IMG/VR virus record: IMGVR_UViG_3300024346_000009
Length of the DNA stretch: 64,000 bases
Reading direction: 5' to 3' (one strand)
DNA from: a virus
Of the stretch, positions 1 to 64,000 are shown one piece after another. The notes under the pieces were generated by a model that had not been told where the DNA came from, did not search any database, and worked only from the letters and a program-made list of their open reading frames with translations. Each line of letters starts with the position of its first letter. Positions within the stretch are counted from its first letter, which is position 1. The position numbers and the translations under genes are program-made.

Positions 1-1
1 A

Positions 2-331
2 TTACCCCGATATGATAATGCTGTTGTTAATGGAGATAATTCTACAGGTAATCAATCTAACTACGCTATACGAAGAGAGTTTGCAATAGAGATGGATGAA
101 TCTCTTCTATTCTTATGTGATGGTGAGTTTTTCTATCGTTCATACTACCACTACGGTATGCCTATTATGATCAATGATATTTTAATATGTTTTAGAGAAC
201 ATTATGCATCGACGTACTTAATGCTTTTAAAACAAGAGCCCGTAACCCAGCTTGAGGTCAAAGAACGGCAGTATTGTGTAGATAAATTTAATAAACCCGT
301 GGAACATAAACTCGTATGCTACCTAAACTAA
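2..331 (+). CDS. glycosyltransferase family 2-like protein, C-terminal part (runs off window start)
   Basis: Frame open from position 2; GNQSNYAIRR..DESLLFLCDGEFFYR resembles the GT-A C-terminal region; adjacent to FkbM methyltransferase. Confidence 0.5.
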   Translation, partial: LPRYDNAVVNGDNSTGNQSNYAIRREFAIEMDESLLFLCDGEFFYRSYYHYGMPIMINDILICFREHYASTYLMLLKQEPVTQLEVKERQYCVDKFNKPVEHKLVCYLN

Positions 332-1053
332 TTCATAAAAACTTTACAAAGAGTAATACTAATTTTTTATTCTTTAATGCTGATGATGGCCTGTCAAATG
401 CTATGATCCGGGATGGGGGAGATTGGGAGGAGCATATTAAAGAAAAAAGTAGAGAGCTTCTTAAGGGGGTAGATCAACCTACAGTTCTTGACATAGGTGC
501 AAATCTTGGTGCCTATTGTATACCCATTGCAAAAGAAATACAGAGTAAGGGCGGTACGGTGCATGTATTTGAACCTCAAAGAATTGTGTATTACCAGTTG
601 TGTGCTAACATAGTCCTTAATAGATTAGATAATGTTTATGCTTTTAATCAAGCAGTGGGTGACTACGATGGTATGATTAACATTCCGGATATTAATTATG
701 AACATAACCCAAATATAGGGGCTTTTTCTTTCGTTAAACAATATCGAGATGCCCATGGTCTTGGACCATCCATGTCTGTAAATAATACCCAGGTACCTAT
801 CATTCAGCTTGATAGTTTGACGCTACCGACGCAGGTTGACCTCATTAAAATAGATGTTGAAGGGTTTGAGATAAATGTACTTCGTGGGTCTGCCGACTTC
901 TTAATGCGTAACGGGTACCCCCCTATCCTATTTGAAGTATGGAACTTCGAATGGTTTAAGGAAGGTAAGCAAGAGATCTTTGATTGGTTAGTAAGTGCTG
1001 GGTATGAAATTACCTCGTTAAATGGTATTGATCATCTAGCGAAACACCCATAA
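316..1053 (+). CDS. FkbM family SAM-dependent methyltransferase
   Basis: LDIGANLG, FEPQ, IKIDVEGFE motifs. Confidence 0.9.
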   Translation: MLPKLIHKNFTKSNTNFLFFNADDGLSNAMIRDGGDWEEHIKEKSRELLKGVDQPTVLDIGANLGAYCIPIAKEIQSKGGTVHVFEPQRIVYYQLCANIVLNRLDNVYAFNQAVGDYDGMINIPDINYEHNPNIGAFSFVKQYRDAHGLGPSMSVNNTQVPIIQLDSLTLPTQVDLIKIDVEGFEINVLRGSADFLMRNGYPPILFEVWNFEWFKEGKQEIFDWLVSAGYEITSLNGIDHLAKHP

Positions 1054-1106
1054 CTGTGGTACTACAGGAAGGATGAGCGTATAATATCTAATTATGAGAG
1101 GATTAT

Positions 1107-1778
1107 ATGAAATTTGGTAATGAAACTATTGCGCTACTAAAGAACTTTGCGTCTATTAATACGAACATCGTCTTTAAGCCTGGTGATAATGTGAGTACTA
1201 TATCTAATGCAAAGAATATCTTTGTAAAGGCTACCATTAAGGAAGCTATACCTAATGAGTTTGCGGTGTATGATTTAAACTCTATGCTAGCGATGCTCAC
1301 GCTAATGGATAACCAAGAGGTTGAGTTTAGTGATAAGTGTCTTGTAGTTACAAGCCCGATGGGTAAATTTGAATACTATTATTCTAATGCAGATATTGTA
1401 ACAGCGGCTCCTGCAGGGGAAATTGAACATACCGATGTTTATAAGTTTAAACTTACTGCTGAAGATGTTCAAATGATTATGAAAGCGGCTGCTATTACAG
1501 GAGCGCCTACTGTAACTGTATCCTGTAAGAATCAAGAAGTTACATTATCGGTTAGTGATCGTAAAAATGATACAGCTGCTAACTTTAAGAAGCAGATTGG
1601 AACCTCCTTTGAAAATTTTGATATCTTTATTGCAGTAGAGAACTTAAAAGTTATTCCTGATGCTTATGAGGTAACTGTAGCTAAGACTCCTAATGGTAAG
1701 GCAAAGTTCCTTCACTTTAAGCATGAATCAAAACAACTACAATACTGGATAGCCGCCGAACCTGGTTCAGTTGTTTAA
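1107..1778 (+). CDS. 45: sliding clamp gp45
   Basis: LKNFASIN N-terminus, YWIA C-terminus; 45-44-62-regA synteny. Confidence 0.95.
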   Translation: MKFGNETIALLKNFASINTNIVFKPGDNVSTISNAKNIFVKATIKEAIPNEFAVYDLNSMLAMLTLMDNQEVEFSDKCLVVTSPMGKFEYYYSNADIVTAAPAGEIEHTDVYKFKLTAEDVQMIMKAAAITGAPTVTVSCKNQEVTLSVSDRKNDTAANFKKQIGTSFENFDIFIAVENLKVIPDAYEVTVAKTPNGKAKFLHFKHESKQLQYWIAAEPGSVV

Positions 1779-1792
1779 CCTAGGATTACATT

Positions 1793-2725
1793 ATGAACGA
1801 ACACTTTCTCTTTGTTGAGAAGTATAGGCCGCGGACTATTAATGAGTGTATCTTACCTGAGGATCAAAAGCAGTTCTTTAATCAGCTAGTTGCAAAGGGT
1901 GAGATACAGAATATGCTTCTGTGTGGTACTGCTGGTACTGGTAAGACAACGGTAGCGAGAGCTTTATGTGAAGAGCTTAAGACTGATTATATTATCATCA
2001 ACGGATCGGAAGAGTCCGGTATCGATGTCCTTCGGACTAAGATTAAATCTTTTGCATCTACGGTATCCTTTACCGGCAACACCAAGGTTGTTATACTAGA
2101 TGAGGCTGACTACTTAAACCCTAATTCAACTCAACCTGCACTTCGTGGATTCATAGAAGAGTTTGCATCTAATTGCAGATTCATCTTAACGTGCAATTTT
2201 AAAAATCGTATCATACCGCCCTTGCATTCAAGGTGCGCTGTAATTGAGTTTAAGATTCCTAATGCTAGTAAGCCAACTATTGCTACAGATTTCTTTAGAC
2301 GAGTATGCAGTATATTGGATCAAGAACTTATACCTTTTGATCCGAAGGTAATTGCTAAAGTAGTACAAAAGCACTTCCCTGACTTCCGTAGAACTTTAAA
2401 TGAACTTCAGCGCTATTCTCAATCAGGATCTATTGATGAAGGTATTCTTGTTAGTGTAAGTGAAGCTAATATGAAAGACCTGGTCGATTCTATAAAAGAT
2501 AAAGACTGGAAGAAGATGAGGGGATGGGTTGTTAATAATTTAGATAATGACCCTGTATCTTTATTTCGTAAAATTTATGATACCTTTATTCCCCTAACTA
2601 ATCAGGTACCTCAGTTAGTACTTACAATTGCTGACTACCAATATAAATCTGCGTTTGTCTCTGACCAGGAAATTAACTTGGTAGCGTGTCTAACCGAAAT
2701 TATGGCAAGCGTGGAGATAAAATGA
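1793..2725 (+). CDS. 44: clamp loader large subunit gp44
   Basis: EKYRP, GTAGTGKT Walker A, DEAD, SRC motifs. Confidence 0.97.
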   Translation: MNEHFLFVEKYRPRTINECILPEDQKQFFNQLVAKGEIQNMLLCGTAGTGKTTVARALCEELKTDYIIINGSEESGIDVLRTKIKSFASTVSFTGNTKVVILDEADYLNPNSTQPALRGFIEEFASNCRFILTCNFKNRIIPPLHSRCAVIEFKIPNASKPTIATDFFRRVCSILDQELIPFDPKVIAKVVQKHFPDFRRTLNELQRYSQSGSIDEGILVSVSEANMKDLVDSIKDKDWKKMRGWVVNNLDNDPVSLFRKIYDTFIPLTNQVPQLVLTIADYQYKSAFVSDQEINLVACLTEIMASVEIK

Positions 2726-3012
2726 AGGATATATTACTAAATACATATGACTGGATATACGATGACTATTGCACTCATCCTCTTAGGTTCTGCATTGAGT
2801 TGCTTGCTTGGGCTATTAGTATTGGCTGTTCGATTACCATGGCTCTCACTGTCCCCAACCCGCCTTTACTTGCTTTGTACCCTGTTTGGATTGTCGGCTG
2901 CAGTCTCTATGCTTGGGCTGCTTATAGTAGGAAATCTTTTGGGATGCTGGCTAACTACCTGCTTCTGGTAACCATTGACTCGGTCGGCCTTACGAGGATG
3001 TTATGGACATAA
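2722..3012 (+). CDS. small membrane protein
   Basis: ATG overlaps gp44 stop; about three hydrophobic segments. Confidence 0.6.
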   Translation: MKDILLNTYDWIYDDYCTHPLRFCIELLAWAISIGCSITMALTVPNPPLLALYPVWIVGCSLYAWAAYSRKSFGMLANYLLLVTIDSVGLTRMLWT

Positions 3013-3473
3013 ATAAAGTTTTTGGTCAGGGAGTAGCGGAGGGTATCACTGAGGTGTATAAAGAGCCATCAATGTCTCCTTTTGATTTTATAAATGCAAT
3101 TACCTTTAATAAGAACGATTTAATCGTCGATGAATGGTCAGAAAAACAATACATTCCTTACATTATTAATAAGGGTCTATCGTATGGGGTCGATACAGTA
3201 ATTCCAGCTAATGAGATGAATGCGCGCCCACATATCGGTAAGAAACTCCAATTCCAATTTTTAATAAATAGTATTAGACCTAGAAAACGCTTTAACAAGT
3301 GGATAAAGGCTGAAAAGATTGAATCGATAGAAGTAATTAAGACATACTATGGCTATAGCACTGAGAAAGCCCGCCAGGTACTCCCCCTTCTTGATCAGTC
3401 AAAAATTGACTACTTAAAACAAAAATTAGAAAAAGGTGGGATTTATAATGTCAAACGAGTATTTCAAGATTGA
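3003..3473 (+). CDS. 62: clamp loader small subunit gp62
   Basis: YIPYIINKGLS, ANEMN, YYGYSTEKA; synteny. Confidence 0.93.
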   Translation: MDINKVFGQGVAEGITEVYKEPSMSPFDFINAITFNKNDLIVDEWSEKQYIPYIINKGLSYGVDTVIPANEMNARPHIGKKLQFQFLINSIRPRKRFNKWIKAEKIESIEVIKTYYGYSTEKARQVLPLLDQSKIDYLKQKLEKGGIYNVKRVFQD

Positions 3474-3879
3474 CCTACCAGGCTATACCCCCCTAGAAGT
3501 AACTCTTTCCCAACCTGATGACTTTCTTAAAGTGCGTGAGACACTTACCCGTATTGGTGTAGCATCTAGAAAAGATAAGATACTATATCAATCTTGCCAC
3601 ATATTGCATAAACAAGGGAAGTACTATATAGTACACTTCAAAGAATTGTTTGCACTTGATGGTAAGTCAACCGATCTTACAGAGAATGATATAGAACGTA
3701 GAAATACTATTACAAAATTATTATCTGATTGGGGTTTAGTAAAGGTGATCGATATAAATAATATGACGGAACAAGCACCTCTCTCGCAGATTAAAGTAAT
3801 TGCGTTTAAAGATAAAGGTGAATGGGACCTTCAGACAAAATATAATATTGGCAAGAAAAAGACCGAAAGTTCTTATTAA
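3448..3879 (+). CDS. regA: translational repressor RegA
   Basis: DDFLKVRETLTRIG, SCHILHKQG.YYIVHFKE. Confidence 0.97.
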   Translation: MSNEYFKIDLPGYTPLEVTLSQPDDFLKVRETLTRIGVASRKDKILYQSCHILHKQGKYYIVHFKELFALDGKSTDLTENDIERRNTITKLLSDWGLVKVIDINNMTEQAPLSQIKVIAFKDKGEWDLQTKYNIGKKKTESSY

Positions 3880-3898
3880 GTTGCCTATATAAAACGTA

Positions 3899-4015
3899 TC
3901 CCAGGGATGGGAACGTGAACGACTCCACTACCTTAGGGGCGTCTAAAGCCGGTATCACGTTAGGGTACCCCTGCAGTCGGTAAGCAGGATTTTATCGCTA
4001 TGCCTTCGGGGTAGC
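3899..4015 (+). promoter_or_regulatory. structured RNA leader upstream of the hsp20 operon
   Basis: GC-rich intergenic region with stems TCCCA/TGGGA, AACGTGA/TCACGTT, CCTGC/GCAGG and a cUUCGg hairpin. Confidence 0.55.
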
Positions 4016-4045
4016 AAATTTTAACTCGCTTAATAGGAGAACTAT

Positions 4046-4267
4046 ATGTTTTACGCAAACATGGCTATCGATTCAATTCAAGACGCCAAAATCACCTTCC
4101 TCAAACAAACAGTCCAGGAAGACACCCTTCAAAAATCTTTAATTGCTTTCGTTGAGGCACAACGTGTCTTTACAAAACAAATTGCTAAATCTGCTAGCGA
4201 TGTAATGAGCATTGCTTCAGAAACATTTGCTAACGCAATTACAGGTACTACAAAAAAGGGAGCTTAA
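4046..4267 (+). CDS. hypothetical helical protein
   Basis: AGGAG Shine-Dalgarno; directly upstream of hsp20. Confidence 0.7.
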   Translation: MFYANMAIDSIQDAKITFLKQTVQEDTLQKSLIAFVEAQRVFTKQIAKSASDVMSIASETFANAITGTTKKGA

Positions 4268-4268
4268 T

Positions 4269-4778
4269 ATGACAATACTTACAACTTTTGGCCCTGATTT
4301 TAAAGACGTGGGTAAATTTTTTGTTGGCTTTGATGACCAGTTTAATCGTCTTGCTAAAATTCACGAGGATATGTCAAAAAATATTCCTAACTATCCCCCT
4401 TATAATATTAAAAAGACAGGCGATAATACTTACGTTATTGAAGTAGCTCTTGCTGGGTTTTCTAAACAAGATATTGAAATTGAACTCAATGACGGTAAAG
4501 TGTTAATTAAGGGTAACGTCCAGTCAGATGATGCCGAGGATAATTTCTTGTTCAAAGGAATTGCTAACCGTGCCTTTACTCGTTCTTTTGCACTCGATGA
4601 TCAAATCGAGATACAAAATGCCGAAATGTTCAATGGTATGCTAAAGGTATTTCTTGAGCGTATTATTCCTGAACATAAAAAGCCCAAGAAGATCGAAGTT
4701 AAAGATACTTCAGAAGCTAAACCTAAAAAAACTAAACCACAACTACTTACAGAAGATCCACAAGATCGCGACATGTAA
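4269..4778 (+). CDS. hsp20: small heat shock protein Hsp20 (IbpA-like)
   Basis: NYPPYNI, ALAGF, GIANRAFTRSF, NGML alpha-crystallin motifs. Confidence 0.96.
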   Translation: MTILTTFGPDFKDVGKFFVGFDDQFNRLAKIHEDMSKNIPNYPPYNIKKTGDNTYVIEVALAGFSKQDIEIELNDGKVLIKGNVQSDDAEDNFLFKGIANRAFTRSFALDDQIEIQNAEMFNGMLKVFLERIIPEHKKPKKIEVKDTSEAKPKKTKPQLLTEDPQDRDM

Positions 4779-4783
4779 GATCT

Positions 4784-4804
4784 AAGCCCCCTCGGGGGCT
4801 TTTT
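4784..4804 (+). terminator. intrinsic terminator
   Basis: AAGCCCCC-TC-GGGGGCTT followed by T-run. Confidence 0.85.
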
Positions 4805-5115
4805 AATTTGTTCACAAGACAAGGAAAAACTATGTTAAGAAAATTAATAAATATCATGCACGAAGTTAGAAACGCATTACGAAAAGGTCGAGATAGATTA
4901 CCAAAAGGGTCATGATTATACTATCACTAATACCTGTTAGAAGAAAAAATTGGGTTATTAAAGCCAGTGTTTTTGATGATCAGATATTAGTGTTTTTTCA
5001 CAACCCGCTAACACTTGCATATTTCTTTAAAATATTTTATAATGAAGAGTGTGCTTTTAAATTTATAGAAGAAATTGTTGTAACATAATCTATGCGTAAA
5101 GAAGTAACGTAACAG

Positions 5116-5150
5116 TTGCATTTTTCTCGGCTGAGCATATAATATAAATA
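5116..5150 (+). promoter_or_regulatory. sigma70-like promoter overlapping a T4 late promoter
   Basis: TTGCAT-16-TATAAT, then TATAAATA. Confidence 0.6.
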
Positions 5151-5167
5151 TGAACAAAGGAGATAAT

Positions 5168-5500
5168 ATGAAAAAACTAATCGCAATTTCTATAGCGTTA
5201 CTGCTCTCAACTAGTGCTATTGCTCAGCATAACCATGGTGGTCATGGTAACTATAATCACGGCGGCCATAATCGTGGCGGTGGTAACTGGGCAGGTCCGT
5301 TGATTGGTGGTATAGTTCTGGGTACTATAATTTCTAATTCACAGAGGTCGGTAATTGTTGATCAGCAACCACATGTTGTTATTCAATCACAACCACCAAT
5401 ATACTCTCTACCTATGCAACAATACTATCAGTGTTTGGTTCAAATTAAAGATCCATTTACAGGTGTAATTCGGAATGAAGTCGCTACGTGCGTCAGATAA
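5168..5500 (+). CDS. secreted Gly/His-rich hypothetical protein
   Basis: Signal peptide MKKLIAISIALLLSTSAIA; AAGGAG SD. Confidence 0.7.
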   Translation: MKKLIAISIALLLSTSAIAQHNHGGHGNYNHGGHNRGGGNWAGPLIGGIVLGTIISNSQRSVIVDQQPHVVIQSQPPIYSLPMQQYYQCLVQIKDPFTGVIRNEVATCVR

Positions 5501-5504
5501 ACAT

Positions 5505-5581
5505 GGGCTGATAGCTTAGTGTCCTAAAGCAGCGGCCTCATAAGCCGTTGATCGTAGGTTAGAATCCTACTCGGTCTACCA
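5505..5581 (+). tRNA. tRNA-CAU (Ile2/Met type)
   Basis: Cloverleaf, anticodon arm GCGGC-CTCATAA-GCCGT, ends ACCA; T-loop TTAGAAT atypical. Confidence 0.85.
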
Positions 5582-5586
5582 TTATT

Positions 5587-5796
5587 ATGAAAACTTATAC
5601 TGCTGAAATTTTAGACGCCGAAGATGGATCCGGAGACGGTGTCCTTCAATTACCAGAAGACTTCTGTAAAGAAGATGACTGGCGCGAGGGAGATCGTATC
5701 CATATGGAAGTAATCGGCGAGGCCCTTAAACTAACAAATTTAGATAGGAATAGACGTGAAGGTATATTTGAGCAAATACCGCTACCACTGGATTAG
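5587..5796 (+). CDS. AbrB/MazE-like DNA-binding protein
   Basis: GDGVLQLPEDF..DWREGDRI pattern. Confidence 0.6.
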   Translation: MKTYTAEILDAEDGSGDGVLQLPEDFCKEDDWREGDRIHMEVIGEALKLTNLDRNRREGIFEQIPLPLD

Positions 5797-6364
5797 TCCA
5801 TATACGGTACTGGAAAAAGTTTTTTTCTGGCGTGAAATTGATTACGATGAACCTATCATTGATAAATGGTCGGATCGTCTAACACCTATTTGTCAAGGTA
5901 TTCAAAAAGTTCTTGACTTTATTCACCCTAAGATTAATTACGTTAAAATTGATGGATGGGATACTTGGAGTATGGACTATACTCTTTCGCATGTTGTGGT
6001 ACCGATGCTTAAACAGCTTAAGGTAACAAAACACGGCGCACCTTTTGTAGATGATGAAGATGTACCTGAAGAACTAAAGAGTACATCTGCACCTCCAAAG
6101 GAAAATGATTATGATACAGATGAAAATCATTTTAAGCGATGGGACTGGGCTCTTAATGAAATGATCTGGGCGTTCGAACAAAACCTAGATACTAACAGTG
6201 AGGAGAAGTTCTTTGATCATGCTGAATGGGATGAAAAGGAAAAAGACTTCGCAAAAAACCTTCATAAAATTAAAATTGATCAACCTGGGCTTAAAGCTCA
6301 TCAAGATCGTAAGGCAAACGGGTTCCGTTTATTTGGTAAATATTATTCAGGGCTTTGGGATTAA
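5756..6364 (+). CDS. conserved phage hypothetical protein
   Basis: 202 aa; DTWSMD.TL..RWDW.L.EMIWAF..GF.LFGKYY.LWD. Confidence 0.7.
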   Translation: MKVYLSKYRYHWISPYTVLEKVFFWREIDYDEPIIDKWSDRLTPICQGIQKVLDFIHPKINYVKIDGWDTWSMDYTLSHVVVPMLKQLKVTKHGAPFVDDEDVPEELKSTSAPPKENDYDTDENHFKRWDWALNEMIWAFEQNLDTNSEEKFFDHAEWDEKEKDFAKNLHKIKIDQPGLKAHQDRKANGFRLFGKYYSGLWD

Positions 6365-6366
6365 TT

Positions 6367-7110
6367 ATGAAAAGTGCTGTTGTTATTACTCCTACAACAG
6401 GGTCACCTGATGTGGTTGATGCTATTAATTCAGTTAAGTCACAAACATATAAGAATGTTGATCACTTAATTGTTGTAGACGGCAGTCAGTTTTCTCTCCG
6501 TACCGATCAAACATTCCGTGATGCAGGTATAATTTCTGCAAGGGATAAGCTGTACCGAACAGATCTTCCGTTTAATACCGGGGGTAGTGGGTATTACGGT
6601 CACCGGGTAATGGCCGCCTTCTCTCATCTAGTTAATTACGACTATGTTTTATTTCTCGACCAGGACAACTGGTATGATCCTAACCATGTAGAGTTATTAA
6701 TTGATGAGTGTGAAAAATATAATTTTGAGTGGTCATATAGTCTAAGAAAGATTTATGATAATAATAAGAATTATATTTGTGATGATAATTGCGAGTCTCT
6801 TGGTCGATGGCCAACATGGGTAAATGATAAAGGATTTCTTGTTGATTCAAGCTCATATTGCTTTACACAGAAGTTCATTCGTGTAGTAGGTCATGTATGG
6901 GATTATGGTTGGGGTGCTGATCGTAGGTTCTATACAATATTAAAAGATGAGGTTGGTCATAATAATTATGGTTGTACCGGTAGGCATACCCTTAACTATC
7001 GTCTTGGTGGTAATGAAGGTTCCGTGAACACAGAATTCTTTACTGAAGGTAATAAGAAAACTACTGAACAGTACCAGGGTTCATTTCCTTGGTCAACAAT
7101 TATAAAATGA
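6367..7110 (+). CDS. glycosyltransferase family 2
   Basis: VITPT..SV.SQTY..IVVDG, FLDQD DxD motif. Confidence 0.88.
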   Translation: MKSAVVITPTTGSPDVVDAINSVKSQTYKNVDHLIVVDGSQFSLRTDQTFRDAGIISARDKLYRTDLPFNTGGSGYYGHRVMAAFSHLVNYDYVLFLDQDNWYDPNHVELLIDECEKYNFEWSYSLRKIYDNNKNYICDDNCESLGRWPTWVNDKGFLVDSSSYCFTQKFIRVVGHVWDYGWGADRRFYTILKDEVGHNNYGCTGRHTLNYRLGGNEGSVNTEFFTEGNKKTTEQYQGSFPWSTIIK

Positions 7111-7197
7111 TAAGAAGATTTAAAGTTAATACTTTTTTAACTGGTAGTAAACGTAAATTTATTCCAGAAATTTTACCTGGAACTAATACACCAATAA

Positions 7198-7269
7198 CGC
7201 GGGGTAGCTCAGTAGTAGAGCGCTGGACTCATAATCCAGATGTCGGAGGTGCGAACCCTTCCCCCGCAT
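7198..7269 (+). tRNA. tRNA-Met(CAU), initiator-like, atypical
   Basis: CGCGGGG/CCCCGCA acceptor with C1:A72 mismatch; CTGGA-CTCATAA-TCCAG; no encoded CCA. Confidence 0.75.
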
Positions 7270-7303
7270 CCCTTAATCCTAACATTGTACTCGGCTACAA
7301 TTA

Positions 7304-8005
7304 ATGCGATTCTTTTTTCTGGTACTCGCACTACTAACGAGCAATGCGTTTGCTTTTAGCATGACCGCTCAAAGTTGGTTAGAGACCGATGATCAGGGCA
7401 ACCTGATTGAAGGTTCTAATATTACCGAGGTTCGATCAATTGCAAGCATTACCAAGTTAATGACGGTGATTGCTGTCTTGGACCTTAAACAAGACATGCA
7501 GGAAAAAATTGGTAAGTTTACCAGAGGTCAATTAGTTCAACTTGCTTTGGTTAAATCTGATAATGATGCTGCAAAAGCATTATGTGATAATTTTCCAGGA
7601 GGTCGTTTTGAGTGTATTCGTTTTATGAACGAAAAAGCAAACTATCTTGGAATGTATAGGACAAAGTTTATTGAGCCTACCGGGCTTAGTCCCATGAATA
7701 TCAGTACTGCTTTAGATCTTTTAAAGTTGGTATTTGAGGCCAGCCATTACCCCGAAATTGTTAGAGCCAGTCAAACCCCAGTCTTAAATATTCAGATTGG
7801 AAATAAGGTATTATCATATCGTAATACCAATCCTGTTATAGGTAAACGATATAACTTTATTGTCAGTAAGACAGGTTCCACTAATGCCGCGGGGAGTTGT
7901 ATTGTTGTGATGTTTGATACGGATGTTGGCCGCCGTATTGTAATCTTACTGGGTGCTAAAGCTGGTAAGAGATTACCTGAAGCAGAGTATATTGTTTATA
8001 ATTAA
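7304..8005 (+). CDS. D-alanyl-D-alanine carboxypeptidase (peptidase S11)
   Basis: Signal peptide; SITK, SDN and KTG motifs. Confidence 0.92.
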   Translation: MRFFFLVLALLTSNAFAFSMTAQSWLETDDQGNLIEGSNITEVRSIASITKLMTVIAVLDLKQDMQEKIGKFTRGQLVQLALVKSDNDAAKALCDNFPGGRFECIRFMNEKANYLGMYRTKFIEPTGLSPMNISTALDLLKLVFEASHYPEIVRASQTPVLNIQIGNKVLSYRNTNPVIGKRYNFIVSKTGSTNAAGSCIVVMFDTDVGRRIVILLGAKAGKRLPEAEYIVYN

Positions 8006-8712
8006 TTCCAGTACTTCGAAGAATCTAAATTATCCCAATACGCTTTATTGTTGCGGTTAATAAAATTATTGACTAAGTAAGTAGCCATACCAAAGTACCC
8101 CATCTTTTTAAACCTACGGGAATCTTGTCCGAAGTAGTGACTTACTATTCTAAACTTTCTAGGGCTGTACATTCGAGATAGAAAGTAGTCTTCAGACGTT
8201 ACAGTCTTTTCTGGAAACCCTCCAAACTCTTCAAACTTATCTCTACGAGTTAGCATGAAGGCACCAACAGCAAATGGTGAGAAGTATTTTAAAATGTGGT
8301 TGATGATATTAAAAAGAGTAAATCCAATGATAGCTCTCTTGTCATTATCATAGCATTTTATATTTAATCCAACAAGGTCTAAATTCTTAGATACTATTTC
8401 ATTAACAGCGTCTTTAATAACATTACCTTTAAAGAAACGAACATCAGCATCGATGAATAAGATATAGGGGGTTGTGACTAAGCGGGCACCATTATTTTTA
8501 GCAAAAGAAACAGGACCGCCTTCTATAACTTCTACATTTAAAGAATAACTATTTTCTTTTATAACTTGTCTAGTATTATCTGTAGAGCAGTCAGCAATTA
8601 TAATTCTTGTATCGCCTATGTCTTGAGAACGAAAAGAATTTAATAGATGAGAGATATAATCTTCTTCATTCTTGCAAGGTACAACGATAGTAATTTTATC
8701 CGATAGGCTCAT
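8002..8712 (-). CDS. glycosyltransferase family 2
   Basis: IVVPCKNEE, STDNT, FIDAD, SED motifs. Confidence 0.92.
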   Translation of the reverse strand: MSLSDKITIVVPCKNEEDYISHLLNSFRSQDIGDTRIIIADCSTDNTRQVIKENSYSLNVEVIEGGPVSFAKNNGARLVTTPYILFIDADVRFFKGNVIKDAVNEIVSKNLDLVGLNIKCYDNDKRAIIGFTLFNIINHILKYFSPFAVGAFMLTRRDKFEEFGGFPEKTVTSEDYFLSRMYSPRKFRIVSHYFGQDSRRFKKMGYFGMATYLVNNFINRNNKAYWDNLDSSKYWN

Positions 8713-9463
8713 CTGTTTCCTTCGTCCACGTAACAATCTCCCAGCGCCCATCCCAGTGTTCTACTAATGCAGTACAGGACTCTACCCAGTCACCATCGTT
8801 CATATACATTACACCGTCAATATCTTTTATTTCAGCATGATGTATATGGCCACAAATCACCCCGTCATATCCTCGCTTCTTACAATACCCAGCTAAGTTT
8901 TTTTCAAAGTGGAAAATAAAGTCTACTGCTCTCTTTACTTTTGTTTTGAGATATTGACTAAGACTAAAATACCCAAAGCCAAAGCGATGACGTATCCAAT
9001 TGAACTTGTTATTGAGCGATAAAACCACATCATATGCACGATCTCCTAAAAATGCTAACCAAGGGGCAAGTCTAGTAATACCATCAAACATGTCACCGTG
9101 TGTGACGAGATAATGTTTACCATCTGCACCAATATGTTCTATTTGATTGTGAATCTCTACTAGACCGAAACTAAAACCGTAAGGTATCATTGGTCGTAAA
9201 AATTCATCATGATTACCAGCAATATATATTACTCTGGTACCGCGCTTGGCGTGCCCCAGTACCCGTCTTACGACATTTGTATGAGACTGCTTCCAACGCC
9301 ATTTGTTTTGTTGTATACGCCAGGCGTCAATTATATCCCCTACCAGGTATAAAGTATCACAGGTATTATTTTTTAAAAAATTATTTAGTTTACCGGCTTT
9401 GCAATCATTAGTACCTAGATGAACGTCACTGATAAAGATGCTACGATACTTCTTTGAGTTCAT
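8696..9463 (-). CDS. LpxH-like UDP-2,3-diacylglucosamine diphosphatase / metallophosphoesterase
   Basis: SDVHLG, GDIID, GNHD, HGD, GHIH, NDGDWVES. Confidence 0.88.
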   Translation of the reverse strand: MNSKKYRSIFISDVHLGTNDCKAGKLNNFLKNNTCDTLYLVGDIIDAWRIQQNKWRWKQSHTNVVRRVLGHAKRGTRVIYIAGNHDEFLRPMIPYGFSFGLVEIHNQIEHIGADGKHYLVTHGDMFDGITRLAPWLAFLGDRAYDVVLSLNNKFNWIRHRFGFGYFSLSQYLKTKVKRAVDFIFHFEKNLAGYCKKRGYDGVICGHIHHAEIKDIDGVMYMNDGDWVESCTALVEHWDGRWEIVTWTKETDEPIG

Positions 9464-9475
9464 TAATTAATATCA

Positions 9476-9799
9476 TTAAACGCTAAAACTGCTACCACAT
9501 CCACAGGTATGTTTTGCGTTGGGGTTAGTAATTACAAATTCTTTCTTCATAAATTCATCTTTATAATCAATATTGGCATCTTGTAAATATTGCATACTCG
9601 CTGCATCAACTAAGACTCTGAATTCATCCAGAGGAAATTCAAAGTCATCTTCATTCATAACTTCATCCATGGTAAATCCGTAATTAAACCCGGAACAACC
9701 GCCGCCCACTACAAAAGTTCTTAAAGAAACTTTAGGGTTATTTTCTTCTCGCAATAAGTCTATGATCTTAGACTTTGCAGCATCTGTTATTGTAATCAT
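9476..9799 (-). CDS. erpA: A-type Fe-S carrier (ErpA/IscA)
   Basis: GGCSG and CGCGSSF. Confidence 0.9.
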   Translation of the reverse strand: MITITDAAKSKIIDLLREENNPKVSLRTFVVGGGCSGFNYGFTMDEVMNEDDFEFPLDEFRVLVDAASMQYLQDANIDYKDEFMKKEFVITNPNAKHTCGCGSSFSV

Positions 9800-10151
9800 G
9801 GATAGCCGCCTTTATTGCATCTTCTGCAAGTATTGAACAATGTATTTTAACCGGTGGGAGGGCAAGTTCTTCAGCAATTCGTGAATTAGTAATCTTTCCC
9901 GCTTCGTTAAGCGTTTTTCCCTTGACCCATTCTGTAACGAGACTTGAGCTTGCAATTGCGGACCCACAACCGTATGTTTTGAATTTTGCATCTATTATAA
10001 TACCCTCTTCTACTTTAATTTGAAGCTTCATTACATCTCCGCAAGCAGGTGCACCAACCATACCAGTACCAATATCAGTATCATTCTTTTCGAAGGATCC
10101 GACATTCCTGGGATTTTCATAATGGTCAATTACCTGCGAACTGTAAGACAT
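9768..10151 (-). CDS. iscU: Fe-S scaffold IscU
   Basis: DHYENPRNVG, APACGD, YGCGSA, LPPVKIHC. Confidence 0.97.
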   Translation of the reverse strand: MSYSSQVIDHYENPRNVGSFEKNDTDIGTGMVGAPACGDVMKLQIKVEEGIIIDAKFKTYGCGSAIASSSLVTEWVKGKTLNEAGKITNSRIAEELALPPVKIHCSILAEDAIKAAIHDYNNRCCKV

Positions 10152-10153
10152 GA

Positions 10154-10483
10154 TTATTTTCCTTGTGCTCTTTGTAATTGCTTAATCTTTTCTTCGTGAA
10201 TAGCAATCATTTCCCTATTCAGTTGAATACTGTCACGATTCTTTTGAACTGCTTCAGTTAGATCTTGACGTAATCTTTCACGTGCCAACTCAGCACTGGT
10301 ATTTGATGCTTGCCTGTTATCGCTGGTTACAACTAAACTCATTTTACCTTGAAGTATAGTTACTTCGTGTGCTAGTGTACCTACAGCGCTTAGTAAGTAA
10401 CCTACACCTGCGATGATTAGCGGTAACAACGCAAATAGTAGTTTTTCAACAAATGCGCTTTTTTCGTTTGACTCTGTTGCCAT
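10154..10483 (-). CDS. membrane-anchored coiled-coil protein
   Basis: N-terminal TM segment then heptad-like region. Confidence 0.6.
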   Translation of the reverse strand: MATESNEKSAFVEKLLFALLPLIIAGVGYLLSAVGTLAHEVTILQGKMSLVVTSDNRQASNTSAELARERLRQDLTEAVQKNRDSIQLNREMIAIHEEKIKQLQRAQGK

Positions 10484-10484
10484 T

Positions 10485-11210
10485 TTATTCTTCTCCTAAT
10501 TTTCCTAATTTTGCAATATAATTATCCATCATGTGATCGTAAGCACCAAGGAACTTTTGCCCTTTTGCATAAGCCCTTGCTCTACTACGAACCATGTCTT
10601 TTACCTGTTGCCAGGGTGTAAGGTTTCTAAATGCACCGTAGTAATTCATATATATGTGAGTCCCGTGATGAGCAAAACCCATTAACCTAAAGGGAACCTT
10701 TGTAACATCGTCACAGTTATTTTGTACTCTGTAGTGTTTAACTGTCAGGCTGTTAACAAATTCTTTATTACCCACTCTTGGTGAACCAAATGTTATTAGT
10801 GATATAACCTTTGACTGCATTCTACCTGAAGCAATAGTTGCCATTGCAGCGCCAAGACTATGGCCTGTGACATAAAGAGTTTCGATATTAGAAACAGCCT
10901 TTTCTATTGCAGGCCATAACTTGTTAATTTCACCTTTAAAGCCTACGTGGATTTTACCACCAATAGCTTCAATATTCTTACCAGCTTTTAAGTCAGCTAA
11001 TATATCTGACGGCTCAGTAACCTCTGTACCTCTAAAACTTAATACGTGTGTACCATCATTGTTTTTAAGAAGATATGCTTGTGCATTATCAATATCAAAA
11101 AATTCAACGATGGTGCATCCTATGGCTTTAAACTTAGTCATAGCTGTTTTTGGATTTTCGTAGGTAATTGCAGCTATGTTAGCAAATATCAATAATTGAG
11201 GTTTTTCCAT
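10485..11210 (-). CDS. class 3 lipase
   Basis: FRGT, HVGF, GHSLG, TFGSPRVG, DDVTKVP. Confidence 0.92.
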   Translation of the reverse strand: MEKPQLLIFANIAAITYENPKTAMTKFKAIGCTIVEFFDIDNAQAYLLKNNDGTHVLSFRGTEVTEPSDILADLKAGKNIEAIGGKIHVGFKGEINKLWPAIEKAVSNIETLYVTGHSLGAAMATIASGRMQSKVISLITFGSPRVGNKEFVNSLTVKHYRVQNNCDDVTKVPFRLMGFAHHGTHIYMNYYGAFRNLTPWQQVKDMVRSRARAYAKGQKFLGAYDHMMDNYIAKLGKLGEE

Positions 11211-11233
11211 TTATATTTCTTTCTTTTTATTTA

Positions 11234-11452
11234 TCACACATACATATCAATAGTATTAATCATTGAAACTTCCATGCGTATAATATTTTCATGAGCTTTC
11301 TTTACATAAATCTCGTAAAGGTAATCTTTTTGTTCTACATACTCTTTATGTTTTGCTATGTAAGTATCATAAAGTTCCTCATTTTTTCTAGTATGAGCAA
11401 CCGCAAGGATACTATCAACCGGGGCATAGTCAGGCCATGAGACGCCCCACAT
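11234..11452 (-). CDS. hypothetical protein
   Basis: Tightly packed in the minus-strand operon. Confidence 0.5.
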   Translation of the reverse strand: MWGVSWPDYAPVDSILAVAHTRKNEELYDTYIAKHKEYVEQKDYLYEIYVKKAHENIIRMEVSMINTIDMYV

Positions 11453-11746
11453 TTAATTTTTCTCTATATTTTTTGCATTAATATATAACTCGTAAGTTAG
11501 AACTCGTATCTCCCCGTCGTCAGATGTACCTAATAGATGGGCTAAGTTATTATATATTTTTGCAATGTCATCTTTACTACACACTGTACTGTGAGTTTTT
11601 ATCCATTTAATTATTTTTATCTTACGCTCATATGGGTCATGAGTAGTTAAAGCAACATACTTAAAATCACCGAGGTTACAAATTGATGATTGTGCAGTTG
11701 ATTTATTAAGTATAAAAGCCATTACAATGATTATTAGCCATTTCAT
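11453..11746 (-). CDS. secreted hypothetical protein
   Basis: Signal-like N-terminus, two Cys; ATGA overlap with upstream gene. Confidence 0.55.
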   Translation of the reverse strand: MKWLIIIVMAFILNKSTAQSSICNLGDFKYVALTTHDPYERKIKIIKWIKTHSTVCSKDDIAKIYNNLAHLLGTSDDGEIRVLTYELYINAKNIEKN

Positions 11747-12516
11747 TGTGACATTTCAGAAGAGGCTAGGTTAATTCTTGTTTTAACCACATTTAAATCT
11801 GCAGGCTCCGTTTTAAATCCTACTGCAACATATCCATCGAAGTCACCAATTTCTGGAGGAATACCACCACGACAGATAAATGTAGCACCTTGCTTGGCTT
11901 CCCACTCTGAAGACTTGCTAGTGACATCTAGTTTATCGCAAATAACCTCACCGTTAAGCATACCAATAATTGCAGCATTACGACCAGGGTCTTTGTTAAA
12001 CAAACTAGAAATTAATCCATCTAATGTGTTATCTCTTCCCTTGGGACCGAAAGCCAACATTGTTGTTCTGGTGTTAACAACTAAACTTGCTTTGTGTACT
12101 ACTACAGATACAGCTTCCAAGTCTTTTTGTAGGCTTGCAGCAACCGGTATAAGGTGATTTACCTCTTTAAGATTGGTTATTTTACTCGAATGGGTAATTG
12201 CTTCTAAAATTACAGCCCTGCTATCCCATGCAAAGTAACCAAAGAAAAATACGCTTGCAAGTAAAATTACTTCAAATAATTTAAACGGTGAATCAACCCA
12301 TTTAATTAAATCGATAGCTTTATCCATCATAGAGGATGCAGACTTTGTGCTACTACTTACATCTATAACTATAGAGGAAGCAACTGCTTTTTTAACCGGT
12401 TTTTTGGTTGTTTGCTTAACTGGTGGTTTTTTAACCGGAGCGCTCTTAACAGGCGGTTTTTTAACCGGTGTACTTTTTACTGGCGGGCGCTTGACTGGAG
12501 GTTTCTTTGTAGCCAT
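11743..12516 (-). CDS. T4 T-like holin candidate with basic repeat N-terminus
   Basis: Single TM plus ~160 aa C-terminal domain, the architecture of T4 holin T; late promoter upstream. Confidence 0.45.
   Translation of the reverse strand: MATKKPPVKRPPVKSTPVKKPPVKSAPVKKPPVKQTTKKPVKKAVASSIVIDVSSSTKSASSMMDKAIDLIKWVDSPFKLFEVILLASVFFFGYFAWDSRAVILEAITHSSKITNLKEVNHLIPVAASLQKDLEAVSVVVHKASLVVNTRTTMLAFGPKGRDNTLDGLISSLFNKDPGRNAAIIGMLNGEVICDKLDVTSKSSEWEAKQGATFICRGGIPPEIGDFDGYVAVGFKTEPADLNVVKTRINLASSEMSQ
12385..12510 (-). repeat. coding tandem repeat KKPPVK/RPPVK/STPVK/SAPVK
   Basis: About seven imperfect xxPVK units; GGTTTTTTAACCGG recurs on + strand. Confidence 0.8.
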
Positions 12517-12572
12517 ATGTATCCTTAATATTTGCATAATATATTGCATAATTAAGAACTAACACTGTTTTA

Positions 12573-12580
12573 TATTTATA
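12573..12580 (-). promoter_or_regulatory. T4 late promoter
   Basis: TATAAATA on minus strand ahead of the minus operon. Confidence 0.7.
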
Positions 12581-12591
12581 ACCGAAATAAG

Positions 12592-12620
12592 TTGATTAAG
12601 TTATAGATCTATCATATAAT
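12592..12620 (+). promoter_or_regulatory. sigma70-like promoter of gene 43
   Basis: TTGATT-17-TATAAT. Confidence 0.7.
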
Positions 12621-12626
12621 CAACAG

Positions 12627-15137
12627 ATGCTATTTTATACAAACGTTTATGCCCGGGGTGATTATATTTACTTCCGCGGATTCAAGGATGGTAAGCGGGT
12701 TCATCAGAAGGTGCCGTTTAAGCCAAGTTTCTATGTTCGATCTGGTACCGAGTCACAATATAAATCTTTATGGGGTGAAAATCTTGAGAAGAAGCAGTTT
12801 GGCTCTATTGCGGCTGCGAAGGAATTTGTAAAGAGGTACAGGGATGTAAGCAACTTCCCTATCTACGGTAACTATAATTACATATATCAATTCACCAGCA
12901 AACTCTTTCCCGATAAGATTGACGTCGATATCTCGTTAATGAGGATTGTGACGATTGATATCGAGACCACAACTGAGTATGGTTTCCCTGATGTCCGGAA
13001 TGCGCAAGAGCAGGTTATTCTTATTTCTATTCAAGACTTTAATACAAAGCAAATTACAACCTTTGGATGTAAGCCGTATACGAGTAAGAAAGAAAATGCT
13101 ACCTATATTCAATGCGTAGATGAATTTGATCTACTGCGTAAGTTTATTAACTACCTTAAAGATGATTATCCCGATGTAATAACTGGCTGGAACGTACAGC
13201 TGTTTGACATTGCATACCTGTCTTCTAGAATTGTTAAGGTATTAGGTGATAAAGCTTTAACGGAATGTTCTCCTTGGGGGTTCGTCTCAACCAATGAGGT
13301 ACCGTACGCAAGAGGTCGTACCCAACTAGCATATAACTGGAGTGGTATATCCATTCTTGACTTTATGGATCTGTATAAGAAGTTTTCTTATAAGATGGTT
13401 GAAAACTATAAGCTGGATACGGTTGCTAAGGAGGAGCTTAACAAGGAGAAGATTAAGTCACCATACAGCACCTTTAAAGAGTTTTATACGAATGATTGGG
13501 AACTCTTTGTTGACTATAATATTGTCGACGTAGAGTTGGTTGACCAGTTGGAAGATAAGATGAGAATTATTACTCTTATCCTGACTATGGCGTACGATGC
13601 TAAATGCAATTACACGGATATCTTTTCATCGGTACGTACATGGGATTGTATTTTATATAATAAGTTATTGAAGCAGAACATTATTGTTCATAACCCGCCC
13701 CCGGTTGATCTTAATTTAGATAGACAGATTATGGGTGCGTATGTCAAGGAGCCTAAGCCTAGTCAATACGATTGGGTTGTTTCTTTTGATGCAACCTCTC
13801 TGTACCCCTCTATTATTATGTCATGGAATATGTCTCCTGAGACACTTGTTAACGGGCAGAAGTACCTAGCAGACGATGAGAGAAGTATTCAGCAGTTATT
13901 AGACAGAACTGTACATACACAAAATATTCATGATGAGCAGTTGGCTATGACTGCTAACGGGCAATGCTTTAGAAAAGATAAGAAGGGTATCTTCCCTGAA
14001 TTAATTGAGTTCTACTTTGGTGAGCGACAGGTTGCTAAGAAGCTAATGCTAGAAGCGCAAATCATGTACGAGAAGACAAAAGATAAGAAGTACTTGAACG
14101 AAATATCCAGTCTTAACTCAAGGCAGATGTCTGCTAAGATTTTAATGAACTCTCTTTACGGTGCAATGGGTAATGTTCACTTTAGGTATTATGATATCCG
14201 AATAGCCGAGGGTATTACAATGACCGGGCAACTTATTATTCGAACGGTAGCTAATAAATTAAAAAGCTTTGTAAATAAGGAATGTGGAACTAAAGATATT
14301 GAATACTCTTTTTATTCCGATACCGATTCTACGTACATTACTCTTGGAGATTTAGTAAAACGCAATCTTAAAGGTAGAACTAACGAGGTGATCGTAGAGG
14401 TTTTAGATAAGTACTGTAGTACACAGATTGAACCTACTATTAACGAGGCGTGTGAGGATCTTGCAGACTACTTAAATATTTACCAGCGTAGGATTAAATT
14501 TAAGCGAGAGATTATTGCCGATAGAGGTATATGGATTGCTAAGAAGCGGTATGCGGTTAATGTATATAACTCGGAAGGTGTTACTTACGATCCCCCGAAG
14601 CTTAAAATTCTAGGGATGGAGATCGTTAGGTCCTCTACCCCTGCCCCGGTTCGTAAAGCACTCAAGGAGGCTGTCGGTATTGCTCTTACAAAAGATGAGG
14701 CAACGTTGAGGCAGTTTGTGGCTGACTTAGAGTCAACGTGGCATAGTCTTGACCCTGAAGATATTGCGTTCCCTAGAGGTATTAATGGGCTTAAAGAATA
14801 TAGTGATCCTAATTCCATCTTTAGAAAGGGTACCCCTATCCACGTAAGGGGAGCTCTCCTATATAATCATCTAATTACAAATAATGGGTTAGAGAAGAAG
14901 TATCAATTGATTCAAGAAGGGGATAAGATTAAGTTTGTGTATTTAAGAGAACCTAATCCCCTAGCTACCCACGTTATAACATTTGCAGGAGATATCCCTC
15001 CGGAGTTTAATTTACGTGAGTATATTGATTATGATAAAATGTTTGAGAAGTCTTTTCTTGAACCCCTTAACTCTTTACTCAGCTGTATTGGCTGGCAAGT
15101 TAAAGAAACCGCATCTCTAGAAGGATTATTCGGATGA
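12627..15137 (+). CDS. 43: family B DNA polymerase gp43
   Basis: DIET exonuclease, DATSLYPS, KILMNSLYG, YSDTDS. Confidence 0.98.
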   Translation: MLFYTNVYARGDYIYFRGFKDGKRVHQKVPFKPSFYVRSGTESQYKSLWGENLEKKQFGSIAAAKEFVKRYRDVSNFPIYGNYNYIYQFTSKLFPDKIDVDISLMRIVTIDIETTTEYGFPDVRNAQEQVILISIQDFNTKQITTFGCKPYTSKKENATYIQCVDEFDLLRKFINYLKDDYPDVITGWNVQLFDIAYLSSRIVKVLGDKALTECSPWGFVSTNEVPYARGRTQLAYNWSGISILDFMDLYKKFSYKMVENYKLDTVAKEELNKEKIKSPYSTFKEFYTNDWELFVDYNIVDVELVDQLEDKMRIITLILTMAYDAKCNYTDIFSSVRTWDCILYNKLLKQNIIVHNPPPVDLNLDRQIMGAYVKEPKPSQYDWVVSFDATSLYPSIIMSWNMSPETLVNGQKYLADDERSIQQLLDRTVHTQNIHDEQLAMTANGQCFRKDKKGIFPELIEFYFGERQVAKKLMLEAQIMYEKTKDKKYLNEISSLNSRQMSAKILMNSLYGAMGNVHFRYYDIRIAEGITMTGQLIIRTVANKLKSFVNKECGTKDIEYSFYSDTDSTYITLGDLVKRNLKGRTNEVIVEVLDKYCSTQIEPTINEACEDLADYLNIYQRRIKFKREIIADRGIWIAKKRYAVNVYNSEGVTYDPPKLKILGMEIVRSSTPAPVRKALKEAVGIALTKDEATLRQFVADLESTWHSLDPEDIAFPRGINGLKEYSDPNSIFRKGTPIHVRGALLYNHLITNNGLEKKYQLIQEGDKIKFVYLREPNPLATHVITFAGDIPPEFNLREYIDYDKMFEKSFLEPLNSLLSCIGWQVKETASLEGLFG

Positions 15138-15574
15138 AAAAATATATTGCAATTCTTTCATTACTGTTAGTTACCCAGGCATTTGCTCAAAAGATGCCCA
15201 AGAACTCAGCAACCTATGACACCCAGGTCTTACGTGTAAGTGATGGTGATACCATTGTCATTGCAGCACCATTCTTACCTGCGCCACTCAAACCAGAACT
15301 AGCAGTTCGTATCTTCGGTGTTGATACACCAGAAAAGGGACATAGAGCACAGTGTCCACAAGAGGATCAAAGAGCACAGTTAGCTAGTAAATGGACCTCT
15401 CAGTTGATTGCTCAGGGGGGTAGGATACAAGTTACCTTATATGCCTGGGATAAATTTGGTGGTAGGGTGCTTGGAGATATCTTAGTTAATGGTCAAAGTG
15501 TTCGAGCTGGGTTAATTGCTAATGGATTAGCACGTGAATATTACGGTGATGCCAAGCAAAGCTGGTGTCAGTAA
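15134..15574 (+). CDS. secreted thermonuclease (SNase-like)
   Basis: Signal peptide; DGDT, VRIFGVDTPE, DKFGGRVL. Confidence 0.9.
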   Translation: MKKYIAILSLLLVTQAFAQKMPKNSATYDTQVLRVSDGDTIVIAAPFLPAPLKPELAVRIFGVDTPEKGHRAQCPQEDQRAQLASKWTSQLIAQGGRIQVTLYAWDKFGGRVLGDILVNGQSVRAGLIANGLAREYYGDAKQSWCQ

Positions 15575-15578
15575 TAGA

Positions 15579-15607
15579 TTGACCTTACGTCTGATTTATA
15601 TTATAAT
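15579..15607 (+). promoter_or_regulatory. sigma70-like promoter
   Basis: TTGACC-17-TATAAT. Confidence 0.75.
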
Positions 15608-15632
15608 ATGTGAACTATAAGGAACTTATACT

Positions 15633-16697
15633 ATGTCAATACTCGATAAGATTAAAAAGAACTCTACTATTAAGGATACGGCCCTCTTAGCCGAATCGAA
15701 ATTCTTTCAGAAGAAGGATATGATTCCTACTTCTATCCCTGCAATTAATATTGCTTTATCTGGTAGACTAGATGGAGGTCTTACTCCTGGTCTTACGATG
15801 TGGGCAGGTCCTTCGAAGCACTTTAAGACTGCTTTTTCTTTATTGATGGCAAAGTCGTATCTGGATAAGTATCCCGATGCGGCTTTACTCTTTTATGATT
15901 CAGAGTTCGGTACTCCTCAGTCGTACTTTGACTCTTTTGGCATTGATGCTAAACGTGTTATCCATACCCCACTAACTAATATTGAGCAATTGAAGTTCGA
16001 TATAATGACTCAGTTAGAAGGTATTGAAAGAAGTGATCATCTGATTATTATTATTGACTCTATTGGTAACCTTGCATCTAAGAAAGAAGTCGAAGATGCG
16101 TTAGAAGGTAAGTCGGTAGCAGATATGTCAAGAGCAAAGCAGATCAAGTCTCTGTTCCGTATGGTTACCCCTCATCTATCTCTTAAAGATATACCGATGG
16201 TAGTAGTTAATCATACCTATAAGACTATGGAGTTATATTCAAAAGACGTTGTAGGTGGTGGTACTGGTTCTTATTACTCCGCCGATAATATCTTTATCCT
16301 AGGTCGTCAGCAAGAAAAAGAAGGTACCGAGGTTGTAGGGTATAACTTTATTATTAACGTTGAGAAGTCGCGCTACGTCAGAGAGAAATCTAAGATCCCT
16401 GTTACTGTTCGTCACGATGGTGGTATCAGTCGTTGGTCTGGACTACTGGATATGGCTTTAGAATCTGGTCACGTTATTAAGCCTTCTAACGGTTGGTATT
16501 CTCGCGTTAATAAAGATACCGGTGAAGTAGAAGATCAGAAGTTTAGAGCAGCACAGTGTGATACTAAGGAGTTCTGGCTACCTATTTTACAAACATCTTC
16601 ATTCCAGGAATGGGTAAAGACTACCTATCAAGTTGCTAACGGTGCTATCTTGAGTGATGAAGATATTACTAAGGAGTTTGATGATGCTACGGAATGA
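15633..16697 (+). CDS. uvsX: RecA-like recombinase UvsX
   Basis: GPSKHFKT, YDSEFG, DSIGNL. Confidence 0.96.
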   Translation: MSILDKIKKNSTIKDTALLAESKFFQKKDMIPTSIPAINIALSGRLDGGLTPGLTMWAGPSKHFKTAFSLLMAKSYLDKYPDAALLFYDSEFGTPQSYFDSFGIDAKRVIHTPLTNIEQLKFDIMTQLEGIERSDHLIIIIDSIGNLASKKEVEDALEGKSVADMSRAKQIKSLFRMVTPHLSLKDIPMVVVNHTYKTMELYSKDVVGGGTGSYYSADNIFILGRQQEKEGTEVVGYNFIINVEKSRYVREKSKIPVTVRHDGGISRWSGLLDMALESGHVIKPSNGWYSRVNKDTGEVEDQKFRAAQCDTKEFWLPILQTSSFQEWVKTTYQVANGAILSDEDITKEFDDATE

Positions 16698-16986
16698 TTT
16701 ATTTAAACCATGGTTTGTAGGCGACGACTGGGGGTTTGAAATTATAGACGGTGAGTATAAAGGTGTATGTATTCAGATTGAAAAATTAGAGTTTGATGAA
16801 AAAACAGAAGGTGGTCTACTACTAGACTCCCATACTGTACATAAGCCGGATTCAATTACCGATGAAGAATTAAAAGAGCCAAAATTTCAAGCTGTTGTTG
16901 AAGTTATTATTAATGATATTTTACGAGAAGCAATAGATGACCTTAAGCAGACTAGAGATAACGATACTAAAGAATCTAGTACATGA
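16681..16986 (+). CDS. gp40-like head vertex assembly chaperone
   Basis: Size and position between uvsX and 41 as in T4. Confidence 0.5.
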   Translation: MMLRNDLFKPWFVGDDWGFEIIDGEYKGVCIQIEKLEFDEKTEGGLLLDSHTVHKPDSITDEELKEPKFQAVVEVIINDILREAIDDLKQTRDNDTKESST

Positions 16987-18328
16987 TGAAGTATACATGC
17001 GCAAGGTACTGCCTTTTATTAAGGAGCAGTACTTTACGGATGAGAGTGAAAGAACGGTTTATAAATTAATTCACGAGTTTGTAACTAAGTACAACAAGCC
17101 TCCTACGGTTGAGGCTATATCTATTTCATTACAGAATACCAATGTACCTGAAGGTCAATTTAAGGAGATAACCGATCTCTTTAAAGAGCTGGTCGTAACG
17201 GAGGTACCTAACCCTCAATGGTTATTAGATGAGACTGAAAAGTTCTGTAAGGATAAGGCTGTATATAACGCTATTCTTCAATCTATCGGGGTAATGGAGG
17301 GTAGGGATAAGCTTGTATCAAAAGATGGTATTCCTTCTTTACTTCAAGATGCATTAGGTGTTTGTTTTGATAACTCTGTTGGGCATGATTACTTTGATGA
17401 TGCAAGTAAGAGGTTTGAATACTATAACCGTGTCGAAGAGCGAATCCCATTTGACCTAGATCTCTTTAATAAGATCACACAGGGTGGGATGCCTAATAAA
17501 ACGCTTAATATTGCGCTTGCAGGTACCGGGGTTGGTAAGTCTTTATTCATGTGTCACGTAGCCGCCAGTTGTATTGGTCAAGGTAAAAATGTATTGTACA
17601 TTACTTTGGAGATGGCAGAGGAGCGAATTGCTGAGCGTATTGACGCAAATCTATTGAACGTGGAGATCGATCAATTAAAGTCTCTACCTAAACAAATGTT
17701 TGATAGCAGGATGGAAAAGCTGAATAACAAGATACATGGCAAGCTAATTATTAAGGAGTACCCTACGGCGTCTGCACACGTTGGCCACTTTAAAATGCTG
17801 TTAAATGAGTTGAGTTTAAAGAGATCCTTTAAACCTGATGTAATTTTTATCGATTACTTGAACATATGTGCATCCTCCAGATTTAAGCCTGGTGGAGGTG
17901 TCAATTCTTATACATATATAAAAGCCATTGCAGAAGAGTTACGTGGTCTAGCTGTAGAATTTAATGTACCTATTATGTCAGCTACTCAGACAACGCGTTC
18001 GGGTTTCTCGAATACGGATGTGGAGCTTACAGATACTTCCGAATCTTTCGGTCTACCAGCAACAGCAGATTTTATGTTTGCGTTGATTAGTACAGAAGAA
18101 CTCGAGCAACTCAATCAGTTAATGGTAAAGCAGCTGAAAAACCGGTATAATGACCCTACATTACACAAGCGGTTTATGATCGGTATTGATCGGGCGAAAA
18201 TGCGGCTGTATGACCTTGAGGATATTGCTCAAAGTAATCTACGGGATACCGGGCAGGAAGATGCACCTATTAATATTGGTATGAATAATCTATTCAAGAA
18301 AAAGGACTTCTCCGGAATTAAAGTATAA
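16937..18328 (+). CDS. 41: replicative helicase gp41
   Basis: GTGVGKS, LEMAEE, IDYL, SESFGLP, QLKNRY. Confidence 0.97.
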   Translation: MTLSRLEITILKNLVHDEVYMRKVLPFIKEQYFTDESERTVYKLIHEFVTKYNKPPTVEAISISLQNTNVPEGQFKEITDLFKELVVTEVPNPQWLLDETEKFCKDKAVYNAILQSIGVMEGRDKLVSKDGIPSLLQDALGVCFDNSVGHDYFDDASKRFEYYNRVEERIPFDLDLFNKITQGGMPNKTLNIALAGTGVGKSLFMCHVAASCIGQGKNVLYITLEMAEERIAERIDANLLNVEIDQLKSLPKQMFDSRMEKLNNKIHGKLIIKEYPTASAHVGHFKMLLNELSLKRSFKPDVIFIDYLNICASSRFKPGGGVNSYTYIKAIAEELRGLAVEFNVPIMSATQTTRSGFSNTDVELTDTSESFGLPATADFMFALISTEELEQLNQLMVKQLKNRYNDPTLHKRFMIGIDRAKMRLYDLEDIAQSNLRDTGQEDAPINIGMNNLFKKKDFSGIKV

Positions 18329-18331
18329 ATA
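18324..18331 (+). promoter_or_regulatory. T4 late promoter
   Basis: TATAAATA. Confidence 0.6.
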
Positions 18332-18348
18332 ATTCTAAAGGGGGCCCT

Positions 18349-18990
18349 ATGTATCTTGCACCAGTTATAGATGGAATTTTAGAGTCAAAGAAATCTAAAT
18401 TAGTAGGCCGCCAAACTTATTTTTATATTACCGGTATATTAAACCGGTCTTTTGCAAAGGTTGAACCCTTTACATTTCGGTATGAAACCTACAGTGATTA
18501 CAGCAGAGAAGACTTTTCAGTATCCGGTCTATACGATATGGATGCAAATAAGCGTTACATAGTTCTTAACTTCCCTAAAAATCACAAAACCTTTCCCATG
18601 GATGATGAGAAGTGGAGAGAATTTAAGTTTGCGGTATCACAGGTATGCCAGCATGAAGCTATCCATCAAAACCAATGGCAGCACCGAGACTATAAAGATG
18701 AAGGAGCGTTAAGTTTAGATTTTAGAAACATGGCAGGGGATTTGGATGAGGATAGAGAGTATCTTTCAGATATTGACGAAATTGATGCTTACGGTCATGA
18801 TATTGCAATGGAAATAAAATTTTGTTACCCTAAAAAGGATCCCTACGAGGTTTTGCGTACAATAGACAGAAGAAGAAAATTGTGGTCATACTCGTACTAT
18901 AAAAAAACTTTTAAAGGTGAGGAGTGGTCTGACATTAAGAAGCGGCTTTATAAGAAAATATACTTATGGATGCCATATGTTACTGTATAA
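18349..18990 (+). CDS. hypothetical protein with HExxH zincin-like motif
   Basis: QHEAIHQ and downstream EIDAY. Confidence 0.6.
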   Translation: MYLAPVIDGILESKKSKLVGRQTYFYITGILNRSFAKVEPFTFRYETYSDYSREDFSVSGLYDMDANKRYIVLNFPKNHKTFPMDDEKWREFKFAVSQVCQHEAIHQNQWQHRDYKDEGALSLDFRNMAGDLDEDREYLSDIDEIDAYGHDIAMEIKFCYPKKDPYEVLRTIDRRRKLWSYSYYKKTFKGEEWSDIKKRLYKKIYLWMPYVTV

Positions 18991-19004
18991 TATAAAAGGA
19001 AGAA

Positions 19005-19178
19005 ATGGAAGAACCTATCTTCTCAATAATGGATTTACTTCAATTGGGGTTAATGATTTTAGCCTGTTACGCCTGTTACTGGAGGGGAAGAATTGTAGGA
19101 ATTGAACAAACGGTACAAACCTTGGCAGACCAGGGGTTAATTGACCTAGAAGAAGTTGAAGATGAAGAAGGCCTTTAG
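19005..19178 (+). CDS. small membrane protein (57 aa, below ORF-track cut-off)
   Basis: AAGGA SD; MEEPIFSIMDLLQLGLMILACYACYWRG..acidic tail; ends in terminator. Confidence 0.6.
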   Translation: MEEPIFSIMDLLQLGLMILACYACYWRGRIVGIEQTVQTLADQGLIDLEEVEDEEGL

Positions 19179-19190
19179 GGGCCTTTTTTT
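19168..19190 (+). terminator. intrinsic terminator
   Basis: AAGGCC..GGCCTT plus T-run. Confidence 0.8.
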
Positions 19191-19202
19191 ACGGCCGTAA
19201 AT

Positions 19203-19231
19203 TTGCCTTTTGGACGGAAATAGGTTATAAT
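19203..19231 (+). promoter_or_regulatory. sigma70-like promoter
   Basis: TTGCCT-17-TATAAT. Confidence 0.75.
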
Positions 19232-19258
19232 AGTATATCAACTAAATTAAAGGATTGT

Positions 19259-19519
19259 ATGCAAACTCAGACTAACTCTAGACCCCGTATTAAAAACGAT
19301 ACTGTGGGTACCGATGGTATGAAGTTGTTGTTTAAGGAATACGAAGGTTCGACGTTGGTGTCGTTTCGTAACACCTGTAGTTTACTGATTGAAGAATCCG
19401 CTGGTAAGAGAAGTACTAAGGATAAGTTTCTTGCAGAGATTGCACGAGCTACATCCAAGGATACGATGCTTACCAAGGTTACCAATTACATGATGGCCGG
19501 GCAGGGTCTTGGTGTGTAA
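19259..19519 (+). CDS. hypothetical protein
   Basis: AAGGA SD after promoter. Confidence 0.65.
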   Translation: MQTQTNSRPRIKNDTVGTDGMKLLFKEYEGSTLVSFRNTCSLLIEESAGKRSTKDKFLAEIARATSKDTMLTKVTNYMMAGQGLGV

Positions 19520-19579
19520 GCACCACAGTAGTTGGGTTTTGTGTGATAGGTAGTTAAATTTTATTATGAAAGGTCTATT

Positions 19580-19909
19580 ATGACTTTGTTTACTGTGGCA
19601 GGTGTTTCTAGACACAATGGTGAGATAAAGGTTCGTTTCTGTTCTGATTTTGTACTTCGAGTTAAGAACTTGCAGAAGCAGGGAGATACGGATATTCAGC
19701 TTATCGAACTTCCAAACCCTATGACTAAGCCCCAAGCTTGTTCGTTTCTTTTGGATCAGGAATCATTTAATGTTTATGCTTCTGAAATTATCGAGATTCT
19801 GGGCAAAAAGGAGTTGAAAGAAACTCCTAAACAGCCTATAATCAAGGCTGCGAAAGAGGAAAAAGTTGATCTAGAACTTGAGTCAATCAAAGAACTAGCT
19901 GAAGCTTAA
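19580..19909 (+). CDS. hypothetical protein
   Basis: 109 aa ORF with SD. Confidence 0.65.
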   Translation: MTLFTVAGVSRHNGEIKVRFCSDFVLRVKNLQKQGDTDIQLIELPNPMTKPQACSFLLDQESFNVYASEIIEILGKKELKETPKQPIIKAAKEEKVDLELESIKELAEA

Positions 19910-19985
19910 TCCTCTGTTACGAGGGAAAGACCACCGCCCTCGTAACTTTTTCTATGGTGGGGCATTTCTATATTAAGGAAATATT

Positions 19986-20234
19986 ATGTCTTTGCAAAAC
20001 AGTGTACTGAAAACTTTGTCACATGGCCGTCAATTTACCGCCGGTCAAATGGCAGGTTTGTTTGGTACTACAGAAACCTCTGTAGCCGCTCGCATCTCCG
20101 AGTTGCGCTCACAAGGTTATTCCATCTATAGCAATACTGCTAAGAATGGAAAGACTGCATACCGTTTGGGTACGCCCTCACGCCGTATGATTGCCGCCGC
20201 TTACGCAGCCGTTGGCAGCTCAGTTTTTAACTGA
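19986..20234 (+). CDS. winged-helix HTH DNA-binding protein
   Basis: TAGQMAGLFG..SVAARISELRSQGY.I..YRLGTP. Confidence 0.75.
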   Translation: MSLQNSVLKTLSHGRQFTAGQMAGLFGTTETSVAARISELRSQGYSIYSNTAKNGKTAYRLGTPSRRMIAAAYAAVGSSVFN

Positions 20235-20305
20235 TGTGACTTGAACGGTCTCTCCTAAGGGACGCCGGAGATCGTAACCGGCATTAATTTTATTATGGAG
20301 TCGTT

Positions 20306-20608
20306 ATGCCTTTATTTGTTGTAGATGCTATTCAAATGTTTCGCACCAGATACGTTGTTGAATGTAGAGAAGCCGAGCATGCAGGGGATACCGTTACCAT
20401 GAACGAGGCCGAGCAGTTCAGCCAGATGGATTTAGGTGAACGTATTGTAACTACTAAAGAAATTACCTATGAACAGTTTCATAAGATGAATAAATCTTTA
20501 GAAGAAGGTCATGGTGATGGTAATCATTATCAAGCCGAATCTGGCTCACCCTGGATGGGTGAGAAAATAATTTACGTTGTTAATTATGATCAGGATACTA
20601 AAGAATGA
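20306..20608 (+). CDS. hypothetical protein
   Basis: GGAG SD, 100 aa. Confidence 0.65.
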   Translation: MPLFVVDAIQMFRTRYVVECREAEHAGDTVTMNEAEQFSQMDLGERIVTTKEITYEQFHKMNKSLEEGHGDGNHYQAESGSPWMGEKIIYVVNYDQDTKE

Positions 20609-20802
20609 ATGTACTAGCACAAGTCCAGCGGCAACGAGTTAGATTTAGCCCGGATGATAAAAAGCACATCAGTGCATATCGTCACTTTGTAGTTAAACGT
20701 AAATGGGAGAACCCTGGTTGCCCTTATGAATTAGAATGGCCTTATCTAAGTATTCCCGATATGATTAAAGATAAGATCATTAATCACTACTTAAAAATCT
20801 AG
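20605..20802 (+). CDS. hypothetical protein
   Basis: ATGA-coupled; CPY.LEWPYL.IP. Confidence 0.65.
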   Translation: MNVLAQVQRQRVRFSPDDKKHISAYRHFVVKRKWENPGCPYELEWPYLSIPDMIKDKIINHYLKI

Positions 20803-20807
20803 TTTTT

Positions 20808-20842
20808 AGCCTCCTATCTGGGGGTTTTTTATTGTATAAATA
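20808..20842 (+). terminator. intrinsic terminator followed by late promoter
   Basis: AGCCTCC..GGGGGTT with T-run; TATAAATA at 20835. Confidence 0.65.
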
Positions 20843-20868
20843 TAATAAAACAACGCTAGGGTATTTAA

Positions 20869-21645
20869 ATGTCTACTTCTTCTGACTATGAAGATGCAGT
20901 TGCTGCAAATATACATAACGCCTCTAAAGGGGTAGTTGGTATACGTCATAAATCTGGTCTACAAAGCATGACATCTTACCCGGATGTCGAGGTTAAGTAT
21001 AAAGGTATATCTACATGGGTGGAGGTAAAGATGAATCATACTGATAACCTAATGAATCCTAGATTTAAGTATGTTGATGGTAAATGGGCAGTATCTGGTG
21101 TCGATTCTAAAGCTATTCAGGAGCTAACTCAATACTTCAACGTCAGTGAGGATGCAAAGAAGTGGGTAGATGCGTTAAGAAAGTTTGTAAAAGATCCAAA
21201 AAATAAGTACACAGGTGATCCAGCAAATATGACATTGCACTCACTGGTTGGAGATAGGGCTAGGGATAAAAATTCAGTACCGTTAATTACAATGAAAAGG
21301 TTTTTAGCGTCTCGTCCGAATAAAAATATATTCAAAGTCGATGGTGTTGATGTCGGGTCTTTGGTAACAGATCATTATACTAAAGGTAAGTCAGCTGCAG
21401 CATTGTATGTAAGTAGCGGAGATGATTTTTATAGATTTGGTAATAAGAATCCTTTTAAATTTACCCTAAAAGAAGCGCCTTTGTTTAAAGGAACTAATAG
21501 TATTACCTATCGTATTGGTGATCGATCAAGTAATTTTGAGATTATGGTAGAAGTAAAACTTAAAAATACAAACGCTATGGGTAGTAGTGACACTAGTGTC
21601 AAACCCGGATCATCTAAACCTAATCCTTTTTCAAATTTAAAATAA
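20869..21645 (+). CDS. PD-(D/E)XK nuclease-like protein
   Basis: YE..PDVEV..WVEVKM motif. Confidence 0.5.
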   Translation: MSTSSDYEDAVAANIHNASKGVVGIRHKSGLQSMTSYPDVEVKYKGISTWVEVKMNHTDNLMNPRFKYVDGKWAVSGVDSKAIQELTQYFNVSEDAKKWVDALRKFVKDPKNKYTGDPANMTLHSLVGDRARDKNSVPLITMKRFLASRPNKNIFKVDGVDVGSLVTDHYTKGKSAAALYVSSGDDFYRFGNKNPFKFTLKEAPLFKGTNSITYRIGDRSSNFEIMVEVKLKNTNAMGSSDTSVKPGSSKPNPFSNLK

Positions 21646-22841
21646 TGATAACATTTCAATACTATTTAACAGAAGCAGCTTCTGAAGACAAACTCAAGCA
21701 TCTTGAGCATGCCGAAGACCATATCATTAACGCCGGGTTTGATGGCTTTGCCCACGCATACCACAACCTACAAGACGTGCATGATCAATTGAGCGGTAAA
21801 AAGAATAAGACCAAGATTACTACCAAGTACGATGGCTCACCTGCTATTGTATTCGGACATCACCCTGAGACAGGTCAGTTCTTTGTAGCATCTAAGTCAG
21901 CGTTTAATAAAGACCCTAAGATTAACTATACCGCTGAAGACATTGAAAAGAACCACGGTCATGCTCCTGGGCTGGTTCAGAAACTAAAACAAGCCCTTGA
22001 ACACCTACCCAAGATTGCTCCCAAGACCGGTGTATACCAAGGTGACATCATGCACTCAGGATTAAATACAAAAGATAATCCAAACGGTGATGTTACAAAA
22101 GAAGGGGGTAAGTACCACTTCCAGGCTAACCCAACCGGGGTTAAGTATTCCACAAAGGTAGGATCTGAAGAAGGTAAGAAGGCTGCCAGTTCAAAATTCG
22201 GCATTGCCGTTCATACTGCGTACCATGGTGATACCATTGAAGGTCTAAAAGCAGAATATGCACCTGACCTATCAGGCTTTAGCCACCATCCAGATGTACA
22301 TAATATTGATACTCAGGATGATGTTCAGCATGCTAAGATGACACCTGAACAGCATGAGTTGTACAATAAGCACATTAAGCATGCTACAGAAGAATTCAAG
22401 AATACACCTAAAAAAGCCTACAAAGCTTTAGAAGGTCATCAAGATTTGTTAAAGACTTATATTAACAGAACTGTCCGAGAAGGTACGACACCAACGGTTG
22501 CTGGCTACCGCTCTCATGCTAACGAATACCATGCTAAACTAATTGCTAAGGTAAAGACACCTAAAGCAATTGCTGCTAAGACTGAGACACTACATAACGA
22601 TCTATCTCATATTGATAAGCATACAGAGAACTTTCAACACTTACTTACCATGCACCATCATCTACAACAGGCTAAGGATCAGTTAACTACAGCGTTATCG
22701 GCTAAGCCTAAGTTCGAAACCTCGATGAGAGGTAAGCCAACTAAACCAGAAGGCTATGTAACCGTTAGAGAGAATAGACCAACTAAGTTTGTGGATAGAG
22801 GAGAGTTTAGCAGAATGCATCTAGGTGCAAGAACTGAGTAA
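21645..22841 (+). CDS. conserved T4-like protein with KxDG nucleotidyltransferase/ligase-like motif
   Basis: HLEHAED, KYDGSP, QGD, EGYV..KFVDR. Confidence 0.6.
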   Translation: MITFQYYLTEAASEDKLKHLEHAEDHIINAGFDGFAHAYHNLQDVHDQLSGKKNKTKITTKYDGSPAIVFGHHPETGQFFVASKSAFNKDPKINYTAEDIEKNHGHAPGLVQKLKQALEHLPKIAPKTGVYQGDIMHSGLNTKDNPNGDVTKEGGKYHFQANPTGVKYSTKVGSEEGKKAASSKFGIAVHTAYHGDTIEGLKAEYAPDLSGFSHHPDVHNIDTQDDVQHAKMTPEQHELYNKHIKHATEEFKNTPKKAYKALEGHQDLLKTYINRTVREGTTPTVAGYRSHANEYHAKLIAKVKTPKAIAAKTETLHNDLSHIDKHTENFQHLLTMHHHLQQAKDQLTTALSAKPKFETSMRGKPTKPEGYVTVRENRPTKFVDRGEFSRMHLGARTE

Positions 22842-22915
22842 ATCTTAAAAGCCCACTAATGGATTATGGCACCAAGGCAACTAAAAATCAATAACTATTT
22901 TGTATCAGGGACCAA

Positions 22916-23119
22916 ATGAAGATATTTAGAGATATTAGAGAGAACTTTAAAGACGGCCGTAACCCCGGCGACAAGGGCGACATGGCAAGACATGGTCTTA
23001 AAGGTAAATCTATTATACAATTGAAGAAGGTCAGATCCTCTGACTCTGCAACACCCAGAGAAAAGCAATTAGCCCACTGGAGAATCAATATGACACTAGG
23101 TAAAAAGAAAGATAAATAA
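22916..23119 (+). CDS. small basic hypothetical protein
   Basis: N-terminus MKIFRDIRE resembles a capsid-targeting leader. Confidence 0.55.
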   Translation: MKIFRDIRENFKDGRNPGDKGDMARHGLKGKSIIQLKKVRSSDSATPREKQLAHWRINMTLGKKKDK

Positions 23120-23141
23120 ACGGTTAACTAATTAAATACAC

Positions 23142-24344
23142 ATGGACTTCATAGACTACTTAACAGAAGCACCGGAGAAACACGGCGTACTTACGTATGG
23201 TCGTATGAATCCACCCACATCTGGGCATGAGCAGGTCATTAATAAAGTTCATGAAGTTGCTAAAGCGCACAATGCTGTTCATAAAGTAGTTCTATCTCAT
23301 ACAAGCGGTACCAAGGATGGTAAGAACCCGTTACCGGCTGATGTTAAAGTAAAGCATGCGCAACACGCCTTCCCTGGCACACATATTGAAGCGGCTTCTA
23401 AAGAGCATCCTACCATTTTGCATCATGCAGCTGCAATGGCTAAACAAGGTGTCAAGCACTTACATGTAGTTGCAGGCTCTGATCGAGTAGAAGAATATCA
23501 TAAGTTACTTCATAAGTATAATGGAGTAAAGAGTGGCCACGGACACTACAATTTTAAATCTATTACTGTTCATTCCTCTGGTGAAAGAGACCCAGATGCA
23601 GAAGGTACATCTGGTGTTTCAGGTACTAAGATGCGAGAGCATGCAGCTGCAGGTAGAAAGAATAAATTCCATGCCGCTTTGCCTTCTAAAATGAAACCAG
23701 AGCACAAAGATGCCTTGTATCACGATGTAAGACATCACATGGGTATACAAGAAGCGGTAGCGCCTGGTTCACAAGGTGAAGTAAAGATTTCTAAATATGA
23801 ATGGGGTACCCCAGAAAGCACTAAAGAGATGAAGCGCATTACCCCTGGAGAGAGTAAGATTAAGACTGAAGAAAAAGAAGCAGACTATGGTGAAAAGTTT
23901 CAGTCAATGGTAAAGAGAGTTAAGGTAAGCGCCCAGCAAGGTATTAAAAAGACTGTCTGGGTCCCAGCAAAGTACGGTACAGGTGGCTCTTATAAGGTAG
24001 TACCAGTTAACAAAGTTAAAGAGTCTGTAGAGGTAGAACCCATGCAATCAGAGGCAACAAGATTACCCTTCTTATTAATGAATGCTGAACAAAAGCGAGC
24101 ATTAATTGAAGCCGAGGTTGACGAGTTAGAATTCGATGGTATTCAAACTAAGAACCTGGATATATGTCCTAGTGCTTATAAGGAATTTAAAAAGCTAATT
24201 GAAACTGTTAGAGCAGGTGAGAGCATTGGAGAGCCTATTGATCATAACCTACCTTCAAAAGCTGTTCAAGATATAGCGGCAGGTATTGCTTTGAAACCCG
24301 CTACACTTCGTAATATGCAGTTCAGACACTTTACAGGGTTATAA
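23142..24344 (+). CDS. cytidylyltransferase-like (HIGH superfamily) protein
   Basis: GRMNPPTSGH, VAGSDR, SGTKMR. Confidence 0.85.
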   Translation: MDFIDYLTEAPEKHGVLTYGRMNPPTSGHEQVINKVHEVAKAHNAVHKVVLSHTSGTKDGKNPLPADVKVKHAQHAFPGTHIEAASKEHPTILHHAAAMAKQGVKHLHVVAGSDRVEEYHKLLHKYNGVKSGHGHYNFKSITVHSSGERDPDAEGTSGVSGTKMREHAAAGRKNKFHAALPSKMKPEHKDALYHDVRHHMGIQEAVAPGSQGEVKISKYEWGTPESTKEMKRITPGESKIKTEEKEADYGEKFQSMVKRVKVSAQQGIKKTVWVPAKYGTGGSYKVVPVNKVKESVEVEPMQSEATRLPFLLMNAEQKRALIEAEVDELEFDGIQTKNLDICPSAYKEFKKLIETVRAGESIGEPIDHNLPSKAVQDIAAGIALKPATLRNMQFRHFTGL

Positions 24345-24772
24345 TGTTAATAGATGAATTAAAAAAAGTGCATGCTGATGCATTTACATTTTACCTAAAA
24401 GCACATTTTTACCATTGGAATGTCGAGGGTTCTGATTTCCCTCAATACCATGACTTTCTTCAAAATCTCTATCAAGAGGTTTTTTCCTCTGTAGATACCC
24501 TTGCAGAATTAATTAGAACACTTGATTCTTATGCCCCAGGCACACTTACAAGATTAAAAGAGCTAACCTCTATAGAAGAAACAGATGACGTTCCAGATGC
24601 AAAAACTATGATGACAAGATTACTTCAGGAAAATAATATATTAAGAGCATCATTACTTACCGCATATACAACTGCAGAAACGACAGGTGAAGTAGGCGTT
24701 GCTAATTTCTTACAAGATAGAATTCAAGCGCACGAAAAACATGGATGGATGTTAAGGTCAATACTAAAATGA
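24344..24772 (+). CDS. dps: Dps ferritin-like DNA protection protein
   Basis: HFYHWNVEG..H..D.LAE, HEKHGWML. Confidence 0.93.
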   Translation: MLIDELKKVHADAFTFYLKAHFYHWNVEGSDFPQYHDFLQNLYQEVFSSVDTLAELIRTLDSYAPGTLTRLKELTSIEETDDVPDAKTMMTRLLQENNILRASLLTAYTTAETTGEVGVANFLQDRIQAHEKHGWMLRSILK

Positions 24773-25515
24773 GTCACGATTCAAATAACCAACACGAGTT
24801 GTTGAAGACAGCATTAGAAGCTACTGATGCGTACTTAGGTGTAGAAAAACAAGCTGTAGCTGCTAAAAAAGCTACGCCAGTTATGATACATGATTTTACC
24901 TATCATATGTCGCGAGCACATGATACTCTTAAATTATTAGGGGTATTAAAAGATCATGAAGAATATATGACATCTCATGTTACCACAATGAGTAATCTTT
25001 TTGGATATAGTTACTCTGATGTGCAAGAGGATGCAGTTGTATCGTTTGCAAGCTTTATTGCAGAAGAGAATGAAGAAGCAACTTTTACTGAGGCAGTTAT
25101 GGATGAGATAGTAGAAGGGACGACATGGGAAGATATCGTTGATCTATATTCTGAAGAAGAGTTGGTTGAAGAGGAGGAAGTTACTGAGGCCTTATCTGCT
25201 CAAGCACGACTTAAAAAGAAGCAATCCTTTTCAAGAAATAAGAGCAGAAGAAACGTAGCTCGCGGTCTTAAGTTACGCAGAGCATCTTCACCTGATACAC
25301 TTAAAAGACGCGCCATGGCAGCTGCCCGGCGTGCAATGTATAAGAGGCTGTTGAGCGGTAGGAACAAATCATCTCTTTCAGCATCAGAAAAAAATAGAGT
25401 TGAAATGCAAGTATCAAAAATGAAAAACATTCAGTCTTCTATAGTCAATAGAATGATGCCTAAGATACGATCTCTAGAACAATCAAGACTTGCACACTAC
25501 AGAAGTAAAAAATGA
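24769..25515 (+). CDS. probable prohead core/internal protein
   Basis: Acidic stretch followed by EALS.QARLKK..R basic domain. Confidence 0.5.
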   Translation: MSHDSNNQHELLKTALEATDAYLGVEKQAVAAKKATPVMIHDFTYHMSRAHDTLKLLGVLKDHEEYMTSHVTTMSNLFGYSYSDVQEDAVVSFASFIAEENEEATFTEAVMDEIVEGTTWEDIVDLYSEEELVEEEEVTEALSAQARLKKKQSFSRNKSRRNVARGLKLRRASSPDTLKRRAMAAARRAMYKRLLSGRNKSSLSASEKNRVEMQVSKMKNIQSSIVNRMMPKIRSLEQSRLAHYRSKK

Positions 25516-25871
25516 AAAGGCTATTGATTATTGCCGTACTGTTTCTATCAGGCTGTTCGACGATAGATAAAATTAAAGAAGTATGGCCCCGTGCTCATGA
25601 CCCTGTCATGGTAAGTGCGTATATTGATTTAGATATATATCTTGATGAAATTAATTGCAAGTCACCTAATAGTATTGATTTTGCTAAAGAAAGAGCTATT
25701 TGGTTAAACAAGTATGCAGAATTTAGGGGTGATCCTCAAAGAGTGTCTACGAAAGCAATTGTGGACAATTTAGATAAAGCCCAAGCCGGTACTTTGACTG
25801 CATGTGACCGGTGGGTTAGTTTATCAAAAATAAGAATGAAGACTATTAAAGAAGCATGGAGTGATAGATGA
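25512..25871 (+). CDS. lipoprotein
   Basis: Lipobox LSGC. Confidence 0.75.
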   Translation: MKRLLIIAVLFLSGCSTIDKIKEVWPRAHDPVMVSAYIDLDIYLDEINCKSPNSIDFAKERAIWLNKYAEFRGDPQRVSTKAIVDNLDKAQAGTLTACDRWVSLSKIRMKTIKEAWSDR

Positions 25872-26101
25872 CACTAGAAGAAATTGTAGAATATCAAGCA
25901 GAAGAATCTATTCGCGGTGAACTTGCTCGTGAGTTTGTTGGTATCTTAAGTGACTATCAAACAGGTGCTCTAACAATTGAAGATAAAAATTTAATGATTA
26001 CTGAAATATTAAACTCTTGCCAATCATCTGAATTAGCTCAAGATGAAGTAATAATGAGATGGGCGGTTTCTGCTGCCACCACAGCTGTTAATATTATTTA
26101 A
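25868..26101 (+). CDS. hypothetical protein
   Basis: ATGA-coupled ORF. Confidence 0.6.
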   Translation: MTLEEIVEYQAEESIRGELAREFVGILSDYQTGALTIEDKNLMITEILNSCQSSELAQDEVIMRWAVSAATTAVNII

Positions 26102-26110
26102 AGTAAAAAA

Positions 26111-26686
26111 ATGAAAAGCTTTAAACAAATAAGAGAACAAGTTCAATCGGTTACAGAAGGTGAGCGTGGGTTGTGGGATAACATCCATGCCAAACGCAAA
26201 CGTATTAAATCCGGTTCTGGTGAGCGTATGCGTAAGCCAGGTAGTAAGGGTGCACCTACTAAACAAAACTTTAAAGATTCTATGTCTGAAGATGTAGAAC
26301 AACTATTCGATCTTATTGAAGATGTAATAGAAGATATTGCAAAAGATAATAACGTTGACTCTGAATTTATTTGGGAAGATCTTGAATCAATACCAGATGA
26401 AGAGTTACTAGAGATAGCAGCCTGGCAGCGTAAAGAAGGTAAGAACCCTGAAGGTGGTTTGAATGCTAAAGGTATTGCCGCTTACCGTAGAGAGAACCCA
26501 GGCTCTAAATTACAAATGGCTGTAACAACTAAACCATCTAAGTTAAAACCAGGTAGTAAAGCGGCTAATAGAAGAAAGTCTTTTTGTGCTCGCATGGGTG
26601 GTATGAAGAAAAGACTAACATCTGCAAAGACTGCAAGAGACCCAGATTCTAGGATTAATAAAGCTCTTAGAAAATGGAACTGCTAA
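26111..26686 (+). CDS. probable internal head protein
   Basis: MKSFKQIRE leader; GLWDNIHAKR and WQRKEGKNPEGGLN..RRKSFCARM basic modules. Confidence 0.6.
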   Translation: MKSFKQIREQVQSVTEGERGLWDNIHAKRKRIKSGSGERMRKPGSKGAPTKQNFKDSMSEDVEQLFDLIEDVIEDIAKDNNVDSEFIWEDLESIPDEELLEIAAWQRKEGKNPEGGLNAKGIAAYRRENPGSKLQMAVTTKPSKLKPGSKAANRRKSFCARMGGMKKRLTSAKTARDPDSRINKALRKWNC

Positions 26687-26721
26687 TTAACTTATAAGTA
26701 TACGAAACTAAAGGAAACAAA

Positions 26722-28224
26722 ATGGACATGAAATCTATTTCACAAAAATTACAAGATGACATTCGTGATATCATGGAGGGCAACATTAAACACCCTAATC
26801 AACAAAAGATTGATGTACATGAGCCAGAGAAAGATGAAATCACTGCCGATGATTTTAAAAAGCTTCGTGCAATGAAGAAGACGAAGACTGAAGAGCATGC
26901 TCCTGAATCTACCGAGCAGGTAGAGGAAGAAGAAAAGAAGAAGCCTGTTAGTCCTTTTGACTATAAAAATTATCAAAGTCAAATACCTAAAAAACCAGGT
27001 GAGACAGCTGGGTTTGACTCAAAGAAAATTTCTACTGGTACCGTTTATACTAGAAAGCCAGTTAAAGAAGAAAGCCATCAGTCTGCAACTACTATGAAGC
27101 ATATCCCTAATGCTTCCCCGGCACTTAAAAAAGCTGCTAAAGATATTAAACCTGGCGTTGCAGGCTATCGCGATCGTATTGATATGCTTAAAGCTGGCGG
27201 TGTTAAAGAAGAAACTCAGATTGATGAACTATCTAAATCAACTTTAGGTTCCTATTTGACGAAGAAAACATCTGAATACATGAAAGGTAAAACCCAACCT
27301 GGTACAAAAGAACATGCTAAAGATGTACAGAACATGGGTAAAGCTTACGATAAGTTAAAAGAGGAAGAAGCTGAACTTGATGAAGCATATCAAACAGCAA
27401 AGAGTGAGTTCGTAGCTCGTCAGGGAAGACTGACAGCTGCAGCTGCTGAGACTGAAAAAGATCCCGCGCGCCTGAAGAGGATGTCTAGCATACCAGGCTA
27501 TAGTGCTGCAATGGATTTAGCCAAAAAGACAACTCAGGGCGCAAAGCACACTAAAGAAGAAGTTGAGCAAATGGATGAGCTTTCAGTTGAAACAATGAAG
27601 TCGGCAAAAGAAAAATTAGCTAATAAAGCCTATGATGCCCACATGGATGACAACAAAATGGCAGCAAGAAACTTTGCTCACAGAGCTTTAAAAGTGGGTT
27701 CAAAAATTAAAAGTAAAGAGCGTTCCTCCTCTCAAATGACTAGAGAAGAAGTTGAGATGGTATATGAAGCGAATATTCAACCAACAGCGGCAAAGTCCAG
27801 GTCACATATAGGTAATATAAGTCATCCAACTACAAATCACGTTGCGCATCCTAGTTCAGGAAAAGAAATTGGTCTAATTACAAAGCAGCCAGACGGAAAA
27901 TACCACGCCCACCCATCATCCGTAAAATTGTCACACAGCCAAGGTGGTACATTTGATACCAAGGACCAAGCTCATCAGCATATCCGTGATGCTCATGCCA
28001 AAGCTATTAAAACCGGTACGTTGAGTGATAGATGGAAGAAACAAGAGAAGCTACCACAATTTGCTAAAGAAGAAGTTGAGCAAGAAGAATACACATTTGC
28101 TGATTACTTGAATGCTGCGCTTGAACATTACAATGATGAAGAAGCTGTTAATGTGGCTAATGAGGCTTACAATAAACAAGATATAAGTCTGTTTATCAAA
28201 GAATCCCAACAGCCCGAAGCCTAA
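26722..28224 (+). CDS. probable internal head polyprotein
   Basis: Recurrent KEE..(I/L/M)DE(L/A) linkers between basic modules. Confidence 0.55.
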   Translation: MDMKSISQKLQDDIRDIMEGNIKHPNQQKIDVHEPEKDEITADDFKKLRAMKKTKTEEHAPESTEQVEEEEKKKPVSPFDYKNYQSQIPKKPGETAGFDSKKISTGTVYTRKPVKEESHQSATTMKHIPNASPALKKAAKDIKPGVAGYRDRIDMLKAGGVKEETQIDELSKSTLGSYLTKKTSEYMKGKTQPGTKEHAKDVQNMGKAYDKLKEEEAELDEAYQTAKSEFVARQGRLTAAAAETEKDPARLKRMSSIPGYSAAMDLAKKTTQGAKHTKEEVEQMDELSVETMKSAKEKLANKAYDAHMDDNKMAARNFAHRALKVGSKIKSKERSSSQMTREEVEMVYEANIQPTAAKSRSHIGNISHPTTNHVAHPSSGKEIGLITKQPDGKYHAHPSSVKLSHSQGGTFDTKDQAHQHIRDAHAKAIKTGTLSDRWKKQEKLPQFAKEEVEQEEYTFADYLNAALEHYNDEEAVNVANEAYNKQDISLFIKESQQPEA

Positions 28225-28291
28225 ATATATTACGGGCGCCATCTATTTAAAATACGATGGTAATAAAGTTAAAAAGAATAAGGAGACATAA

Positions 28292-29083
28292 ATGTCCTCA
28301 TGGGGTAATACAGATAATACGTTGATTGCTGGTACTGTAACAGCATATGCAGCTAATACACGAGTAGTCGGATCAGGTACATACTTTTCTATTAACGTTA
28401 AAGCCGGGGACTATGTAACAATTGCTACCTCCGGTAAATACAAGGTAGAGACTGTTACATCCAATACCGTGCTGACACTATCAACGGTTGCAACTGCTGT
28501 GACTGGTCAAGCAGTATACTTGCAACAAGGTCCTAAATCAATTGAAGCTGCTACATCATTTGCTGCTGCAAGACGTGCTAACCTAGTTACAGCATCAACA
28601 GTGTTCGGTGTTGATTCGGCAGAGGCCGGTACAAGTAGAGTTGCAAGCGTTGCAGTTAATTCCGCTGGTACTGGTTATCAAAGAACAGCCAACGTACCTG
28701 CTGCTACAGCTAATACAACTGCTACATTCACCACAACTGGTGCAAGCCAGCCACAAGCAAATGCAACCGCTACCTTAACTTTTGCAAATAACGTCTTAAC
28801 GGCTATTACGGTAACAGCTGCAGGTAAGGGGTACACAGCCGCTGCAAGAGCCAACACAACACTAGTAATTGCTACCACCGGTGCCGCTCAACCACTGACC
28901 AATGCTACTGCAACGATTGCCTTCACCACCTCTGGTATTGCTAACGCATCACATACCGGTTGGGTAAACCAGGTAAACTATTCTACCAGCCAGGGTTCGA
29001 TAAGAAATAAATCCGAAGTACTTGTTGCTATGTCTAAGAACGGTATCACCGGCGACGACGAAGATACTAATTTCCCTGATTAA
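28292..29083 (+). CDS. virion structural protein (Thr/Ala-rich beta repeats)
   Basis: MSSWG start, two V..AG.GY repeats, HTGWV..EVLVAM end. Confidence 0.6.
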   Translation: MSSWGNTDNTLIAGTVTAYAANTRVVGSGTYFSINVKAGDYVTIATSGKYKVETVTSNTVLTLSTVATAVTGQAVYLQQGPKSIEAATSFAAARRANLVTASTVFGVDSAEAGTSRVASVAVNSAGTGYQRTANVPAATANTTATFTTTGASQPQANATATLTFANNVLTAITVTAAGKGYTAAARANTTLVIATTGAAQPLTNATATIAFTTSGIANASHTGWVNQVNYSTSQGSIRNKSEVLVAMSKNGITGDDEDTNFPD

Positions 29084-29085
29084 TT

Positions 29086-29526
29086 ATGGCAGATAGTAAA
29101 GTAAGTGAGCTTGTATCAGCTACCTCCGTAGGGGGTAGCGATCAGCTGTATATTGTTCAATCTAGTACCAGTAAGAAGGTTACTGCAGCGGTGTTGTTCG
29201 CCAACGCAGCCAACGTCGTACTTAAGGGCAATATTAACCTGGACACAACCGTACAGCTATTAGCATCACCAGGTACTATTGACATTACCAAACAAATAAC
29301 CCACCTCAGTGCTGATGCATCAGGTGGTACTTTGATTTTACCAACTGGTACGGATAAGCAGATTAAGATATTAGCTATGACAGCTACAGCCGGTGGTACA
29401 TACACAGTTACTACTAATGTTGCTAACAGTGCAAACGTTGTGTTTAATAACGTTGGTGACACTGCTACTCTATTGTATACAAATAACAAATGGTTTGTTA
29501 TCGGGGGTACTGCCTCACTAACTTAA
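29086..29526 (+). CDS. virion structural protein
   Basis: MADSKVSEL leader typical of fibre/decoration proteins. Confidence 0.55.
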   Translation: MADSKVSELVSATSVGGSDQLYIVQSSTSKKVTAAVLFANAANVVLKGNINLDTTVQLLASPGTIDITKQITHLSADASGGTLILPTGTDKQIKILAMTATAGGTYTVTTNVANSANVVFNNVGDTATLLYTNNKWFVIGGTASLT

Positions 29527-29529
29527 AAT

Positions 29530-29916
29530 ATGTTTGAATTGACTGAACAAACCTTTACACTATACGCTATTAAACATTATGATAACCCTGCTTGCAAAGG
29601 CATGGCAGAATTTCATGATGATTTAAAGAAATTTAGATACTTAAAAAGACTCTTTAGGAAATACACTACAGGTAGTGAGCTTAAGGAGAGATTAATAATA
29701 AACCATCTGGTTGTTTTATATAACCTTTTTGGACCTGAGGCGGCTACTAAGATGCTCTTCTTTAAGATTGAAGAAGAGTTTTGGCCACAGCTAAAAACAT
29801 TTCTGGTGTTCTTAAGCTACATGCCGATAGGTTCAATTGTACTTAACAGTATGAAGATAGAGGGATATGAAATTCCTCTTGACGAAGCTGTTGCAGAAGC
29901 TTTAGGAAAACTTTAA
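29530..29916 (+). CDS. conserved T4-like hypothetical protein
   Basis: YAIKHYDNP.C..EF..DL, ERLIINH. Confidence 0.75.
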   Translation: MFELTEQTFTLYAIKHYDNPACKGMAEFHDDLKKFRYLKRLFRKYTTGSELKERLIINHLVVLYNLFGPEAATKMLFFKIEEEFWPQLKTFLVFLSYMPIGSIVLNSMKIEGYEIPLDEAVAEALGKL

Positions 29917-30452
29917 TGGGTCGGTTTGTAGATTCTATCATTGCTTATCGTATTTTACGGATGCTTACAACGCCATTCGAAAATACTGATGCCTATCAAC
30001 TTGGTATCATTGATATTAAGGGTAAAGAGTTGAAGAAGATGAGTTCTTTAAACTCAGTAAATGAGCGTGACGCTTATTCTATTCTTCATCGAATGATTTT
30101 TCGTATTAAGAGAATAATTGAAAAGGTACCGGTCGATAATAAAAAACTTATTACCTTTGCCGCCGCCTTATCTCTAGTTAAAGAGCATGCGCATGTAACA
30201 AGTGAACCTATAGACCTAGAGTCACAGTTTATGGATAGATTGGACTTTGATCTTCAAAAAGAGATTCAAATTACAGAAGAGTTTTTAGGTAACACAAATA
30301 TGTTTACCTTTAAACAATTTGTAGAAGAAGCTCCTGCTAACAATGCAGCAGCAACCCCAGGTGTAGCCGGATTTACACCTGATACCCTAGGTGTGCCTAA
30401 AAGCACACGTCCCCCACTACTGAAGCGAAAGAAGGTAATTAAAAATGTTTAA
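29916..30452 (+). CDS. conserved T4-like hypothetical protein
   Basis: YRILRMLTTPF..AYQLGIID..G. Confidence 0.75.
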   Translation: MGRFVDSIIAYRILRMLTTPFENTDAYQLGIIDIKGKELKKMSSLNSVNERDAYSILHRMIFRIKRIIEKVPVDNKKLITFAAALSLVKEHAHVTSEPIDLESQFMDRLDFDLQKEIQITEEFLGNTNMFTFKQFVEEAPANNAAATPGVAGFTPDTLGVPKSTRPPLLKRKKVIKNV

Positions 30453-30822
30453 ATCAATTAAAGAATTTTTTGTAGGTAAACCAAAGGTTGAAGACCCCCC
30501 TGCTGAATGCCCCTACATGGCAGAGGTTATACCTGTTGGAACAGAGGCAACGATTGTAGCATCGTCTACAACAACTGCTGCTGTATCAGGTGAGCAAGCT
30601 CAACCTGCACCAATAACAATTACACCTGAGACCGTCGTTATTTCTATCTCTGATAATATGAATGTCAGTGTTGGGAGCCAATCAGATACTATTACACTAA
30701 CACCCCCGGTCGCTAATTCAGGCGCCTGGCCATTTCCCACCGCTGCACCATTGGAGTCTGTAGTTAAGAAAACAACTACACCTGCCATTAAAGCAACTAA
30801 AAAACCACGTAAGAAGAAGTAA
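30445..30822 (+). CDS. hypothetical low-complexity protein
   Basis: Coupled ORF, Pro/Thr-rich, basic tail. Confidence 0.55.
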   Translation: MFKSIKEFFVGKPKVEDPPAECPYMAEVIPVGTEATIVASSTTTAAVSGEQAQPAPITITPETVVISISDNMNVSVGSQSDTITLTPPVANSGAWPFPTAAPLESVVKKTTTPAIKATKKPRKKK

Positions 30823-31179
30823 ATGGCGGAACCAATGTCAAAAGCAGATCTGGAAACAGAGACCAGAGTATCGGTACTTGAAACCCAGGTCGACACTATT
30901 GCAGGTAGCGTAATTAAATTAGAACAAAAAATTGATTCTAATTATGCAACGTTACATAGTCGAATTAGTGACTTGAGGGACGATCTACGTAATGACATTG
31001 ATGTTAAGCATGAGAAAATTATTGATAAGCTTGATGCACAAAACAAAGCCAGTACCGACCAACATAAGCTTATTTCAGATAAGATAAGCTCTATTGAAAA
31101 ATGGCGTTACATGATGGTTGGTGGTTCAATAGTAATGGGATATGTTCTGGCACACATTAAGTTAGATAAACTATTTTAA
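30823..31179 (+). CDS. coiled-coil protein with C-terminal TM (XhlA-like architecture)
   Basis: RVSVLE..coiled coil..EKWRY then hydrophobic segment. Confidence 0.55.
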   Translation: MAEPMSKADLETETRVSVLETQVDTIAGSVIKLEQKIDSNYATLHSRISDLRDDLRNDIDVKHEKIIDKLDAQNKASTDQHKLISDKISSIEKWRYMMVGGSIVMGYVLAHIKLDKLF

Positions 31180-31180
31180 C

Positions 31181-31209
31181 TTGCCTTTTTAACAGTTCTA
31201 TATTATAAT
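31181..31209 (+). promoter_or_regulatory. sigma70-like promoter
   Basis: TTGCCT-17-TATAAT. Confidence 0.7.
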
Positions 31210-31210
31210 A

Positions 31211-31234
31211 AGGCCTCTCTAAGAGGCTTTTTTT
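31211..31234 (+). terminator. intrinsic terminator
   Basis: GCCTCT-CTA-AGAGGC plus T-run. Confidence 0.7.
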
Positions 31235-31237
31235 ATT

Positions 31238-32251
31238 ATGTCCGTATTCCTTGACCAAAAATACCTTATGCTTATAAGTAACCGTCTTCCTTTGTTCAAG
31301 AAGAAGAAGGATAATACGTATAACTGTAGGTGCGTGATATGTGGTGACTCACAAAAGAACAGACACAAAATGCGGGGGTACTTCTTCGCATATAAAACCG
31401 ATTTGCGGTACAAGTGTTACAATTGTGACTTATCGTTGAGTTTTGGTAACTTTCTTAAATCTCAAGACTCAATAATGTACTCACAGTATGCGTTAGAGAA
31501 GTATAGTGAAGGTCATACTAAATCTGCAAATGTAGTACCAGAGTTTAAATTTGAGGAACCAGTTTTTAAAAATAAAGACGAAAAACTACTTGATAAGATA
31601 TTAGATAGAGTAGATACACTGCCGGCAGACCATGAAGTAGTTTTGTTCTGTAACAGTAGAAAGATACCTAAAGAAAAGCAAAAACAACTCTATTTTATTA
31701 ATAACATTAAAGATATTGTACAATTAAATGACAAGTATAAAGAAAGTATTCAAGGCGAGGAACCCCGATTGGTGCTCCCTTTTTACGATAGCAACAATCA
31801 GTTATCTGGGGTTACCTGTAGAGCCTTACGCGGTGAAGCGCTTCGTTACATCACTATCAAAGTTAAAGACAACGTACCGCTCTTATTCGGTATAGACTCT
31901 GTAAACAAGAGTAAACCTATATACGTTGTAGAGGGACCTATTGATAGTCTGTTCTTAGATAATGCAATTGCCGTAAGTGGTACATCGTTTGGAAAGCTTA
32001 ATGAGACCGGTCTTGATAAAGATAAATTAATTGTTGTATTTGATAATCAACCTCGCAATAAAGAAGTATGCAAGTTGATTGAAAAAAATATAGAACTAGG
32101 TTATAATATAGTTCTGTGGCCGCAGACGATCGTAGAAAAAGATATTAATGAGATGGTAATAGCTGGTCATAATGTTAAGAAAATTATTAAAGATAATACT
32201 TTCAACGGACTTACAGCAAAGATGAAGTTTATTGGGTGGAAGCGATGTTAA
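31238..32251 (+). CDS. 61: DNA primase gp61
   Basis: C..CGDS zinc finger, EGPIDSLF, KDINEM. Confidence 0.96.
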   Translation: MSVFLDQKYLMLISNRLPLFKKKKDNTYNCRCVICGDSQKNRHKMRGYFFAYKTDLRYKCYNCDLSLSFGNFLKSQDSIMYSQYALEKYSEGHTKSANVVPEFKFEEPVFKNKDEKLLDKILDRVDTLPADHEVVLFCNSRKIPKEKQKQLYFINNIKDIVQLNDKYKESIQGEEPRLVLPFYDSNNQLSGVTCRALRGEALRYITIKVKDNVPLLFGIDSVNKSKPIYVVEGPIDSLFLDNAIAVSGTSFGKLNETGLDKDKLIVVFDNQPRNKEVCKLIEKNIELGYNIVLWPQTIVEKDINEMVIAGHNVKKIIKDNTFNGLTAKMKFIGWKRC

Positions 32252-32280
32252 GAAGTTTTATTAATAATAAATAACCTACA

Positions 32281-32709
32281 ATGTGGATATTAAATTTTCT
32301 TCCTGCTAGCTTCTTTCATATAATCGGTATAGTCGGCATACTGGCGGTTCTCTCCGGTATACTCCTTAAAAGAATTCCTTTCGTTAATACTTATTCTTTT
32401 CCAATTCAAATAGTTGGATTTGTAGTAGTGTGTCTAAGTCTCTTCTTCGAGGGCGCATTGTATAATAATGCTGAATGGATTTCTAGAGTAAAAGAGATGG
32501 AAGATAAGGTGGCGGCAGCTGAAGTAGAGAGCAAAAAAGAGACTATTAAGATAGTACAGAAGGTTGTTGTCAAGCAGCAAATAGTTAAAGAGCGCGGTGA
32601 AGATATTATTAAGTACGTTGACCGGGAAATAACTAAATACGATAACACCTGTGTTATTCCTAACGAGTTTGTTAAAGCCCTTAACGATGCTGCCAGGGAT
32701 ATAAGATGA
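32281..32709 (+). CDS. inner-membrane spanin (Rz-like)
   Basis: TM segments plus coiled coil, next to a lipoprotein. Confidence 0.65.
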   Translation: MWILNFLPASFFHIIGIVGILAVLSGILLKRIPFVNTYSFPIQIVGFVVVCLSLFFEGALYNNAEWISRVKEMEDKVAAAEVESKKETIKIVQKVVVKQQIVKERGEDIIKYVDREITKYDNTCVIPNEFVKALNDAARDIR

Positions 32710-32963
32710 GATATCTCTTACTTCTTTTACTACTCACCGGCTGTTCAACCACAGTACCGGTTACTGCTAAGTTTCCAGAAGCACCAAATGAAATATTACA
32801 GAAGTGCCCTGCACTTAAACAGCTAGGGGAAGATGTTAAACTTAGTGAAGTAGCAAAAAACATTACATACAATTACACAACATATTATGAATGCGTGATC
32901 AAGCACGATGCCTGGATTGAATGGTATCAGTCACAAAAAAAGATTTTTGAATCTATTAAATAA
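32706..32963 (+). CDS. outer-membrane spanin (Rz1-like lipoprotein)
   Basis: Lipobox LTGC; P.AP..C..NY..Y.EC. Confidence 0.7.
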   Translation: MRYLLLLLLLTGCSTTVPVTAKFPEAPNEILQKCPALKQLGEDVKLSEVAKNITYNYTTYYECVIKHDAWIEWYQSQKKIFESIK

Positions 32964-32989
32964 AAAAAATAAGTAGGAAAAATAAAAGT

Positions 32990-34795
32990 ATGAATACAGT
33001 ACATGGTATTGTGGTAGACTATTCTCGCGACGGCTTGTTTGATACACTGGGTGTATTACGTCTTAGAGAATCGTATATGCGTGATGATGAGGTATCACCA
33101 CAAGAGAGATTTGCTTTTGTATCAAAAGCTTTTGGAACGGATGAAGAACATGCGCAACGATTATATAATTATTCTTCTAAGCATTGGCTCAGCTATTCTA
33201 CTCCTATCCTATCCTTTGGTAGGTCGGCGAGGGGTTTACCTATTAGCTGCTTCCTACCTTACCTTGATGACTCTAGCGCTGGTCTCGTTAACACATTATC
33301 CGAAGTAAATTGGCTCAGCATGCTGGGCGGAGGAATTGGAATTGGAATTGGAATTCGTGCATCAGATGACAAGAGCGTTGGGGTTATGCCTCATCTTAGA
33401 ACTTATGATGCTTCAAGTCTCGCTTACCGACAGGGTAGGACTCGCCGTGGTAGTTATGCTGCATACCTTGATATTAGTCACCCTGATATTCTCTTATTTC
33501 TAGAGATGAGAAAACCAACTGGTGATCCCAATATGAGGACCCAAAACTTGCATCATGGTATTAATATTACCGATGAGTTTATGCAGTTGGTCGAACGCAG
33601 TATGATTGACAAAGACGCAGACGATTCTTGGAACTTAGTTGACCCACATAACAGTGAAGTAAGAGAGGTGGTGTCTGCGCGGGAACTCTGGCAACGTATT
33701 CTTGATATGCGTATGCAGACCGGTGAACCTTATCTACACTTTATCGATACGAGTAATAAACATATGCCAGAGTTTCAAAAGAAACTTGGTTTAAAAATTC
33801 GTCAATCTAATCTGTGTTCAGAAATTATTCTTCCTACAGATAAAGAGAGAACTGCGGTCTGTTGTTTATCGTCTCTAAACTTGGAGTACTATGATGAGTG
33901 GAAAAATGATACTTTATTCCTTAATGATGTTGCTGAAATGCTTGACAATGTACTTCAGTATTTTATTGATAATGCTCCTACCACCGTTGAGCGTGCAAGG
34001 TTCTCTGCCACACGTGAGCGCTCTATTGGCGTCGGTGCTCTGGGCTTCCATGCTTATCTCCAACAATGCGGAATCCCTTTTGAATCACCTATGGCCGTCG
34101 GAAGAAATAGACAAATTTTTAAACACATCAGGGAGCAACTAGATGAAGCTAATCAACAGCTTGGAAAACTTCGCGGAGAAGCACCTGATGCAGTGGGGAG
34201 TGGGCAGCGCTTTAGCCACCTTATGGCTATTGCTCCTAATGCTTCTAGTTCAATTATCATGGGTAATACTTCTCCTAGTATCGAGCCATACCGTGCTAAT
34301 GCCTATCGCCAAGACACTCTTTCGGGGTCTCATCTGACGAAGAACAAGTGGTTAGATAGAGTTATTCAAAAACACCTGTCTGGTGATGGTGATATAGTAT
34401 CACAAGATGACTACAATGAAATTTGGTCAAGCATTATTGCAAACGATGGTTCAGTACAACACCTTACATGGATGGATCAATGGCAGAAAGATGTATTTAA
34501 AACGTCAATGGAAATAGACCAGAGATGGCTTGTACAGCATGCCGCCGATCGCCAAGAATATATTGATCAAGCACAATCACTTAACCTGTTCTTCCGGCCA
34601 GACGTTAATATTAAGTATCTACACGCCGTCCATTTCCTTGCTTGGAAAACAGGACTTAAGACCTTGTACTATTGTCGTAGTGAAAAGATTGGTAAGGCAG
34701 ATAAAGTATCTAAACGTATTGAACGAGAAGTAATTAAAGAATTGGATATGAAGGCAATTATTGATGGTGATGTTTGTTTAGCCTGCGAAGGCTAG
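32990..34795 (+). CDS. nrdA: class I ribonucleotide reductase alpha
   Basis: ISCF, SNLCSE, APNAS, KTLYY, terminal C..C. Confidence 0.96.
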   Translation: MNTVHGIVVDYSRDGLFDTLGVLRLRESYMRDDEVSPQERFAFVSKAFGTDEEHAQRLYNYSSKHWLSYSTPILSFGRSARGLPISCFLPYLDDSSAGLVNTLSEVNWLSMLGGGIGIGIGIRASDDKSVGVMPHLRTYDASSLAYRQGRTRRGSYAAYLDISHPDILLFLEMRKPTGDPNMRTQNLHHGINITDEFMQLVERSMIDKDADDSWNLVDPHNSEVREVVSARELWQRILDMRMQTGEPYLHFIDTSNKHMPEFQKKLGLKIRQSNLCSEIILPTDKERTAVCCLSSLNLEYYDEWKNDTLFLNDVAEMLDNVLQYFIDNAPTTVERARFSATRERSIGVGALGFHAYLQQCGIPFESPMAVGRNRQIFKHIREQLDEANQQLGKLRGEAPDAVGSGQRFSHLMAIAPNASSSIIMGNTSPSIEPYRANAYRQDTLSGSHLTKNKWLDRVIQKHLSGDGDIVSQDDYNEIWSSIIANDGSVQHLTWMDQWQKDVFKTSMEIDQRWLVQHAADRQEYIDQAQSLNLFFRPDVNIKYLHAVHFLAWKTGLKTLYYCRSEKIGKADKVSKRIEREVIKELDMKAIIDGDVCLACEG

Positions 34796-35437
34796 ATGAA
34801 AACAATAGCTTTATTTGTATGTGATCCAAAGTGCTCCGTACAAAGTAGCAATGGTATTATTAACGCTTTAGGTGATTATTATAAATTTAAGCTATTTTCA
34901 AAAAACGAAGTTGAATATAATTTTTTTGATAATGTTGACATAATAGCTGTACCAGGGGGATTTGGTCACTCGGATTCCTTTGATACGTTATTAAAACATA
35001 ATGGTGAATCGATTGTTAAATATGTTAGGAGCGGGACACCCTATCTCGGTATTTGTATGGGTGCTTATTGGGCTGGTAAACATTACTTTAATATTCTAGA
35101 TGATGTTGATGCCGTACAGTACTTAAAGCAATCTAATACCGATACACGCAGACCACATGCAAAGAACATTAAAATAGAGTGGTTAGGTAAACCTATGAAT
35201 ATGTTTTGGTACGATGGGTGTGCTTTTACAGGACCGGGGTACTACGATACTATTGCAAAGTACTCTAATGATGACCCAATGGCAATTATACAAAATAATA
35301 TAGGGCTGATAGGATGCCACCCTGAAAGTCAACAATTTTGGTATGATAGCTACAGCTGGTTAAAGGGTAAATATCATAACGGTGAACATCATAAATTATT
35401 ACTAGAGTTTGTAAACGAATTAATTAACAGAAAATAA
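34796..35437 (+). CDS. class I glutamine amidotransferase-like (BPL_N-type) protein
   Basis: PGG, GICMGAY, HPE triad motifs. Confidence 0.75.
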   Translation: MKTIALFVCDPKCSVQSSNGIINALGDYYKFKLFSKNEVEYNFFDNVDIIAVPGGFGHSDSFDTLLKHNGESIVKYVRSGTPYLGICMGAYWAGKHYFNILDDVDAVQYLKQSNTDTRRPHAKNIKIEWLGKPMNMFWYDGCAFTGPGYYDTIAKYSNDDPMAIIQNNIGLIGCHPESQQFWYDSYSWLKGKYHNGEHHKLLLEFVNELINRK

Positions 35438-35438
35438 A

Positions 35439-36431
35439 ATGTCAAAGAAAAATCAAAGTATACTTACAGATGAACGTAATTCCTTTAAACCGTTTAATTA
35501 TCCATGGGCGTATGATGCATGGTTAAAGCATGAGCAAAGTCATTGGCTTCACACCGAAGTACCAATGGTAGAGGATGTTAAGGATTGGAAGAAGAAGCTT
35601 ACTCAAGAAGAAAAGACATTCTTGACTAACATCTTTCGATTCTTTACTCAAGGTGATATAGATGTTGCAGGTGGATATGTAAATAACTATCTACCTTATT
35701 TCCCACAACCAGAGGTTCGGATGATGCTGCTTGGCTTTGCTGCACGTGAGGCACTACACATAGCCGCCTACTCGCATCTTATAGAGACCATTGGTCTGCC
35801 AGAAACTATGTATAATGAGTTTATGGAATATGCAGAGATGAAAGAGAAGCATGATTATGTATTAGAAATCTCACAACAAAACTCATCTAAAGAAAATACC
35901 GCTAAACACATTGCAGTATTTTCCGCCTTCACCGAAGGAATGCAGCTGTTTAGTTCCTTTATTATGTTACTGAACTTTCCACGTCACGGTAAAATGAAGG
36001 GCATGGGTCAGATTATAACTTGGTCTATTGTTGATGAAACACAACACTGTGAATCTATGATTAAGTTATTTAGAACTTATATTCAAGAGAACCCTGAGAT
36101 ATGGAACGATGAACTTAAAGGTCAGATATATACAATTGCTGAACGAATGGTTGAACTTGAAGATAAGTTTATTGATCTGGCATTCAGCCTAGGACCTATG
36201 GCTGATTTGGAGGCCGCTGATGTAAAGCGTTATATCAGGTACATTACTGACCGTCGCCTCATTAGCCTTGGTCTTAAGGGTATTATGAAGGTTAAGAAAA
36301 ACCCATTACCCTGGGTTGAAGAAATGATTAATGCACCTACGCATACTAACTTTTTTGAAAATAGAGCGACCGATTATGCTAAAGCCGCTCACACCGGTAC
36401 CTGGGATGAGGTCTGGGGTAAGGCTGCTTGA
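35439..36431 (+). CDS. nrdB: ribonucleotide reductase beta
   Basis: D..EALH..Y, EG, DETQH, NFFE. Confidence 0.96.
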   Translation: MSKKNQSILTDERNSFKPFNYPWAYDAWLKHEQSHWLHTEVPMVEDVKDWKKKLTQEEKTFLTNIFRFFTQGDIDVAGGYVNNYLPYFPQPEVRMMLLGFAAREALHIAAYSHLIETIGLPETMYNEFMEYAEMKEKHDYVLEISQQNSSKENTAKHIAVFSAFTEGMQLFSSFIMLLNFPRHGKMKGMGQIITWSIVDETQHCESMIKLFRTYIQENPEIWNDELKGQIYTIAERMVELEDKFIDLAFSLGPMADLEAADVKRYIRYITDRRLISLGLKGIMKVKKNPLPWVEEMINAPTHTNFFENRATDYAKAAHTGTWDEVWGKAA

Positions 36432-36862
36432 AAGAAAAATATATTAAAGCTCACATGAAGGTAGCTCAGGTTTATGCTGAGCTGTCAACAGCTGTACGTC
36501 TACAGGTGGGTTGTGTAATTGTTAAAGATAATACTATTATTGGTATTGGTTATAACGGTATGCCTTCAGGTTGGGACAACACCTGTGAAATAATTAAGCA
36601 CACCGATTTTACTGGTACAGTAGTAACTATGTCCAAGCCTGAGGTATTGCATGCTGAAACAAATGCAATTGCTAAAGTATCACGATCATCTAATTCAACT
36701 GACAGTGCTGATCTTTTTGTCACACATGCCCCCTGCCTTGAATGTGCTAAATTAATTTATCAGTCAGGAATAAAATCTGTTTATTATAGGGATATATATC
36801 GTGATACACGCGGGCTGGACTTTCTTCAAGCCTGTAACATAGAGGTAAATAAAATTGTATAA
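36428..36862 (+). CDS. cd: dCMP deaminase
   Basis: GYNG, HAETNA, PCLEC. Confidence 0.95.
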   Translation: MKEKYIKAHMKVAQVYAELSTAVRLQVGCVIVKDNTIIGIGYNGMPSGWDNTCEIIKHTDFTGTVVTMSKPEVLHAETNAIAKVSRSSNSTDSADLFVTHAPCLECAKLIYQSGIKSVYYRDIYRDTRGLDFLQACNIEVNKIV

Positions 36863-37004
36863 AGCATATACTTGTGACAGCTGTGAGGCTGCATTTAAAA
36901 TAAAACACTCATTAGATGAATCTTTTTTTGAAGTAAACTTCTGCCCATTCTGCAGTGCACAAATCGATGACGATGATGAACAGGAACCGGACGAATTCGA
37001 ATGA
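36855..37004 (+). CDS. small zinc-ribbon protein (49 aa, not in track)
   Basis: TTG start; CDSC..CPFC; acidic tail; stop coupled to next ATG. Confidence 0.65.
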   Translation: MYKAYTCDSCEAAFKIKHSLDESFFEVNFCPFCSAQIDDDDEQEPDEFE

Positions 37005-37399
37005 CCGACTGGACATACCACGGTGAGGTATTCCCTGAACCCGGAACTCACTATGGTTTTGTATACTTAATCACAAACTTAAAAACCGGTAGGCAGTATA
37101 TCGGCAAGAAGTTTTTTTGGTCGTTAAGACGAAAGCAAGTCAATAAGGTTAGAAAAAGAATTAAAATCGAATCAGATTGGAAGACGTACTGGTCATCCTC
37201 CGATGAGCTGCAGGCAGATGTTAATGAGCTGGGCCAAGAAAATTTTATGCGGGAAATAATATACTTGTGTCCGAGTAAGGGTACAACAAATTATTTGGAA
37301 GCAAAAGAGCAGTTCTCTAGAGGGGTACTCGAGAATAAGGATAAGTGGTATAATGGAATCATACAATGTAAGATCCATCGAAACCACGTAAAGTTATGA
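37001..37399 (+). CDS. GIY-YIG endonuclease
   Basis: GFVY..YIGKK, E..EQ, WYNG. Confidence 0.85.
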   Translation: MTDWTYHGEVFPEPGTHYGFVYLITNLKTGRQYIGKKFFWSLRRKQVNKVRKRIKIESDWKTYWSSSDELQADVNELGQENFMREIIYLCPSKGTTNYLEAKEQFSRGVLENKDKWYNGIIQCKIHRNHVKL

Positions 37400-38436
37400 T
37401 ATTAATTTTCTTAACACTACTTTCTGCTTTGGCAGTGTCTGCGGTTGCAGCTTATTTCTCCATTGCTGGGTTAGTGGCTATATTTGCCTCTGCACCTGTA
37501 CCAATTGCAACAATGGGTATAACGCTTGAAGTTGCGAAACTAGTAACTGCATCCTGGATATATCGAAACTGGGAGGTAGCACCTAGGTTATTAAAATACT
37601 ATTTTGTAATTGCCACAGTAATTCTTTCTTTAATTACCTCCATGGGTATATTTGGATACTTGAGTAAAGTACATTTAGATCAAAGTGTACCTAATGGTGA
37701 GACAGCGGCAAAGATTTCTTTATTTGATGAAAAAATAAAAATTGAAAGAGAGAATATTGATGTTAATCGCAAGGCACTTAAACAGCTTGATGAGGCAGTG
37801 GATCAAGTCATGGCACGCTCAACTTCAGAAACGGGTGCAGATCGAGCAGTGTCAATTCGACGTGCCCAACAGAAAGAACGTAGTAAGCTTCTTGCAGATA
37901 ACGAAAAGTCGCAAAAACTCATTGCAGGGTATAATGAAGAAAGAGCACCTATTGCCACGGAGCTTAGGAAAGTCGAAGCCGAGGTTGGCCCGATTAGGTA
38001 CATAGCTGCTTTCTTTTACGGGAGTACCGATCAGGATATCCTAGAGAAAGCTGTAACGTGGGTTATTATAGCTTTGATTATCGTATTTGATCCTCTCGCT
38101 ATCCTGTTACTTATTGCTGCTAACTTTTCCATCCGTGAACGTAACGGTACCAGACTAATACATGCTAAAGTGGTGGAACCTGAATTAAAGCCTAAACCAC
38201 CAGATGTACAACCCATTGCACCAACTCATAGTCCTACAGATGATATCCCGCCTGAAATAACCCCTGCTGAGAGTTCATTCTCTTATCCTGAAACCGTTAC
38301 GGATCCCGAGGGTGAGAAAGAGGGGTGGAGTAAAGAGTTATACCGTAAATTTTTGAATACTGATAAAATAAACATTGATCGATCGCGAATCCACTCAATT
38401 CCTAAAGAGATACTTGATAAGGTCTTTAAGAAGTAA
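37396..38436 (+). CDS. multi-pass membrane coiled-coil protein
   Basis: Three N-terminal TMs, coiled coil, FDPLA TM. Confidence 0.7.
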   Translation: MILIFLTLLSALAVSAVAAYFSIAGLVAIFASAPVPIATMGITLEVAKLVTASWIYRNWEVAPRLLKYYFVIATVILSLITSMGIFGYLSKVHLDQSVPNGETAAKISLFDEKIKIERENIDVNRKALKQLDEAVDQVMARSTSETGADRAVSIRRAQQKERSKLLADNEKSQKLIAGYNEERAPIATELRKVEAEVGPIRYIAAFFYGSTDQDILEKAVTWVIIALIIVFDPLAILLLIAANFSIRERNGTRLIHAKVVEPELKPKPPDVQPIAPTHSPTDDIPPEITPAESSFSYPETVTDPEGEKEGWSKELYRKFLNTDKINIDRSRIHSIPKEILDKVFKK

Positions 38437-38437
38437 C

Positions 38438-38466
38438 TTGACCGTAACTCAATTCTATGTTATAAT
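38438..38466 (+). promoter_or_regulatory. sigma70-like promoter
   Basis: TTGACC-17-TATAAT. Confidence 0.75.
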
Positions 38467-38487
38467 AACATATGTTAAGGAGATTAC

Positions 38488-38811
38488 ATGACTGATGATT
38501 TTGATGTTAAATTTAGTTACTTTGATAAGATTAAAGACGATGCAAGCTTTAGATCTATTTGGTCTATCTATGAAGTAAGTAATATGTACGATCTCTCTGG
38601 CTTTGAAGCTGAGACTCTTGTTTATAAAGACCATTGGGGTCATGAACGATCAGTATCGATTCCTCTACCCGGTGGTAACCTTAAGTGGTGGGACTTGTGG
38701 TCTGCCGCAGATAAAGCTATAATTGAATCAGAAGATAAGCATCATGTCTTTATTGAAGACTTTCAAAAGTCCACTGATGGTAAGACGTTATTTTTGAGAA
38801 CTGGAAGTTAA
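38488..38811 (+). CDS. hypothetical protein
   Basis: AAGGAG SD; D.HHVFIEDF..L.TGS. Confidence 0.7.
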   Translation: MTDDFDVKFSYFDKIKDDASFRSIWSIYEVSNMYDLSGFEAETLVYKDHWGHERSVSIPLPGGNLKWWDLWSAADKAIIESEDKHHVFIEDFQKSTDGKTLFLRTGS

Positions 38812-38813
38812 TT

Positions 38814-39140
38814 ATGAGTCAAGTTGAAGCCCGTGCTTACGAGCCTACCTACTATTCTAATGCAAATGAAGAAGATCAAAAAGTATTTCGTGAATGGTTA
38901 GGTGGTGTGTTGCGTATGCATTATGTTAATATCCATTTTCGTAAGAAAGATGGTTCTATTCGTATCATGAATTGTACCTTGCAAGAAGGTAAGACGTTAG
39001 ATTATGAAAAGAAGACCGATCGAGTTAAGGCCGTGAGTGAAGATACATGCCCGGTTTATGATATTGATAAAAAAGAATGGCGATCATTCCGTTATGATGC
39101 TGTTACTGAGATTAGATTTAACTTAGGGGAAGGTCGATGA
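38814..39140 (+). CDS. SH3/WYL-like beta-barrel protein
   Basis: F.KKDGS.R.M.CTL..D.DK.EWRSF. Confidence 0.7.
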   Translation: MSQVEARAYEPTYYSNANEEDQKVFREWLGGVLRMHYVNIHFRKKDGSIRIMNCTLQEGKTLDYEKKTDRVKAVSEDTCPVYDIDKKEWRSFRYDAVTEIRFNLGEGR

Positions 39141-40195
39141 GTAGAGTTATTATGAGTGAGCCTCACGGCATTACACCTGATTTAAGTAATTATAAATCTG
39201 CGCTATCACGTGCTTTCAATTTCTATAATCAAGACAACGGAAAAAAAGAAGCTCGTCTGTTTTTACGGGCTTATATAAAGAGTGTCGGGCAAGATTTAAA
39301 AGCGGTAGATAGCGTACCTGATAACAAAATTAGCACAACCTACGGCTGGGTAGCACGGATACTTTTAAACGGTAATGTACTTCAAGAACAGCACGTTCAA
39401 GGACTAAAGAATTATATCAGCACCTTAACGATTGATAAAGTAGTTAAAGTTGAAGTCGAAAAAGTTACTCGGTTAACTATCCAAGATTACATGCAAGAAA
39501 AGATTGCTGAAACCCTTGGAGAGTTAGAAGGAGCTATTGATGATTTCATTACTTCAGGTACTGAGTTTGATATGCTTTCGTATCTTAAAGCTTCCTCTAC
39601 CCCGAAGCCTTACTGTAGTCATATTGATACATGGACCCGTAAGAAAGCCGCAGAGTTTATCGAGGCATATCAGTCTGATGATAAGGAACTAAAAGAGGCG
39701 TATGGGTATCTAGGAAAGAGGAAACTTGCCCAGTTAATTAAAATGCTTAATAGTTTTGTTACCGATGTAGAGCGGTATACAGAGTTTAAAAAAGCTAACC
39801 GTAAACCTAGAGCTACAAAGGTAAAGCCTGCAGGTGTTCAGGTTGCAAAGATTAAATACAAGATAGAAGATACTGATCTTGGTCTTAAATCAGTAAGACC
39901 TTCCGATATAGTTGGTGCTTCCCAGGTATGGGTATACAATTGTAAGTATAAAAGGTTAGCGGTTTATAGAACTGATTCCTCTTTAGGAATCCAGGTCAAG
40001 GGCACTACATTACAGAACTATGATCCGGAGACGAGTGAACAAAAGTCTATACGTAGACCTGAGGCTTTTCTTAAGATTGTATTAAATGCAAGTAAGGTAC
40101 AACTGCGTAAGATATTGACCGAGCTAACTACGACGGGGTACGATCTTACAGGTCGTATAAATGAAGAATGTATTATATTGAGAGTACTTAAATAA
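39137..40195 (+). CDS. conserved T4-like hypothetical protein
   Basis: 352 aa directly upstream of rnh; VKGTTL, GRINE. Confidence 0.7.
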   Translation: MSRVIMSEPHGITPDLSNYKSALSRAFNFYNQDNGKKEARLFLRAYIKSVGQDLKAVDSVPDNKISTTYGWVARILLNGNVLQEQHVQGLKNYISTLTIDKVVKVEVEKVTRLTIQDYMQEKIAETLGELEGAIDDFITSGTEFDMLSYLKASSTPKPYCSHIDTWTRKKAAEFIEAYQSDDKELKEAYGYLGKRKLAQLIKMLNSFVTDVERYTEFKKANRKPRATKVKPAGVQVAKIKYKIEDTDLGLKSVRPSDIVGASQVWVYNCKYKRLAVYRTDSSLGIQVKGTTLQNYDPETSEQKSIRRPEAFLKIVLNASKVQLRKILTELTTTGYDLTGRINEECIILRVLK

Positions 40196-41079
40196 TGGTT
40201 GTAATAGATTATAGTCAAACGATTATATCTAATTTAATGGCGGAGATAGGTACAAGAAGTGATGTTGAAATTGATGTAAATCTTCTTCGACACATGGTTA
40301 TTAATACTATCCGAAGTCATAAGGTTAGATTCGGTGGGGAGTTTGGCGAGGTGGTAATTGCCTGTGACAGCAGAAAGTACTGGCGTAAGCAACAATTTCC
40401 TTATTACAAAGCCAATCGTAAAAAAGCGAGAGAGAGTTCTGGTCTTAATTGGCCGCAAATATTTGACTCGATTAATCTTATTAAAGAGGAGCTGAAGGCT
40501 GTCTTTCCGTACCGGGTTATTGAAGTTGAGGGTACAGAGGCAGACGATGTTATTGCTGCATTAGTGTACTGGTCTTTAGATAATGATCTTAAGGAAGGTA
40601 CGTTGTTTAGTGAACCAGCCCCGTTTTTAATTATCTCCGGTGATCACGACTTTAATCAGCTCCAAGTGCATAAACACGTCAAGCAATATTCGCCTATTAA
40701 AAAGAAATTTGTTAAGTCTGAACTCCCACCCGAGCAATGTGTTATAGAGCACATTATCAGAGGGGATAAAGGTGACGGGGTACCGAATGTACTATCTGCT
40801 GATGATAGTATTGTATCTGGCGAGAGACAGAAGCCTATCTCTACAAAGAAGCTAGAGGAATGGATGGCTGATCCTACCACCATGCCAACGGATGATGAGT
40901 TTGTTCGAAATTATCACCGTAACAAAATGCTGGTTGATCTGTCCATGATTCCTAAATCCATACAAGAACAGATTATAAATACCTTTATAAATTACCCTAT
41001 AAAAGACCGTAGTCAATTACTAGATTATTTTATAAAAAATAGAATGAAACAAATGACTGAACATACACAGGAGTTCTAA
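40195..41079 (+). CDS. rnh: RNase H / 5'-3' flap exonuclease
   Basis: YWR..YYKANR, EADD, SGDHD, GDKGDG. Confidence 0.95.
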   Translation: MVVIDYSQTIISNLMAEIGTRSDVEIDVNLLRHMVINTIRSHKVRFGGEFGEVVIACDSRKYWRKQQFPYYKANRKKARESSGLNWPQIFDSINLIKEELKAVFPYRVIEVEGTEADDVIAALVYWSLDNDLKEGTLFSEPAPFLIISGDHDFNQLQVHKHVKQYSPIKKKFVKSELPPEQCVIEHIIRGDKGDGVPNVLSADDSIVSGERQKPISTKKLEEWMADPTTMPTDDEFVRNYHRNKMLVDLSMIPKSIQEQIINTFINYPIKDRSQLLDYFIKNRMKQMTEHTQEF

Positions 41080-41546
41080 TGAATTTACTTATATCTGAAA
41101 TTTTAAATAATTTTGAAGCTGCTAAGACAAAGCAGGAGAAGCTAGCCATTCTCAAGCAAAATGATACCCCGGTACTCCGTACTATTATGAGGTTAAATTT
41201 TGATCCTAAACTAAAGATGGATCTACCCGAAGGGGAACCACCTTATAAAAAGGATCTAGATAAGCCTATTGGGTACCATGAGACTAATCTTATTCAAGAA
41301 TACCGAAGATTTTACATCTGGCTTACCCCTCAAACAAACTTACCTAAGTTTAAGAAAGAAACGCTATTTGTCAGTATGCTTGAAGGCCTTCACTGGTCGG
41401 AGGCAGAGGTGTTAGTTTTAGCAAAAGACGGTAAACTAAGTACTAAGTTTAAGAGTCTTAAGGAAGACATGGTTAGGGAAGTATACTTAAATTGTTTATC
41501 TGAAAAAGAGAAAGTTACTAAGGTAACGACAGACCCTTTGGTATAA
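41079..41546 (+). CDS. conserved T4-like hypothetical protein (candidate -1 frameshift extension to 41674)
   Basis: LPEGEPPY, LEGLH..EA; ends C_CCT_TTG GTA TAA. Confidence 0.8.
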   Translation: MNLLISEILNNFEAAKTKQEKLAILKQNDTPVLRTIMRLNFDPKLKMDLPEGEPPYKKDLDKPIGYHETNLIQEYRRFYIWLTPQTNLPKFKKETLFVSMLEGLHWSEAEVLVLAKDGKLSTKFKSLKEDMVREVYLNCLSEKEKVTKVTTDPLV

Positions 41547-41670
41547 AGTCTCTCTGGCATAGGTTCTTTCGACGAGCAGATCCCGTAACCCCCTGGTCTG
41601 TAAGTACTGATATTCCGTCACCAGAGAGATCGTTCGACGTAAGGCTGACAACGTTACGTAACCGTAAACC

Positions 41671-41699
41671 TTGATTTACGACTGAAAGTATACTATAAT
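41671..41699 (+). promoter_or_regulatory. sigma70-like promoter
   Basis: TTGATT-17-TATAAT. Confidence 0.7.
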
Positions 41700-41704
41700 A
41701 TATT

Positions 41705-42058
41705 ATGATCTATTCTAATACTAAGTCAAAAGTTAAACCTAAGACTATGCCTAAAGCCGAGCGCGAGGCGTATGCTAAGTGGTGTGCTCAATACGATATT
41801 AAACCTGAGGGTAAGGTTAAGAAAAAAGTAGTAGTTTATAATACTGAATTACCTGGTACTGTCTATAAGCCGTTTATTCGTGAGACGGTTCGGTATCCTA
41901 GTTTAGATACCGGTCATAAGGGTGCTGTTAATACTGGTAAGACTACTATGTGGTATACGGGCGATAAGATGCTTGGTGTAGCTACGATGCATAAGTCTAA
42001 CTTAGTTCCTATTTTTAGTGATGATAACGCGGTCGAAGTATCGCAAATGAGGAGATAA
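41705..42058 (+). CDS. conserved hypothetical protein
   Basis: YTG..GVATMHKSN.VP. Confidence 0.7.
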   Translation: MIYSNTKSKVKPKTMPKAEREAYAKWCAQYDIKPEGKVKKKVVVYNTELPGTVYKPFIRETVRYPSLDTGHKGAVNTGKTTMWYTGDKMLGVATMHKSNLVPIFSDDNAVEVSQMRR

Positions 42059-42059
42059 A

Positions 42060-42440
42060 ATGAGTACATTAATATATAATGCAATCCGTACCCCTGATGG
42101 TACTGTACTAGAGTCTAGACATAGACATGATTATGTTGTATATGAAGATAAAAATGGTAGAGAGTATATGGTGGATGGCGGCCATGATTATGTTAGACGC
42201 AACGTGCACGACGATGCTCCTTATGAAGAGATAAGTGTCTATACAACTGATGGTCACGATAAAGTACGTGAAGTACTTAAATGGGGTACATATGGTATCA
42301 ACGGTGATCAGCCCTTAACCTACATTGCACTTAAAGACATGAATACCGGGCATATTCAGGCCTGCCTAGATACCCAATCTCGTATGCATCCGACATACAG
42401 ACAAGCTTTTGAAGAAGAATTGAAACTAAGGAGTATATAA
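42060..42440 (+). CDS. hypothetical protein
   Basis: ESRHRHDY..VDGG.DY.RR. Confidence 0.7.
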   Translation: MSTLIYNAIRTPDGTVLESRHRHDYVVYEDKNGREYMVDGGHDYVRRNVHDDAPYEEISVYTTDGHDKVREVLKWGTYGINGDQPLTYIALKDMNTGHIQACLDTQSRMHPTYRQAFEEELKLRSI

Positions 42441-42715
42441 TGAGTTTGCCTTCCGATCCCACCGCCCGTAAAGCTATTAAGAAATGTATGGATGAGTTAT
42501 CTGCATCCATGGCACGGATTGATGGTGAACGAGATTTTATCAAGGAAGCTATTGGTAACATATGTGAAGAATATGAAATGAGTAAAAAGACTCTTCGTAA
42601 ACTAGCTAAAGTATATCATAAGCAAAACTTCTCAAAAGAGGTTGCCGAACATGAGGAGTTCGAGACCATGTATGAACAGTTGACCGGGGAAACTAGTCTG
42701 GGTAATATTACATAA
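42440..42715 (+). CDS. dsbA: DsbA-like dsDNA-binding protein
   Basis: Size and LAKVYHKQNF motif; near rnh. Confidence 0.65.
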   Translation: MSLPSDPTARKAIKKCMDELSASMARIDGERDFIKEAIGNICEEYEMSKKTLRKLAKVYHKQNFSKEVAEHEEFETMYEQLTGETSLGNIT

Positions 42716-42716
42716 A

Positions 42717-42905
42717 ATGCATACAGTTTATAATCTAGAGATGCAGGTACGAGATAAAATGAACCGTCTTAAAAAGACCTCTCACGTTGGCGTATATAAT
42801 TCTATTGAAGATCTAGAAGTAGCAAAAGGTAAGATGCTGGAGATTAATCCAGATAATACATTTGACGTTCATTCTATTGATCATCTTTTTGAACCTACAG
42901 AGTAA
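42717..42905 (+). CDS. hypothetical protein
   Basis: Packed ORF. Confidence 0.5.
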   Translation: MHTVYNLEMQVRDKMNRLKKTSHVGVYNSIEDLEVAKGKMLEINPDNTFDVHSIDHLFEPTE

Positions 42906-42918
42906 TATAAATAAACAT

Positions 42919-43164
42919 ATGCCGACATATATTTTTCGTAATAAGAATACAGATGAAGTCTATGACAAAATGATGTCATGGGACAATCGTGAAGTATATC
43001 TCCAAGAGAATCCTAACCTAGAGGTCCTCATGGGAGCTCCGGCTATGGGGGACTCTGTCCGTTTAGGTATTAAAAAGCCAGACGATGGGTTTAAGGAAGT
43101 ACTGTCAAAGATTCATGCTGCTAATTACAGAAGTAACTTATCGGATAAACTATCTAGAAAATGA
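42919..43164 (+). CDS. FmdB-like small protein
   Basis: MPTY.F start; TATAAATA at 42906. Confidence 0.6.
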   Translation: MPTYIFRNKNTDEVYDKMMSWDNREVYLQENPNLEVLMGAPAMGDSVRLGIKKPDDGFKEVLSKIHAANYRSNLSDKLSRK

Positions 43165-43190
43165 TTCAAGTGATTACTTCATTCAACCAT

Positions 43191-43219
43191 AAGGGCTATA
43201 CTTATCTATAGCTCTTTTT
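43191..43219 (+). terminator. intrinsic terminator
   Basis: AAGGGCTATA..TATAGCTCTT plus T-run. Confidence 0.65.
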
Positions 43220-43234
43220 CATTTAAGGTTTTAT

Positions 43235-44002
43235 ATGTCCACAAAAAGAGCAGCGAAACTGGCAGTCGTACATGAAGAAGGCTACCCACAAAAACAAACA
43301 GCACCACGCCCCGTTACAAATACTTTAAGATTAAAAACTGAACACCTTAAATTCTTCGATCCACTTACCGAAAATCAAAAAATATTTTACGACGCGTATG
43401 CCCGCGGTGATTACTTTGTAGCACTACATGGTGTTGCTGGAACAGGAAAAACATTTATTGCTTGTTATAAGGCATTAGAGGAAGTATTAGATAAGAACAA
43501 CCCCTTCAATAAAATTATTATCGTTAGGTCAGCTGTCCAGTCGCGAGAGATGGGTCATTTACCTGGTGATGTAGATGAGAAGCTAGAAATATATCAACAG
43601 CCGTATCGCCAAATATGCCATACCTTATTTGATCGTAAAGATGCTTACGATAGATTGGTTGAACAAGGTCATGTAGAGTTTATTTCAACATCGTTTATTC
43701 GCGGTATGTCATTTGATGATGCTATTATCATTGTTGACGAAATGCAAAATATGAACTTTGAAGAAATAGATACCGTCATGACACGGGTTGGTTACAGATC
43801 AAAGATCATCTGGTGTGGTGATTACAGACAAACTGATCTTCGCAAGTCAGGTGACAAAACAGGTATTTTAAAATTCTTTGATATTGCTTTACACATGGGT
43901 GCATTTACACGGGTTGAGTTTACGGCTGATGACATTGTAAGAAGCTCTTTAGTAAAAGATTATATTATTGCTAAGCTTAGATACGAAGATCTTACCCCTT
44001 AA
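43235..44002 (+). CDS. phoH: PhoH family ATPase
   Basis: GVAGTGKT, GHLPG, RGMSF, DEMQN, GD..Q.D, DIVRS. Confidence 0.95.
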   Translation: MSTKRAAKLAVVHEEGYPQKQTAPRPVTNTLRLKTEHLKFFDPLTENQKIFYDAYARGDYFVALHGVAGTGKTFIACYKALEEVLDKNNPFNKIIIVRSAVQSREMGHLPGDVDEKLEIYQQPYRQICHTLFDRKDAYDRLVEQGHVEFISTSFIRGMSFDDAIIIVDEMQNMNFEEIDTVMTRVGYRSKIIWCGDYRQTDLRKSGDKTGILKFFDIALHMGAFTRVEFTADDIVRSSLVKDYIIAKLRYEDLTP

Positions 44003-44022
44003 ACTATTTTGAAAGAACTATT

Positions 44023-45069
44023 ATGAGATTAGAACCATACACAATTTTCGTCTCTCTATGCTCATACAGAGACCCCCTCCTGTACAGTACAGTCATGTCA
44101 TTGATACAGGGGCGGTGTGGGAGGAATAGAATAGTTATTGGAATATTTGAGCAGATTGTTGCTGAAGACTCACTGCCGGTAAAGTATCCTGATATTAAAG
44201 AAGCTATTGACGCGTACGAAAATAACACACTTAGGTCAGTGAATGGCGGGCCAAGGCCAGCGGAAATTATATATAAACGAATTGATCCCCAATACTCTAA
44301 TGGGGCTGGGTGGGCTAGAGCTATTAACCAATATCAACTATCTCCTGATGAATATGATTTACTTTATCAAATTGACTCCCATATGCTTTTTGATAAAGAT
44401 TGGGATAGGACCCTTATAAGCGATTATGAGGATGCAATTATTAAGTACAATACTAAAAAAGTAATTATAACTGCGCCGTGTAAGTGGTACGATGTTCTTG
44501 AGGATAACAGTATTTCTAAAGGCCCAGAATTATATTATGAAGGTACTAAGGATATAAGTTACAGAGCGACAGGTCACATGTTGTATTATATGACAAATGC
44601 ATTTGTCAATGGGTATATTATATCTGCTCATGGACAAATTGATCCTATAGGACCAGGGATACGGGATGCATTCCACATATGCGCAGGTAATACTGTCTTT
44701 CCGTCACAGTGGGTACGAGATGTAGGTAACAATATTGAAATTCACTTTGAAGGGGAAGAACAGTGGCTTAGTCTGGCTTCTTTTGCAGCAGGGTATCAAC
44801 TATGTCATCCAAAAGAAATTGTAACATACCATTATATGAAATCGGGTAATTATATTACAAAAGTATGGTTTGAACAGGTTGTAAGTAATTTCAGAAGGTC
44901 ACATGATGTATTAAGGTCAATCGCTGAATTATCAAAGTTGATAACAACGTTACCTGAAGATGTTTTAAAGAGATTTTATGAATATTCAGGAATTGATTAT
45001 ATAAATAAAACTGTAGATCAGCGGGCTCTACATCCCCATCCCCCTTTTACCCTACCGCCAAAAGAATAA
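44023..45069 (+). CDS. GlcNAc-transferase-like glycosyltransferase (GT60-type)
   Basis: IFVSL.SYRD, G.GWAR, QIDSHMLF..WD, GEE. Confidence 0.75.
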   Translation: MRLEPYTIFVSLCSYRDPLLYSTVMSLIQGRCGRNRIVIGIFEQIVAEDSLPVKYPDIKEAIDAYENNTLRSVNGGPRPAEIIYKRIDPQYSNGAGWARAINQYQLSPDEYDLLYQIDSHMLFDKDWDRTLISDYEDAIIKYNTKKVIITAPCKWYDVLEDNSISKGPELYYEGTKDISYRATGHMLYYMTNAFVNGYIISAHGQIDPIGPGIRDAFHICAGNTVFPSQWVRDVGNNIEIHFEGEEQWLSLASFAAGYQLCHPKEIVTYHYMKSGNYITKVWFEQVVSNFRRSHDVLRSIAELSKLITTLPEDVLKRFYEYSGIDYINKTVDQRALHPHPPFTLPPKE

Positions 45070-45073
45070 CCAA

Positions 45074-45691
45074 ATGAATATTACATTAGAACAGTTACAA
45101 AGCCTTATACCAAACGCTGTTGGAGGACCGGAGGCATGGTATGAGCCACTATGTGAAGCATTACCGCAATACGAGATAAACACCGTTGAAAGAGTTGCAG
45201 CGTTTATAGCTCAGTGCTCACATGAATCTGGTGGTTTTTCTGTTTTAGAAGAAAACCTAAACTATAGAGCAGCCACACTCTCTAAGTTATGGCCACAAAG
45301 ATTTCCACCAGGTGTAGCCGAGCAGTATGCGGGTAAGCCTGAAATGATTGCTAATAAGACTTACGGTGGTAGAATGGGTAATGGGTCGGAAGAAACTGGT
45401 GAAGGGTACAAGTACAGGGGCCGTGGTATTCTTCAATTAACAGGTAAGGATAACTATAAAACCTGTTCTCAAGCACTCTTTCAAGACGGGTCTCTTTTAG
45501 AAGACCCTGATCTTCTTTTAGACCCGTATTATGCAATTCATTCTGCTTGCTGGTTTTGGAATAAAAATAAATTAAACCAATTTGCAGATTCTGGTGATCT
45601 AACAACAATGACTAAAAAAATTAACGGCGGAACAATTGGGCTTGAGGATCGTATTAAGCACTATGATCATGCTGTAGAGATCTTAACATAA
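45074..45691 (+). CDS. GH19 endolysin
   Basis: AQCSHES, EENL, YRGRG..QLTG..NY, INGG..GL.DR; TATAAATA at 45000. Confidence 0.93.
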   Translation: MNITLEQLQSLIPNAVGGPEAWYEPLCEALPQYEINTVERVAAFIAQCSHESGGFSVLEENLNYRAATLSKLWPQRFPPGVAEQYAGKPEMIANKTYGGRMGNGSEETGEGYKYRGRGILQLTGKDNYKTCSQALFQDGSLLEDPDLLLDPYYAIHSACWFWNKNKLNQFADSGDLTTMTKKINGGTIGLEDRIKHYDHAVEILT

Positions 45692-45700
45692 GGAATATTA

Positions 45701-46429
45701 ATGAGTTATAACTTTACCTTAGCCCAGCTATCGCTTCTAATAAGAGAGCCTGGGGAGTCCGAGAACTGGTACGAGCCTCTTTGTGCGGCAATGGATCAGT
45801 ACGAAATTAACAGTGCAATAAGAATATCTTCTTTTCTTACTCATTGTGCCTACATGACAAAACGATTTACAGAAATGGAAGAAGACTTAAGCTACAGCGC
45901 TGAAGATTTAGTAAAGACATGGCCTAATATATTTACAGTAGAAAATGCTGTATCATACGCCGGTAATCCCGAAAAGATTGCTAATAAAGCGTACAGCAAT
46001 ATACTGGGTAATGGTTCAGAAGAATCAGGTGATGGTTATAAGTTCAGAGGACGCGGCCTGTTAATGATTCGCGGTAGAGGTGATTACACTACATGTTCAC
46101 AGACTCTCTTTCGGGATTCAAGATTGGTAGATACACCAGATTTAGTAAAAGAAAAACCTACCTGTATTGATTCAGCTGGTTGGTTCTGGTCTACAAATAA
46201 TTATAACGTAAGGTACGATGCTGATACGAAGTATGTGCAATTTGGTATGCCAGGTAATACTACTTTTGTTGCTAATACTATACTAGATAATACAGTAAAT
46301 ATTCCGAATATTAATATTATTAATACCGGCGGTAAGTCAGAGGCAGCATTGACCAGTAGAGAATCACAATCCGCAATCAGTAACTATTCATCGCTCTTAC
46401 CCTTCATACTGGAAATAACTAAAGTATAA
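45701..46429 (+). CDS. GH19 paralogue, catalytic Glu lost
   Basis: Colinear with 45074 protein but HES is YMT and QLTG is MIRG. Confidence 0.8.
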   Translation: MSYNFTLAQLSLLIREPGESENWYEPLCAAMDQYEINSAIRISSFLTHCAYMTKRFTEMEEDLSYSAEDLVKTWPNIFTVENAVSYAGNPEKIANKAYSNILGNGSEESGDGYKFRGRGLLMIRGRGDYTTCSQTLFRDSRLVDTPDLVKEKPTCIDSAGWFWSTNNYNVRYDADTKYVQFGMPGNTTFVANTILDNTVNIPNINIINTGGKSEAALTSRESQSAISNYSSLLPFILEITKV

Positions 46430-46433
46430 TATT

Positions 46434-47102
46434 ATGTTTAATCATGTAAAGCTTGACAAAGTTGTACCTAGGTTGCAACAAATTAATGAGAATGGGGTAA
46501 GACACTATATGACCCCAGAAGGAAATAAATATCCTTCCATTACCACTGTCCTATCTGAGTATAGCCGTAAGGGTATATATGAATGGCGACAAAGGGTAGG
46601 AGACGAGGCTGCAAACAGAATATCGGGTAAAGCCTCTACCAGAGGTACCAAACTACATAAGGCATGCGAAGATTATATCAATAACTTAGAGCCTGAGTTT
46701 CGTACCCCCTTTGAGCGAGATTTATTTAAACGATTTACCCCTACCTTACATCGTATCAACAATGTGTATGCACAAGAGATACGTATGTACTCCGACCACC
46801 TACGTATTGCAGGTACGGTAGATTGTATAGGTGAGTTTGATGGGAAGATGTCGGTAATCGATTTTAAAACATCTGCCAAAGAAAAAGATAAAGAATACAT
46901 TGAAAACTACTTCATGCAGTGTTCAGCGTACGCCATTATGTTTGAGGAGCAGTATGGAATTCCTGTCTCACAAACCGTCGTTGCAATTGCTGTAGAGGAT
47001 GGGGAGTCACAAGTCTTTATAGAGAAGAGAGATACTCATGTAAAGCGGTTGATTCACTTTCGGGATTTATATGAACGTAAGAGTAGCCTAATAACTCATT
47101 AG
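46434..47102 (+). CDS. PD-(D/E)XK exonuclease
   Basis: YPSITTVL, RGT..H, AGTVD, IDFKT, Q..AY. Confidence 0.88.
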   Translation: MFNHVKLDKVVPRLQQINENGVRHYMTPEGNKYPSITTVLSEYSRKGIYEWRQRVGDEAANRISGKASTRGTKLHKACEDYINNLEPEFRTPFERDLFKRFTPTLHRINNVYAQEIRMYSDHLRIAGTVDCIGEFDGKMSVIDFKTSAKEKDKEYIENYFMQCSAYAIMFEEQYGIPVSQTVVAIAVEDGESQVFIEKRDTHVKRLIHFRDLYERKSSLITH

Positions 47103-47185
47103 CATATATAATGAATACGTAGTAAGTAGATTATTGTTTTAAAGGGCAGAGAGAAGAATAGTTAAGATCACCATAAGGAGATCAA

Positions 47186-47293
47186 ATGTCTGAATCATCA
47201 GAAGAATATGTATACCAAATAGTATGTGGTATACTGATAGTGTTCTCTATACTATGTATAGGTATTGCATCGGTCTTCTTTTGGCGAGCGTGA
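47186..47293 (+). CDS. 35-aa single-TM microprotein (not in track)
   Basis: AAGGAG SD; MSESSEEYVYQIVCGILIVFSILCIGIASVFFWRA. Confidence 0.55.
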   Translation: MSESSEEYVYQIVCGILIVFSILCIGIASVFFWRA

Positions 47294-47297
47294 CATA

Positions 47298-47605
47298 GAT
47301 TATTGCTGTATGAAGTAAAGAGAAAGACGTCTTGGACGCGGGCGCAAATCCCGCCAGGTCCACCAAAGTATACTATAAATGGGGTCGTAGCGGTTGTAAG
47401 AACTTTAGTACATACCTTAGATAATAGTATACTTTATTGGGCCTGAAATAGATTCGACAGGGCAGCAAGTAACAGAATGGACAGCACATCAGCAACGATG
47501 TAAAAAGAAGAAAACAAAGTAAACGCAAACGACTCAAAGTTCGCATTAGCAGCCTAAACACTGCTTAGGGTTTCGGTAGGTTTCCTCGTAACAGAATAAC
47601 CTACC
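47298..47605 (+). ncRNA. ssrA: circularly permuted two-piece tmRNA
   Basis: Acceptor piece ends CAGGTCCACCA (47365); coding piece starts GGGCCTG..GATTCGAC (47439); G3:U70; tag ANDSKFALAA at 47525-47557. Confidence 0.93.
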
Positions 47606-47640
47606 ATTTTCTAACACTCATACACACAAAGGAGATTATT

Positions 47641-47913
47641 ATGAGTAACATGACCCCTTTCGAGATTCGTCTCGAACTTCTCAAAATGGCCAAAGATATG
47701 CTTGGTGACGACTACTACGGTAAGCGCGAAGTAATATCTAACGACTGGGCCACAAAGGTAGAGACGGCTAAACACGCCGGACAAACGCCTCCAGAGCATC
47801 CGGGCTACCCAGCCTACCCCTCAGAAATAGATATCATTGCAAAGGCTCATGTCTTGAATGGTTTTGTTTCCAACATCCCTCAAGATAACATTAAGACTAT
47901 TAGTAAGAAGTAA
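47641..47913 (+). CDS. conserved hypothetical protein
   Basis: PFEIRLELLKMAK..I.KA..L..FV. Confidence 0.75.
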   Translation: MSNMTPFEIRLELLKMAKDMLGDDYYGKREVISNDWATKVETAKHAGQTPPEHPGYPAYPSEIDIIAKAHVLNGFVSNIPQDNIKTISKK

Positions 47914-47966
47914 TCTGAAGGTAGGGGCTCTTGTTAACTCAGGAGCCTCCTTAATAAGGAAAACCA

Positions 47967-48509
47967 ATGGTAAAGACTTTTAATCTATTTTTAAAAATAG
48001 GTCTTGTGGTATTAATGGTATTTTTAGTTACCAAATTTACCACCAATAGAATCGACTATTATAATACTAAGCAATATAATGGTACCCCAATCACAATGGA
48101 GGACAGAGAAAAGCAGTTGACCTGCTTAGCAAAGAATATCTATCACGAGGCGGCTACAGAGCCGTTTGAGGGTAAGGTTGCAGTAGCTCAGGTTACATTA
48201 AACAGGGCAGCCTCTGGCAAGTTCCCACCCAATATATGCGATGTAGTTTATCAAAAGAATGTTTTTTATGGTAAAGTCATCTGCCAGTTTTCATGGTATT
48301 GTGAAAGTGGTCCTAAAGTTAAATCTAATGCTCACTACAAGGAGTCAATGGAAGTGGCTAAGAAAGTACTTTTAGAAAACTTTAGATTACCCTCAATGCA
48401 TAAAGCAATGTACTATCATGCTGATTATGTAAACCCTAATTGGAATCTTCCAAAGATCAGTCAAATCGGTCGTCATATATTTTACGGTGAGAAAAATGGA
48501 AAAATTTAA
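47967..48509 (+). CDS. cell wall hydrolase (SleB/Hydrolase_2)
   Basis: CLA.NIYHEA, VAQV.LNR, CQFSW, IG.HIFY. Confidence 0.92.
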   Translation: MVKTFNLFLKIGLVVLMVFLVTKFTTNRIDYYNTKQYNGTPITMEDREKQLTCLAKNIYHEAATEPFEGKVAVAQVTLNRAASGKFPPNICDVVYQKNVFYGKVICQFSWYCESGPKVKSNAHYKESMEVAKKVLLENFRLPSMHKAMYYHADYVNPNWNLPKISQIGRHIFYGEKNGKI

Positions 48510-48804
48510 CCAATTAAAAGATACAGTATTCTCCTACTTTGAAGGCTTTACAAAGGCGACGGCTGATACGTTTGCATGGATCAGCATAGTGGTTTTAATT
48601 GCTTCAACCATTCCAGGCTTTATTGCTGTAATGGCCGGTGCTACAGATAAGATGCCACCATTAGATATTACGTTACTGGTGTGGGCAAGTCTGTTGCTTT
48701 ATTTTGTAAGATCAGCTATACTCAAAGATATGCTGATGGTGGTCACGATAGGGTTCGGGTTCGCGGTTCAAGCAATATTACTAGGATTGATTTACTTTAC
48801 ATGA
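48496..48804 (+). CDS. membrane protein
   Basis: Three hydrophobic segments. Confidence 0.65.
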   Translation: MEKFNQLKDTVFSYFEGFTKATADTFAWISIVVLIASTIPGFIAVMAGATDKMPPLDITLLVWASLLLYFVRSAILKDMLMVVTIGFGFAVQAILLGLIYFT

Positions 48805-49064
48805 ATGATGACGCTGAAAAGTTGACGGACGTATTGGTTATTACCAAGCGGTTTAGATCACCAAATGAGTTTAGTATCTATATTGATGAGATGGTTGCCA
48901 GTAACGGGATCAAGTACATGGATGCCGTTATAGGTTACTGTAATGAGAAGGATATTGAGATAGATAGTATCGGTCCTTTAATTAATCAGAAACTTAGAGA
49001 AAAGATTCAGATGGAGGCCGAGCAAGAGAATATGATCAAACCTAGAGGCCATCTACCTATATGA
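48801..49064 (+). CDS. 33: late transcription coactivator gp33
   Basis: FS..I..YMDA..C..I..L.EKI..EA; 33-59-32 synteny. Confidence 0.85.
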   Translation: MNDDAEKLTDVLVITKRFRSPNEFSIYIDEMVASNGIKYMDAVIGYCNEKDIEIDSIGPLINQKLREKIQMEAEQENMIKPRGHLPI

Positions 49065-49672
49065 TTGCTATGGAACCGTTTTCCGTCTATAAGTATTACC
49101 TCGCCCTACGACTTCACTTCACCACCGAAGGGTACGATGTGATTGCGCAGCAAGGGAGAGTGAGAGCGTCAAAGCAAGCGTTCTTAAAGCGTAAGGATTT
49201 ATTATCAATACGTAAAGTGGCGGAGACGTACTCAGATAAAGATATAGTTGACTTCCTTGTTGCCAATTTTATATCGGGTGATAGGTGGGGTGGTATATTT
49301 GATGTGGAATCAAGAGAGAGGTATATTAGTTGGAAGAAGCGTATAGAATCTATAGCGTATAATTTTGAAAAAGAGTTAAACAAAGCTGTCCTCTACGCAG
49401 AAAAAAATGGGATTACATTCTTTGATTTATTCGTGACTGGGGATAACCAGCATCCATATATAATCAAGATGTTTCTAAGAAATGAGATATCTATTGAAAC
49501 TCTTGTTATCCTAAATAAATTAAATAGCTTCATTGAGAAGTTTGACGTGGATTTGAAAGATGATTTAGTATGGCCAGATGTTTCAAGAGTAATTAGAAAA
49601 TATTCACCATTCCTTAATATAAAAAAAGATAAGTACTATGCCATATACCACAGATCAATTGGATCAAACTAA
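49061..49672 (+). CDS. 59: helicase loader gp59
   Basis: Y..YLA.RLHF..YD, F.KRKD, ISIET. Confidence 0.9.
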   Translation: MIAMEPFSVYKYYLALRLHFTTEGYDVIAQQGRVRASKQAFLKRKDLLSIRKVAETYSDKDIVDFLVANFISGDRWGGIFDVESRERYISWKKRIESIAYNFEKELNKAVLYAEKNGITFFDLFVTGDNQHPYIIKMFLRNEISIETLVILNKLNSFIEKFDVDLKDDLVWPDVSRVIRKYSPFLNIKKDKYYAIYHRSIGSN

Positions 49673-49853
49673 TTTACGTATTATTGAGATTGAAAAGAAT
49701 TTATGTATTATGCAAGAAAATATAACTGCCGTTTCTGATCATATTAGGGAAACCCAAAGATATTTAATTAAATTGGCTCACCACCAATCAGAAATTGCCA
49801 AGAGGCTTTCCTCATGGCCTTTTATAGCCGTAACGAAACAGAGTGAGGAATAA
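49638..49853 (+). CDS. hypothetical coiled-coil protein
   Basis: Packed ORF. Confidence 0.5.
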   Translation: MPYTTDQLDQTNLRIIEIEKNLCIMQENITAVSDHIRETQRYLIKLAHHQSEIAKRLSSWPFIAVTKQSEE

Positions 49854-49874
49854 ATGCTAGGGACTTTATTGTAA

Positions 49875-50078
49875 ATGAAATACGATAACCGGGATAGGGA
49901 TAGAGAGTGGGATAAGAAACCACGTAAGGTACTTAAAGGGACCGATAAAGTTGCCAAGTATCGAAGAAGCATATATAATATGTTAACAGATGAAGATTCC
50001 GATCTTGATCTGGAAACTGAGGAAGGTGATGTTGGTCATAATTATCATGGAAATAGTAGTTATAAAAAACAACGCTAA
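49875..50078 (+). CDS. hypothetical protein
   Basis: Packed ORF, charged. Confidence 0.5.
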   Translation: MKYDNRDRDREWDKKPRKVLKGTDKVAKYRRSIYNMLTDEDSDLDLETEEGDVGHNYHGNSSYKKQR

Positions 50079-50113
50079 TACATCGCATACAACGTTAATA
50101 CAAGGAGAGTAAT

Positions 50114-51004
50114 ATGGCAATGGATTTTAATACAATGAAAACCGCTCGTGGTGGTTTCGATAGCCTGATGAAGGAAGTCGAGAAGATTGCAACACCACAA
50201 AATCAAGACAACGCAAAAGATGATCGCTTCTGGCAACCAGAGGTAGATAAGGCCGGTAACGGCTATGCAGTCATCCGCTTTCTTCCGCCTCCTAAGGGTG
50301 AAGATCTTCCATGGGTTCGTGTTTGGAATCATGGATTTCAAGGTCCTACAGGAAAGTGGTACATCGAGAACTCACTCACAACATTAAGTAAACCTGATCC
50401 TGTATCAGAACTTAATACCGAGTTGTGGAATACAGGTCTTGAGTCTAACAAGGATATTGTACGCAAACAAAAGCGTCGATTGACTTATGTTTCAAACATC
50501 TACGTCGTTAAAGACCCTGCACATCCTGAGAACGAAGGTAAAGTATTTCTTTACAAGTTCGGTAAGAAGATCTTTGATAAGATTAAAGATGTGATGCAGC
50601 CTCAGTACGAAGATGAAACCCCTATCAACCCCTTCGACTTCTGGAAGGGCGCTAACTTCAAGTTGAAGATTCGTAATCTTGAAGGATATCGTAACTACGA
50701 TAAGTCTGAGTTTGATAGTCTTTCTGTTCTATCTGAAGATGATGACGCACTTCAAACTACCTGGGGTAAGCAACATTCTTTAGTTGAGTTTCTTGACCCT
50801 AAGAACTTTAAGTCGTATGATGAACTTAAATCTAAACTTCAAATGGTCTTGACTGCAACAGGTTCAGCACCTAGAGCAGAAGAGTTATCATTGGAAAGTA
50901 TGCCCCGACCTGTACCAGCAAAAGCAGCTTCGAAGAAGGAAGTTGATTTTGACGATGCAGAGGGTTCCCTATCGTACTTCGCCAAGCTGGCGAATGATGA
51001 TTAA
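50114..51004 (+). CDS. 32: single-stranded DNA-binding protein gp32
   Basis: DDRFW, GNG.AVIRFLP, WYIEN, YFAKLA tail. Confidence 0.97.
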   Translation: MAMDFNTMKTARGGFDSLMKEVEKIATPQNQDNAKDDRFWQPEVDKAGNGYAVIRFLPPPKGEDLPWVRVWNHGFQGPTGKWYIENSLTTLSKPDPVSELNTELWNTGLESNKDIVRKQKRRLTYVSNIYVVKDPAHPENEGKVFLYKFGKKIFDKIKDVMQPQYEDETPINPFDFWKGANFKLKIRNLEGYRNYDKSEFDSLSVLSEDDDALQTTWGKQHSLVEFLDPKNFKSYDELKSKLQMVLTATGSAPRAEELSLESMPRPVPAKAASKKEVDFDDAEGSLSYFAKLANDD

Positions 51005-51119
51005 TTAGGTAGTCTTAGCCTCCTCCAGGGCACTCGTTACCTTAGTAACCCAGGCCCTGGTCCGGTGACGAGCTAGTTAAATTTTGTGTTTAACTTTTAT
51101 TTAAATTTTGGAGTTTTTT

Positions 51120-51332
51120 ATGAAGACAATTATCGCAATTATTACTACCCTGTTCGCCTTGAGTTCTTTTGCTGCTGAGCCAGCTAAGAAAGAAGAAGCA
51201 AAGCCTGCTGCTAAAGCTGCCGCCGCTCCTGCTGCGCCAGCCGCTAAAGCTGCTCCTGCCGCGGCTCCTGCTGCACCAGCAGCACCAGCTGCCGCTAAGA
51301 AAGACGAAAAGAAGCCTGAAGCAAAAAAGTAA
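51120..51332 (+). CDS. secreted Ala/Pro/Lys-rich disordered protein (candidate -1 frameshift extension to 51436)
   Basis: Signal peptide ..SSFA; PAA repeats; ends A_AAA_AAG TAA. Confidence 0.8.
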   Translation: MKTIIAIITTLFALSSFAAEPAKKEEAKPAAKAAAAPAAPAAKAAPAAAPAAPAAPAAAKKDEKKPEAKK

Positions 51333-51434
51333 AGCGGCCTTGCAAAGCTGGGCAAACTGCGGCTGACGGCTGTAGAGTTGTCAAGAAGGCCGTGAAGAAA
51401 CCAGCTAAGAAGTCTACGAAAGTAGATAAGAAGT

Positions 51435-51462
51435 AAAAAAAGGGACTTTCGGGTCCCTTTTT
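51435..51462. terminator. bidirectional intrinsic terminator
   Basis: A-run, GGGAC-TTTCGG-GTCCC, T-run, between convergent genes. Confidence 0.88.
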
Positions 51463-51464
51463 CT

Positions 51465-53987
51465 TTAGTATACCGCTATCTTATTTGAGTACCTATCGAG
51501 CGCAGATCCTGTATATTCCGGTCGTGGTGTAGGCTTAGATGGCATAAACTTTGTAGTATTATTACTACTAACGTTATTAGATACAACGGTATTATTAGCA
51601 CCACCCTTAGATGCATCTCTTTCCATATCGGCGTTTTCGGTAGAAGTTTTAGCAACATCTTTTCCGGTTAGAATAGGGGAACCTTTACCAACATTACCCT
51701 CAACATCTAGGGTTGATGGGGCAAGCGCTTGAGCTCTTGCTTCTTTTATCTCTGTTAATTTCTTTCTAGCACCTTCAACATCACCTTTTTTATTAAGTTC
51801 TTGAAGTTGATTATATTCCTGTTTAGTTACTTCAGTGTCATATTCTGCACTATCACCACCCGTACCGCTCATCTCACTAGATACTTTATAGGTATCTTTA
51901 CCAAATAGACCACCAGAAATTCTCTGGCCAAGCATGCTTCCGTAATTAGCTTCGGTCTTGTTGATTTGTTTACCTTCAACTTTACCTTCTACCACTTTCT
52001 CATCAGATGATGTACCTAAAAAGCTGCCTGATTCTTTACCCTTTGCAGTAAACAAACCACCAAGGAATGTACTACCGAGTACAGACTTTTGTGCTGTGAC
52101 CCCTTCTTTATTACTAGCTGTTGAGGTAGTTGCCTCTAACCCAGGTCCTCGAGATATTGATTTATCGCTAGTAGCCACTTCACCTGTACTACTTACCATT
52201 TGATCAGCCATGGCAACACCCTTTGCCTGATCGTTTAAACCTATACCGCTGTTATAAACACCCTTAACCTTATCACCAATACCACCGAAGAAGTCTCCAG
52301 CTGCATTAATAGCTTTGCCGCCGTATTCCCCAACAACCTTACCTGCTTTAGATCCAGCAAATGCTCCTAGGGCTCCGCCTGCTATACCACCGATAGCTGT
52401 ACCAACACCTGGTACTATTGAACCAATTGTAGCACCGAGGGAGGCACCAGCAATAGCTCCGGCTGCCATACCAGTACCTTCACCTATTGCGCCACTCTTT
52501 TCAACAGTAGCTGTATTACCTATTTCTTTTCTTGCAGCTGCAGCTTCTTCTGGCTTCATTTCACCAGAGTCAAACTTAGCCTGAACCTCTTCCATTTTAG
52601 CTTGCTTACTATCTTCGGCTGCTGTATATCCTTCGTATGCAGTATATGCACCTAGGCCAACTGCTGCTGCTGCACCCAGTACCTTACCTGTATTACTAGT
52701 TGCAAACTTAGCCAGCTTACCGCCCATACTTGCTACCTTACCAGCACCTCCCTTTTTGCCCACCAAATCCATTGCACCTGAAGCTAAGTCACCTACAAGA
52801 GAACCTTTCTCATCCTCTTCTTCTTTCTTCGCCGATGGAGCACCCTTTTGATCGGTAATTTCAGCTGGTGTTTTAGGTGCTAAAGCATCTCGTATTTCTT
52901 TAAGCGTTGTTAGTTGCTCTTTTGTAGTCTCAAGCATCTGCTTAGATAACTCAAGATCACTCTTAGCAGCATCAGCAAGGGCTTCACCTGATGATGTAAC
53001 ATTATCACCTTCTGGGTTAGCAGCCTCTGGTGATTTCTCTGCGGGACTTGATACCTTACCTTCCCGTTCTTTTTTCTTATCCTCTGGTGGCTCCTCGTAC
53101 CCAATTAAATGATCTCTTATCCTGCCAGGGGTCGCTTTTACCTCGTCCTTAAACGTTGCAAAGAAGCCTCTATTATCCGTCTGTTCTTCATCATTTTTTT
53201 CTTTAGGTTCTACCCCACCTGTAATCCCTGCTACACTACTTCTTTCTCTACGTGCTCTTTTAATAGATGTATTTCTACCTTCAGAAGGTCCCTGATCATC
53301 ACCTAAATTACCACCCAAAGCTTCAGCTGTTGCTCCACCAGGTCTAGTTGATGTAACGCTGGTTATTAAATTTAATTTATTATCTTTTCTAGCCCGTTCA
53401 CCCTGCCCAGATAAGGTATCTCTGGCAGTTTCAAAATCTAAAAAGCCACCATCTTTAGATGTCTTGCCTGAGACCTTGCTCTCAATATCTCTACCACTGG
53501 TATTTCTATATTGAGCCGCCTCCTTGTCGTACTCAACACTACCTTCAGTTAATTTTCTTACTAATGAAATCTCTTTTAATTGTTCATCTTGTAACTTATT
53601 AGTGTTTATCCCTATAGCACCCATGGTAGCAACCAGGTGACCACTATCAATAAACTTACCTACATCTGACCCAACATTTTGTACTGCAGCTTTTACGCCT
53701 GTAATAACTTCCTTAAGCCCCTCTAATACCGTAGTTATCCTAGATAATGTATCATTTGCAGTGTCTAGTTGATCTTGAACCTCTATTACATCATCGCTGA
53801 CATCATGTAACCCATCTCTTAAAGAATCTCTTACAGATGAAGTTTCATCTTTTAAGTCACTTAGACTTTCATTGGTTTTATCAATACCTTTGGTAGTTTC
53901 TTTTTGTGCTAAAATCCCACCACCAGTTTGCTCCTTGAGTTTATCAAGGAACGCTTTAAAGCTAGGATCTGCTGATGGAGATTGCAT
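51465..53987 (-). CDS. tail tape measure / gp29-like protein
   Basis: 840 aa coiled coil with Gly/Ala-rich hydrophobic block, Asn-rich C-terminus; downstream of gp26/gp51. Confidence 0.65.
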   Translation of the reverse strand: MQSPSADPSFKAFLDKLKEQTGGGILAQKETTKGIDKTNESLSDLKDETSSVRDSLRDGLHDVSDDVIEVQDQLDTANDTLSRITTVLEGLKEVITGVKAAVQNVGSDVGKFIDSGHLVATMGAIGINTNKLQDEQLKEISLVRKLTEGSVEYDKEAAQYRNTSGRDIESKVSGKTSKDGGFLDFETARDTLSGQGERARKDNKLNLITSVTSTRPGGATAEALGGNLGDDQGPSEGRNTSIKRARRERSSVAGITGGVEPKEKNDEEQTDNRGFFATFKDEVKATPGRIRDHLIGYEEPPEDKKKEREGKVSSPAEKSPEAANPEGDNVTSSGEALADAAKSDLELSKQMLETTKEQLTTLKEIRDALAPKTPAEITDQKGAPSAKKEEEDEKGSLVGDLASGAMDLVGKKGGAGKVASMGGKLAKFATSNTGKVLGAAAAVGLGAYTAYEGYTAAEDSKQAKMEEVQAKFDSGEMKPEEAAAARKEIGNTATVEKSGAIGEGTGMAAGAIAGASLGATIGSIVPGVGTAIGGIAGGALGAFAGSKAGKVVGEYGGKAINAAGDFFGGIGDKVKGVYNSGIGLNDQAKGVAMADQMVSSTGEVATSDKSISRGPGLEATTSTASNKEGVTAQKSVLGSTFLGGLFTAKGKESGSFLGTSSDEKVVEGKVEGKQINKTEANYGSMLGQRISGGLFGKDTYKVSSEMSGTGGDSAEYDTEVTKQEYNQLQELNKKGDVEGARKKLTEIKEARAQALAPSTLDVEGNVGKGSPILTGKDVAKTSTENADMERDASKGGANNTVVSNNVSSNNTTKFMPSKPTPRPEYTGSALDRYSNKIAVY

Positions 53988-54406
53988 TATTGATCCAGGT
54001 TAGGTTTAATTATTGGTCTTCTAATCACAGGCATAGGAGTATCATTGCCAGTATCTGGCGATGAATTAAACGTGGTAGATACTGTCTGGCTTACAGGCAT
54101 CATTGGTAGAGATATGCCGCCGTTGTTTGCTCCGGCTAATTTTTCCTGTGTTCTACCAAATGCAGCAAGCCCCAACACTGCACCCATTGCAATGTGGTAC
54201 AGGCCTGCACCCTGTAAAGTTAGTGGTTGCCATTGTGTAATCTGGCCAACTTTTGCAACAGTTTGTAATAGACTCCATAGTATTGGAAAAATAACAAAGT
54301 CAAAAGTACATGTGGCCATATATAGCCAACCCATCATCGGACGCCACTTACTGTTCATCCAATCTTCTTTTTTTAATTCGCTTGCGCTTTTAACTTCGTC
54401 TGCCAT
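53987..54406 (-). CDS. holin-like membrane protein
   Basis: WRP.MGW..FDF..P..GA.LG..A.GRT.EK. Confidence 0.6.
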   Translation of the reverse strand: MADEVKSASELKKEDWMNSKWRPMMGWLYMATCTFDFVIFPILWSLLQTVAKVGQITQWQPLTLQGAGLYHIAMGAVLGLAAFGRTQEKLAGANNGGISLPMMPVSQTVSTTFNSSPDTGNDTPMPVIRRPIIKPNLDQ

Positions 54407-54606
54407 TATAGATTCCTTGCATTTTGTTTAAGCATTTTAAGCTTTTCATTTTCCTTTTTAATATAGTCAATTAGTAATGAAACGTAAATCTCCCTCTCCC
54501 ATGGCATCATATTTTCTAACTCTGTAAGGCTGTACTTATGATGCTGCATCAGCGAGAAATTTAAAGTAAAGTAGTTAGCTAATGAATCATGTGAGAGGGC
54601 TATACG
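54406..54606 (-). CDS. 51: gp51-like baseplate hub assembly protein (not in track; probably reached by -1 frameshift)
   Basis: RIALSHDSLANYFTLNFSLMQHHKYSLTELENMMPWEREIY; first ATG only at 54549. Confidence 0.85.
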   Translation of the reverse strand, partial: RIALSHDSLANYFTLNFSLMQHHKYSLTELENMMPWEREIYVSLLIDYIKKENEKLKMLKQNARNL

Positions 54607-55295
54607 AAAAAATTCTGTAATCCCTCAAGCCGCGATACATTGTGCTTATTACATTTCGGGCAATCACATTCAATTATCTGTACGATTTTTGGTGATGTAA
54701 CAAAAAACTTTTCCAATTTATCAAACTGTTCTTTAGTTAAAGAGTAAATAAATTCTTCTAATTCTGCCCTAGTTTGATCAGCCGCCTCCCAATACTCGTC
54801 TTTATTGTAAATAGCTTTTACACAATTAATAATTAAATCGATTACCGATTGGTTATCTTTTGATGCAAATACTCCCACAACTTCGTCAATATTGGGGTAC
54901 TTCATTTCAATACCAATATCATCTGTAATATTAATCTTATTACTGTGATCAGGTTTAACTTCAATCTTGAGATCCTCAATACTAAAACTGGTATCAATTT
55001 TAGTACCGCATTCACAATTAATAACTACATCTACCGATTCACCTATAGACTTTGCCCGTAGGTTCATAAAGATATATTCAATATCGAAGTGAGGTAAATC
55101 TTTTACCTTGAGTTCCTTAAAGGTACACACATCGACAAGCTCCCGTATAATTCGTGAAACTTCTTCATTTTCTGCCTCCGACATTGTTAACAGCACCTTA
55201 TGCTCTTTAACAAGAAAGGGTCTAAATTTAATTTTATTACCTGTAGAAGGTAAATTCAATTCATACGTTGGTGTTTCTAATTTTGGTAAAGCCAT
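54600..55295 (-). CDS. 26: gp26-like baseplate hub protein
   Basis: MALPKL..P.Y, RPFLVKE.K, RAKSIGE, LEGL.NFF. Confidence 0.88.
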   Translation of the reverse strand: MALPKLETPTYELNLPSTGNKIKFRPFLVKEHKVLLTMSEAENEEVSRIIRELVDVCTFKELKVKDLPHFDIEYIFMNLRAKSIGESVDVVINCECGTKIDTSFSIEDLKIEVKPDHSNKINITDDIGIEMKYPNIDEVVGVFASKDNQSVIDLIINCVKAIYNKDEYWEAADQTRAELEEFIYSLTKEQFDKLEKFFVTSPKIVQIIECDCPKCNKHNVSRLEGLQNFFV

Positions 55296-55310
55296 AATAT
55301 TCTCCTGTTA

Positions 55311-55967
55311 TTATCTATCAATTCGTCTAGGATCAGCCTTCGCAAACTCTGATCTTGTATTATTAGCCTGAGTAGATGAAAGTTCATCTGGGCTTACAAT
55401 TGTAGGTGTTCTATATGCTGTACTCGATCTCTGTGTATTTCTCCAATACCTGTACGCAAATAATATATTCAATCTATGTGTTTGATTTGTAGCAGCATTA
55501 TTAAGTTCCATTAAATTCATATTTCTTGGAAATGCATCGATTAACTCTACCTCATACGTTACATTTTCTTGTTCGTCTAACTGTCTTATAAAGATACTTG
55601 TAATGTAGTCCCGCTGATACCCAACGGTAAAGTCGTCAGGGTCGATAATAGTATGCATCCAGTTCTCAAAAAATCTTCTAATATCCATGTCCCTATCTAC
55701 GTGAAAGGCAAACGATATCCCCTCGCCCCCGTATTCTGAAGTAACAGGTCTTTGATATGTAGGACCAAAGATCTTAAAAGCTTTAGAGGATATGTTCAGC
55801 ATTGGAAGACTGGCTTGCTCACAATACAAACTTACCATTTCCCCCATACCCGTTGCCTGCATACCAGCGGGAGGAATAATTAAAACTTCAAACCTGTTAG
55901 TTCTTGCTAAACTATCAATGGCGATGGTGGTTCGAAAATCATCTAAGTTAAAATTAGCTTTTGACAT
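55311..55967 (-). CDS. tail tube initiator gp54 / gp19-like
   Basis: ARTNRFEV, C..LP, F..W, DAFP, F.YRYW. Confidence 0.75.
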   Translation of the reverse strand: MSKANFNLDDFRTTIAIDSLARTNRFEVLIIPPAGMQATGMGEMVSLYCEQASLPMLNISSKAFKIFGPTYQRPVTSEYGGEGISFAFHVDRDMDIRRFFENWMHTIIDPDDFTVGYQRDYITSIFIRQLDEQENVTYEVELIDAFPRNMNLMELNNAATNQTHRLNILFAYRYWRNTQRSSTAYRTPTIVSPDELSSTQANNTRSEFAKADPRRIDR

Positions 55968-56536
55968 TAATACTTAGCCCTTGAATCTTTCCAGACTTCT
56001 GTTTTATTAGCACCAATAAATCGCTCAACTGGTAATTGGGATGCGGTAATCCAATCAGGGTATTTAACCTGAAGGAACTTTGATTTTAGTTGTTCATATA
56101 GGTAATGTTTAACACAAGCCTTAACAGGGTCGTACTTGGATGAACTATTCAATATTCTCCAATTTAACAACAATCTTGTTTCTTCATCCATTTTCTTATC
56201 AATTGCAAGCTCATGCAAATACCCCAGCAACTTAAATCTTGCCATATAGGGAATGTAATGTAAGTTTAAACCGTAGAAGCCATCAGGAACCTTCCTAAAC
56301 GGAAGCACCAGGGGAAACATATCCCAATAGGGTAATGTTTCTTTTAACTTTGCATCGTACATAAACATGTACATGTACCCAGGCATTATTCTCGTAGTAA
56401 GATCTGGTGTATTTGTAAGAAGCTTGTTCGGCTTAATCGAAGCAATAGAATTTATCTGGGATTTATACCAGGTAAGTGATCGCGGAACATCGCCCGCTTT
56501 CATTCGAATATCTAAAAAAGGATTTGTATTAGCCAT
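55967..56536 (-). CDS. 2: DNA end protector gp2
   Basis: YDAK.K.TLPYWD.FPL, GLNLHY. Confidence 0.92.
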   Translation of the reverse strand: MANTNPFLDIRMKAGDVPRSLTWYKSQINSIASIKPNKLLTNTPDLTTRIMPGYMYMFMYDAKLKETLPYWDMFPLVLPFRKVPDGFYGLNLHYIPYMARFKLLGYLHELAIDKKMDEETRLLLNWRILNSSSKYDPVKACVKHYLYEQLKSKFLQVKYPDWITASQLPVERFIGANKTEVWKDSRAKY

Positions 56537-56551
56537 AATTATATTTATCTA

Positions 56552-56995
56552 CTAAATCCCAAGATCTTTCTCAGTTAAAACAAGAAATTTCATATCACGA
56601 TCCATACAGTATTCATTAGCCGCCTTCCATTTGGCTTGATTAGTGCCGTATTGGAATACCTCATCTATAAATCTTTGGGTTTGTCGTTTAGGTATGTCGG
56701 GTGGCTTTGTGAATTTCTCGGGTTTTATCTCCACTAAATACTTACTAATAGTATTATGTCTATCTTTTACTCTAATATAGAAGTCCACAAAGTACCGATG
56801 TATCTTGTTATCAACGGGTGACTTATAAGGGATTATCATTGTCTCAGAGCCCCATTCTAGCACCGAGGTATTGGTATCACACCATTTCATAAACCTAAGC
56901 TCCCAGCTGGACCTATAGATAACATCACTGATGTTACCTTTATACTTTGCAGGGTTAAGGACCCTGTACCGACCTTTGTAAGTTGCTTTGTACAT
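56552..56995 (-). CDS. 4: head completion nuclease gp4
   Basis: NP.KY.G, YRSSWE, YFVDF, EIKP, NQAKW. Confidence 0.93.
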   Translation of the reverse strand: MYKATYKGRYRVLNPAKYKGNISDVIYRSSWELRFMKWCDTNTSVLEWGSETMIIPYKSPVDNKIHRYFVDFYIRVKDRHNTISKYLVEIKPEKFTKPPDIPKRQTQRFIDEVFQYGTNQAKWKAANEYCMDRDMKFLVLTEKDLGI

Positions 56996-57047
56996 ATCTT
57001 GATAAATATAATATAATTCACTGTAATCCACTATTTATGGAAAATTC

Positions 57048-58178
57048 ATGCCTACCTATACCGATTATGTAGATCAAGTACAACAGCAGTTTGCCAATCC
57101 TGCTGAAGAGCTTACGACCGAGGGTAATAAGTATAATATACGGGCTCACACATACCCATCAGATTTAGGGTCACAAGATCTTAAGCATTTTGTATTGTTC
57201 AATATTAATGTGCGAGGTAAGTCAACCTATGATACTGGCGCAAAGAGATTGTTTGAAGTTAAGAGAGCTGAGAGTTCAGGAGGGTTAACAACCGATCAAC
57301 TCGGTACTGCAGCAGTAGCAGGCACCGCAGCCGCAGCCGCAGTGGCAGCAGGTGCCGCGGTTAGCTCCTTGGTAAGTAATGCTACACGAAGTGTGGGTAA
57401 GACAGGGGCAAAATCTATAGCTCCAACTAGAGCGCAGGCAGCAGGAAAAACAGCTGCTAAGGTTGCAATCGTAGGAGGCACGGCGTTAGTAGCAGGGGGT
57501 GTTGCAGCCGTAGCTGTATCTAATTTGGATATGTTAAAGAAGGATACCTCGCATAGAATTTCAGATGCAATTGCGTTATATGTTGATGGTCCACCTACTG
57601 TTAAATACAGTATGAACTATGCAAATAAAGATCTTGGAACTCTCATGGGGTTACTAAGTGGTAGTGTACTAGATTCTAAAGGTGGTGCTGGAGAGGCAGC
57701 CTCAGCCATGGGCGCTTCCATGGCAAAACTACCTGGTGCATTTGGTGGTGGTGATCTATCCTCTGCTATAAGTAAATCTTCTGGTACAGCGCTGAATCCG
57801 TTTAGGGAAATTGTTTTTGAGTCTGTTGATTTTAGAACCTTTAATTTCAAATACAAATTCTTTCCAAAGAGTAAGGCAGAGTCTGATTCTGTACATAATA
57901 TTTTAGAATTGTTTAAGGAGCACATGCATCCTGAATTATCAGCTGGAAAACTCTTTTTTATTTACCCTTCAGAATTTCAAATTACATATTATTTTGAATC
58001 GAAGGTAAATCCATACTTCCACAAATTCAGACCCTGTGCTCTTGAAAACCTTGATATTAGTTATGGAGGAGAACAATTTTCTACCTTTAAAGACGGTACA
58101 CCAACTGAAATAAATCTTACTTTAACTTTCCGTGAGCTTGAAATTCTTACTAGAAAAAGTATCAGGGAGGGATATTAA
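57048..58178 (+). CDS. 48: baseplate tail tube cap gp48
   Basis: NPF.E..F....R.F.F, P.EF.I, L.LTF.E. Confidence 0.8.
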   Translation: MPTYTDYVDQVQQQFANPAEELTTEGNKYNIRAHTYPSDLGSQDLKHFVLFNINVRGKSTYDTGAKRLFEVKRAESSGGLTTDQLGTAAVAGTAAAAAVAAGAAVSSLVSNATRSVGKTGAKSIAPTRAQAAGKTAAKVAIVGGTALVAGGVAAVAVSNLDMLKKDTSHRISDAIALYVDGPPTVKYSMNYANKDLGTLMGLLSGSVLDSKGGAGEAASAMGASMAKLPGAFGGGDLSSAISKSSGTALNPFREIVFESVDFRTFNFKYKFFPKSKAESDSVHNILELFKEHMHPELSAGKLFFIYPSEFQITYYFESKVNPYFHKFRPCALENLDISYGGEQFSTFKDGTPTEINLTLTFRELEILTRKSIREGY

Positions 58179-58180
58179 TA

Positions 58181-58876
58181 ATGTATTTTGCAGCATTTCC
58201 CTATACTTACTACTCACTCGATGACAGAGCATCAGCACAAGTTGTTACTAATATAACAGCACGAATTAAAATTAATGATTATGTTAAGAATAATCTCGGG
58301 CTCTTCGATACCTATGATGTTAAAGATGGTGAGACACCTGAACTGGTAGCTGATAAATTTTATGGTAATCCTGCCCTACATTGGCTTATATTACATTATA
58401 ACAATGTTATAGATCCACGATTTGACTGGGTTATGTCAACTGATAATCTTGCAAACTACACTGAAGGAAAATATGCTAACGTAAACGCCATACATCACTA
58501 CGAAGATGCAGATGAAGTGTACACAAACGGCAATGTATACTTAACGTCAAACGTTGCGTTTACTAGTTTTACAGCAGGTGCTGCAATTATTAATAATACC
58601 AATACCGGAATAGGTTATATTACATCTAAGATATCAAGCTCTAATGTAGTTATAACTGTAACTAGTGGTGGGTTTATTACCGGTGATCAAATTAAACTTA
58701 ACTCTAATGCAAGTATCAGAGCGAACATAACAGCGACAAGTACAATTTCTGGTACTGCCGTTACTAATTATACATATGAAGATACTGTTAACGAATCAAA
58801 GCGTAGAATAAAGATGTTAAAGTCTCAGTATGTGGACGCTGTAGTAAAAGATTTTAAAAAGAATTTAGAGTTATAA
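58181..58876 (+). CDS. 53: baseplate wedge gp53
   Basis: MYF..FP, GETPE.VA..YG..LHW, HHYE, NE.KR.I. Confidence 0.88.
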   Translation: MYFAAFPYTYYSLDDRASAQVVTNITARIKINDYVKNNLGLFDTYDVKDGETPELVADKFYGNPALHWLILHYNNVIDPRFDWVMSTDNLANYTEGKYANVNAIHHYEDADEVYTNGNVYLTSNVAFTSFTAGAAIINNTNTGIGYITSKISSSNVVITVTSGGFITGDQIKLNSNASIRANITATSTISGTAVTNYTYEDTVNESKRRIKMLKSQYVDAVVKDFKKNLEL

Positions 58877-58877
58877 T

Positions 58878-60254
58878 ATGGCAACAAGCGAAGGTCTGCA
58901 AAAAGCTGGTCAGGTAAATATTGAACAGCTTAAGCTAATTAACTGTACGGACATTATTACCGATCTTACAGAATTTATAGTTGAGTTAAATATATTTGAA
59001 GATATTTTCTCAAACTACTTATATGGTAATATTATACTTACGGATAGTAGAAATTTAATTGAGAAGCTTAACATCCATGGTGAAGAGTTTTTAAATGTTA
59101 AACTTAGAACACCATCATTTAGTGATAAAGATGTAATTGAGAAGACCTTTAGAATATATAAACTAACGGACCGGGAGATTGTTAGAGATACTAATACTCA
59201 GACGTATACCTTACATTTTGTCTCAATTGAAGTTTTTTATGATGTACTCCTACCATTATTTGTACCATTTGAGGGAGATATGATCGATGTTGTTGCGGAT
59301 ATATTTTCTAATTATGTAGCTTCTTCTCGCAATTTTAATACCTCGGAAAACGAAACAAGCGTTACAGAAAATGAAAAAGTAACTGAACTTATTATTATGG
59401 ATGAAGCTTCTAACAAGGTTAAGTTTATATCACCGGGGTGGACAGCATTTAAATGTATAAATTGGTTAGCTACTAAATCTCTACCTAAAACTACTACTGC
59501 TGCCAACTTTATATTTTTTGAATCAAATAAAAACTTTTATTTTGGTACACTAGAGAATTTATTTAAAGATGCAAGCTTAAATAATAATTATATTGGTCGT
59601 TATCATATTGCAGCATCTAATATTAGATCTGATGAAGGCACAACGGATGTTAATAGAGAATTGTTTCTCGCTCAAGATGTTGTAATGTCAGAAACTGCAG
59701 ACTACATTAAAAATTATACTAACGGTTACTTAGGTAGTCGATTGATATACCTCGATATGTATAACAAGGAATACCAGCAAATTGATTACGATCATGTAAG
59801 TAATTATAAAAATCAATTTCACATATCTGGCCCTGGCGCAACTGCTATACCTACATTCAGTCAAGAAACGTTTGTAAATTTTGCTTCCAGTATTAGCTTT
59901 TATCCAAAAAATCCAAAACTCTTTAATGACTTCCCAGACAACATAAGTGAGAAGATGGGACAGATTCACGGTAACAGATTATCAAGTATGTTAGAGTTAA
60001 CAAATATTAAAATGGTTATGACAGTACCAGGTAGAACAGATGTTGAGATTGGTAGAATATTATACTTTGACTACCCTGCGCTTGGACCTAAAGACGCAAC
60101 AGACAAGGTTCTTGGTGCACAGGATAAACAATATTCAGGTTATTATTTTATAACTGCTATTCACCATAAAATAAATAAAAATGAACACAAAATGACTATG
60201 GAAGTTGTTAAGGATTCTTTATATGTTGATGTCGATAGTAATAGTAAGGGTTAA
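58878..60254 (+). CDS. baseplate hub gp27-like protein
   Basis: NIFEDI..G.I...D, VPG...IG, SG.Y.IT.I.H; between gp53 and gp5. Confidence 0.6.
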   Translation: MATSEGLQKAGQVNIEQLKLINCTDIITDLTEFIVELNIFEDIFSNYLYGNIILTDSRNLIEKLNIHGEEFLNVKLRTPSFSDKDVIEKTFRIYKLTDREIVRDTNTQTYTLHFVSIEVFYDVLLPLFVPFEGDMIDVVADIFSNYVASSRNFNTSENETSVTENEKVTELIIMDEASNKVKFISPGWTAFKCINWLATKSLPKTTTAANFIFFESNKNFYFGTLENLFKDASLNNNYIGRYHIAASNIRSDEGTTDVNRELFLAQDVVMSETADYIKNYTNGYLGSRLIYLDMYNKEYQQIDYDHVSNYKNQFHISGPGATAIPTFSQETFVNFASSISFYPKNPKLFNDFPDNISEKMGQIHGNRLSSMLELTNIKMVMTVPGRTDVEIGRILYFDYPALGPKDATDKVLGAQDKQYSGYYFITAIHHKINKNEHKMTMEVVKDSLYVDVDSNSKG

Positions 60255-60256
60255 TT

Positions 60257-61342
60257 ATGCAAAGAATATTTAATAAGGATGGGTTTAACTGGTGGATTGG
60301 GGTTGTTGAGGACCGGATGGATCCGGAAAGACTTGGTAGGTGTAGGGTACGTATATTTGGTTATCATACTGATAGTCAGGAATTACTTCCAACTAAAAGC
60401 CTACCCTGGGCAATTCCAATACAGCCTATTACATCAGCAGCTATTTCAGGTATTGGCTCTTCCCCTGTTGGTCCTGTAAACGGTACATGGGTTATTGGTT
60501 TCTTCCTTGATGGGGAAGACATGCAGCAACCAGCTATGTTTGGTACTATTGCTACAAAAGCGGCTAAAGGTGCATTTAAGCAGACAGCTGAGCCACCAGA
60601 GGTTACCAATCCTTCTGATGGTATCTTAAAAGATGGGTCCGGTAACCCCGTGGTAGATGGTCAAGGTGAACCCGTTAGAGCAGGCACTCCCAAGGTAGAG
60701 GGGTGGGTTCTGGGACAGACATCTGAAAGGTATGAATCTGGGGGAAAGGGACCTGGTGTAATAAATGCTTACGTGGGCGCAGCTGGTGGGGATCTTGGTG
60801 GAGCATCTTATGGTACGTATCAATTTGCATCTTATCTACCGGAAGTAATGGCAAGTGGAAAAGCAAGACCTTCTGCTAAAGCTTCACCTGTAATGCAATA
60901 TCTCGGCAGTTCAAAGTTTAAAGATAAGTTTGCCGGGCTTGTACCTGCAACAGCAGGGTTTGACACTAAATGGAGAGAAATTGCATCAACGAATACAGCC
61001 GAGTTTAATGAAGACCAGCATGAGTATATTAAACGTAAGTACTATGATGTGGCGGTTGCTAATCTACAACGGTCAAGATTAGATCTAACTAAGTACGGCC
61101 CGGCTGTTCAAGATTTAATTTGGTCGACAGCTGTTCAATTTGGACCTGCCAATACAACAGCATTTCGCGAAACCCTTCTAGGTAAGAGTCAACTTACTGA
61201 TAAAGATATTGTTACATTGGTGAGCGAATGGAAGATAAAGAATGTAGATGTTTTGTTTAAATCAAGTTCACAATCTATTAGAGATGGTGTTAAGAGTAGA
61301 TACCAATCAGAAAAAGCAGCCTTACTAGGATTAATTAAATAA
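60257..61342 (+). CDS. 5: gp5 N-terminal OB-fold plus lysozyme-like domain
   Basis: GVVEDR.DP..GR.RVR..G.H, GFFLDG..Q.P; YESGG..GGASYG.YQ. Confidence 0.85.
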   Translation: MQRIFNKDGFNWWIGVVEDRMDPERLGRCRVRIFGYHTDSQELLPTKSLPWAIPIQPITSAAISGIGSSPVGPVNGTWVIGFFLDGEDMQQPAMFGTIATKAAKGAFKQTAEPPEVTNPSDGILKDGSGNPVVDGQGEPVRAGTPKVEGWVLGQTSERYESGGKGPGVINAYVGAAGGDLGGASYGTYQFASYLPEVMASGKARPSAKASPVMQYLGSSKFKDKFAGLVPATAGFDTKWREIASTNTAEFNEDQHEYIKRKYYDVAVANLQRSRLDLTKYGPAVQDLIWSTAVQFGPANTTAFRETLLGKSQLTDKDIVTLVSEWKIKNVDVLFKSSSQSIRDGVKSRYQSEKAALLGLIK

Positions 61343-63675
61343 TGGATCCATTAATTACAACGCAAATTAAAGGTGTACTTGAAAATAGTATCTTTAATAA
61401 AATAAATGCGCTTAACCTTAACATTCCTAATGCCACCCTCCGTGCTATTGTTTCACGAGTAGCAGAGGAAACATCATCCTCGGTTGTTAAGGGGGTTGGT
61501 ACTACAGCAAACTTTCAACTTACTGATATTCCTAAGAATCTTATAGGAGGGATAAATCCGGTTGATATAGTTACTGGCAATCAAGGTCCTGCAGGTCTTA
61601 CAAATAATCTAGATGGAATATTACAAACCCAGCTATCTGGTCAAATGACAGATAAAGTTGTAACGGCTATACAAAATCAACTTAGATTAAATCTACCTAA
61701 AGACAAATTTAATATTATTAACTTTGATAATTTAAGTTCAAACCTGGTACAGAGCTTAACCCCTACAATTGGTAAATCAATTACAGCAGCGCTCGGTGGG
61801 TTTGCAAATGCTGTGTTTAGCCGTGGTACAACACCACCATCAACGATATCAAATATTGATTCCTATTTTGCTGCAGGAACTTCCGACCAAGCAATGACAA
61901 ATGTAGACGAAGCTTTTACAAGTGTAACTGCCGATTTAGCATTAGAAGAATCGAAAAGGTTCAGTATTGATACAGTGGAGAACAATGAGAAGCTTGCTGT
62001 ACTCGAGAAGGGGTTTCAAGACCCTGGTGCCACATACCCTACAAAAGAATATTCCGGTATGTCGGAGACAAATAAATTAGCACAGGGTGATGTAAGAGGT
62101 ACGATCGTACAAAAGAAAAATCAAGCCAGGATGATTGGTGCAAAGCTTCCATTTGGTGAAGCATGGGATCAACCTGAATCTGCTTTCAGAGGCGCATATC
62201 CATACAATAAAGTAACCGAAACAGAATCCGGCCATGTGATTGAGGTAGATGATACCCCGGGGTCTGAACGACTTCATATCTATCATAGGTCAGGTACGTT
62301 TATAGAAATTGATGCTAATGGATCGGTAGTAAAAAGAGCGGTCGGATCGTCGTACGAGATTATAGACAAGAACGGTAAGATTGCAATTAGTGGTAAGGCA
62401 GATATTTCTGTTAATGGTGAGTGCAATATCTTTGTTGGTAATGATGCAAATATCGAAGTTGAGGGTGATGTGAATCTTACCTGTCATAATGACATTACCG
62501 CACAGGCGGGCGGCACTTTAAACCTATCAGCAACAGAAGAGGTTAACATTACAGGTGCTAATGTTAACGTTCAAGCATACGAAGTCTTGAATATGACTTC
62601 AAACACAGCATTAAATCTACATGCCACAGAAGATATTAACATGCTTGCAAATACAAGCATTTATGTACAAGCTGTCTCTGTATATCAGAATACAACTACA
62701 ACATATAACCAAGCAGATAATTTCTACAATTATGCTAATGAAAGTATTTTCACCCAGGCAGAACAAGATATTAATACCAAGGCAGCTGGTGATTTAAAGA
62801 ACCAGGCTACAGGGGTAATTAGTAATAAAGCGGGGGGTGAGTTTACGGCGGATGGTAATGAAACACATTTACAATCCGGTCATTCTGTCGATGCGGAAGA
62901 TTCACTTACCAGTGAGCCTGCTGCAATTGCGGGTATATCTAATATAGGTATTTTATCAGGTCGTAAAGATATTAGCTATATCGATATTAGCGATCCTCAG
63001 GCAATGACCCTTGCTGATAATAAATCATTGTTATTGGAAGAGCAAACTCAGACAGGTCAGGATTATACTAATCAAAAGAATCTTATTATCAGTGGTGGTT
63101 ATGCAACTGCAGCTGATATCGATAAAGGTCCAGTTGCTGTAGATAGTACCTCTGTACAGTCTACACAAGGTACGACTGTGGCGCAAGATGAAAATCTTAA
63201 GAAGGCAACCCAGCTTCCAGGTAATTATAATATCTCCCCTAACTTTACAATTGAGATGCTCTCCAATAAAGCAGCGGTGACAAGGGATGTTATTCAAGCT
63301 CAAGCAGGTCTAACATATGGAGAGATTGTGTATAACTTACAAGGGTTAGCACTCAACGTACTTGAGCCAGTTAAAAAGTTATATCCAAATATGTTTGTAA
63401 CCTCGGCATTTAGACTACCGGGTAATAACGCTACATCTCAACACCCAAAAGGGCTAGCAGCAGATATTCAGTTTAAAGGTGCTACTAAGAAAGAGTATTA
63501 CGAAATTGCTCAACAGATAGCTAAAGTACTACGTTATGATCAGTTCTTACTTGAGTATTGTAACTACACTAATAATCCATGGATTCATATATCGTTTACA
63601 CCTACTAATAGATTACAAGTACTTACTTTCTTCAACCACAAGACCCATTCCCAGGGCTTAACACAGTTAGCATAA
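61342..63675 (+). CDS. gp5 C-terminal part (beta-helix spike) with peptidase M15 domain
   Basis: YPYN.V.ETESGH..E.DDTPG.ER; SAFR..SQH..G.AAD..WIH. Confidence 0.82.
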   Translation: MDPLITTQIKGVLENSIFNKINALNLNIPNATLRAIVSRVAEETSSSVVKGVGTTANFQLTDIPKNLIGGINPVDIVTGNQGPAGLTNNLDGILQTQLSGQMTDKVVTAIQNQLRLNLPKDKFNIINFDNLSSNLVQSLTPTIGKSITAALGGFANAVFSRGTTPPSTISNIDSYFAAGTSDQAMTNVDEAFTSVTADLALEESKRFSIDTVENNEKLAVLEKGFQDPGATYPTKEYSGMSETNKLAQGDVRGTIVQKKNQARMIGAKLPFGEAWDQPESAFRGAYPYNKVTETESGHVIEVDDTPGSERLHIYHRSGTFIEIDANGSVVKRAVGSSYEIIDKNGKIAISGKADISVNGECNIFVGNDANIEVEGDVNLTCHNDITAQAGGTLNLSATEEVNITGANVNVQAYEVLNMTSNTALNLHATEDINMLANTSIYVQAVSVYQNTTTTYNQADNFYNYANESIFTQAEQDINTKAAGDLKNQATGVISNKAGGEFTADGNETHLQSGHSVDAEDSLTSEPAAIAGISNIGILSGRKDISYIDISDPQAMTLADNKSLLLEEQTQTGQDYTNQKNLIISGGYATAADIDKGPVAVDSTSVQSTQGTTVAQDENLKKATQLPGNYNISPNFTIEMLSNKAAVTRDVIQAQAGLTYGEIVYNLQGLALNVLEPVKKLYPNMFVTSAFRLPGNNATSQHPKGLAADIQFKGATKKEYYEIAQQIAKVLRYDQFLLEYCNYTNNPWIHISFTPTNRLQVLTFFNHKTHSQGLTQLA

Positions 63676-63920
63676 TGGCAAGAGTAGCAAGAATTGGTGA
63701 TAAAGACACCAGGAATGACACGAAGAATATTGGAAGTTCTACCGTTTTTGCAAATGGGATTGGTGTTGTTCGTATTGGAGATAGGGACACACGAATGGAT
63801 ACAATGGTAGAGGCAAGCTCTACTGTCTTTGCAAATGGAGTTAGGGTTTGTAGATTAGGAGATAAGGACACAAGAAACGATAGTATCCGAGAGGGAAGCT
63901 CAGACGTGTTCGTGGGCTGA
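63675..63920 (+). CDS. PAAR-like spike tip gp5.4
   Basis: Three R(I/L)GD..SSTVFANG-type repeats. Confidence 0.8.
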   Translation: MARVARIGDKDTRNDTKNIGSSTVFANGIGVVRIGDRDTRMDTMVEASSTVFANGVRVCRLGDKDTRNDSIREGSSDVFVG

Positions 63921-63933
63921 TATAAATATAAAC

Positions 63934-64000
63934 ATGGCAACCAGAACTACAAGACAATACTCTGACTTTAACCTTCTCTTTACAAGACATCCCGTCACTG
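63934..64000 (+). CDS. 25: baseplate wedge gp25, N-terminus (truncated by window)
   Basis: YSDFNL.F..HPVT; TATAAATA at 63921. Confidence 0.75.
   Translation, partial: MATRTTRQYSDFNLLFTRHPVT

Follow-up and report, generated by a model that had tools for sequence, protein, structure and literature searches.

Candidate programmed −1 frameshift cassettes at three genes of an uncultured freshwater T4-like phage

Programmed −1 frameshifting has long been known in dnaX, in IS3-family elements, and in the G/GT gene pair of phage lambda. In Escherichia coli dnaX, which encodes tau and gamma, the signal combines an A_AAA_AAG heptamer with an upstream Shine-Dalgarno (SD) element and a downstream hairpin. 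To our knowledge, few conserved −1 frameshift genes occur in bacteria and phages beyond tail chaperones, dnaX, and insertion sequences, and we know of no test of C_CCU_UUR as a bacterial slip site.

Two described phage systems come closest to the genes considered here. The tail assembly chaperone gp26/gp51 of T4-like phages uses poly-T slippery sites (Vladimirov, Gautam & Davidson, Virology 2022, doi 10.1016/j.virol.2021.11.003, as cited in passages of PMC12846349 and PMC10885494). In T4 itself, according to a passage of PMC10885494, the two chaperone forms come from separate genes. The capsid frameshift of phage T7 gene 10A/10B, outlined in a passage of PMC12846349, likewise has a poly-T signal.

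This article examines 3 genes of an uncultured freshwater T4-like phage. The window is the whole stretch of DNA that was analyzed, 64,000 nt of a 159.7-kb, 96%-complete genome. All 3 sites are probably genuine programmed −1 ribosomal frameshift cassettes, each predicted from comparison of related loci to give a short and a long protein from one mRNA. What was computed is where the heptamers lie, in which frame, and how well they are conserved, together with the conservation of the −1 open reading frames (ORFs) as protein and the presence and conservation of downstream stems. From these we infer that the ribosome, and not RNA polymerase, is the shifter, and equally the efficiency of the shift and the roles of the long isoforms.

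Three heptamers ahead of stop codons

A preliminary description of this DNA had pointed to 3 heptamers of the form X_XXY_YYZ placed 0 to 1 codons before a stop, each followed by an open −1 frame and a candidate stimulator. These observations hold (Table 1). Each heptamer belongs to a real ORF and is in phase with its zero frame. The −1 frame runs open to a promoter-like site of the next gene at site 1 (41671-41699, whose −35 hexamer the −1 stop overlaps), to a terminator at site 2, and through a 47-aa ORF at site 3. At all 3 sites, the −1 ORF shows protein-coding constraint and has no initiation of its own, and MFE folds place a candidate stem 4 to 7 nt 3' of the heptamer. The support for these stems differs: it is good at site 3, at site 2, and for the hairpins of a sister clade of site 1, and weaker for the long-range stem of site 1 itself.

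Table 1. Features of the three sites and their neighbors (window coordinates)
Feature	Position	Strand	Description
Site 1 zero-frame gene	41079..41546	+	155 aa; Pfam DUF6433 / phrog_461; directly 3' of rnh
Site 1 slippery heptamer C_CCT_TTG	41534..41540	+	One codon (GTA) ahead of TAA 41544-46
Site 1 −1 frame ORF	41534..41674	+	46 codons, then TGA 41672-74; predicted long isoform ~198 aa
Site 1 candidate stimulator, 5' arm	41548..41557	+	7 nt after heptamer; pairs with 41621-41630
Site 1 candidate stimulator, 3' arm	41621..41630	+	MFE fold; pairing across relatives
Site 2 zero-frame gene	51120..51332	+	70 aa; signal peptide, then Ala/Pro/Lys-rich region
Site 2 slippery heptamer A_AAA_AAG	51323..51329	+	TAA 51330-32 immediately after
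Site 2 −1 extension	51329..51436	+	35 codons, then TAA 51434-36; predicted long isoform ~105 aa
Site 2 candidate stimulator	51334..51393	+	8-bp outer stem 51334-41/51386-93 around inner hairpin; 4 nt after heptamer
Two-way intrinsic terminator	51437..51462		Abuts site 2 −1 stop
840-aa protein gene, downstream of site 3	51465..53987	−	Weak tape-measure similarity (phrog_23574, phrog_794, both weak)
Site 3 −1 extension	54406..54612	−	66 codons, gp51-like; predicted long isoform (TAC-NC) ~296 aa
47-aa ORF inside site 3 −1 frame	54406..54549	−	gp51-like; ATG at 54549
Site 3 candidate stimulator, 3' arm	54492..54503	−	Fold and pairing across relatives
Site 3 candidate stimulator, 5' arm	54588..54599	−	6 nt after heptamer; pairs with 54492-54503
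Site 3 zero-frame gene	54600..55295	−	231 aa; gp26-like; Pfam T4_baseplate / phrog_150; short tail assembly chaperone (TAC-N)
Site 3 slippery heptamer T_TTT_TTC	54606..54612	−	One codon ahead of TAG 54602-00
Site 3 Shine-Dalgarno-like GAGGGA	54621..54626	−	8 nt 5' of heptamer
Tail tube protein gene, upstream neighbor of site 3	55311..55967	−	phrog_45, phrog_3629

Heptamers of this kind also arise by chance. In the window, their in-frame frequency is 0.0051 per codon, and 5 of 93 ORFs carry one within the last three codons, against about 1.4 expected. The enrichment of near-stop heptamers over chance is weak, and their significance therefore depends on conservation in relatives. Rfam matched no known frameshift element at sites 1, 2, or 3. 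A fourth gene (20869..21645) carries A_AAT_TTA/T_TTA_AAA close to its stop. It was discarded as a frameshift candidate because its stop and the start of the next gene overlap in TAATG, an ordinary case of coupling.

The tail assembly chaperone gene

Site 3 is the known tail assembly chaperone frameshift of T4-like phages: a new member of an already published kind. The earlier suggestion that such recoding had not been described in T4-like phages is thus wrong for this site, given the account of gp26/gp51 in the passages of PMC12846349 and PMC10885494. The zero-frame product is gp26-like (PF12322, 4e-60; phrog_150, 1.9e-63), and its gene is flanked by the tail tube gene and the weakly tape-measure-like gene, with a gene for a 139-aa protein before the latter. 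Slippage on T_TTT_TTC, where the gp26-like gene ends, would lead into the gp51-like frame and yield a G/GT-type pair. Family, gp51-like −1 part, poly-T slip, and gene position all match gp26/gp51, and the expected output, a short and a long chaperone, is that of gp26/gp51 and of lambda G/GT; there is no essential difference from published T4-like chaperones. Compared with T7 10A/10B, the slip is likewise U-rich, ends in UUC, and sits near the end of a structural gene, where it would give a C-terminally extended minor form, whereas the gene family and its role are different.

Conservation at site 3 is deep. T_TTT_TTC is unvarying in 77 of 77 IMG/VR loci, over protein identities that fall from 82% to 41%, and recurs in cultured phages (a cyanophage, Pelagibacter phage Mosig, and Vibrio phage phi-pp2); a fourth cultured lineage, Sinorhizobium phage phiM19, has it as T_TTT_TTT. 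The −1 extension matches 572 phage records by tblastn. A conserved long-range stem and an upstream GARGG are both documented here. The fold has a z of −2.59, and 87% of cells in the stem are paired across relatives, a score equaled by 0 of 500 shuffles; 5 pairs show compensatory change. GARGG is kept 5' of the heptamer in most of 51 unique sequences, including all of the window's clade, though a conserved Glu-Gly dipeptide confounds this signal, and cultured outgroups have only weaker purine-rich motifs at its position.

Could the heptamers instead be incidental, and the downstream ORFs separate small genes with their own initiation, one of them for a free gp51-like protein of 47 aa? The gp51-like ORF has an ATG, GenBank records of relatives enter gp26 and gp51 as separate coding sequences (CDS), and ORFs of 29 to 48 aa are occasionally called in the site 1 extension. 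However, homology and coding-type conservation reach back to the heptamer, which lies 20 codons ahead of the gp51 ATG. In the −1 reading, the phrog_634 match (3.7e-28) starts as early as residue 2, the extension is matched as well by positions 231-276 of the phrog_150 profile, and the segment from heptamer to Met has codon-position entropies of 0.78/0.71/1.34, the third position being the most variable. Moreover, some relatives (L065-L068) have a non-start Val codon in place of the gp51 Met. The other sites speak against separate genes as well: among 39 unique site 1 −1 ORFs, about half, and the window's own, have no start codon at all, and at site 2 no start codon precedes the Cys-loop motif in the window's −1 ORF, so that a separately initiated product would lack its signal peptide. 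We regard separate initiation as very improbable.

A secreted protein and a ligase-type protein

At site 2, the −1 extension holds a Cys-loop motif and a Lys-rich tail. The shift would join the signal peptide and a disordered linker, encoded in the zero frame, to these elements. The Cys loop is the sole conserved motif of the family: 21 unique single-ORF relatives encode it in the zero frame, and 4 frameshifted lineages can reach it solely by a −1 shift at GCA_AAA_AAG_TAA. This string is unvarying in all frameshifted forms, which represent only about four lineages, and in every one of them the −1 ORF stops at the terminator.

The RNA differs between the two kinds of relative. The window's stem has a dG of −26.6 (z −2.85). 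With the outer stem present, the folds of frameshifted forms reach −19 to −27 kcal/mol; single-ORF forms that encode this motif lack the stem, and their folds reach −7 to −14 kcal/mol. In its heptamer and stable structure 4 to 6 nt downstream, site 2 resembles dnaX, as do the sister-clade genes of site 1 with A_AAA_AAR. There are also differences from dnaX. The shift in dnaX truncates the product, whereas at site 2 it would extend the product and be needed to reach the conserved domain. The zero-frame stop follows the site 2 heptamer immediately. No SD-like element stands 5' of the heptamer in the window, and among relatives L094 alone has one.

The predicted slip sites at site 2 and site 3 are both homopolymer runs, which raises 2 further explanations. 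The frame breaks might be sequencing or assembly errors in such runs, or inactivating mutations that leave pseudogenes, a reading that the existence of single-ORF versions of the site 2 protein would favor. But these versions differ by domain order, not by one base; dozens of independent metagenome assemblies share the same frame layout, as do genomes of cultured phages; and the −1 ORFs stay open under protein-level constraint over deep divergence. Error or decay is extremely improbable.

Alternatively, RNA polymerase may stutter on the A6 run of site 2 or the T6 run of site 3 and add one base, so that some mRNAs encode the long form. The coding result would be that of a −1 shift, and the conservation data fit equally; with slips on runs of six, polymerase slippage is compatible with the sequence. 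Against it, CCCTTTG at site 1 contains no homopolymer run, and the exact X_XXY_YYZ phase, which polymerase slippage does not need, is kept at all sites. The structures 4 to 7 nt downstream, confined at site 2 to the frameshifted forms, are the signature of a ribosomal stimulator. Efficient transcriptional slippage usually requires runs of about nine. We consider polymerase stutter unlikely and favor a shift by the ribosome.

The protein at site 1 belongs to DUF6433 and models as a stand-alone DNA-binding domain (DBD) of the DNA-ligase type, with an alpha-helical fold. An AF2 model of moderate confidence (pLDDT 69.6) superposes on the DBDs of ATP-dependent DNA ligases (PDB 5wfy, 6dt1, 6rce, and 9fzx; Z 8.5-9.9), at a sequence identity of just 11-21%. 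The T4 ligase DBD, 6dt1_E, aligns with a VIA-align Z of 9.9 (rmsd 3.6, 116 aligned) and 5wfy_A with a Z of 9.8; Foldseek matches the ligase DBD with an E of 5e-3 and a probability of 1.0, and all of the top 12 structural matches are ligase DBDs. Neither a PDB sequence search nor NCBIfam gave a match to DUF6433. Unlike ATP-dependent ligases, it stands alone, with no adenylation or OB domain; a whole ligase was rejected as an identity, since the 155 aa hold no adenylation domain or catalytic lysine. PF01068 has no match anywhere in the 96%-complete genome. The sliding clamp gene of the phage lies at window positions 1107-1775.

The −1 shift at site 1 would add a tail of about 45 residues to this protein, whose gene adjoins that of RNase H. 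The tail, which carries a conserved Trp/Phe motif, presumably docks a partner; that the partner is the clamp is a guess. C_CCT_TTR occurs at the equivalent position in 48 of 79 related loci, together with a conserved −1 extension of 39-49 aa, and 110 of 119 DUF6433 protein homologues end in P-L-x-stop. Across 39 unique sequences, the extension is conserved at the protein level, and not one of them (0/39) has a start codon 5' of the heptamer in the −1 ORF; the codon-position entropies of the extension are 0.77/0.76/1.11, third positions varying most. In the sister clade (clade 2), an in-frame A_AAA_AAR takes the place of C_CCT_TTR, with a compact 9-11 bp hairpin 4 to 6 nt downstream, and the extension behind it is homologous to that of the C_CCT_TTR clade. 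The heptamers stand up to comparison of homologous loci at each site.

Covariation is less uniform: compensatory change is seen at site 3 and, at 3 pairs, in the site 1 stem, but RNAalifold, run on the site 1 alignment, failed to predict the long-range stem. The arms of this stem are paired in 89% of cells in 34 sequences, against 27-57% in slid registers, and they coincide with conserved codons; in the window, the region folds no better overall than shuffles (z −1.26).

Site 1 has a limited range. The cultured cyanophages P-RSM4, S-PM2, and P-SSM2 carry the DUF6433 gene without the heptamer, and the gene that follows it there begins at a start codon of its own and shows no relationship to the extension; site 1 is therefore no general cyanophage feature. 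A profile search of 1.84 billion representatives with the extension returned only eight ORFs, of 29-48 aa. No in-frame fusion of DUF6433 and extension was found, and a word-index search for a longer form was empty. Against 50,697 deposited phage genomes, tblastn gave no relative of the site 1 extension or of the site 2 extension.

It might be argued that only site 3 is functional and that something else accounts for the conservation of sites 1 and 2, for instance 3' untranslated region (UTR) RNA elements that happen to be open in the −1 frame. Both gaps do hold conserved stems, and both sites rest on sequence comparison. Yet an RNA element leaves the third-position variability of the site 1 −1 frame unexplained. 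Nor does it sit well with a site 1 extension that stays homologous though slip site and hairpin are replaced, or with a site 2 protein motif that other members of the family encode without a shift. This reading is improbable. On balance, comparison of relatives favors the view that sites 1 and 2 are both functional, previously undescribed −1 frameshifts, which would make three recoded genes in the phage lineage. No description of either was found in deposited phage genomes or searchable papers, and both appear new to description.

Candidate recoded genes in the phage group

The initial view of this DNA took recoding to be a phage-wide strategy that yields short and long isoform pairs missed by ORF callers. 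The isoform-pair model fits all three loci, in keeping with unvarying heptamers, conserved −1 ORFs, conserved or form-specific stems, and the separate CDS of gp26 and gp51. The phage-wide part is not supported, and the idea that such recoding was undescribed in T4-like phages is wrong for site 3. A crude scan of the single 159.7-kb genome gave no frameshift candidate beyond the three sites, the functions are unrelated, and each frameshift has a separate phylogenetic range.

If the predictions are true, the annotation of a widespread group of freshwater T4-like phages is wrong for three genes: it misses their long isoforms and calls spurious “gp51” mini-genes. Site 1 would be the first recoded gene in the T4-type replication and repair module, with an orphan ligase-type protein gaining a docking tail. 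For DUF6433 (T4-GC 313 of cyanophages), the models hint at a function, that of a ligase-like DNA-binding module beside RNase H. Site 2 would be a secreted protein whose sole conserved domain needs frameshifting. The turnover between C_CCU_UUR and A_AAA_AAR as slip sites at site 1 and the acquisition of the stem by frameshifted forms of site 2 would each be a natural experiment on the origin of a cassette. Both families offer testable models: in the first, two slip-site-plus-structure cassettes serve one shared extension; in the second, shifted and unshifted versions coexist, with the RNA stem in the shifted versions only.

Genomic setting and scope

The parent IMG/VR virus record comprises 159,688 bp with an estimated completeness of 96%, and the window is one part of it. 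It belongs to a T4-like myovirus with cyanophages as distant relatives: gp32 nucleotide identity to these is 72-79%, over a short stretch only. Gene content in the window includes rnh, gp32, tail tube, gp26-like, gp51-like, and tape-measure-like genes. Two tRNA genes and a phage-encoded tmRNA-like gene are also present; the latter matches Rfam beta_tmRNA at 92.9 bits (gathering score 84) and contains a tmRNA_permuted match of 111.5 bits, and ARAGORN made no call there.

Three genes had been proposed to end in -1 programmed frameshift cassettes. All three heptamers indeed lie in the zero frame of real ORFs, with the stop 0-1 codons further. In-frame heptamers occur in the window at a background rate of 0.0051 per codon; about 1.4 of 93 ORFs would be expected to carry one within their final three codons, against 5 observed. 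This excess over chance is weak statistical support, and relatives were therefore examined. The same arrangement recurs in independent assemblies and the -1 ORFs are under purifying selection, which excludes the reading of the frame breaks as assembly errors or pseudogenes.

All 216 long ORFs of the genome went through a crude scan that turned up no additional candidate, so the "phage-wide strategy" of the preliminary description overstates three independent cases. One other gene has A_AAT_TTA and T_TTA_AAA in frame, 2-3 codons ahead of its stop, with the -1 frame corresponding to the gene that follows. We rejected it as ordinary translational coupling, since the start of the following gene falls within a TAATG overlap.

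Features discussed in the text (L-numbers denote loci from relatives)
Feature	Position	Strand	Remark
Site 1 heptamer, C_CCT_TTG	41534-41540	+	end of DUF6433 gene
Site 1 10-bp stem	41548-57 pairs with 41621-30	+	begins 7 nt after heptamer in the window
Site 1 A_AAA_AAR sister clade	L215-L248, e.g. L228:1459-1623, L247:1474-1632		compact hairpin, zero-frame stop in loop
T4-GC 314 overlap, cultured cyanophages	L280:1114-1398, L281:1117-1404		
Site 2 heptamer, A_AAA_AAG	51323-51329	+	end of gene 51120-51332
Frameshifted site 2 relative	L091:2971-3198		additional Cys pair
Site 3 heptamer, T_TTT_TTC	54612-54606	-	end of gp26-like gene 54600-55295
Site 3 long-range stem	54588-99 pairs with 54492-503	-	first arm 6 nt after heptamer
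139-aa protein	53987-54406	-	
Rejected candidate	20869-21645	+	
tmRNA-like gene	47252-47620	+	tmRNA_permuted match at 47304-47557
tRNA gene, anticodon CAT	5505-5581	+	
tRNA gene, anticodon CAT	7197-7272	+	

The tail assembly chaperone (site 3)

The zero-frame gene at site 3 belongs to the gp26 family (PF12322, 4e-60). Read in the -1 frame from the heptamer, the sequence aligns to the gp51 family phrog_634 starting at residue 2 and also to the terminal part of the gp26 profile phrog_150, and it continues into the downstream 47-aa ORF. That ORF might initiate independently at its own ATG; against this, the phrog_634 homology begins 20 codons upstream of it. Between heptamer and Met, positional variability in the -1 frame is 0.78/0.71/1.34, highest at the third position, and in loci L065-L068 the Met codon is replaced by a non-start Val codon.

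Conservation is extensive. T_TTT_TTC is unchanged in 77 of 77 IMG/VR loci, two codons before the stop, across protein identities from 82% down to 41%; the 64-67-aa extension, including its pre-Met portion, is likewise conserved, and as a tblastn query it matched 572 deposited phage genomes. The same poly-T heptamer lies in frame at the gp26 end of a cyanophage, Pelagibacter phage Mosig, Vibrio phage phi-pp2, and Sinorhizobium phage phiM19, with the zero-frame stop up to 10 codons away; gp26 and gp51 are annotated in cultured-phage records as two separate CDS. In the long-range stem, 87% of cells are paired, with compensatory changes at five pairs, a level that 0 of 500 shuffles reached. An upstream GARGG, coinciding with a conserved Glu-Gly, is retained in most of 51 unique sequences, including the window's whole clade.

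The gene order (tail tube, gp26, gp51-like, 139-aa gene, tape-measure-like) parallels lambda V-G-GT-H. The 139-aa protein weakly matches a gene-transfer-agent "holin" family with three TM segments (PF11351, 1.8e-7; phrog_3427).

The preliminary description knew of no such frameshifting in T4-like phages; according to citing papers, a frameshift of the site 3 kind is already published. The poly-T slippery sequences of TAC-N genes in T4-like phages are credited to Vladimirov, Gautam & Davidson 2022 by PMC12846349, and in the summary of that paper given by PMC10885494, T4 itself has separate coding for the short and the long form. By its sequence, site 3 is a newly found member of this family. 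The searchable literature yielded no paper describing other frameshifts in T4-like phages.

A predicted secreted Cys-loop protein (site 2)

The zero-frame product consists of a signal peptide, provided solely by this ORF, and an Ala/Pro/Lys-rich stretch; the -1 frame, open until a TAA abutting an intrinsic terminator, contributes 35 residues: a two-Cys loop and a Lys-rich tail. Among relatives taken from the gene downstream of gp32 and from loci that the motif retrieved, the Cys loop is in frame within a single ORF in 21 unique genes. Frameshifted forms (seven unique genes plus L091 and L094) represent four lineages with differing N-terminal parts. In all of them the loop lies in the -1 frame after an invariant GCA_AAA_AAG_TAA, and the -1 ORF stops at the terminator. 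L091 has an additional zero-frame Cys pair. No start codon precedes the motif, which excludes independent initiation.

Frameshifted forms have a closed fold of -19 to -27 kcal/mol, its outer stem about 5-7 nt after the heptamer, whereas single-ORF forms with the same motif have no outer stem and reach only -7 to -14 kcal/mol. This difference is the strongest reason to regard the stem as a putative stimulator rather than a coding by-product. Polymerase slippage at the A6 run here, and at the T6 run of site 3, is a possible alternative to frameshifting; it leaves the strict codon phase and the downstream structures unexplained.

The DUF6433 cassette (site 1)

The site 1 gene (DUF6433/phrog_461) adjoins rnh downstream, and its -1 frame is open until a TGA overlapping the -35 box of a promoter-like site. 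The C-terminus reads P-L-x-stop in 110 of 119 homologous proteins, and C_CCT_TTR lies two codons before the stop in 48 of 79 related loci, where the extension (39-49 aa) is conserved at the protein level and most variable at third codon positions; five loci have no extension. Independent initiation is excluded here too: 0 of 39 unique sequences have a start codon upstream of the heptamer in the -1 ORF, and about half lack any. Across 34 sequences the stem is 89% paired versus 27-57% in slid registers; RNAalifold did not recover it.

About 25 loci without C_CCT_TTR instead place A_AAA_AAR in frame nine codons ahead of the stop, followed 4-6 nt downstream by a 9-11-bp hairpin. Their extension aligns with the C_CCT_TTR type around an invariant Trp, and the L212 lineage combines an A-run heptamer with a C_CCT_TTR-type extension. 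The family has swapped slip site and stimulator while keeping the extension, and explanations for this other than the extension's translation are hard to find.

Cultured cyanophages have the DUF6433 gene (T4-GC 313) without the cassette. The gene that follows in these phages, T4-GC 314, shares 19 nt with it in the -1 frame; T4-GC 314 starts from a codon of its own, there is no heptamer, and it is not related to the extension. A search for fused forms found no single-ORF fusion of DUF6433 and extension, and deposited phage genomes held no relative of the site 1 or site 2 extension. No paper mentioning DUF6433 was found in the searchable literature.

The AlphaFold model (pLDDT 69.6) resembles the DNA-binding domains of ATP-dependent ligases, that of T4 DNA ligase among them (Z 9.9 to 8.5), with all twelve top structural matches from that domain family. 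Gene 41079-41546 thus models as a stand-alone ATP-dependent DNA-ligase-type DNA-binding domain. Because the genome (96% complete) contains no ligase adenylation domain, this would be an orphan ligase-like module beside rnh.

At the sequence level, sites 1 and 2 are well supported as -1 frameshift genes with an ordinary mechanism, apparently undescribed. At site 1, the long form would be a nick- or DNA-binding module, acting with RNase H, that carries an added docking tail.

Follow-up and report, generated by a model that had tools for sequence, protein, structure and literature searches.

A small gene of an uncultured freshwater T4-like phage very probably ends in a programmed -1 ribosomal frameshift cassette, by which a predicted Sec-exported protein would be made in a short and a long form. 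The phage is represented by a single IMG/VR virus record (IMGVR_UViG_3300024346_000009; 159,688 bp, estimated to be 96% complete, 39% GC), and the window refers here to the whole stretch of 64,000 nucleotides of this record that was analysed. The earlier note had read in it a gene end GCA AAA AAG TAA, a tail in the -1 frame and a terminator flush after this tail, all of which we found in place (Table 1). Its central claim, namely that a -1 shift at A_AAA_AAG adds a basic tail with two Cys residues to an exported low-complexity protein, giving two isoforms, receives strong comparative support from the sequences of related phages.

Table 1. Features of the small gene and its surroundings, with the associated loci in other sequences. 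Positions refer to the window unless another sequence is named.
Feature	Position	Strand	Remarks
ORF for gp32	50114-51004		56% identity to cyanomyovirus gp32
Structured RNA (5'UTR element)	51025-51072		between gp32 and the small gene
Shine-Dalgarno GGAG	51110-51113	+	6 nt before ATG; read from the sequence; kept in relatives
0-frame ORF, short isoform	51120-51332	+	70 aa; signal peptide and Ala/Pro/Lys-rich linker, ends AKK-stop
Predicted Sec signal peptide	51120-51173	+	18 aa; Lys2, 14-residue hydrophobic core, S-F-A before the cut
Slippery heptamer A_AAA_AAG	51323-51329	+	in phase with the 0 frame
-1 extension, tail of long isoform	51329-51436	+	35 codons and stop (51434-51436)
0-frame stop TAA	51330-51332	+	directly 3' of heptamer; invariant in all frameshift-type relatives
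Candidate stimulatory stem-loop	51334-51393	+	outer stem 51334-51341/51386-51393 and inner hairpin
Cys-loop module Pro-Cys-x9-Cys	51338-51373	+	PCKAGQTAADGC
Bidirectional intrinsic terminator	51437-51462		shared with the convergent gene; abuts the tail stop
Convergent gene	51465-53987	-	840 aa
tRNA genes	5505-5581, 7197-7272; G000 C1 60116-61268
Receptor loci	L037 5233-7740; L038 4788-7250; L062		proteins P0013-P0042
Distant homologue	L007 2000-2200		Cys-x25-Cys segment in frame

Taken alone, the window may show no more than a chance arrangement: AAAAAAG occurs 59 times on both strands of the 160-kb genome, and the probability of a 36-codon open frame at this base composition is roughly 10% by our own estimate. 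It is thus conservation across relatives that makes the case. Relatives were collected by tblastn with the 0-frame protein, by searching IMG/VR and JGI metagenomes with degenerate DNA patterns that describe the Cys loop, and later by profile match. Together, these searches yielded about 28 further contigs, drawn from about 20 independent assemblies of lake metagenomes, with 20 distinct variants of a 97-nt segment; one additional relative (L061) brings the number of distinct relatives to 21. All 21 share the heptamer, the TAA and the -1 tail, and none carries the tail in frame 0. In every frameshift-type relative, the spacing between GCA AAA AAG TAA and the loop is constant, and the tail ends at a stop just ahead of the terminator, a hairpin equivalent to which is found 3' of the small gene in all relatives. 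Across relatives, the linker ranges from 58 to 72 aa and the tail from 28 to 36 aa, all differences being due to frame-preserving indels. In addition, a scan with the 5'UTR motif, which is independent of gene type, returned 23 loci downstream of gp32, nine of which are of the frameshift type, with the identical signal in 9/9.

The heptamer is frozen at synonymous sites. The Ala codon preceding it is GCA in 20/20 variants, as compared with 69 of the 480 Ala codons (14%) elsewhere in these genes, and the Lys-Lys dicodon is AAA AAG in 20/20 cases at the site vs 1/51 in the remaining 0-frame body. The earlier description of the site as dnaX-type holds for the heptamer and the downstream stem; by contrast, a conserved upstream Shine-Dalgarno-like stimulator of the dnaX kind was not found, the upstream sequence differing between lineages. 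One other locus (L003) ends with the identical GCA AAA AAG TAA and has a -1 frame of merely four codons.

Substitutions in the tail follow the -1 frame. Variable columns at -1-frame codon positions 1, 2 and 3 number 5, 5 and 18 of 24 each, and the additional codon types are synonymous in 23 cases and non-synonymous in 9 in this frame, vs 7/27 and 5/27 for the two alternative frames. Most relatives were retrieved with a pattern requiring the loop motif, so that the apparent synonymous signal inside the motif is inflated; outside this search-forced motif, the variable columns are 4, 5 and 10 of 13. Of the 16 invariant columns in the phage module alignment, 10 fall within the Cys-loop module, and the Cys loop with the basic tail is the only well-conserved part of the protein. 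Before the loop, the -1 frame holds no ATG, GTG or TTG (apart from an ATG in L061) and no Shine-Dalgarno for independent initiation. Together with the orthologues and the stem described below, these patterns mark the tail as a genuine part of a protein, to which recoding, most probably -1 ribosomal frameshifting, is the only route in this gene.

Sister phages provide a second line of evidence, as they carry, in the matching slot and behind the matching 5'UTR, a gene in which the signal peptide, directly followed by the Cys loop, and a long Lys/Glu/Pro/Ala tail are all in frame 0 (L039, L040, L042, L043, L048-L053, L055 and L057). The window tail and the L039 in-frame orthologue share 20/27 identical residues (BLASTP, E 3e-12). 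A word-indexed search of longer proteins with a 46-residue junction peptide returned nothing, which is weak evidence since an exhaustive profile search later found orthologues: a profile of the phage module had 12 matches among 1.84 billion representative proteins. Several of the matches are small proteins which combine a signal peptide, a basic linker, the Cys loop and a basic tail in a single frame, as predicted for the long isoform. All the loci fetched (L058, L059, L063, L064 and L066) lie directly after gp32 and before a convergent gene. Their in-frame junction, KVKKPCK, matches the predicted shift product KKVKRPCK, which places the shift at the heptamer. The earlier note proposed to check whether the extension always follows the heptamer in the -1 frame, and took homologues with it in frame 0 as a sign of a homopolymer assembly error. 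It does follow the heptamer in this way in all close relatives, but more distant orthologues carry the module in frame 0. These in-frame orthologues are distinct alleles lacking the A-run, and they speak for a translated tail rather than an assembly error. The Cys loop is missing altogether in one relative (L046). We suggest that the frameshift allele could derive from an ...AAG GTA AAG... ancestor through the loss of one G, with rescue by the shifty heptamer.

The stem and inner hairpin proposed in the earlier note coincide with the minimum-free-energy fold of the window sequence (-26.6 kcal/mol; z = -2.85 vs shuffles). In the core stem (alignment columns 26-31 with 76-81), five of the six pairs form in 20/20 variants and the sixth in 18/20. 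Paired cells reach 90.7%, vs 22-51% with the partner slid, for sequences that are related and stem arms that lie within constrained codons. Covariation is thin, with one clear compensatory pair, a G-C to A-U double change seen in three sequences and probably reflecting a single event; several wobble-compatible third-position changes also keep inner pairs. As a control, equivalent 72-nt segments were folded for frameshift alleles and for in-frame orthologues encoding the homologous peptide. The 18 distinct frameshift segments have a mean minimum free energy of -24.5 kcal/mol (sd 2.2) and form an outer stem of 7-10 pairs in 18/18 cases, beginning 3-6 nt past the heptamer, whereas the 15 distinct in-frame segments average -16.0 kcal/mol (sd 1.5), with at most 5-6 pairs, in 8/15. 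The stem thus goes with the need to shift, since it is strong in frameshift alleles and weaker where the homologous peptide is encoded in frame. On this in silico evidence, it is a candidate 3' stimulatory RNA structure.

Other accounts of the locus have to be weighed against ribosomal frameshifting. RNA polymerase might add one A within the A6 run, so that some mRNAs would encode the long isoform in frame. Such transcriptional slippage would yield an identical protein product, and comparative data therefore cannot separate the two mechanisms; the six-A run, moreover, is located exactly at the junction. Yet this run has never been lengthened in any of the 21 variants, and efficient transcriptional slippage in bacteria generally needs about 8-9 or more A/T. 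As the exact X_XXY_YYZ phase, the terminal G and the stem specific to frameshift alleles are all features of ribosomal frameshifting, we consider slippage by the polymerase unlikely.

We regard it as very improbable that the tail is unexpressed, whether through an assembly (homopolymer) error or through an inactivating 1-nt deletion that would have left the Cys-loop region as a decaying remnant. In-frame orthologues do exist, and by our own inference the allele is derivable from an ...AAG GTA... ancestor by one-G loss, as this account would have it. The presence of identical A6-G-TAA with a -1 tail in about 20 independent assemblies nevertheless indicates that the tail is translated and is not an assembly error. 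Nor would a decaying remnant be expected to keep its -1 frame open with third-position periodicity across deep lineages, to change in length (28-36 aa) always in frame, or to lie behind a heptamer frozen at synonymous sites. Even less credit can be given to the idea that positions 51333-51436 act only as RNA, as an untranslated 3'UTR structure or a small RNA ahead of the terminator: the stable, conserved stem-loop adjoining the terminator would suit it, but substitutions show a three-base periodicity, protein-level homology extends to in-frame orthologues whose DNA loses the stem, and no Rfam family reaches threshold (nothing came near a gathering score). Stop-codon readthrough, +1 shifting and independent initiation of the tail were rejected on frame and sequence grounds.

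According to the preferred reading, a programmed -1 ribosomal frameshift, ribosomes would translate the signal peptide and then the Ala/Pro/Lys linker. At A_AAA_AAG, two tRNA-Lys would slip back by one base, aided by the downstream stem-loop; shifted ribosomes would then read GUA (Val) and 34 further codons, while unshifted ones would terminate at the adjacent UAA. Two exported isoforms would result, the short one being a 52-residue mature linker peptide and the long one adding the Pro-Cys-x9-Cys loop, whose Cys pair presumably forms a disulfide once in the periplasm, followed by a Lys-rich tail. We infer from sequence the ribosomal nature of the shift and its efficiency, as well as the export of the products and the disulfide bond.

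With a stimulator to help it, A_AAA_AAG ranks in the top three of -1 motifs for efficiency in E. coli; without one, it supports only about 0.3% shifting (PMC4066793, PMC5009743). The shiftiness of this heptamer depends on the tRNA-Lys of the host, and bacteria with a single tRNA-Lys make up only about half of the total (PMC5009743). The nine tRNA genes of the phage (Cys, Asp, Leu, Glu, Gly, His, Arg and two Met) include none for tRNA-Lys, so that the shiftiness of the host tRNA-Lys on AAG is assumed here.

The small protein is predicted to be exported by the Sec pathway and cleaved by signal peptidase I. The n-h-c layout of its signal peptide is kept in all alleles despite differing sequences; by inspection, small residues occupy positions -3 and -1, and no lipobox is seen. 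As modelled by AlphaFold, an in-frame orthologue has an N-terminal helix (residues 2-13) and, at the Cys loop, a short hairpin-like element of modest confidence (pLDDT about 75), this loop being the sole semi-ordered part of an otherwise disordered chain. A second Cys pair (Cys-x8-Cys) is present in the 0-frame linker of three relatives (L011, L016 and L036). Neither isoform, nor any orthologue, matches a Pfam, NCBIfam or PHROG family. The likeness to Asr-type chaperones or to LPS/peptidoglycan binders suggested in the earlier note found no backing, as no Pfam or NCBIfam match appeared at E values up to 1. Full-text literature searches found no description of the gene or of the shift site. These genes constitute a new, unannotated family of small, putatively exported Cys-loop proteins, encoded beside gene 32 in abundant lake T4-like phages.

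The small gene is located between gp32 and the convergent gene. In a blastn comparison of the region with cultured phage genomes, only low-complexity matches were obtained and no close cultured relative was found. The convergent gene encodes a Gly/Ala/Ser-rich product that includes one long hydrophobic run of Gly and Ala; for the orthologues in L059 and L066, Pfam gives no match, and gp51- and gp26-like baseplate genes follow the convergent gene. In the structured RNA that precedes the small gene, the first stem, read by eye, covaries clearly: its arms are CCAGGGC/GCCCTGG in the window, CCTGGA/TCCAGG in L002 and L039, CCGAGA/TCTCGG in L011 and CCAGGA/TCCTGG in L013. This 5'UTR element is common to frameshift, in-frame and loop-less alleles (it is also seen in L046), is absent from L058 and L059, where the small gene abuts gp32, and has no Rfam match.

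The Cys loop PCKAGQTAADGC is identical to a loop found in a rare subfamily of TonB-dependent receptors. Among about 185,000 bacterial and archaeal genomes searched, no more than three species carry the loop motif; all are high-GC gammaproteobacterial MAGs (66-67% GC vs 38-39% in the phage), and the motif is part of a TonB-dependent receptor in all three. The disulfide-type loop conserved in this receptor subfamily reads Asn-Pro-Cys-x-x-Gly-Gln-Thr-x-Ala-Asp-Gly-Cys, and its variants run parallel to those of the phages (A/P/E at position 4, A/E at position 8). In the AlphaFold model of the receptor, the barrel has pLDDT values of 70-88 and the loop, which is placed between strands 3 and 4 of the barrel, less than 50; by standard receptor topology, it is predicted to be extracellular loop L2. 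A PDB sequence search with the receptor returned plug-domain matches only, and no solved homologue of the loop. We roughly estimate the expectation of an exact 12-residue match in that database at about 1e-3 or less, so that a real relationship between phage and receptor loops, through shared origin or mimicry, is likely. Only these 12 residues are shared: Plug and barrel domains are recognised in the L037 ORF, whereas the phage proteins have no Pfam match. The phage protein itself was also considered as a TonB-dependent receptor and rejected, as it lacks the plug and 22-strand barrel.

The locus also appears to be subject to exchange. When 24 loci are placed on a gp32 tree, the two allele types, frameshift and in-frame, are mixed among backbones that hardly differ, and well-supported branches force at least three allele changes. 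This alternation points to repeated replacement of the small-gene cassette between conserved flanks. The deepest gp32 lineages in the sample likewise include the frameshift allele. One rather doubtful possibility is that the long isoform acts as a secreted mimic of receptor loop L2, with its dose set by frameshifting, serving as a decoy or competitor for whatever binds this loop, with frameshift and in-frame alleles swapped among near-identical phages in an arms race. If so, the binder could be a tail protein of a rival phage, a bacteriocin or a partner protein.

The cassette resembles several known frameshift systems without duplicating any of them. Like tau/gamma of E. coli dnaX, it combines A_AAA_AAG with a stem-loop a few nucleotides downstream, and one gene would give two products in a set ratio. 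In dnaX, however, shifted ribosomes soon meet a stop, so that the product is shorter, and an upstream Shine-Dalgarno-like stimulator assists the shift, whereas in the phage gene the adjacent stop is bypassed and the product would be longer. T7 gene 10A/10B and lambda G/GT likewise rely on a -1 slip near the 0-frame stop, producing a minor isoform with a C-terminal module, but these are capsid and tail-assembly proteins and use other heptamers; here, a 12-residue Cys loop and a basic tail would be added to a small signal-peptide protein encoded in a replication-gene neighbourhood. The orfAB genes of IS911/IS3 also use A_AAA_AAG and a downstream structure to make a fusion protein, which in their case is the transposase of a mobile element encoded by long overlapping ORFs, while the overlap in the phage gene is limited to the heptamer.

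Although the recoding trick is known, the example, in terms of both gene and protein family, is most likely new, and comparison among relatives supports it well. To our knowledge, few -1 sites outside tail-chaperone, capsid and transposase genes come with evidence so clear. The locus supplies natural controls, with in-frame orthologues in the same slot, a stem present only where the shift is needed and a plausible one-base origin. Gene callers miss this case, as the conserved half of the protein is left uncalled. As a working guess, the protein may be an envelope-acting accessory factor with the Cys loop as its active part, and the receptor loop to which it is identical gives a clue to function that can be tested.

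Follow-up and report, generated by a model that had tools for sequence, protein, structure and literature searches.

A gp26-like gene overlapped by a -1 frame

The DNA analysed here (the window, 64,000 nucleotides) comes from an uncultured marine T4-like phage, and on its minus strand a gp26-like gene is overlapped at its 3' end by a second ORF in the -1 frame that has no conserved start of its own (Table 1). The product of the first ORF belongs to the T4_baseplate family PF12322, with an E value of 4e-60 and 203.7 bits against a cut-off (the gathering score) of 24.5; the match covers residues 9-230 and profile positions 2-218 of 219, and phrog_150 is matched as well (E 1.9e-63). It is the only PF12322 gene in a genome that is 96% complete. 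As the original prediction had it, and as can be read directly from the letters, the gene ends AAT TTT TTC GTA TAG, and the gp51-like frame begins right at the heptamer, 19 codons ahead of its first ATG.

A tube-fold gene, whose Mosig homologue is annotated as a baseplate tail tube initiator, sits directly upstream of gp26; then come gp26 with the -1 ORF, a small 3-TM gene whose ATG overlaps the stop of the extension (TAATG), and a large gene with weak tape-measure matches only. The product of the latter appears to be tape-measure-like, judging from its size, composition and position, and the pair lies upstream of this probable tape-measure gene, as had been claimed, with one gene of 139 aa between them. 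The major tube gene, gp19, is located elsewhere in the genome, away from the gp26 locus. A DNA contig from another, independent sample spans positions 54363-55000 with 0 differences and 0 indels, and RNA-library contigs match the extension over 54390-54592 at 100% identity, none of them spanning the slip site.

Table 1. Features of the gp26/gp51-like locus and its neighbours (positions in the window)
Feature	Position	Strand	Remarks
218-aa tail-tube-fold protein, gp54-like tube initiator	55311-55967	-	phrog_45 tail tube, E 1.3e-34
gp26-like gene, predicted short form (TAC-N, tail assembly chaperone)	54600-55295	-	231 aa; ORF includes stop TAG 54602-54600
SD-like GAGGGA (candidate)	54621-54626	-	8 nt upstream of heptamer; codes for conserved Glu-Gly
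Slippery heptamer T_TTT_TTC	54606-54612	-	X_XXY_YYZ phase; Phe229 in P site, Phe230 in A site
Predicted -1 frame extension (TAC-C, gp51-like)	54406-54606	-	66 codons and stop TAA 54408-54406
5' arm of candidate long-range helix, CCCUCUCACAUG	54588-54599	-	MFE fold; begins 6 nt past heptamer
First ATG of -1 ORF (Met20 of extension)	54547-54549	-	preceded by 19 codons of extension
3' arm of candidate helix, CAUGGGAGAGGG (Pro-Trp-Glu-Arg codons)	54492-54503	-	MFE fold, RNAalifold
139-aa 3-TM protein	53987-54406	-	PF11351 GTA_holin_3TM, E 1.8e-7; phrog_3427
840-aa tape-measure-like protein, probable gp29 analogue	51465-53987	-	weak PHROG tape measure matches, residues 404-558

A slippery heptamer fixed in phase and codon choice

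By itself the heptamer is unremarkable: the window has 22 copies of T_TTT_TTC where 23 would be expected. Its place, its phase and its conservation are what is remarkable. The heptamer in phase, with gp51 homology in the -1 frame, is found in the window and in all 80 relatives with 40-82% identity in gp26, and in-phase T_TTT_TTY with the same -1 arrangement recurs in 26 further loci of other clades, which makes 106 of 106 related loci at gp26 identities down to about 28-40%. The original prediction had named the phase of this junction as the thing to compare across T4-like genomes, and in these loci it does not vary. Cultured phages with the arrangement include Mosig, P-SSM2, S-T4, ACP17, LPCS28, K491 and avDM6, and in several relatives a -1 frame TAA stands immediately 5' of the heptamer.

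Codon choice within the heptamer is equally fixed. Among 56 distinct aligned sequences there is no synonymous change in its codons (AAT 53/53, TTT 56/56, TTC 56/56), while every other conserved degenerate codon in the same set is written with at least two synonyms. TTC is otherwise a rare Phe codon, used in 2 of 56 sequences at another conserved Phe, and in contrast to the invariant AAT of the heptamer, AAT and AAC divide 30:26 at another conserved Asn.

This pattern bears on two ways in which the locus could be explained without a ribosomal slip. The first is artefact or decay, in which a sequencing error in the T run has split one fused gene, or the gene is a pseudogene. We give it negligible weight, given the same T6 and -1 arrangement in 106 independent loci, finished genomes of cultured phages among them, and in the contig of the independent sample. 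Twelve 'fused' proteins of ~300 aa in the protein collection could be taken in its favor. As evidence these in-frame fusions were set aside, because each is a singleton and no two switch frame at the same place, the pattern to be expected of random indel errors, which they probably are. The second is transcriptional slippage, in which RNA polymerase inserts an extra U while copying the T6 run and some mRNAs then encode the fusion in a single frame. The protein would be identical and a homopolymeric T run is indeed conserved, yet the run always stands in X_XXY_YYZ phase, is unlengthened in 104 of the 106 relatives, and shows no indel variant among the contigs, though contigs hide rare variants. 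Runs known to sustain efficient transcriptional slippage in bacteria are of about 9, and a run of six is shorter, which also counts against a slipping polymerase. We consider this explanation very improbable, and a slip by the ribosome remains the reading that we prefer.

The extension is conserved as protein ahead of its first ATG

From position 54606 the -1 frame translates as RIALSHDSLANYFTLNFSL, followed by the Met at 54549. The extension matches phrog_634 (gp51) from residue 2 onward (E 1.6e-27) and also aligns to profile positions 235-276 of phrog_150; in the window and its 80 relatives alike, gp51 homology begins at residue 1-2 of the -1 peptide, directly after the heptamer. Residues 1-230 of gp26 and the 66 codons of the extension would together make a long form of 296 aa, in which LQNFF is predicted to be followed by RIALSHD, with a predicted junction peptide containing LQNFFRIALSHD.

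The 16 codons that separate the gp26 stop from the first ATG contain 0 stops in the -1 frame, compared with 97 and 94 in the other two frames. The ratio of synonymous to non-synonymous change over the same codons is 0.82 in the -1 frame, compared with 0.13 and 0.07, and third-position entropy in the -1 frame is twice that of positions 1 and 2. On this comparison of relatives, the stretch ahead of the ATG evolves as protein in the -1 frame only.

That result is difficult to accommodate if gp26 and the gp51-like ORF give separate, unfused proteins, the latter being started at ATG 54549 to yield a 47-aa peptide, or by re-initiation after the gp26 stop. Separate proteins would leave the conservation of 19 pre-ATG codons without a reason, and no ATG, GTG or TTG precedes the conserved Met in 39 of 56 sequences. 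A purine-rich Shine-Dalgarno (SD) sequence was sought upstream of ATG 54549 and was absent, in agreement with the original prediction. The ATG itself is kept at the Met20 codon in 51 of 56 relatives, a point in favor of separate initiation, and is replaced by GTT, ATT, GTA or GTC in the other 5. Also on that side, Vibrio phage K493 and Dickeya phage Coodle (Ackermannviridae) have no slip site and carry a TAATG stop-start overlap instead; in K491 the heptamer coexists with an ATG as codon 3 of the extension; and public records, for Kyanoviridae as for other T4-like phages, either annotate a separate gene of 45-57 aa as 'baseplate hub assembly catalyst gp51' or show nothing. Separate initiation could, of course, occur in addition to frameshifting. 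As the sole explanation we judge it unlikely, since it leaves unexplained both the invariant synonymous choice within the heptamer and an exact colinearity with T4-type gp51, to which we return below.

Candidate stimulatory elements

The original prediction likened GAGGGA to the SD-like stimulator of dnaX. Its position upstream of the heptamer was correct, and relatives carry GAAGGN or GAGGGN there, but as specific evidence for dnaX-like stimulation the motif fails, because it encodes Glu-Gly and because AGAGGA stands at the same position in T4-type gp26, a gene without a slip site. A pairing of GAGGGA with CCCTC had also been proposed. CCCTC is indeed present just after the stop, but the GAGGG:CCCTC hairpin is not favored: the slip site would lie inside it, and CCCUCUC is paired instead with a downstream GAGAGGG, in the fold of the single sequence as in that from RNAalifold.

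The long-range helix of Table 1 is the only consensus helix returned by RNAalifold and closes a loop of about 84 nt. Its cells are paired in 88.8% of cases, compared with 41-69% in slid controls, and the arm at 54492-54503 ranks as the best duplex partner for 53 of the 80 distinct junctions. Covariation in the helix is not significant (values as high as those observed turn up in 85-97 of 500 shuffles), pairing in other clades is weak or absent, and the helix is confined to one clade. The local fold around the slip site is unexceptional (z -1.43), and an Rfam search of 54300-54800 at E 1 gave no match. We regard the SD-like element and the downstream helix as candidate stimulators only.

Fold comparison with classical tail assembly chaperones

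Comparison of gp26 with tail assembly chaperones at the level of structure, which the original prediction had called for, gave a mixed outcome. We used an AF2 model of gp26 (pLDDT 85.6) and took residues 1-93 as the N-domain query. Among 48,161 chains searched with VIA-align wide, the top 4 were 3fgx (Z 6.9; 83 aligned, rmsd 3.4), 2ob9, the HK97 tail assembly chaperone (Z 5.8), 3klu, which is YqbN (Z 5.8), and 5ir0 (Z 5.2), all of them below Z 8, the level that the aligner advises for trust. Foldseek with the gp26 model found no match in the PDB at E <= 0.001; a second structural look at the PDB with the model returned only 3fgx again. At the level of the model, then, the N-domain of gp26 weakly resembles the HK97 tail assembly chaperone and two similar small proteins.

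The gp26 family profile retrieved none of the PDB chains, even at E 10; hhalign of the gp26 family against the HK97 chaperone family alignment gave a probability of 0.05; and a search of the ESM Atlas with the N-domain gave no usable match. In the Phage_TAC clan, which takes in HK97 gp13 (PF06222), XkdN-like and other families, faint single-member matches were seen to Phage_TAC_15 (E 0.09) and Phage_TAC_4 (E 0.11), and phrog_20192 (E 0.02) gave another. A fused relative was also modelled with AF2; its extension came out at low confidence (pLDDT 44-74) and undocked, so this model is uninformative on how the extension works.

Relation to gp26 and gp51 of T4

In T4-type gp51, a protein of 249 aa, the PF12322 match (E 1.2e-54) takes up residues 1-201. 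Residues 201-244 align with positions 1-45 of the -1 peptide of the window (E 1e-4). T4-type gp51 is thus colinear with the long form predicted here, the gp26-like domain coming first and the same C-terminal tail after it. The two arrangements are alike in their protein family, in a long form that equals the short-form domain plus a C-terminal tail of ~50-65 aa, and in genes that adjoin those of the hub and the tape measure. They differ in that T4-type genomes have two separate, divergently transcribed paralogous genes, whereas the window has one gene and a predicted -1 slip.

A predicted frameshift also accounts for an old puzzle. Compared with T4 gp51, the cyanophage protein was described as lacking its first ~200 aa and as having 'only ~20% of the length', and gp51 was reported 'missing' in Aeh1 (Sullivan et al. 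2010, PMC3037559); in the Aeh1-like phage avDM6 the -1 extension is present and unannotated. For annotation, this would mean that small 'gp51' records, or blanks, stand in the place of what is probably a recoded chaperone of 296 aa.

Discussion

Overall, we think it very probable that the gp26-like gene is a tail assembly chaperone (TAC) gene that is decoded in two ways, giving a 231-aa short form and a 296-aa long form, through a backward slip of one base on TTTTTTC by some of the ribosomes. The anatomy of the locus, its conservation and its alignment with T4-type gp51 are direct observations, as is the coding pattern of the -1 frame; the slip itself, its rate, its stimulators and the partners bound by the products are what we infer from them. 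The G/GT-like pair put forward in the original prediction is supported by this conservation, by pre-ATG coding, by gp51 colinearity, by the single PF12322 gene and by gene position, and it agrees as well with the weak HK97 N-domain likeness and with the published identification of gp26 and gp51, as far as citing papers convey it, as the TAC-N and TAC-NC tail assembly chaperones of T4-like phages (Vladimirov, Gautam and Davidson, Virology 2022;566:9-15, PMID 34826709; cited in PMC10885494, PMC12846349).

The general pathway can be sketched as follows. Most ribosomes would stop at the TAG of gp26 and release the short form, TAC-N. A minority would slip, the tRNA-Phe on UUU in the P site and that on UUC in the A site both re-pairing one base back on U_UUU_UUC, and would then read the -1 frame to its stop, producing the long form, TAC-NC. 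By analogy with lambda gpG/gpGT and T4 gp26/gp51, both forms may coat the tape-measure protein during initiation of the hub and tail tube, the C-terminal helical tail of the long form may recruit another tail or hub component, and neither form would be expected in the virion.

The locus would be a further example rather than a new principle, since the gp26/gp51 chaperone pair of T4-like phages was described in 2022, and for the same reason the frameshift raises no fresh question on its own. PMC12846349 credits Vladimirov et al. 2022 with having already described poly-T slip signals in the TAC-N genes of T4-like phages, and papers that cite that work (PMC10885494, PMC12846349) indicate that some T4-like phages use a two-gene solution. 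If the 2022 paper omits the cyanophage and pelagiphage clades, the present census would be the first documentation of the frameshift there. T4, long held to be the exception to G-T frameshifting (PMC5009743), would represent a derived state in a superfamily that mostly keeps the slip.

A broader reading, which we offer tentatively and think less probable than not by a good distance, is that the T4 superfamily supplies the C-terminal module by three interchangeable routes: a -1 slip on T_TTT_TTY, as in the window and most clades sampled; a duplicated gene with the module in frame, as in T4; and a free peptide of ~50 aa made from a TAATG overlap where the slip site has been lost, as in K493 and Coodle. 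The overlap and the missing slip site in those two phages are the reason to think that the module can apparently be a free peptide in some lineages. If such a free peptide works, the covalent link between N and C modules, thought to be central to G/GT function, would be dispensable, and a free peptide might also arise beside the fusion from the window's ORF, at its conserved internal Met.

Comparison with other frameshift systems

Close parallels lie in the lambda gpG/gpGT type, in which tail assembly chaperone genes have a conserved -1 frameshift (Levin et al. 1993; Xu, Hendrix and Duda 2004; review PMC5009743). Shared with it are two products, one short and one long, that begin at a single start (the long form being predicted here); a heptamer of the X_XXY_YYZ kind, placed a few codons ahead of where the first ORF stops; a following -1 frame ORF with no start of its own; and a site just upstream of the tape-measure gene, or, in the window, of a probable one. 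The HK97 pair, likewise annotated with a -1 frameshift, adds the structure 2OB9 and its weak fold likeness to the gp26 N-domain. The differences are also plain: proteins of the lambda/HK97 type have no detectable sequence homology to gp26, which is about 100 aa longer and has extra domains with CxxC pairs; the lambda heptamer is G_GGA_AAG and that of the window U_UUU_UUC; and one small 3-TM gene stands between the window's pair and the tape-measure-like gene.

With E. coli dnaX (A_AAA_AAG) the window may share an SD-like GAGGGA 8 nt 5' and a possible helix 6 nt 3' of the heptamer, both of them candidate elements. It differs from dnaX in that its SD-like motif recurs in T4-type gp26, where a slip site is absent, and in that dnaX has a downstream hairpin, whereas the helix here closes a loop of ~84 nt and lacks significant covariation. 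A last parallel is E/E+E' of phage P2, whose E protein family is not known to be related to gp26. As reportedly described by Christie et al. in 2002 (J Bacteriol 184:6522), P2 combines a contractile tail with a -1 frameshift in a chaperone gene upstream of the tape-measure gene, and the slip is said to occur, as we propose for the window, on a run of Ts.

The junction and its surroundings

Overall, we believe that gp26 and the gp51-like frame behind it very probably form a frameshifted tail assembly chaperone pair, the interpretation put forward in the original prediction and supported by the sequence comparisons presented here. Every detail of the junction on which that prediction was built proved right: gp26 ends AAT TTT TTC GTA TAG, the heptamer T_TTT_TTC stands in X_XXY_YYZ phase, and the -1 frame continues from 54606 for 66 codons to a TAA, with its first ATG at codon 20 and no SD upstream of it. 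The gp51 family phrog_634 aligns with the -1 peptide from residue 2 on (E 1.6e-27), and positions 235-276 of the gp26 family profile phrog_150 match the peptide too. TTTTTTC as such is no rarity in this AT-rich DNA, with 22 copies in the window vs 23 expected; the significance of the heptamer lies in its location and conservation. Assembly error at the junction is ruled out because an independent DNA contig from a second sample spans 54363-55000 with zero differences and zero indels.

The viral record is 159,688 bp long and 96% complete, marine metagenomes carry sequence identical to the window, and the closest cultured relatives are Kyanoviridae, namely Pelagibacter phage Mosig and T4-like cyanophages. 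The minus strand carries, in order, gp4, gp2, a 218-aa tube-fold protein, gp26, the -1 ORF, a 139-aa protein with three predicted TM segments and an 840-aa tape-measure-like protein, while gp48, gp53, a hub-like protein and two gp5-like genes are transcribed divergently from this block. The start of the 139-aa gene overlaps the extension stop (TAATG) and its end abuts the start of the next gene, a position between the chaperone pair and the tape-measure-like gene that suggests a tail or tape-measure-associated protein and not a lysis holin. Two adjacent ORFs share the gp5-like functions between them, and two more endolysin-like genes lie near replication genes gp59 and gp32.

Features of the window and of relatives' loci (L085-L093, each in its own coordinates)
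Feature	Position	Strand	Remarks
gp4, head closure	56552-57031	-	TnsA-like endonuclease N-terminal domain, PF08722, E 4.4e-20
gp2, DNA end protector		-	between gp4 and the 218-aa gene
218-aa tube-fold protein		-	directly before gp26
gp26	54600-55295	-	PF12322, E 4e-60
Heptamer	54612-54606	-	
TAA of -1 ORF	54408-54406	-	
Candidate helix, 5' arm	54599-54588	-	begins 6 nt past heptamer
Candidate helix, 3' arm	54503-54492	-	Pro-Trp-Glu-Arg codons
139-aa protein	53987-54406	-	GTA_holin_3TM, PF11351, E 1.8e-7
840-aa tape-measure-like protein		-	last in the order
361-aa protein	60257-61342	+	gp5 N-terminal region
777-aa protein	61342-63675	+	middle gp5 region, endolysin-like C-terminus
Two endolysin-like genes	45701-46429; 47967-48509	+	phrog_181; phrog_938
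L091, Aeromonas phage avDM6	2190-2370		unannotated -1 extension behind T_TTT_TTC
L085, Acidovorax phage ACP17	3245-3415		unannotated -1 extension behind T_TTT_TTC
L086, Cronobacter phage LPCS28	3190-3369		unannotated -1 extension behind T_TTT_TTC
L087, Vibrio phage K493	3190-3230		TAATG, gp26 stop/small-ORF ATG
L092, Dickeya phage Coodle	2270-2310		TAATG, gp26 stop/small-ORF ATG
L093, Acinetobacter phage vB_AbaM_DLP2	666-1421		T4-type gp51 homologue

Conservation of the slip site and of the codons beyond it

The heptamer and its -1 phase are kept across relatives. Eighty loci in which the whole junction is present (77 from IMG/VR contigs, the others from Mosig, P-SSM2 and S-T4), whose gp26 proteins are 40-82% identical to that of the window, all have the heptamer in phase and gp51 homology in the -1 frame beginning at residue 1 or 2 past it; the gp26 stop follows at 10 nt in 79 of them and at 31 nt in Mosig. 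The same arrangement recurs in all 26 further loci found with gp26 of LPCS28, avDM6 and ACP17, two of which read T_TTT_TTT, and the KVP40-like Vibrio phage K491 also keeps the heptamer. When 56 distinct junctions are aligned without gaps, the heptamer codons are invariant (AAT 53/53, TTT 56/56, TTC 56/56), and all other conserved degenerate codons show at least two synonyms each; outside the heptamer TTC is the rare Phe codon (2/56) and AAT:AAC stands at 30:26.

Between the gp26 stop and the conserved Met lie 16 codons that behave as coding sequence in these 56 junctions, with no stops in the -1 frame vs 97 and 94 in the remaining frames, a synonymous to non-synonymous difference ratio of 0.82 vs 0.13 and 0.07, and third codon positions that vary twice as much as first and second. 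No ATG, GTG or TTG precedes the conserved Met in 39 of the 56, and the Met position itself is a non-start codon (GTT, ATT, GTA or GTC) in five. Several relatives have a -1 frame TAA immediately 5' of the heptamer, so their open frame starts exactly at the slip site. Entry from gp26 at the heptamer would be the simplest route to translating this segment.

Twelve public-collection proteins of about 300 aa have a gp26 part and a gp51 part fused in frame. Each is a singleton, and no two switch frame at the same residue; indel errors close to the T run probably produced them, though they may be natural fusions.

Fold of gp26 and candidate stimulators

The predicted likeness of gp26 to tail assembly chaperones is suggestive at the level of the modelled fold. 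A confident AF2 model built from 24 sequences (pLDDT 85.6, pTM 0.81) gave no Foldseek match in the PDB. Structural alignment to each of 48,161 chains did place HK97 tail assembly chaperone 2ob9 (Z 5.8) among the top matches, together with 3fgx, an uncharacterised Bacillus protein (Z 6.9), B. subtilis YqbN, 3klu (Z 5.8), which we take to be an XkdN-type prophage chaperone, and 5ir0 (Z 5.2), but all cover gp26 residues 1-93 and fall below the level that the tool advises trusting. Profile-profile comparison of the gp26 and HK97 chaperone families was negative, and HMM matches to chaperone families were faint and single-member only. In the model of a fused relative, the extension forms three low-confidence helices, not docked on the gp26 domain.

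The SD-like GAGGGA, originally proposed as a dnaX-like stimulator, is indeed present 8 nt 5' of the heptamer, a spacing like that of dnaX, but a stimulatory role, while possible, is unsupported because it encodes a conserved Glu-Gly (GAAGGN or GAGGGN in relatives) and T4-type gp26, without the slip site, has AGAGGA at the same position. Downstream, the window fold pairs CCCUCUCACAUG with CAUGGGAGAGGG, and RNAalifold on the 56 sequences returns these arms as the sole consensus helix, in which 88.8% of cells pair vs 41-69% with the partner slid and one pair shows C-G to U-A exchanges. In 53 of 80 distinct junctions the 20 nt past the slip site pick out the same partner; the median duplex energy is -18.9 kcal/mol vs -10.0 for shuffled arms. 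Both arms are conserved coding sequence, the covariation is not significant (97 of 500 shuffles reach the observed value), the fold as a whole does not stand out (z -1.43), and the helix is absent from other clades; we regard it as a candidate only. An Rfam search of the junction region gave no match.

Comparison with T4-type and other phages

Not every lineage has the slip site. It is absent from Vibrio phage K493 and from Dickeya phage Coodle, a member of the Ackermannviridae, although in both the small ORF still stands in the -1 frame; this ORF starts at a TAATG, and the C-terminal module is probably made there as a free peptide. This layout is the main reason not to take fusion as obligatory everywhere, and it keeps alive a minor alternative in which a 47-aa peptide starting at the ATG at 54549 is made from the window as well.

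Sullivan et al. 2010 (PMC3037559) remarked that the first ~200 residues are absent from the gp51 of cyanophages and vibriophages, and listed gp51 as missing from Aeh1; the frameshift reading resolves this. In avDM6, which is Aeh1-like, the extension lies unannotated behind T_TTT_TTC, and the GenBank records of avDM6, ACP17 and LPCS28 show an apparent gap of 150-160 nt where it sits, which explains gp51 being reported missing in Aeh1-type phages.

G-T frameshifting has been described as conserved in long-tailed phages 'except T4' (Atkins et al. 2016, PMC5009743). As described by PRFect (PMC10885494), Vladimirov, Gautam and Davidson (Virology 2022;566:9-15) reported some T4-like phages with one short and one longer fused gene, not frameshifting; a 2025 paper (PMC12846349) refers to that study for 'polyT-containing' -1 slip signals in T4-like TAC-N genes. 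The window's pair is a further example of a kind published in 2022, as described by those citing papers, and is useful for annotation and of low surprise. The chaperone reading is already in some annotations, as the label 'tape measure protein assembly chaperone' in vB_AbaM_DLP2 shows.

In one Tequatrovirus genome, gene 26, followed by gene 25, is transcribed divergently from 51-27-28-29, so fusion is impossible there. In T4-type gp51 (249 aa), residues 1-201 match PF12322 (E 1.2e-54) and residues 201-244 align to the window's -1 peptide at its residues 1-45 (E 1e-4). T4 gp51 thus corresponds, in a single frame, to the predicted frameshift product, and T4 gp26 corresponds to the short form. 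Only one PF12322 gene is present in the window's genome, so the long form is possible only by recoding. Whereas T4-type phages make the short and long forms from two separate genes, the window would make both from one, the long form by the predicted slip.
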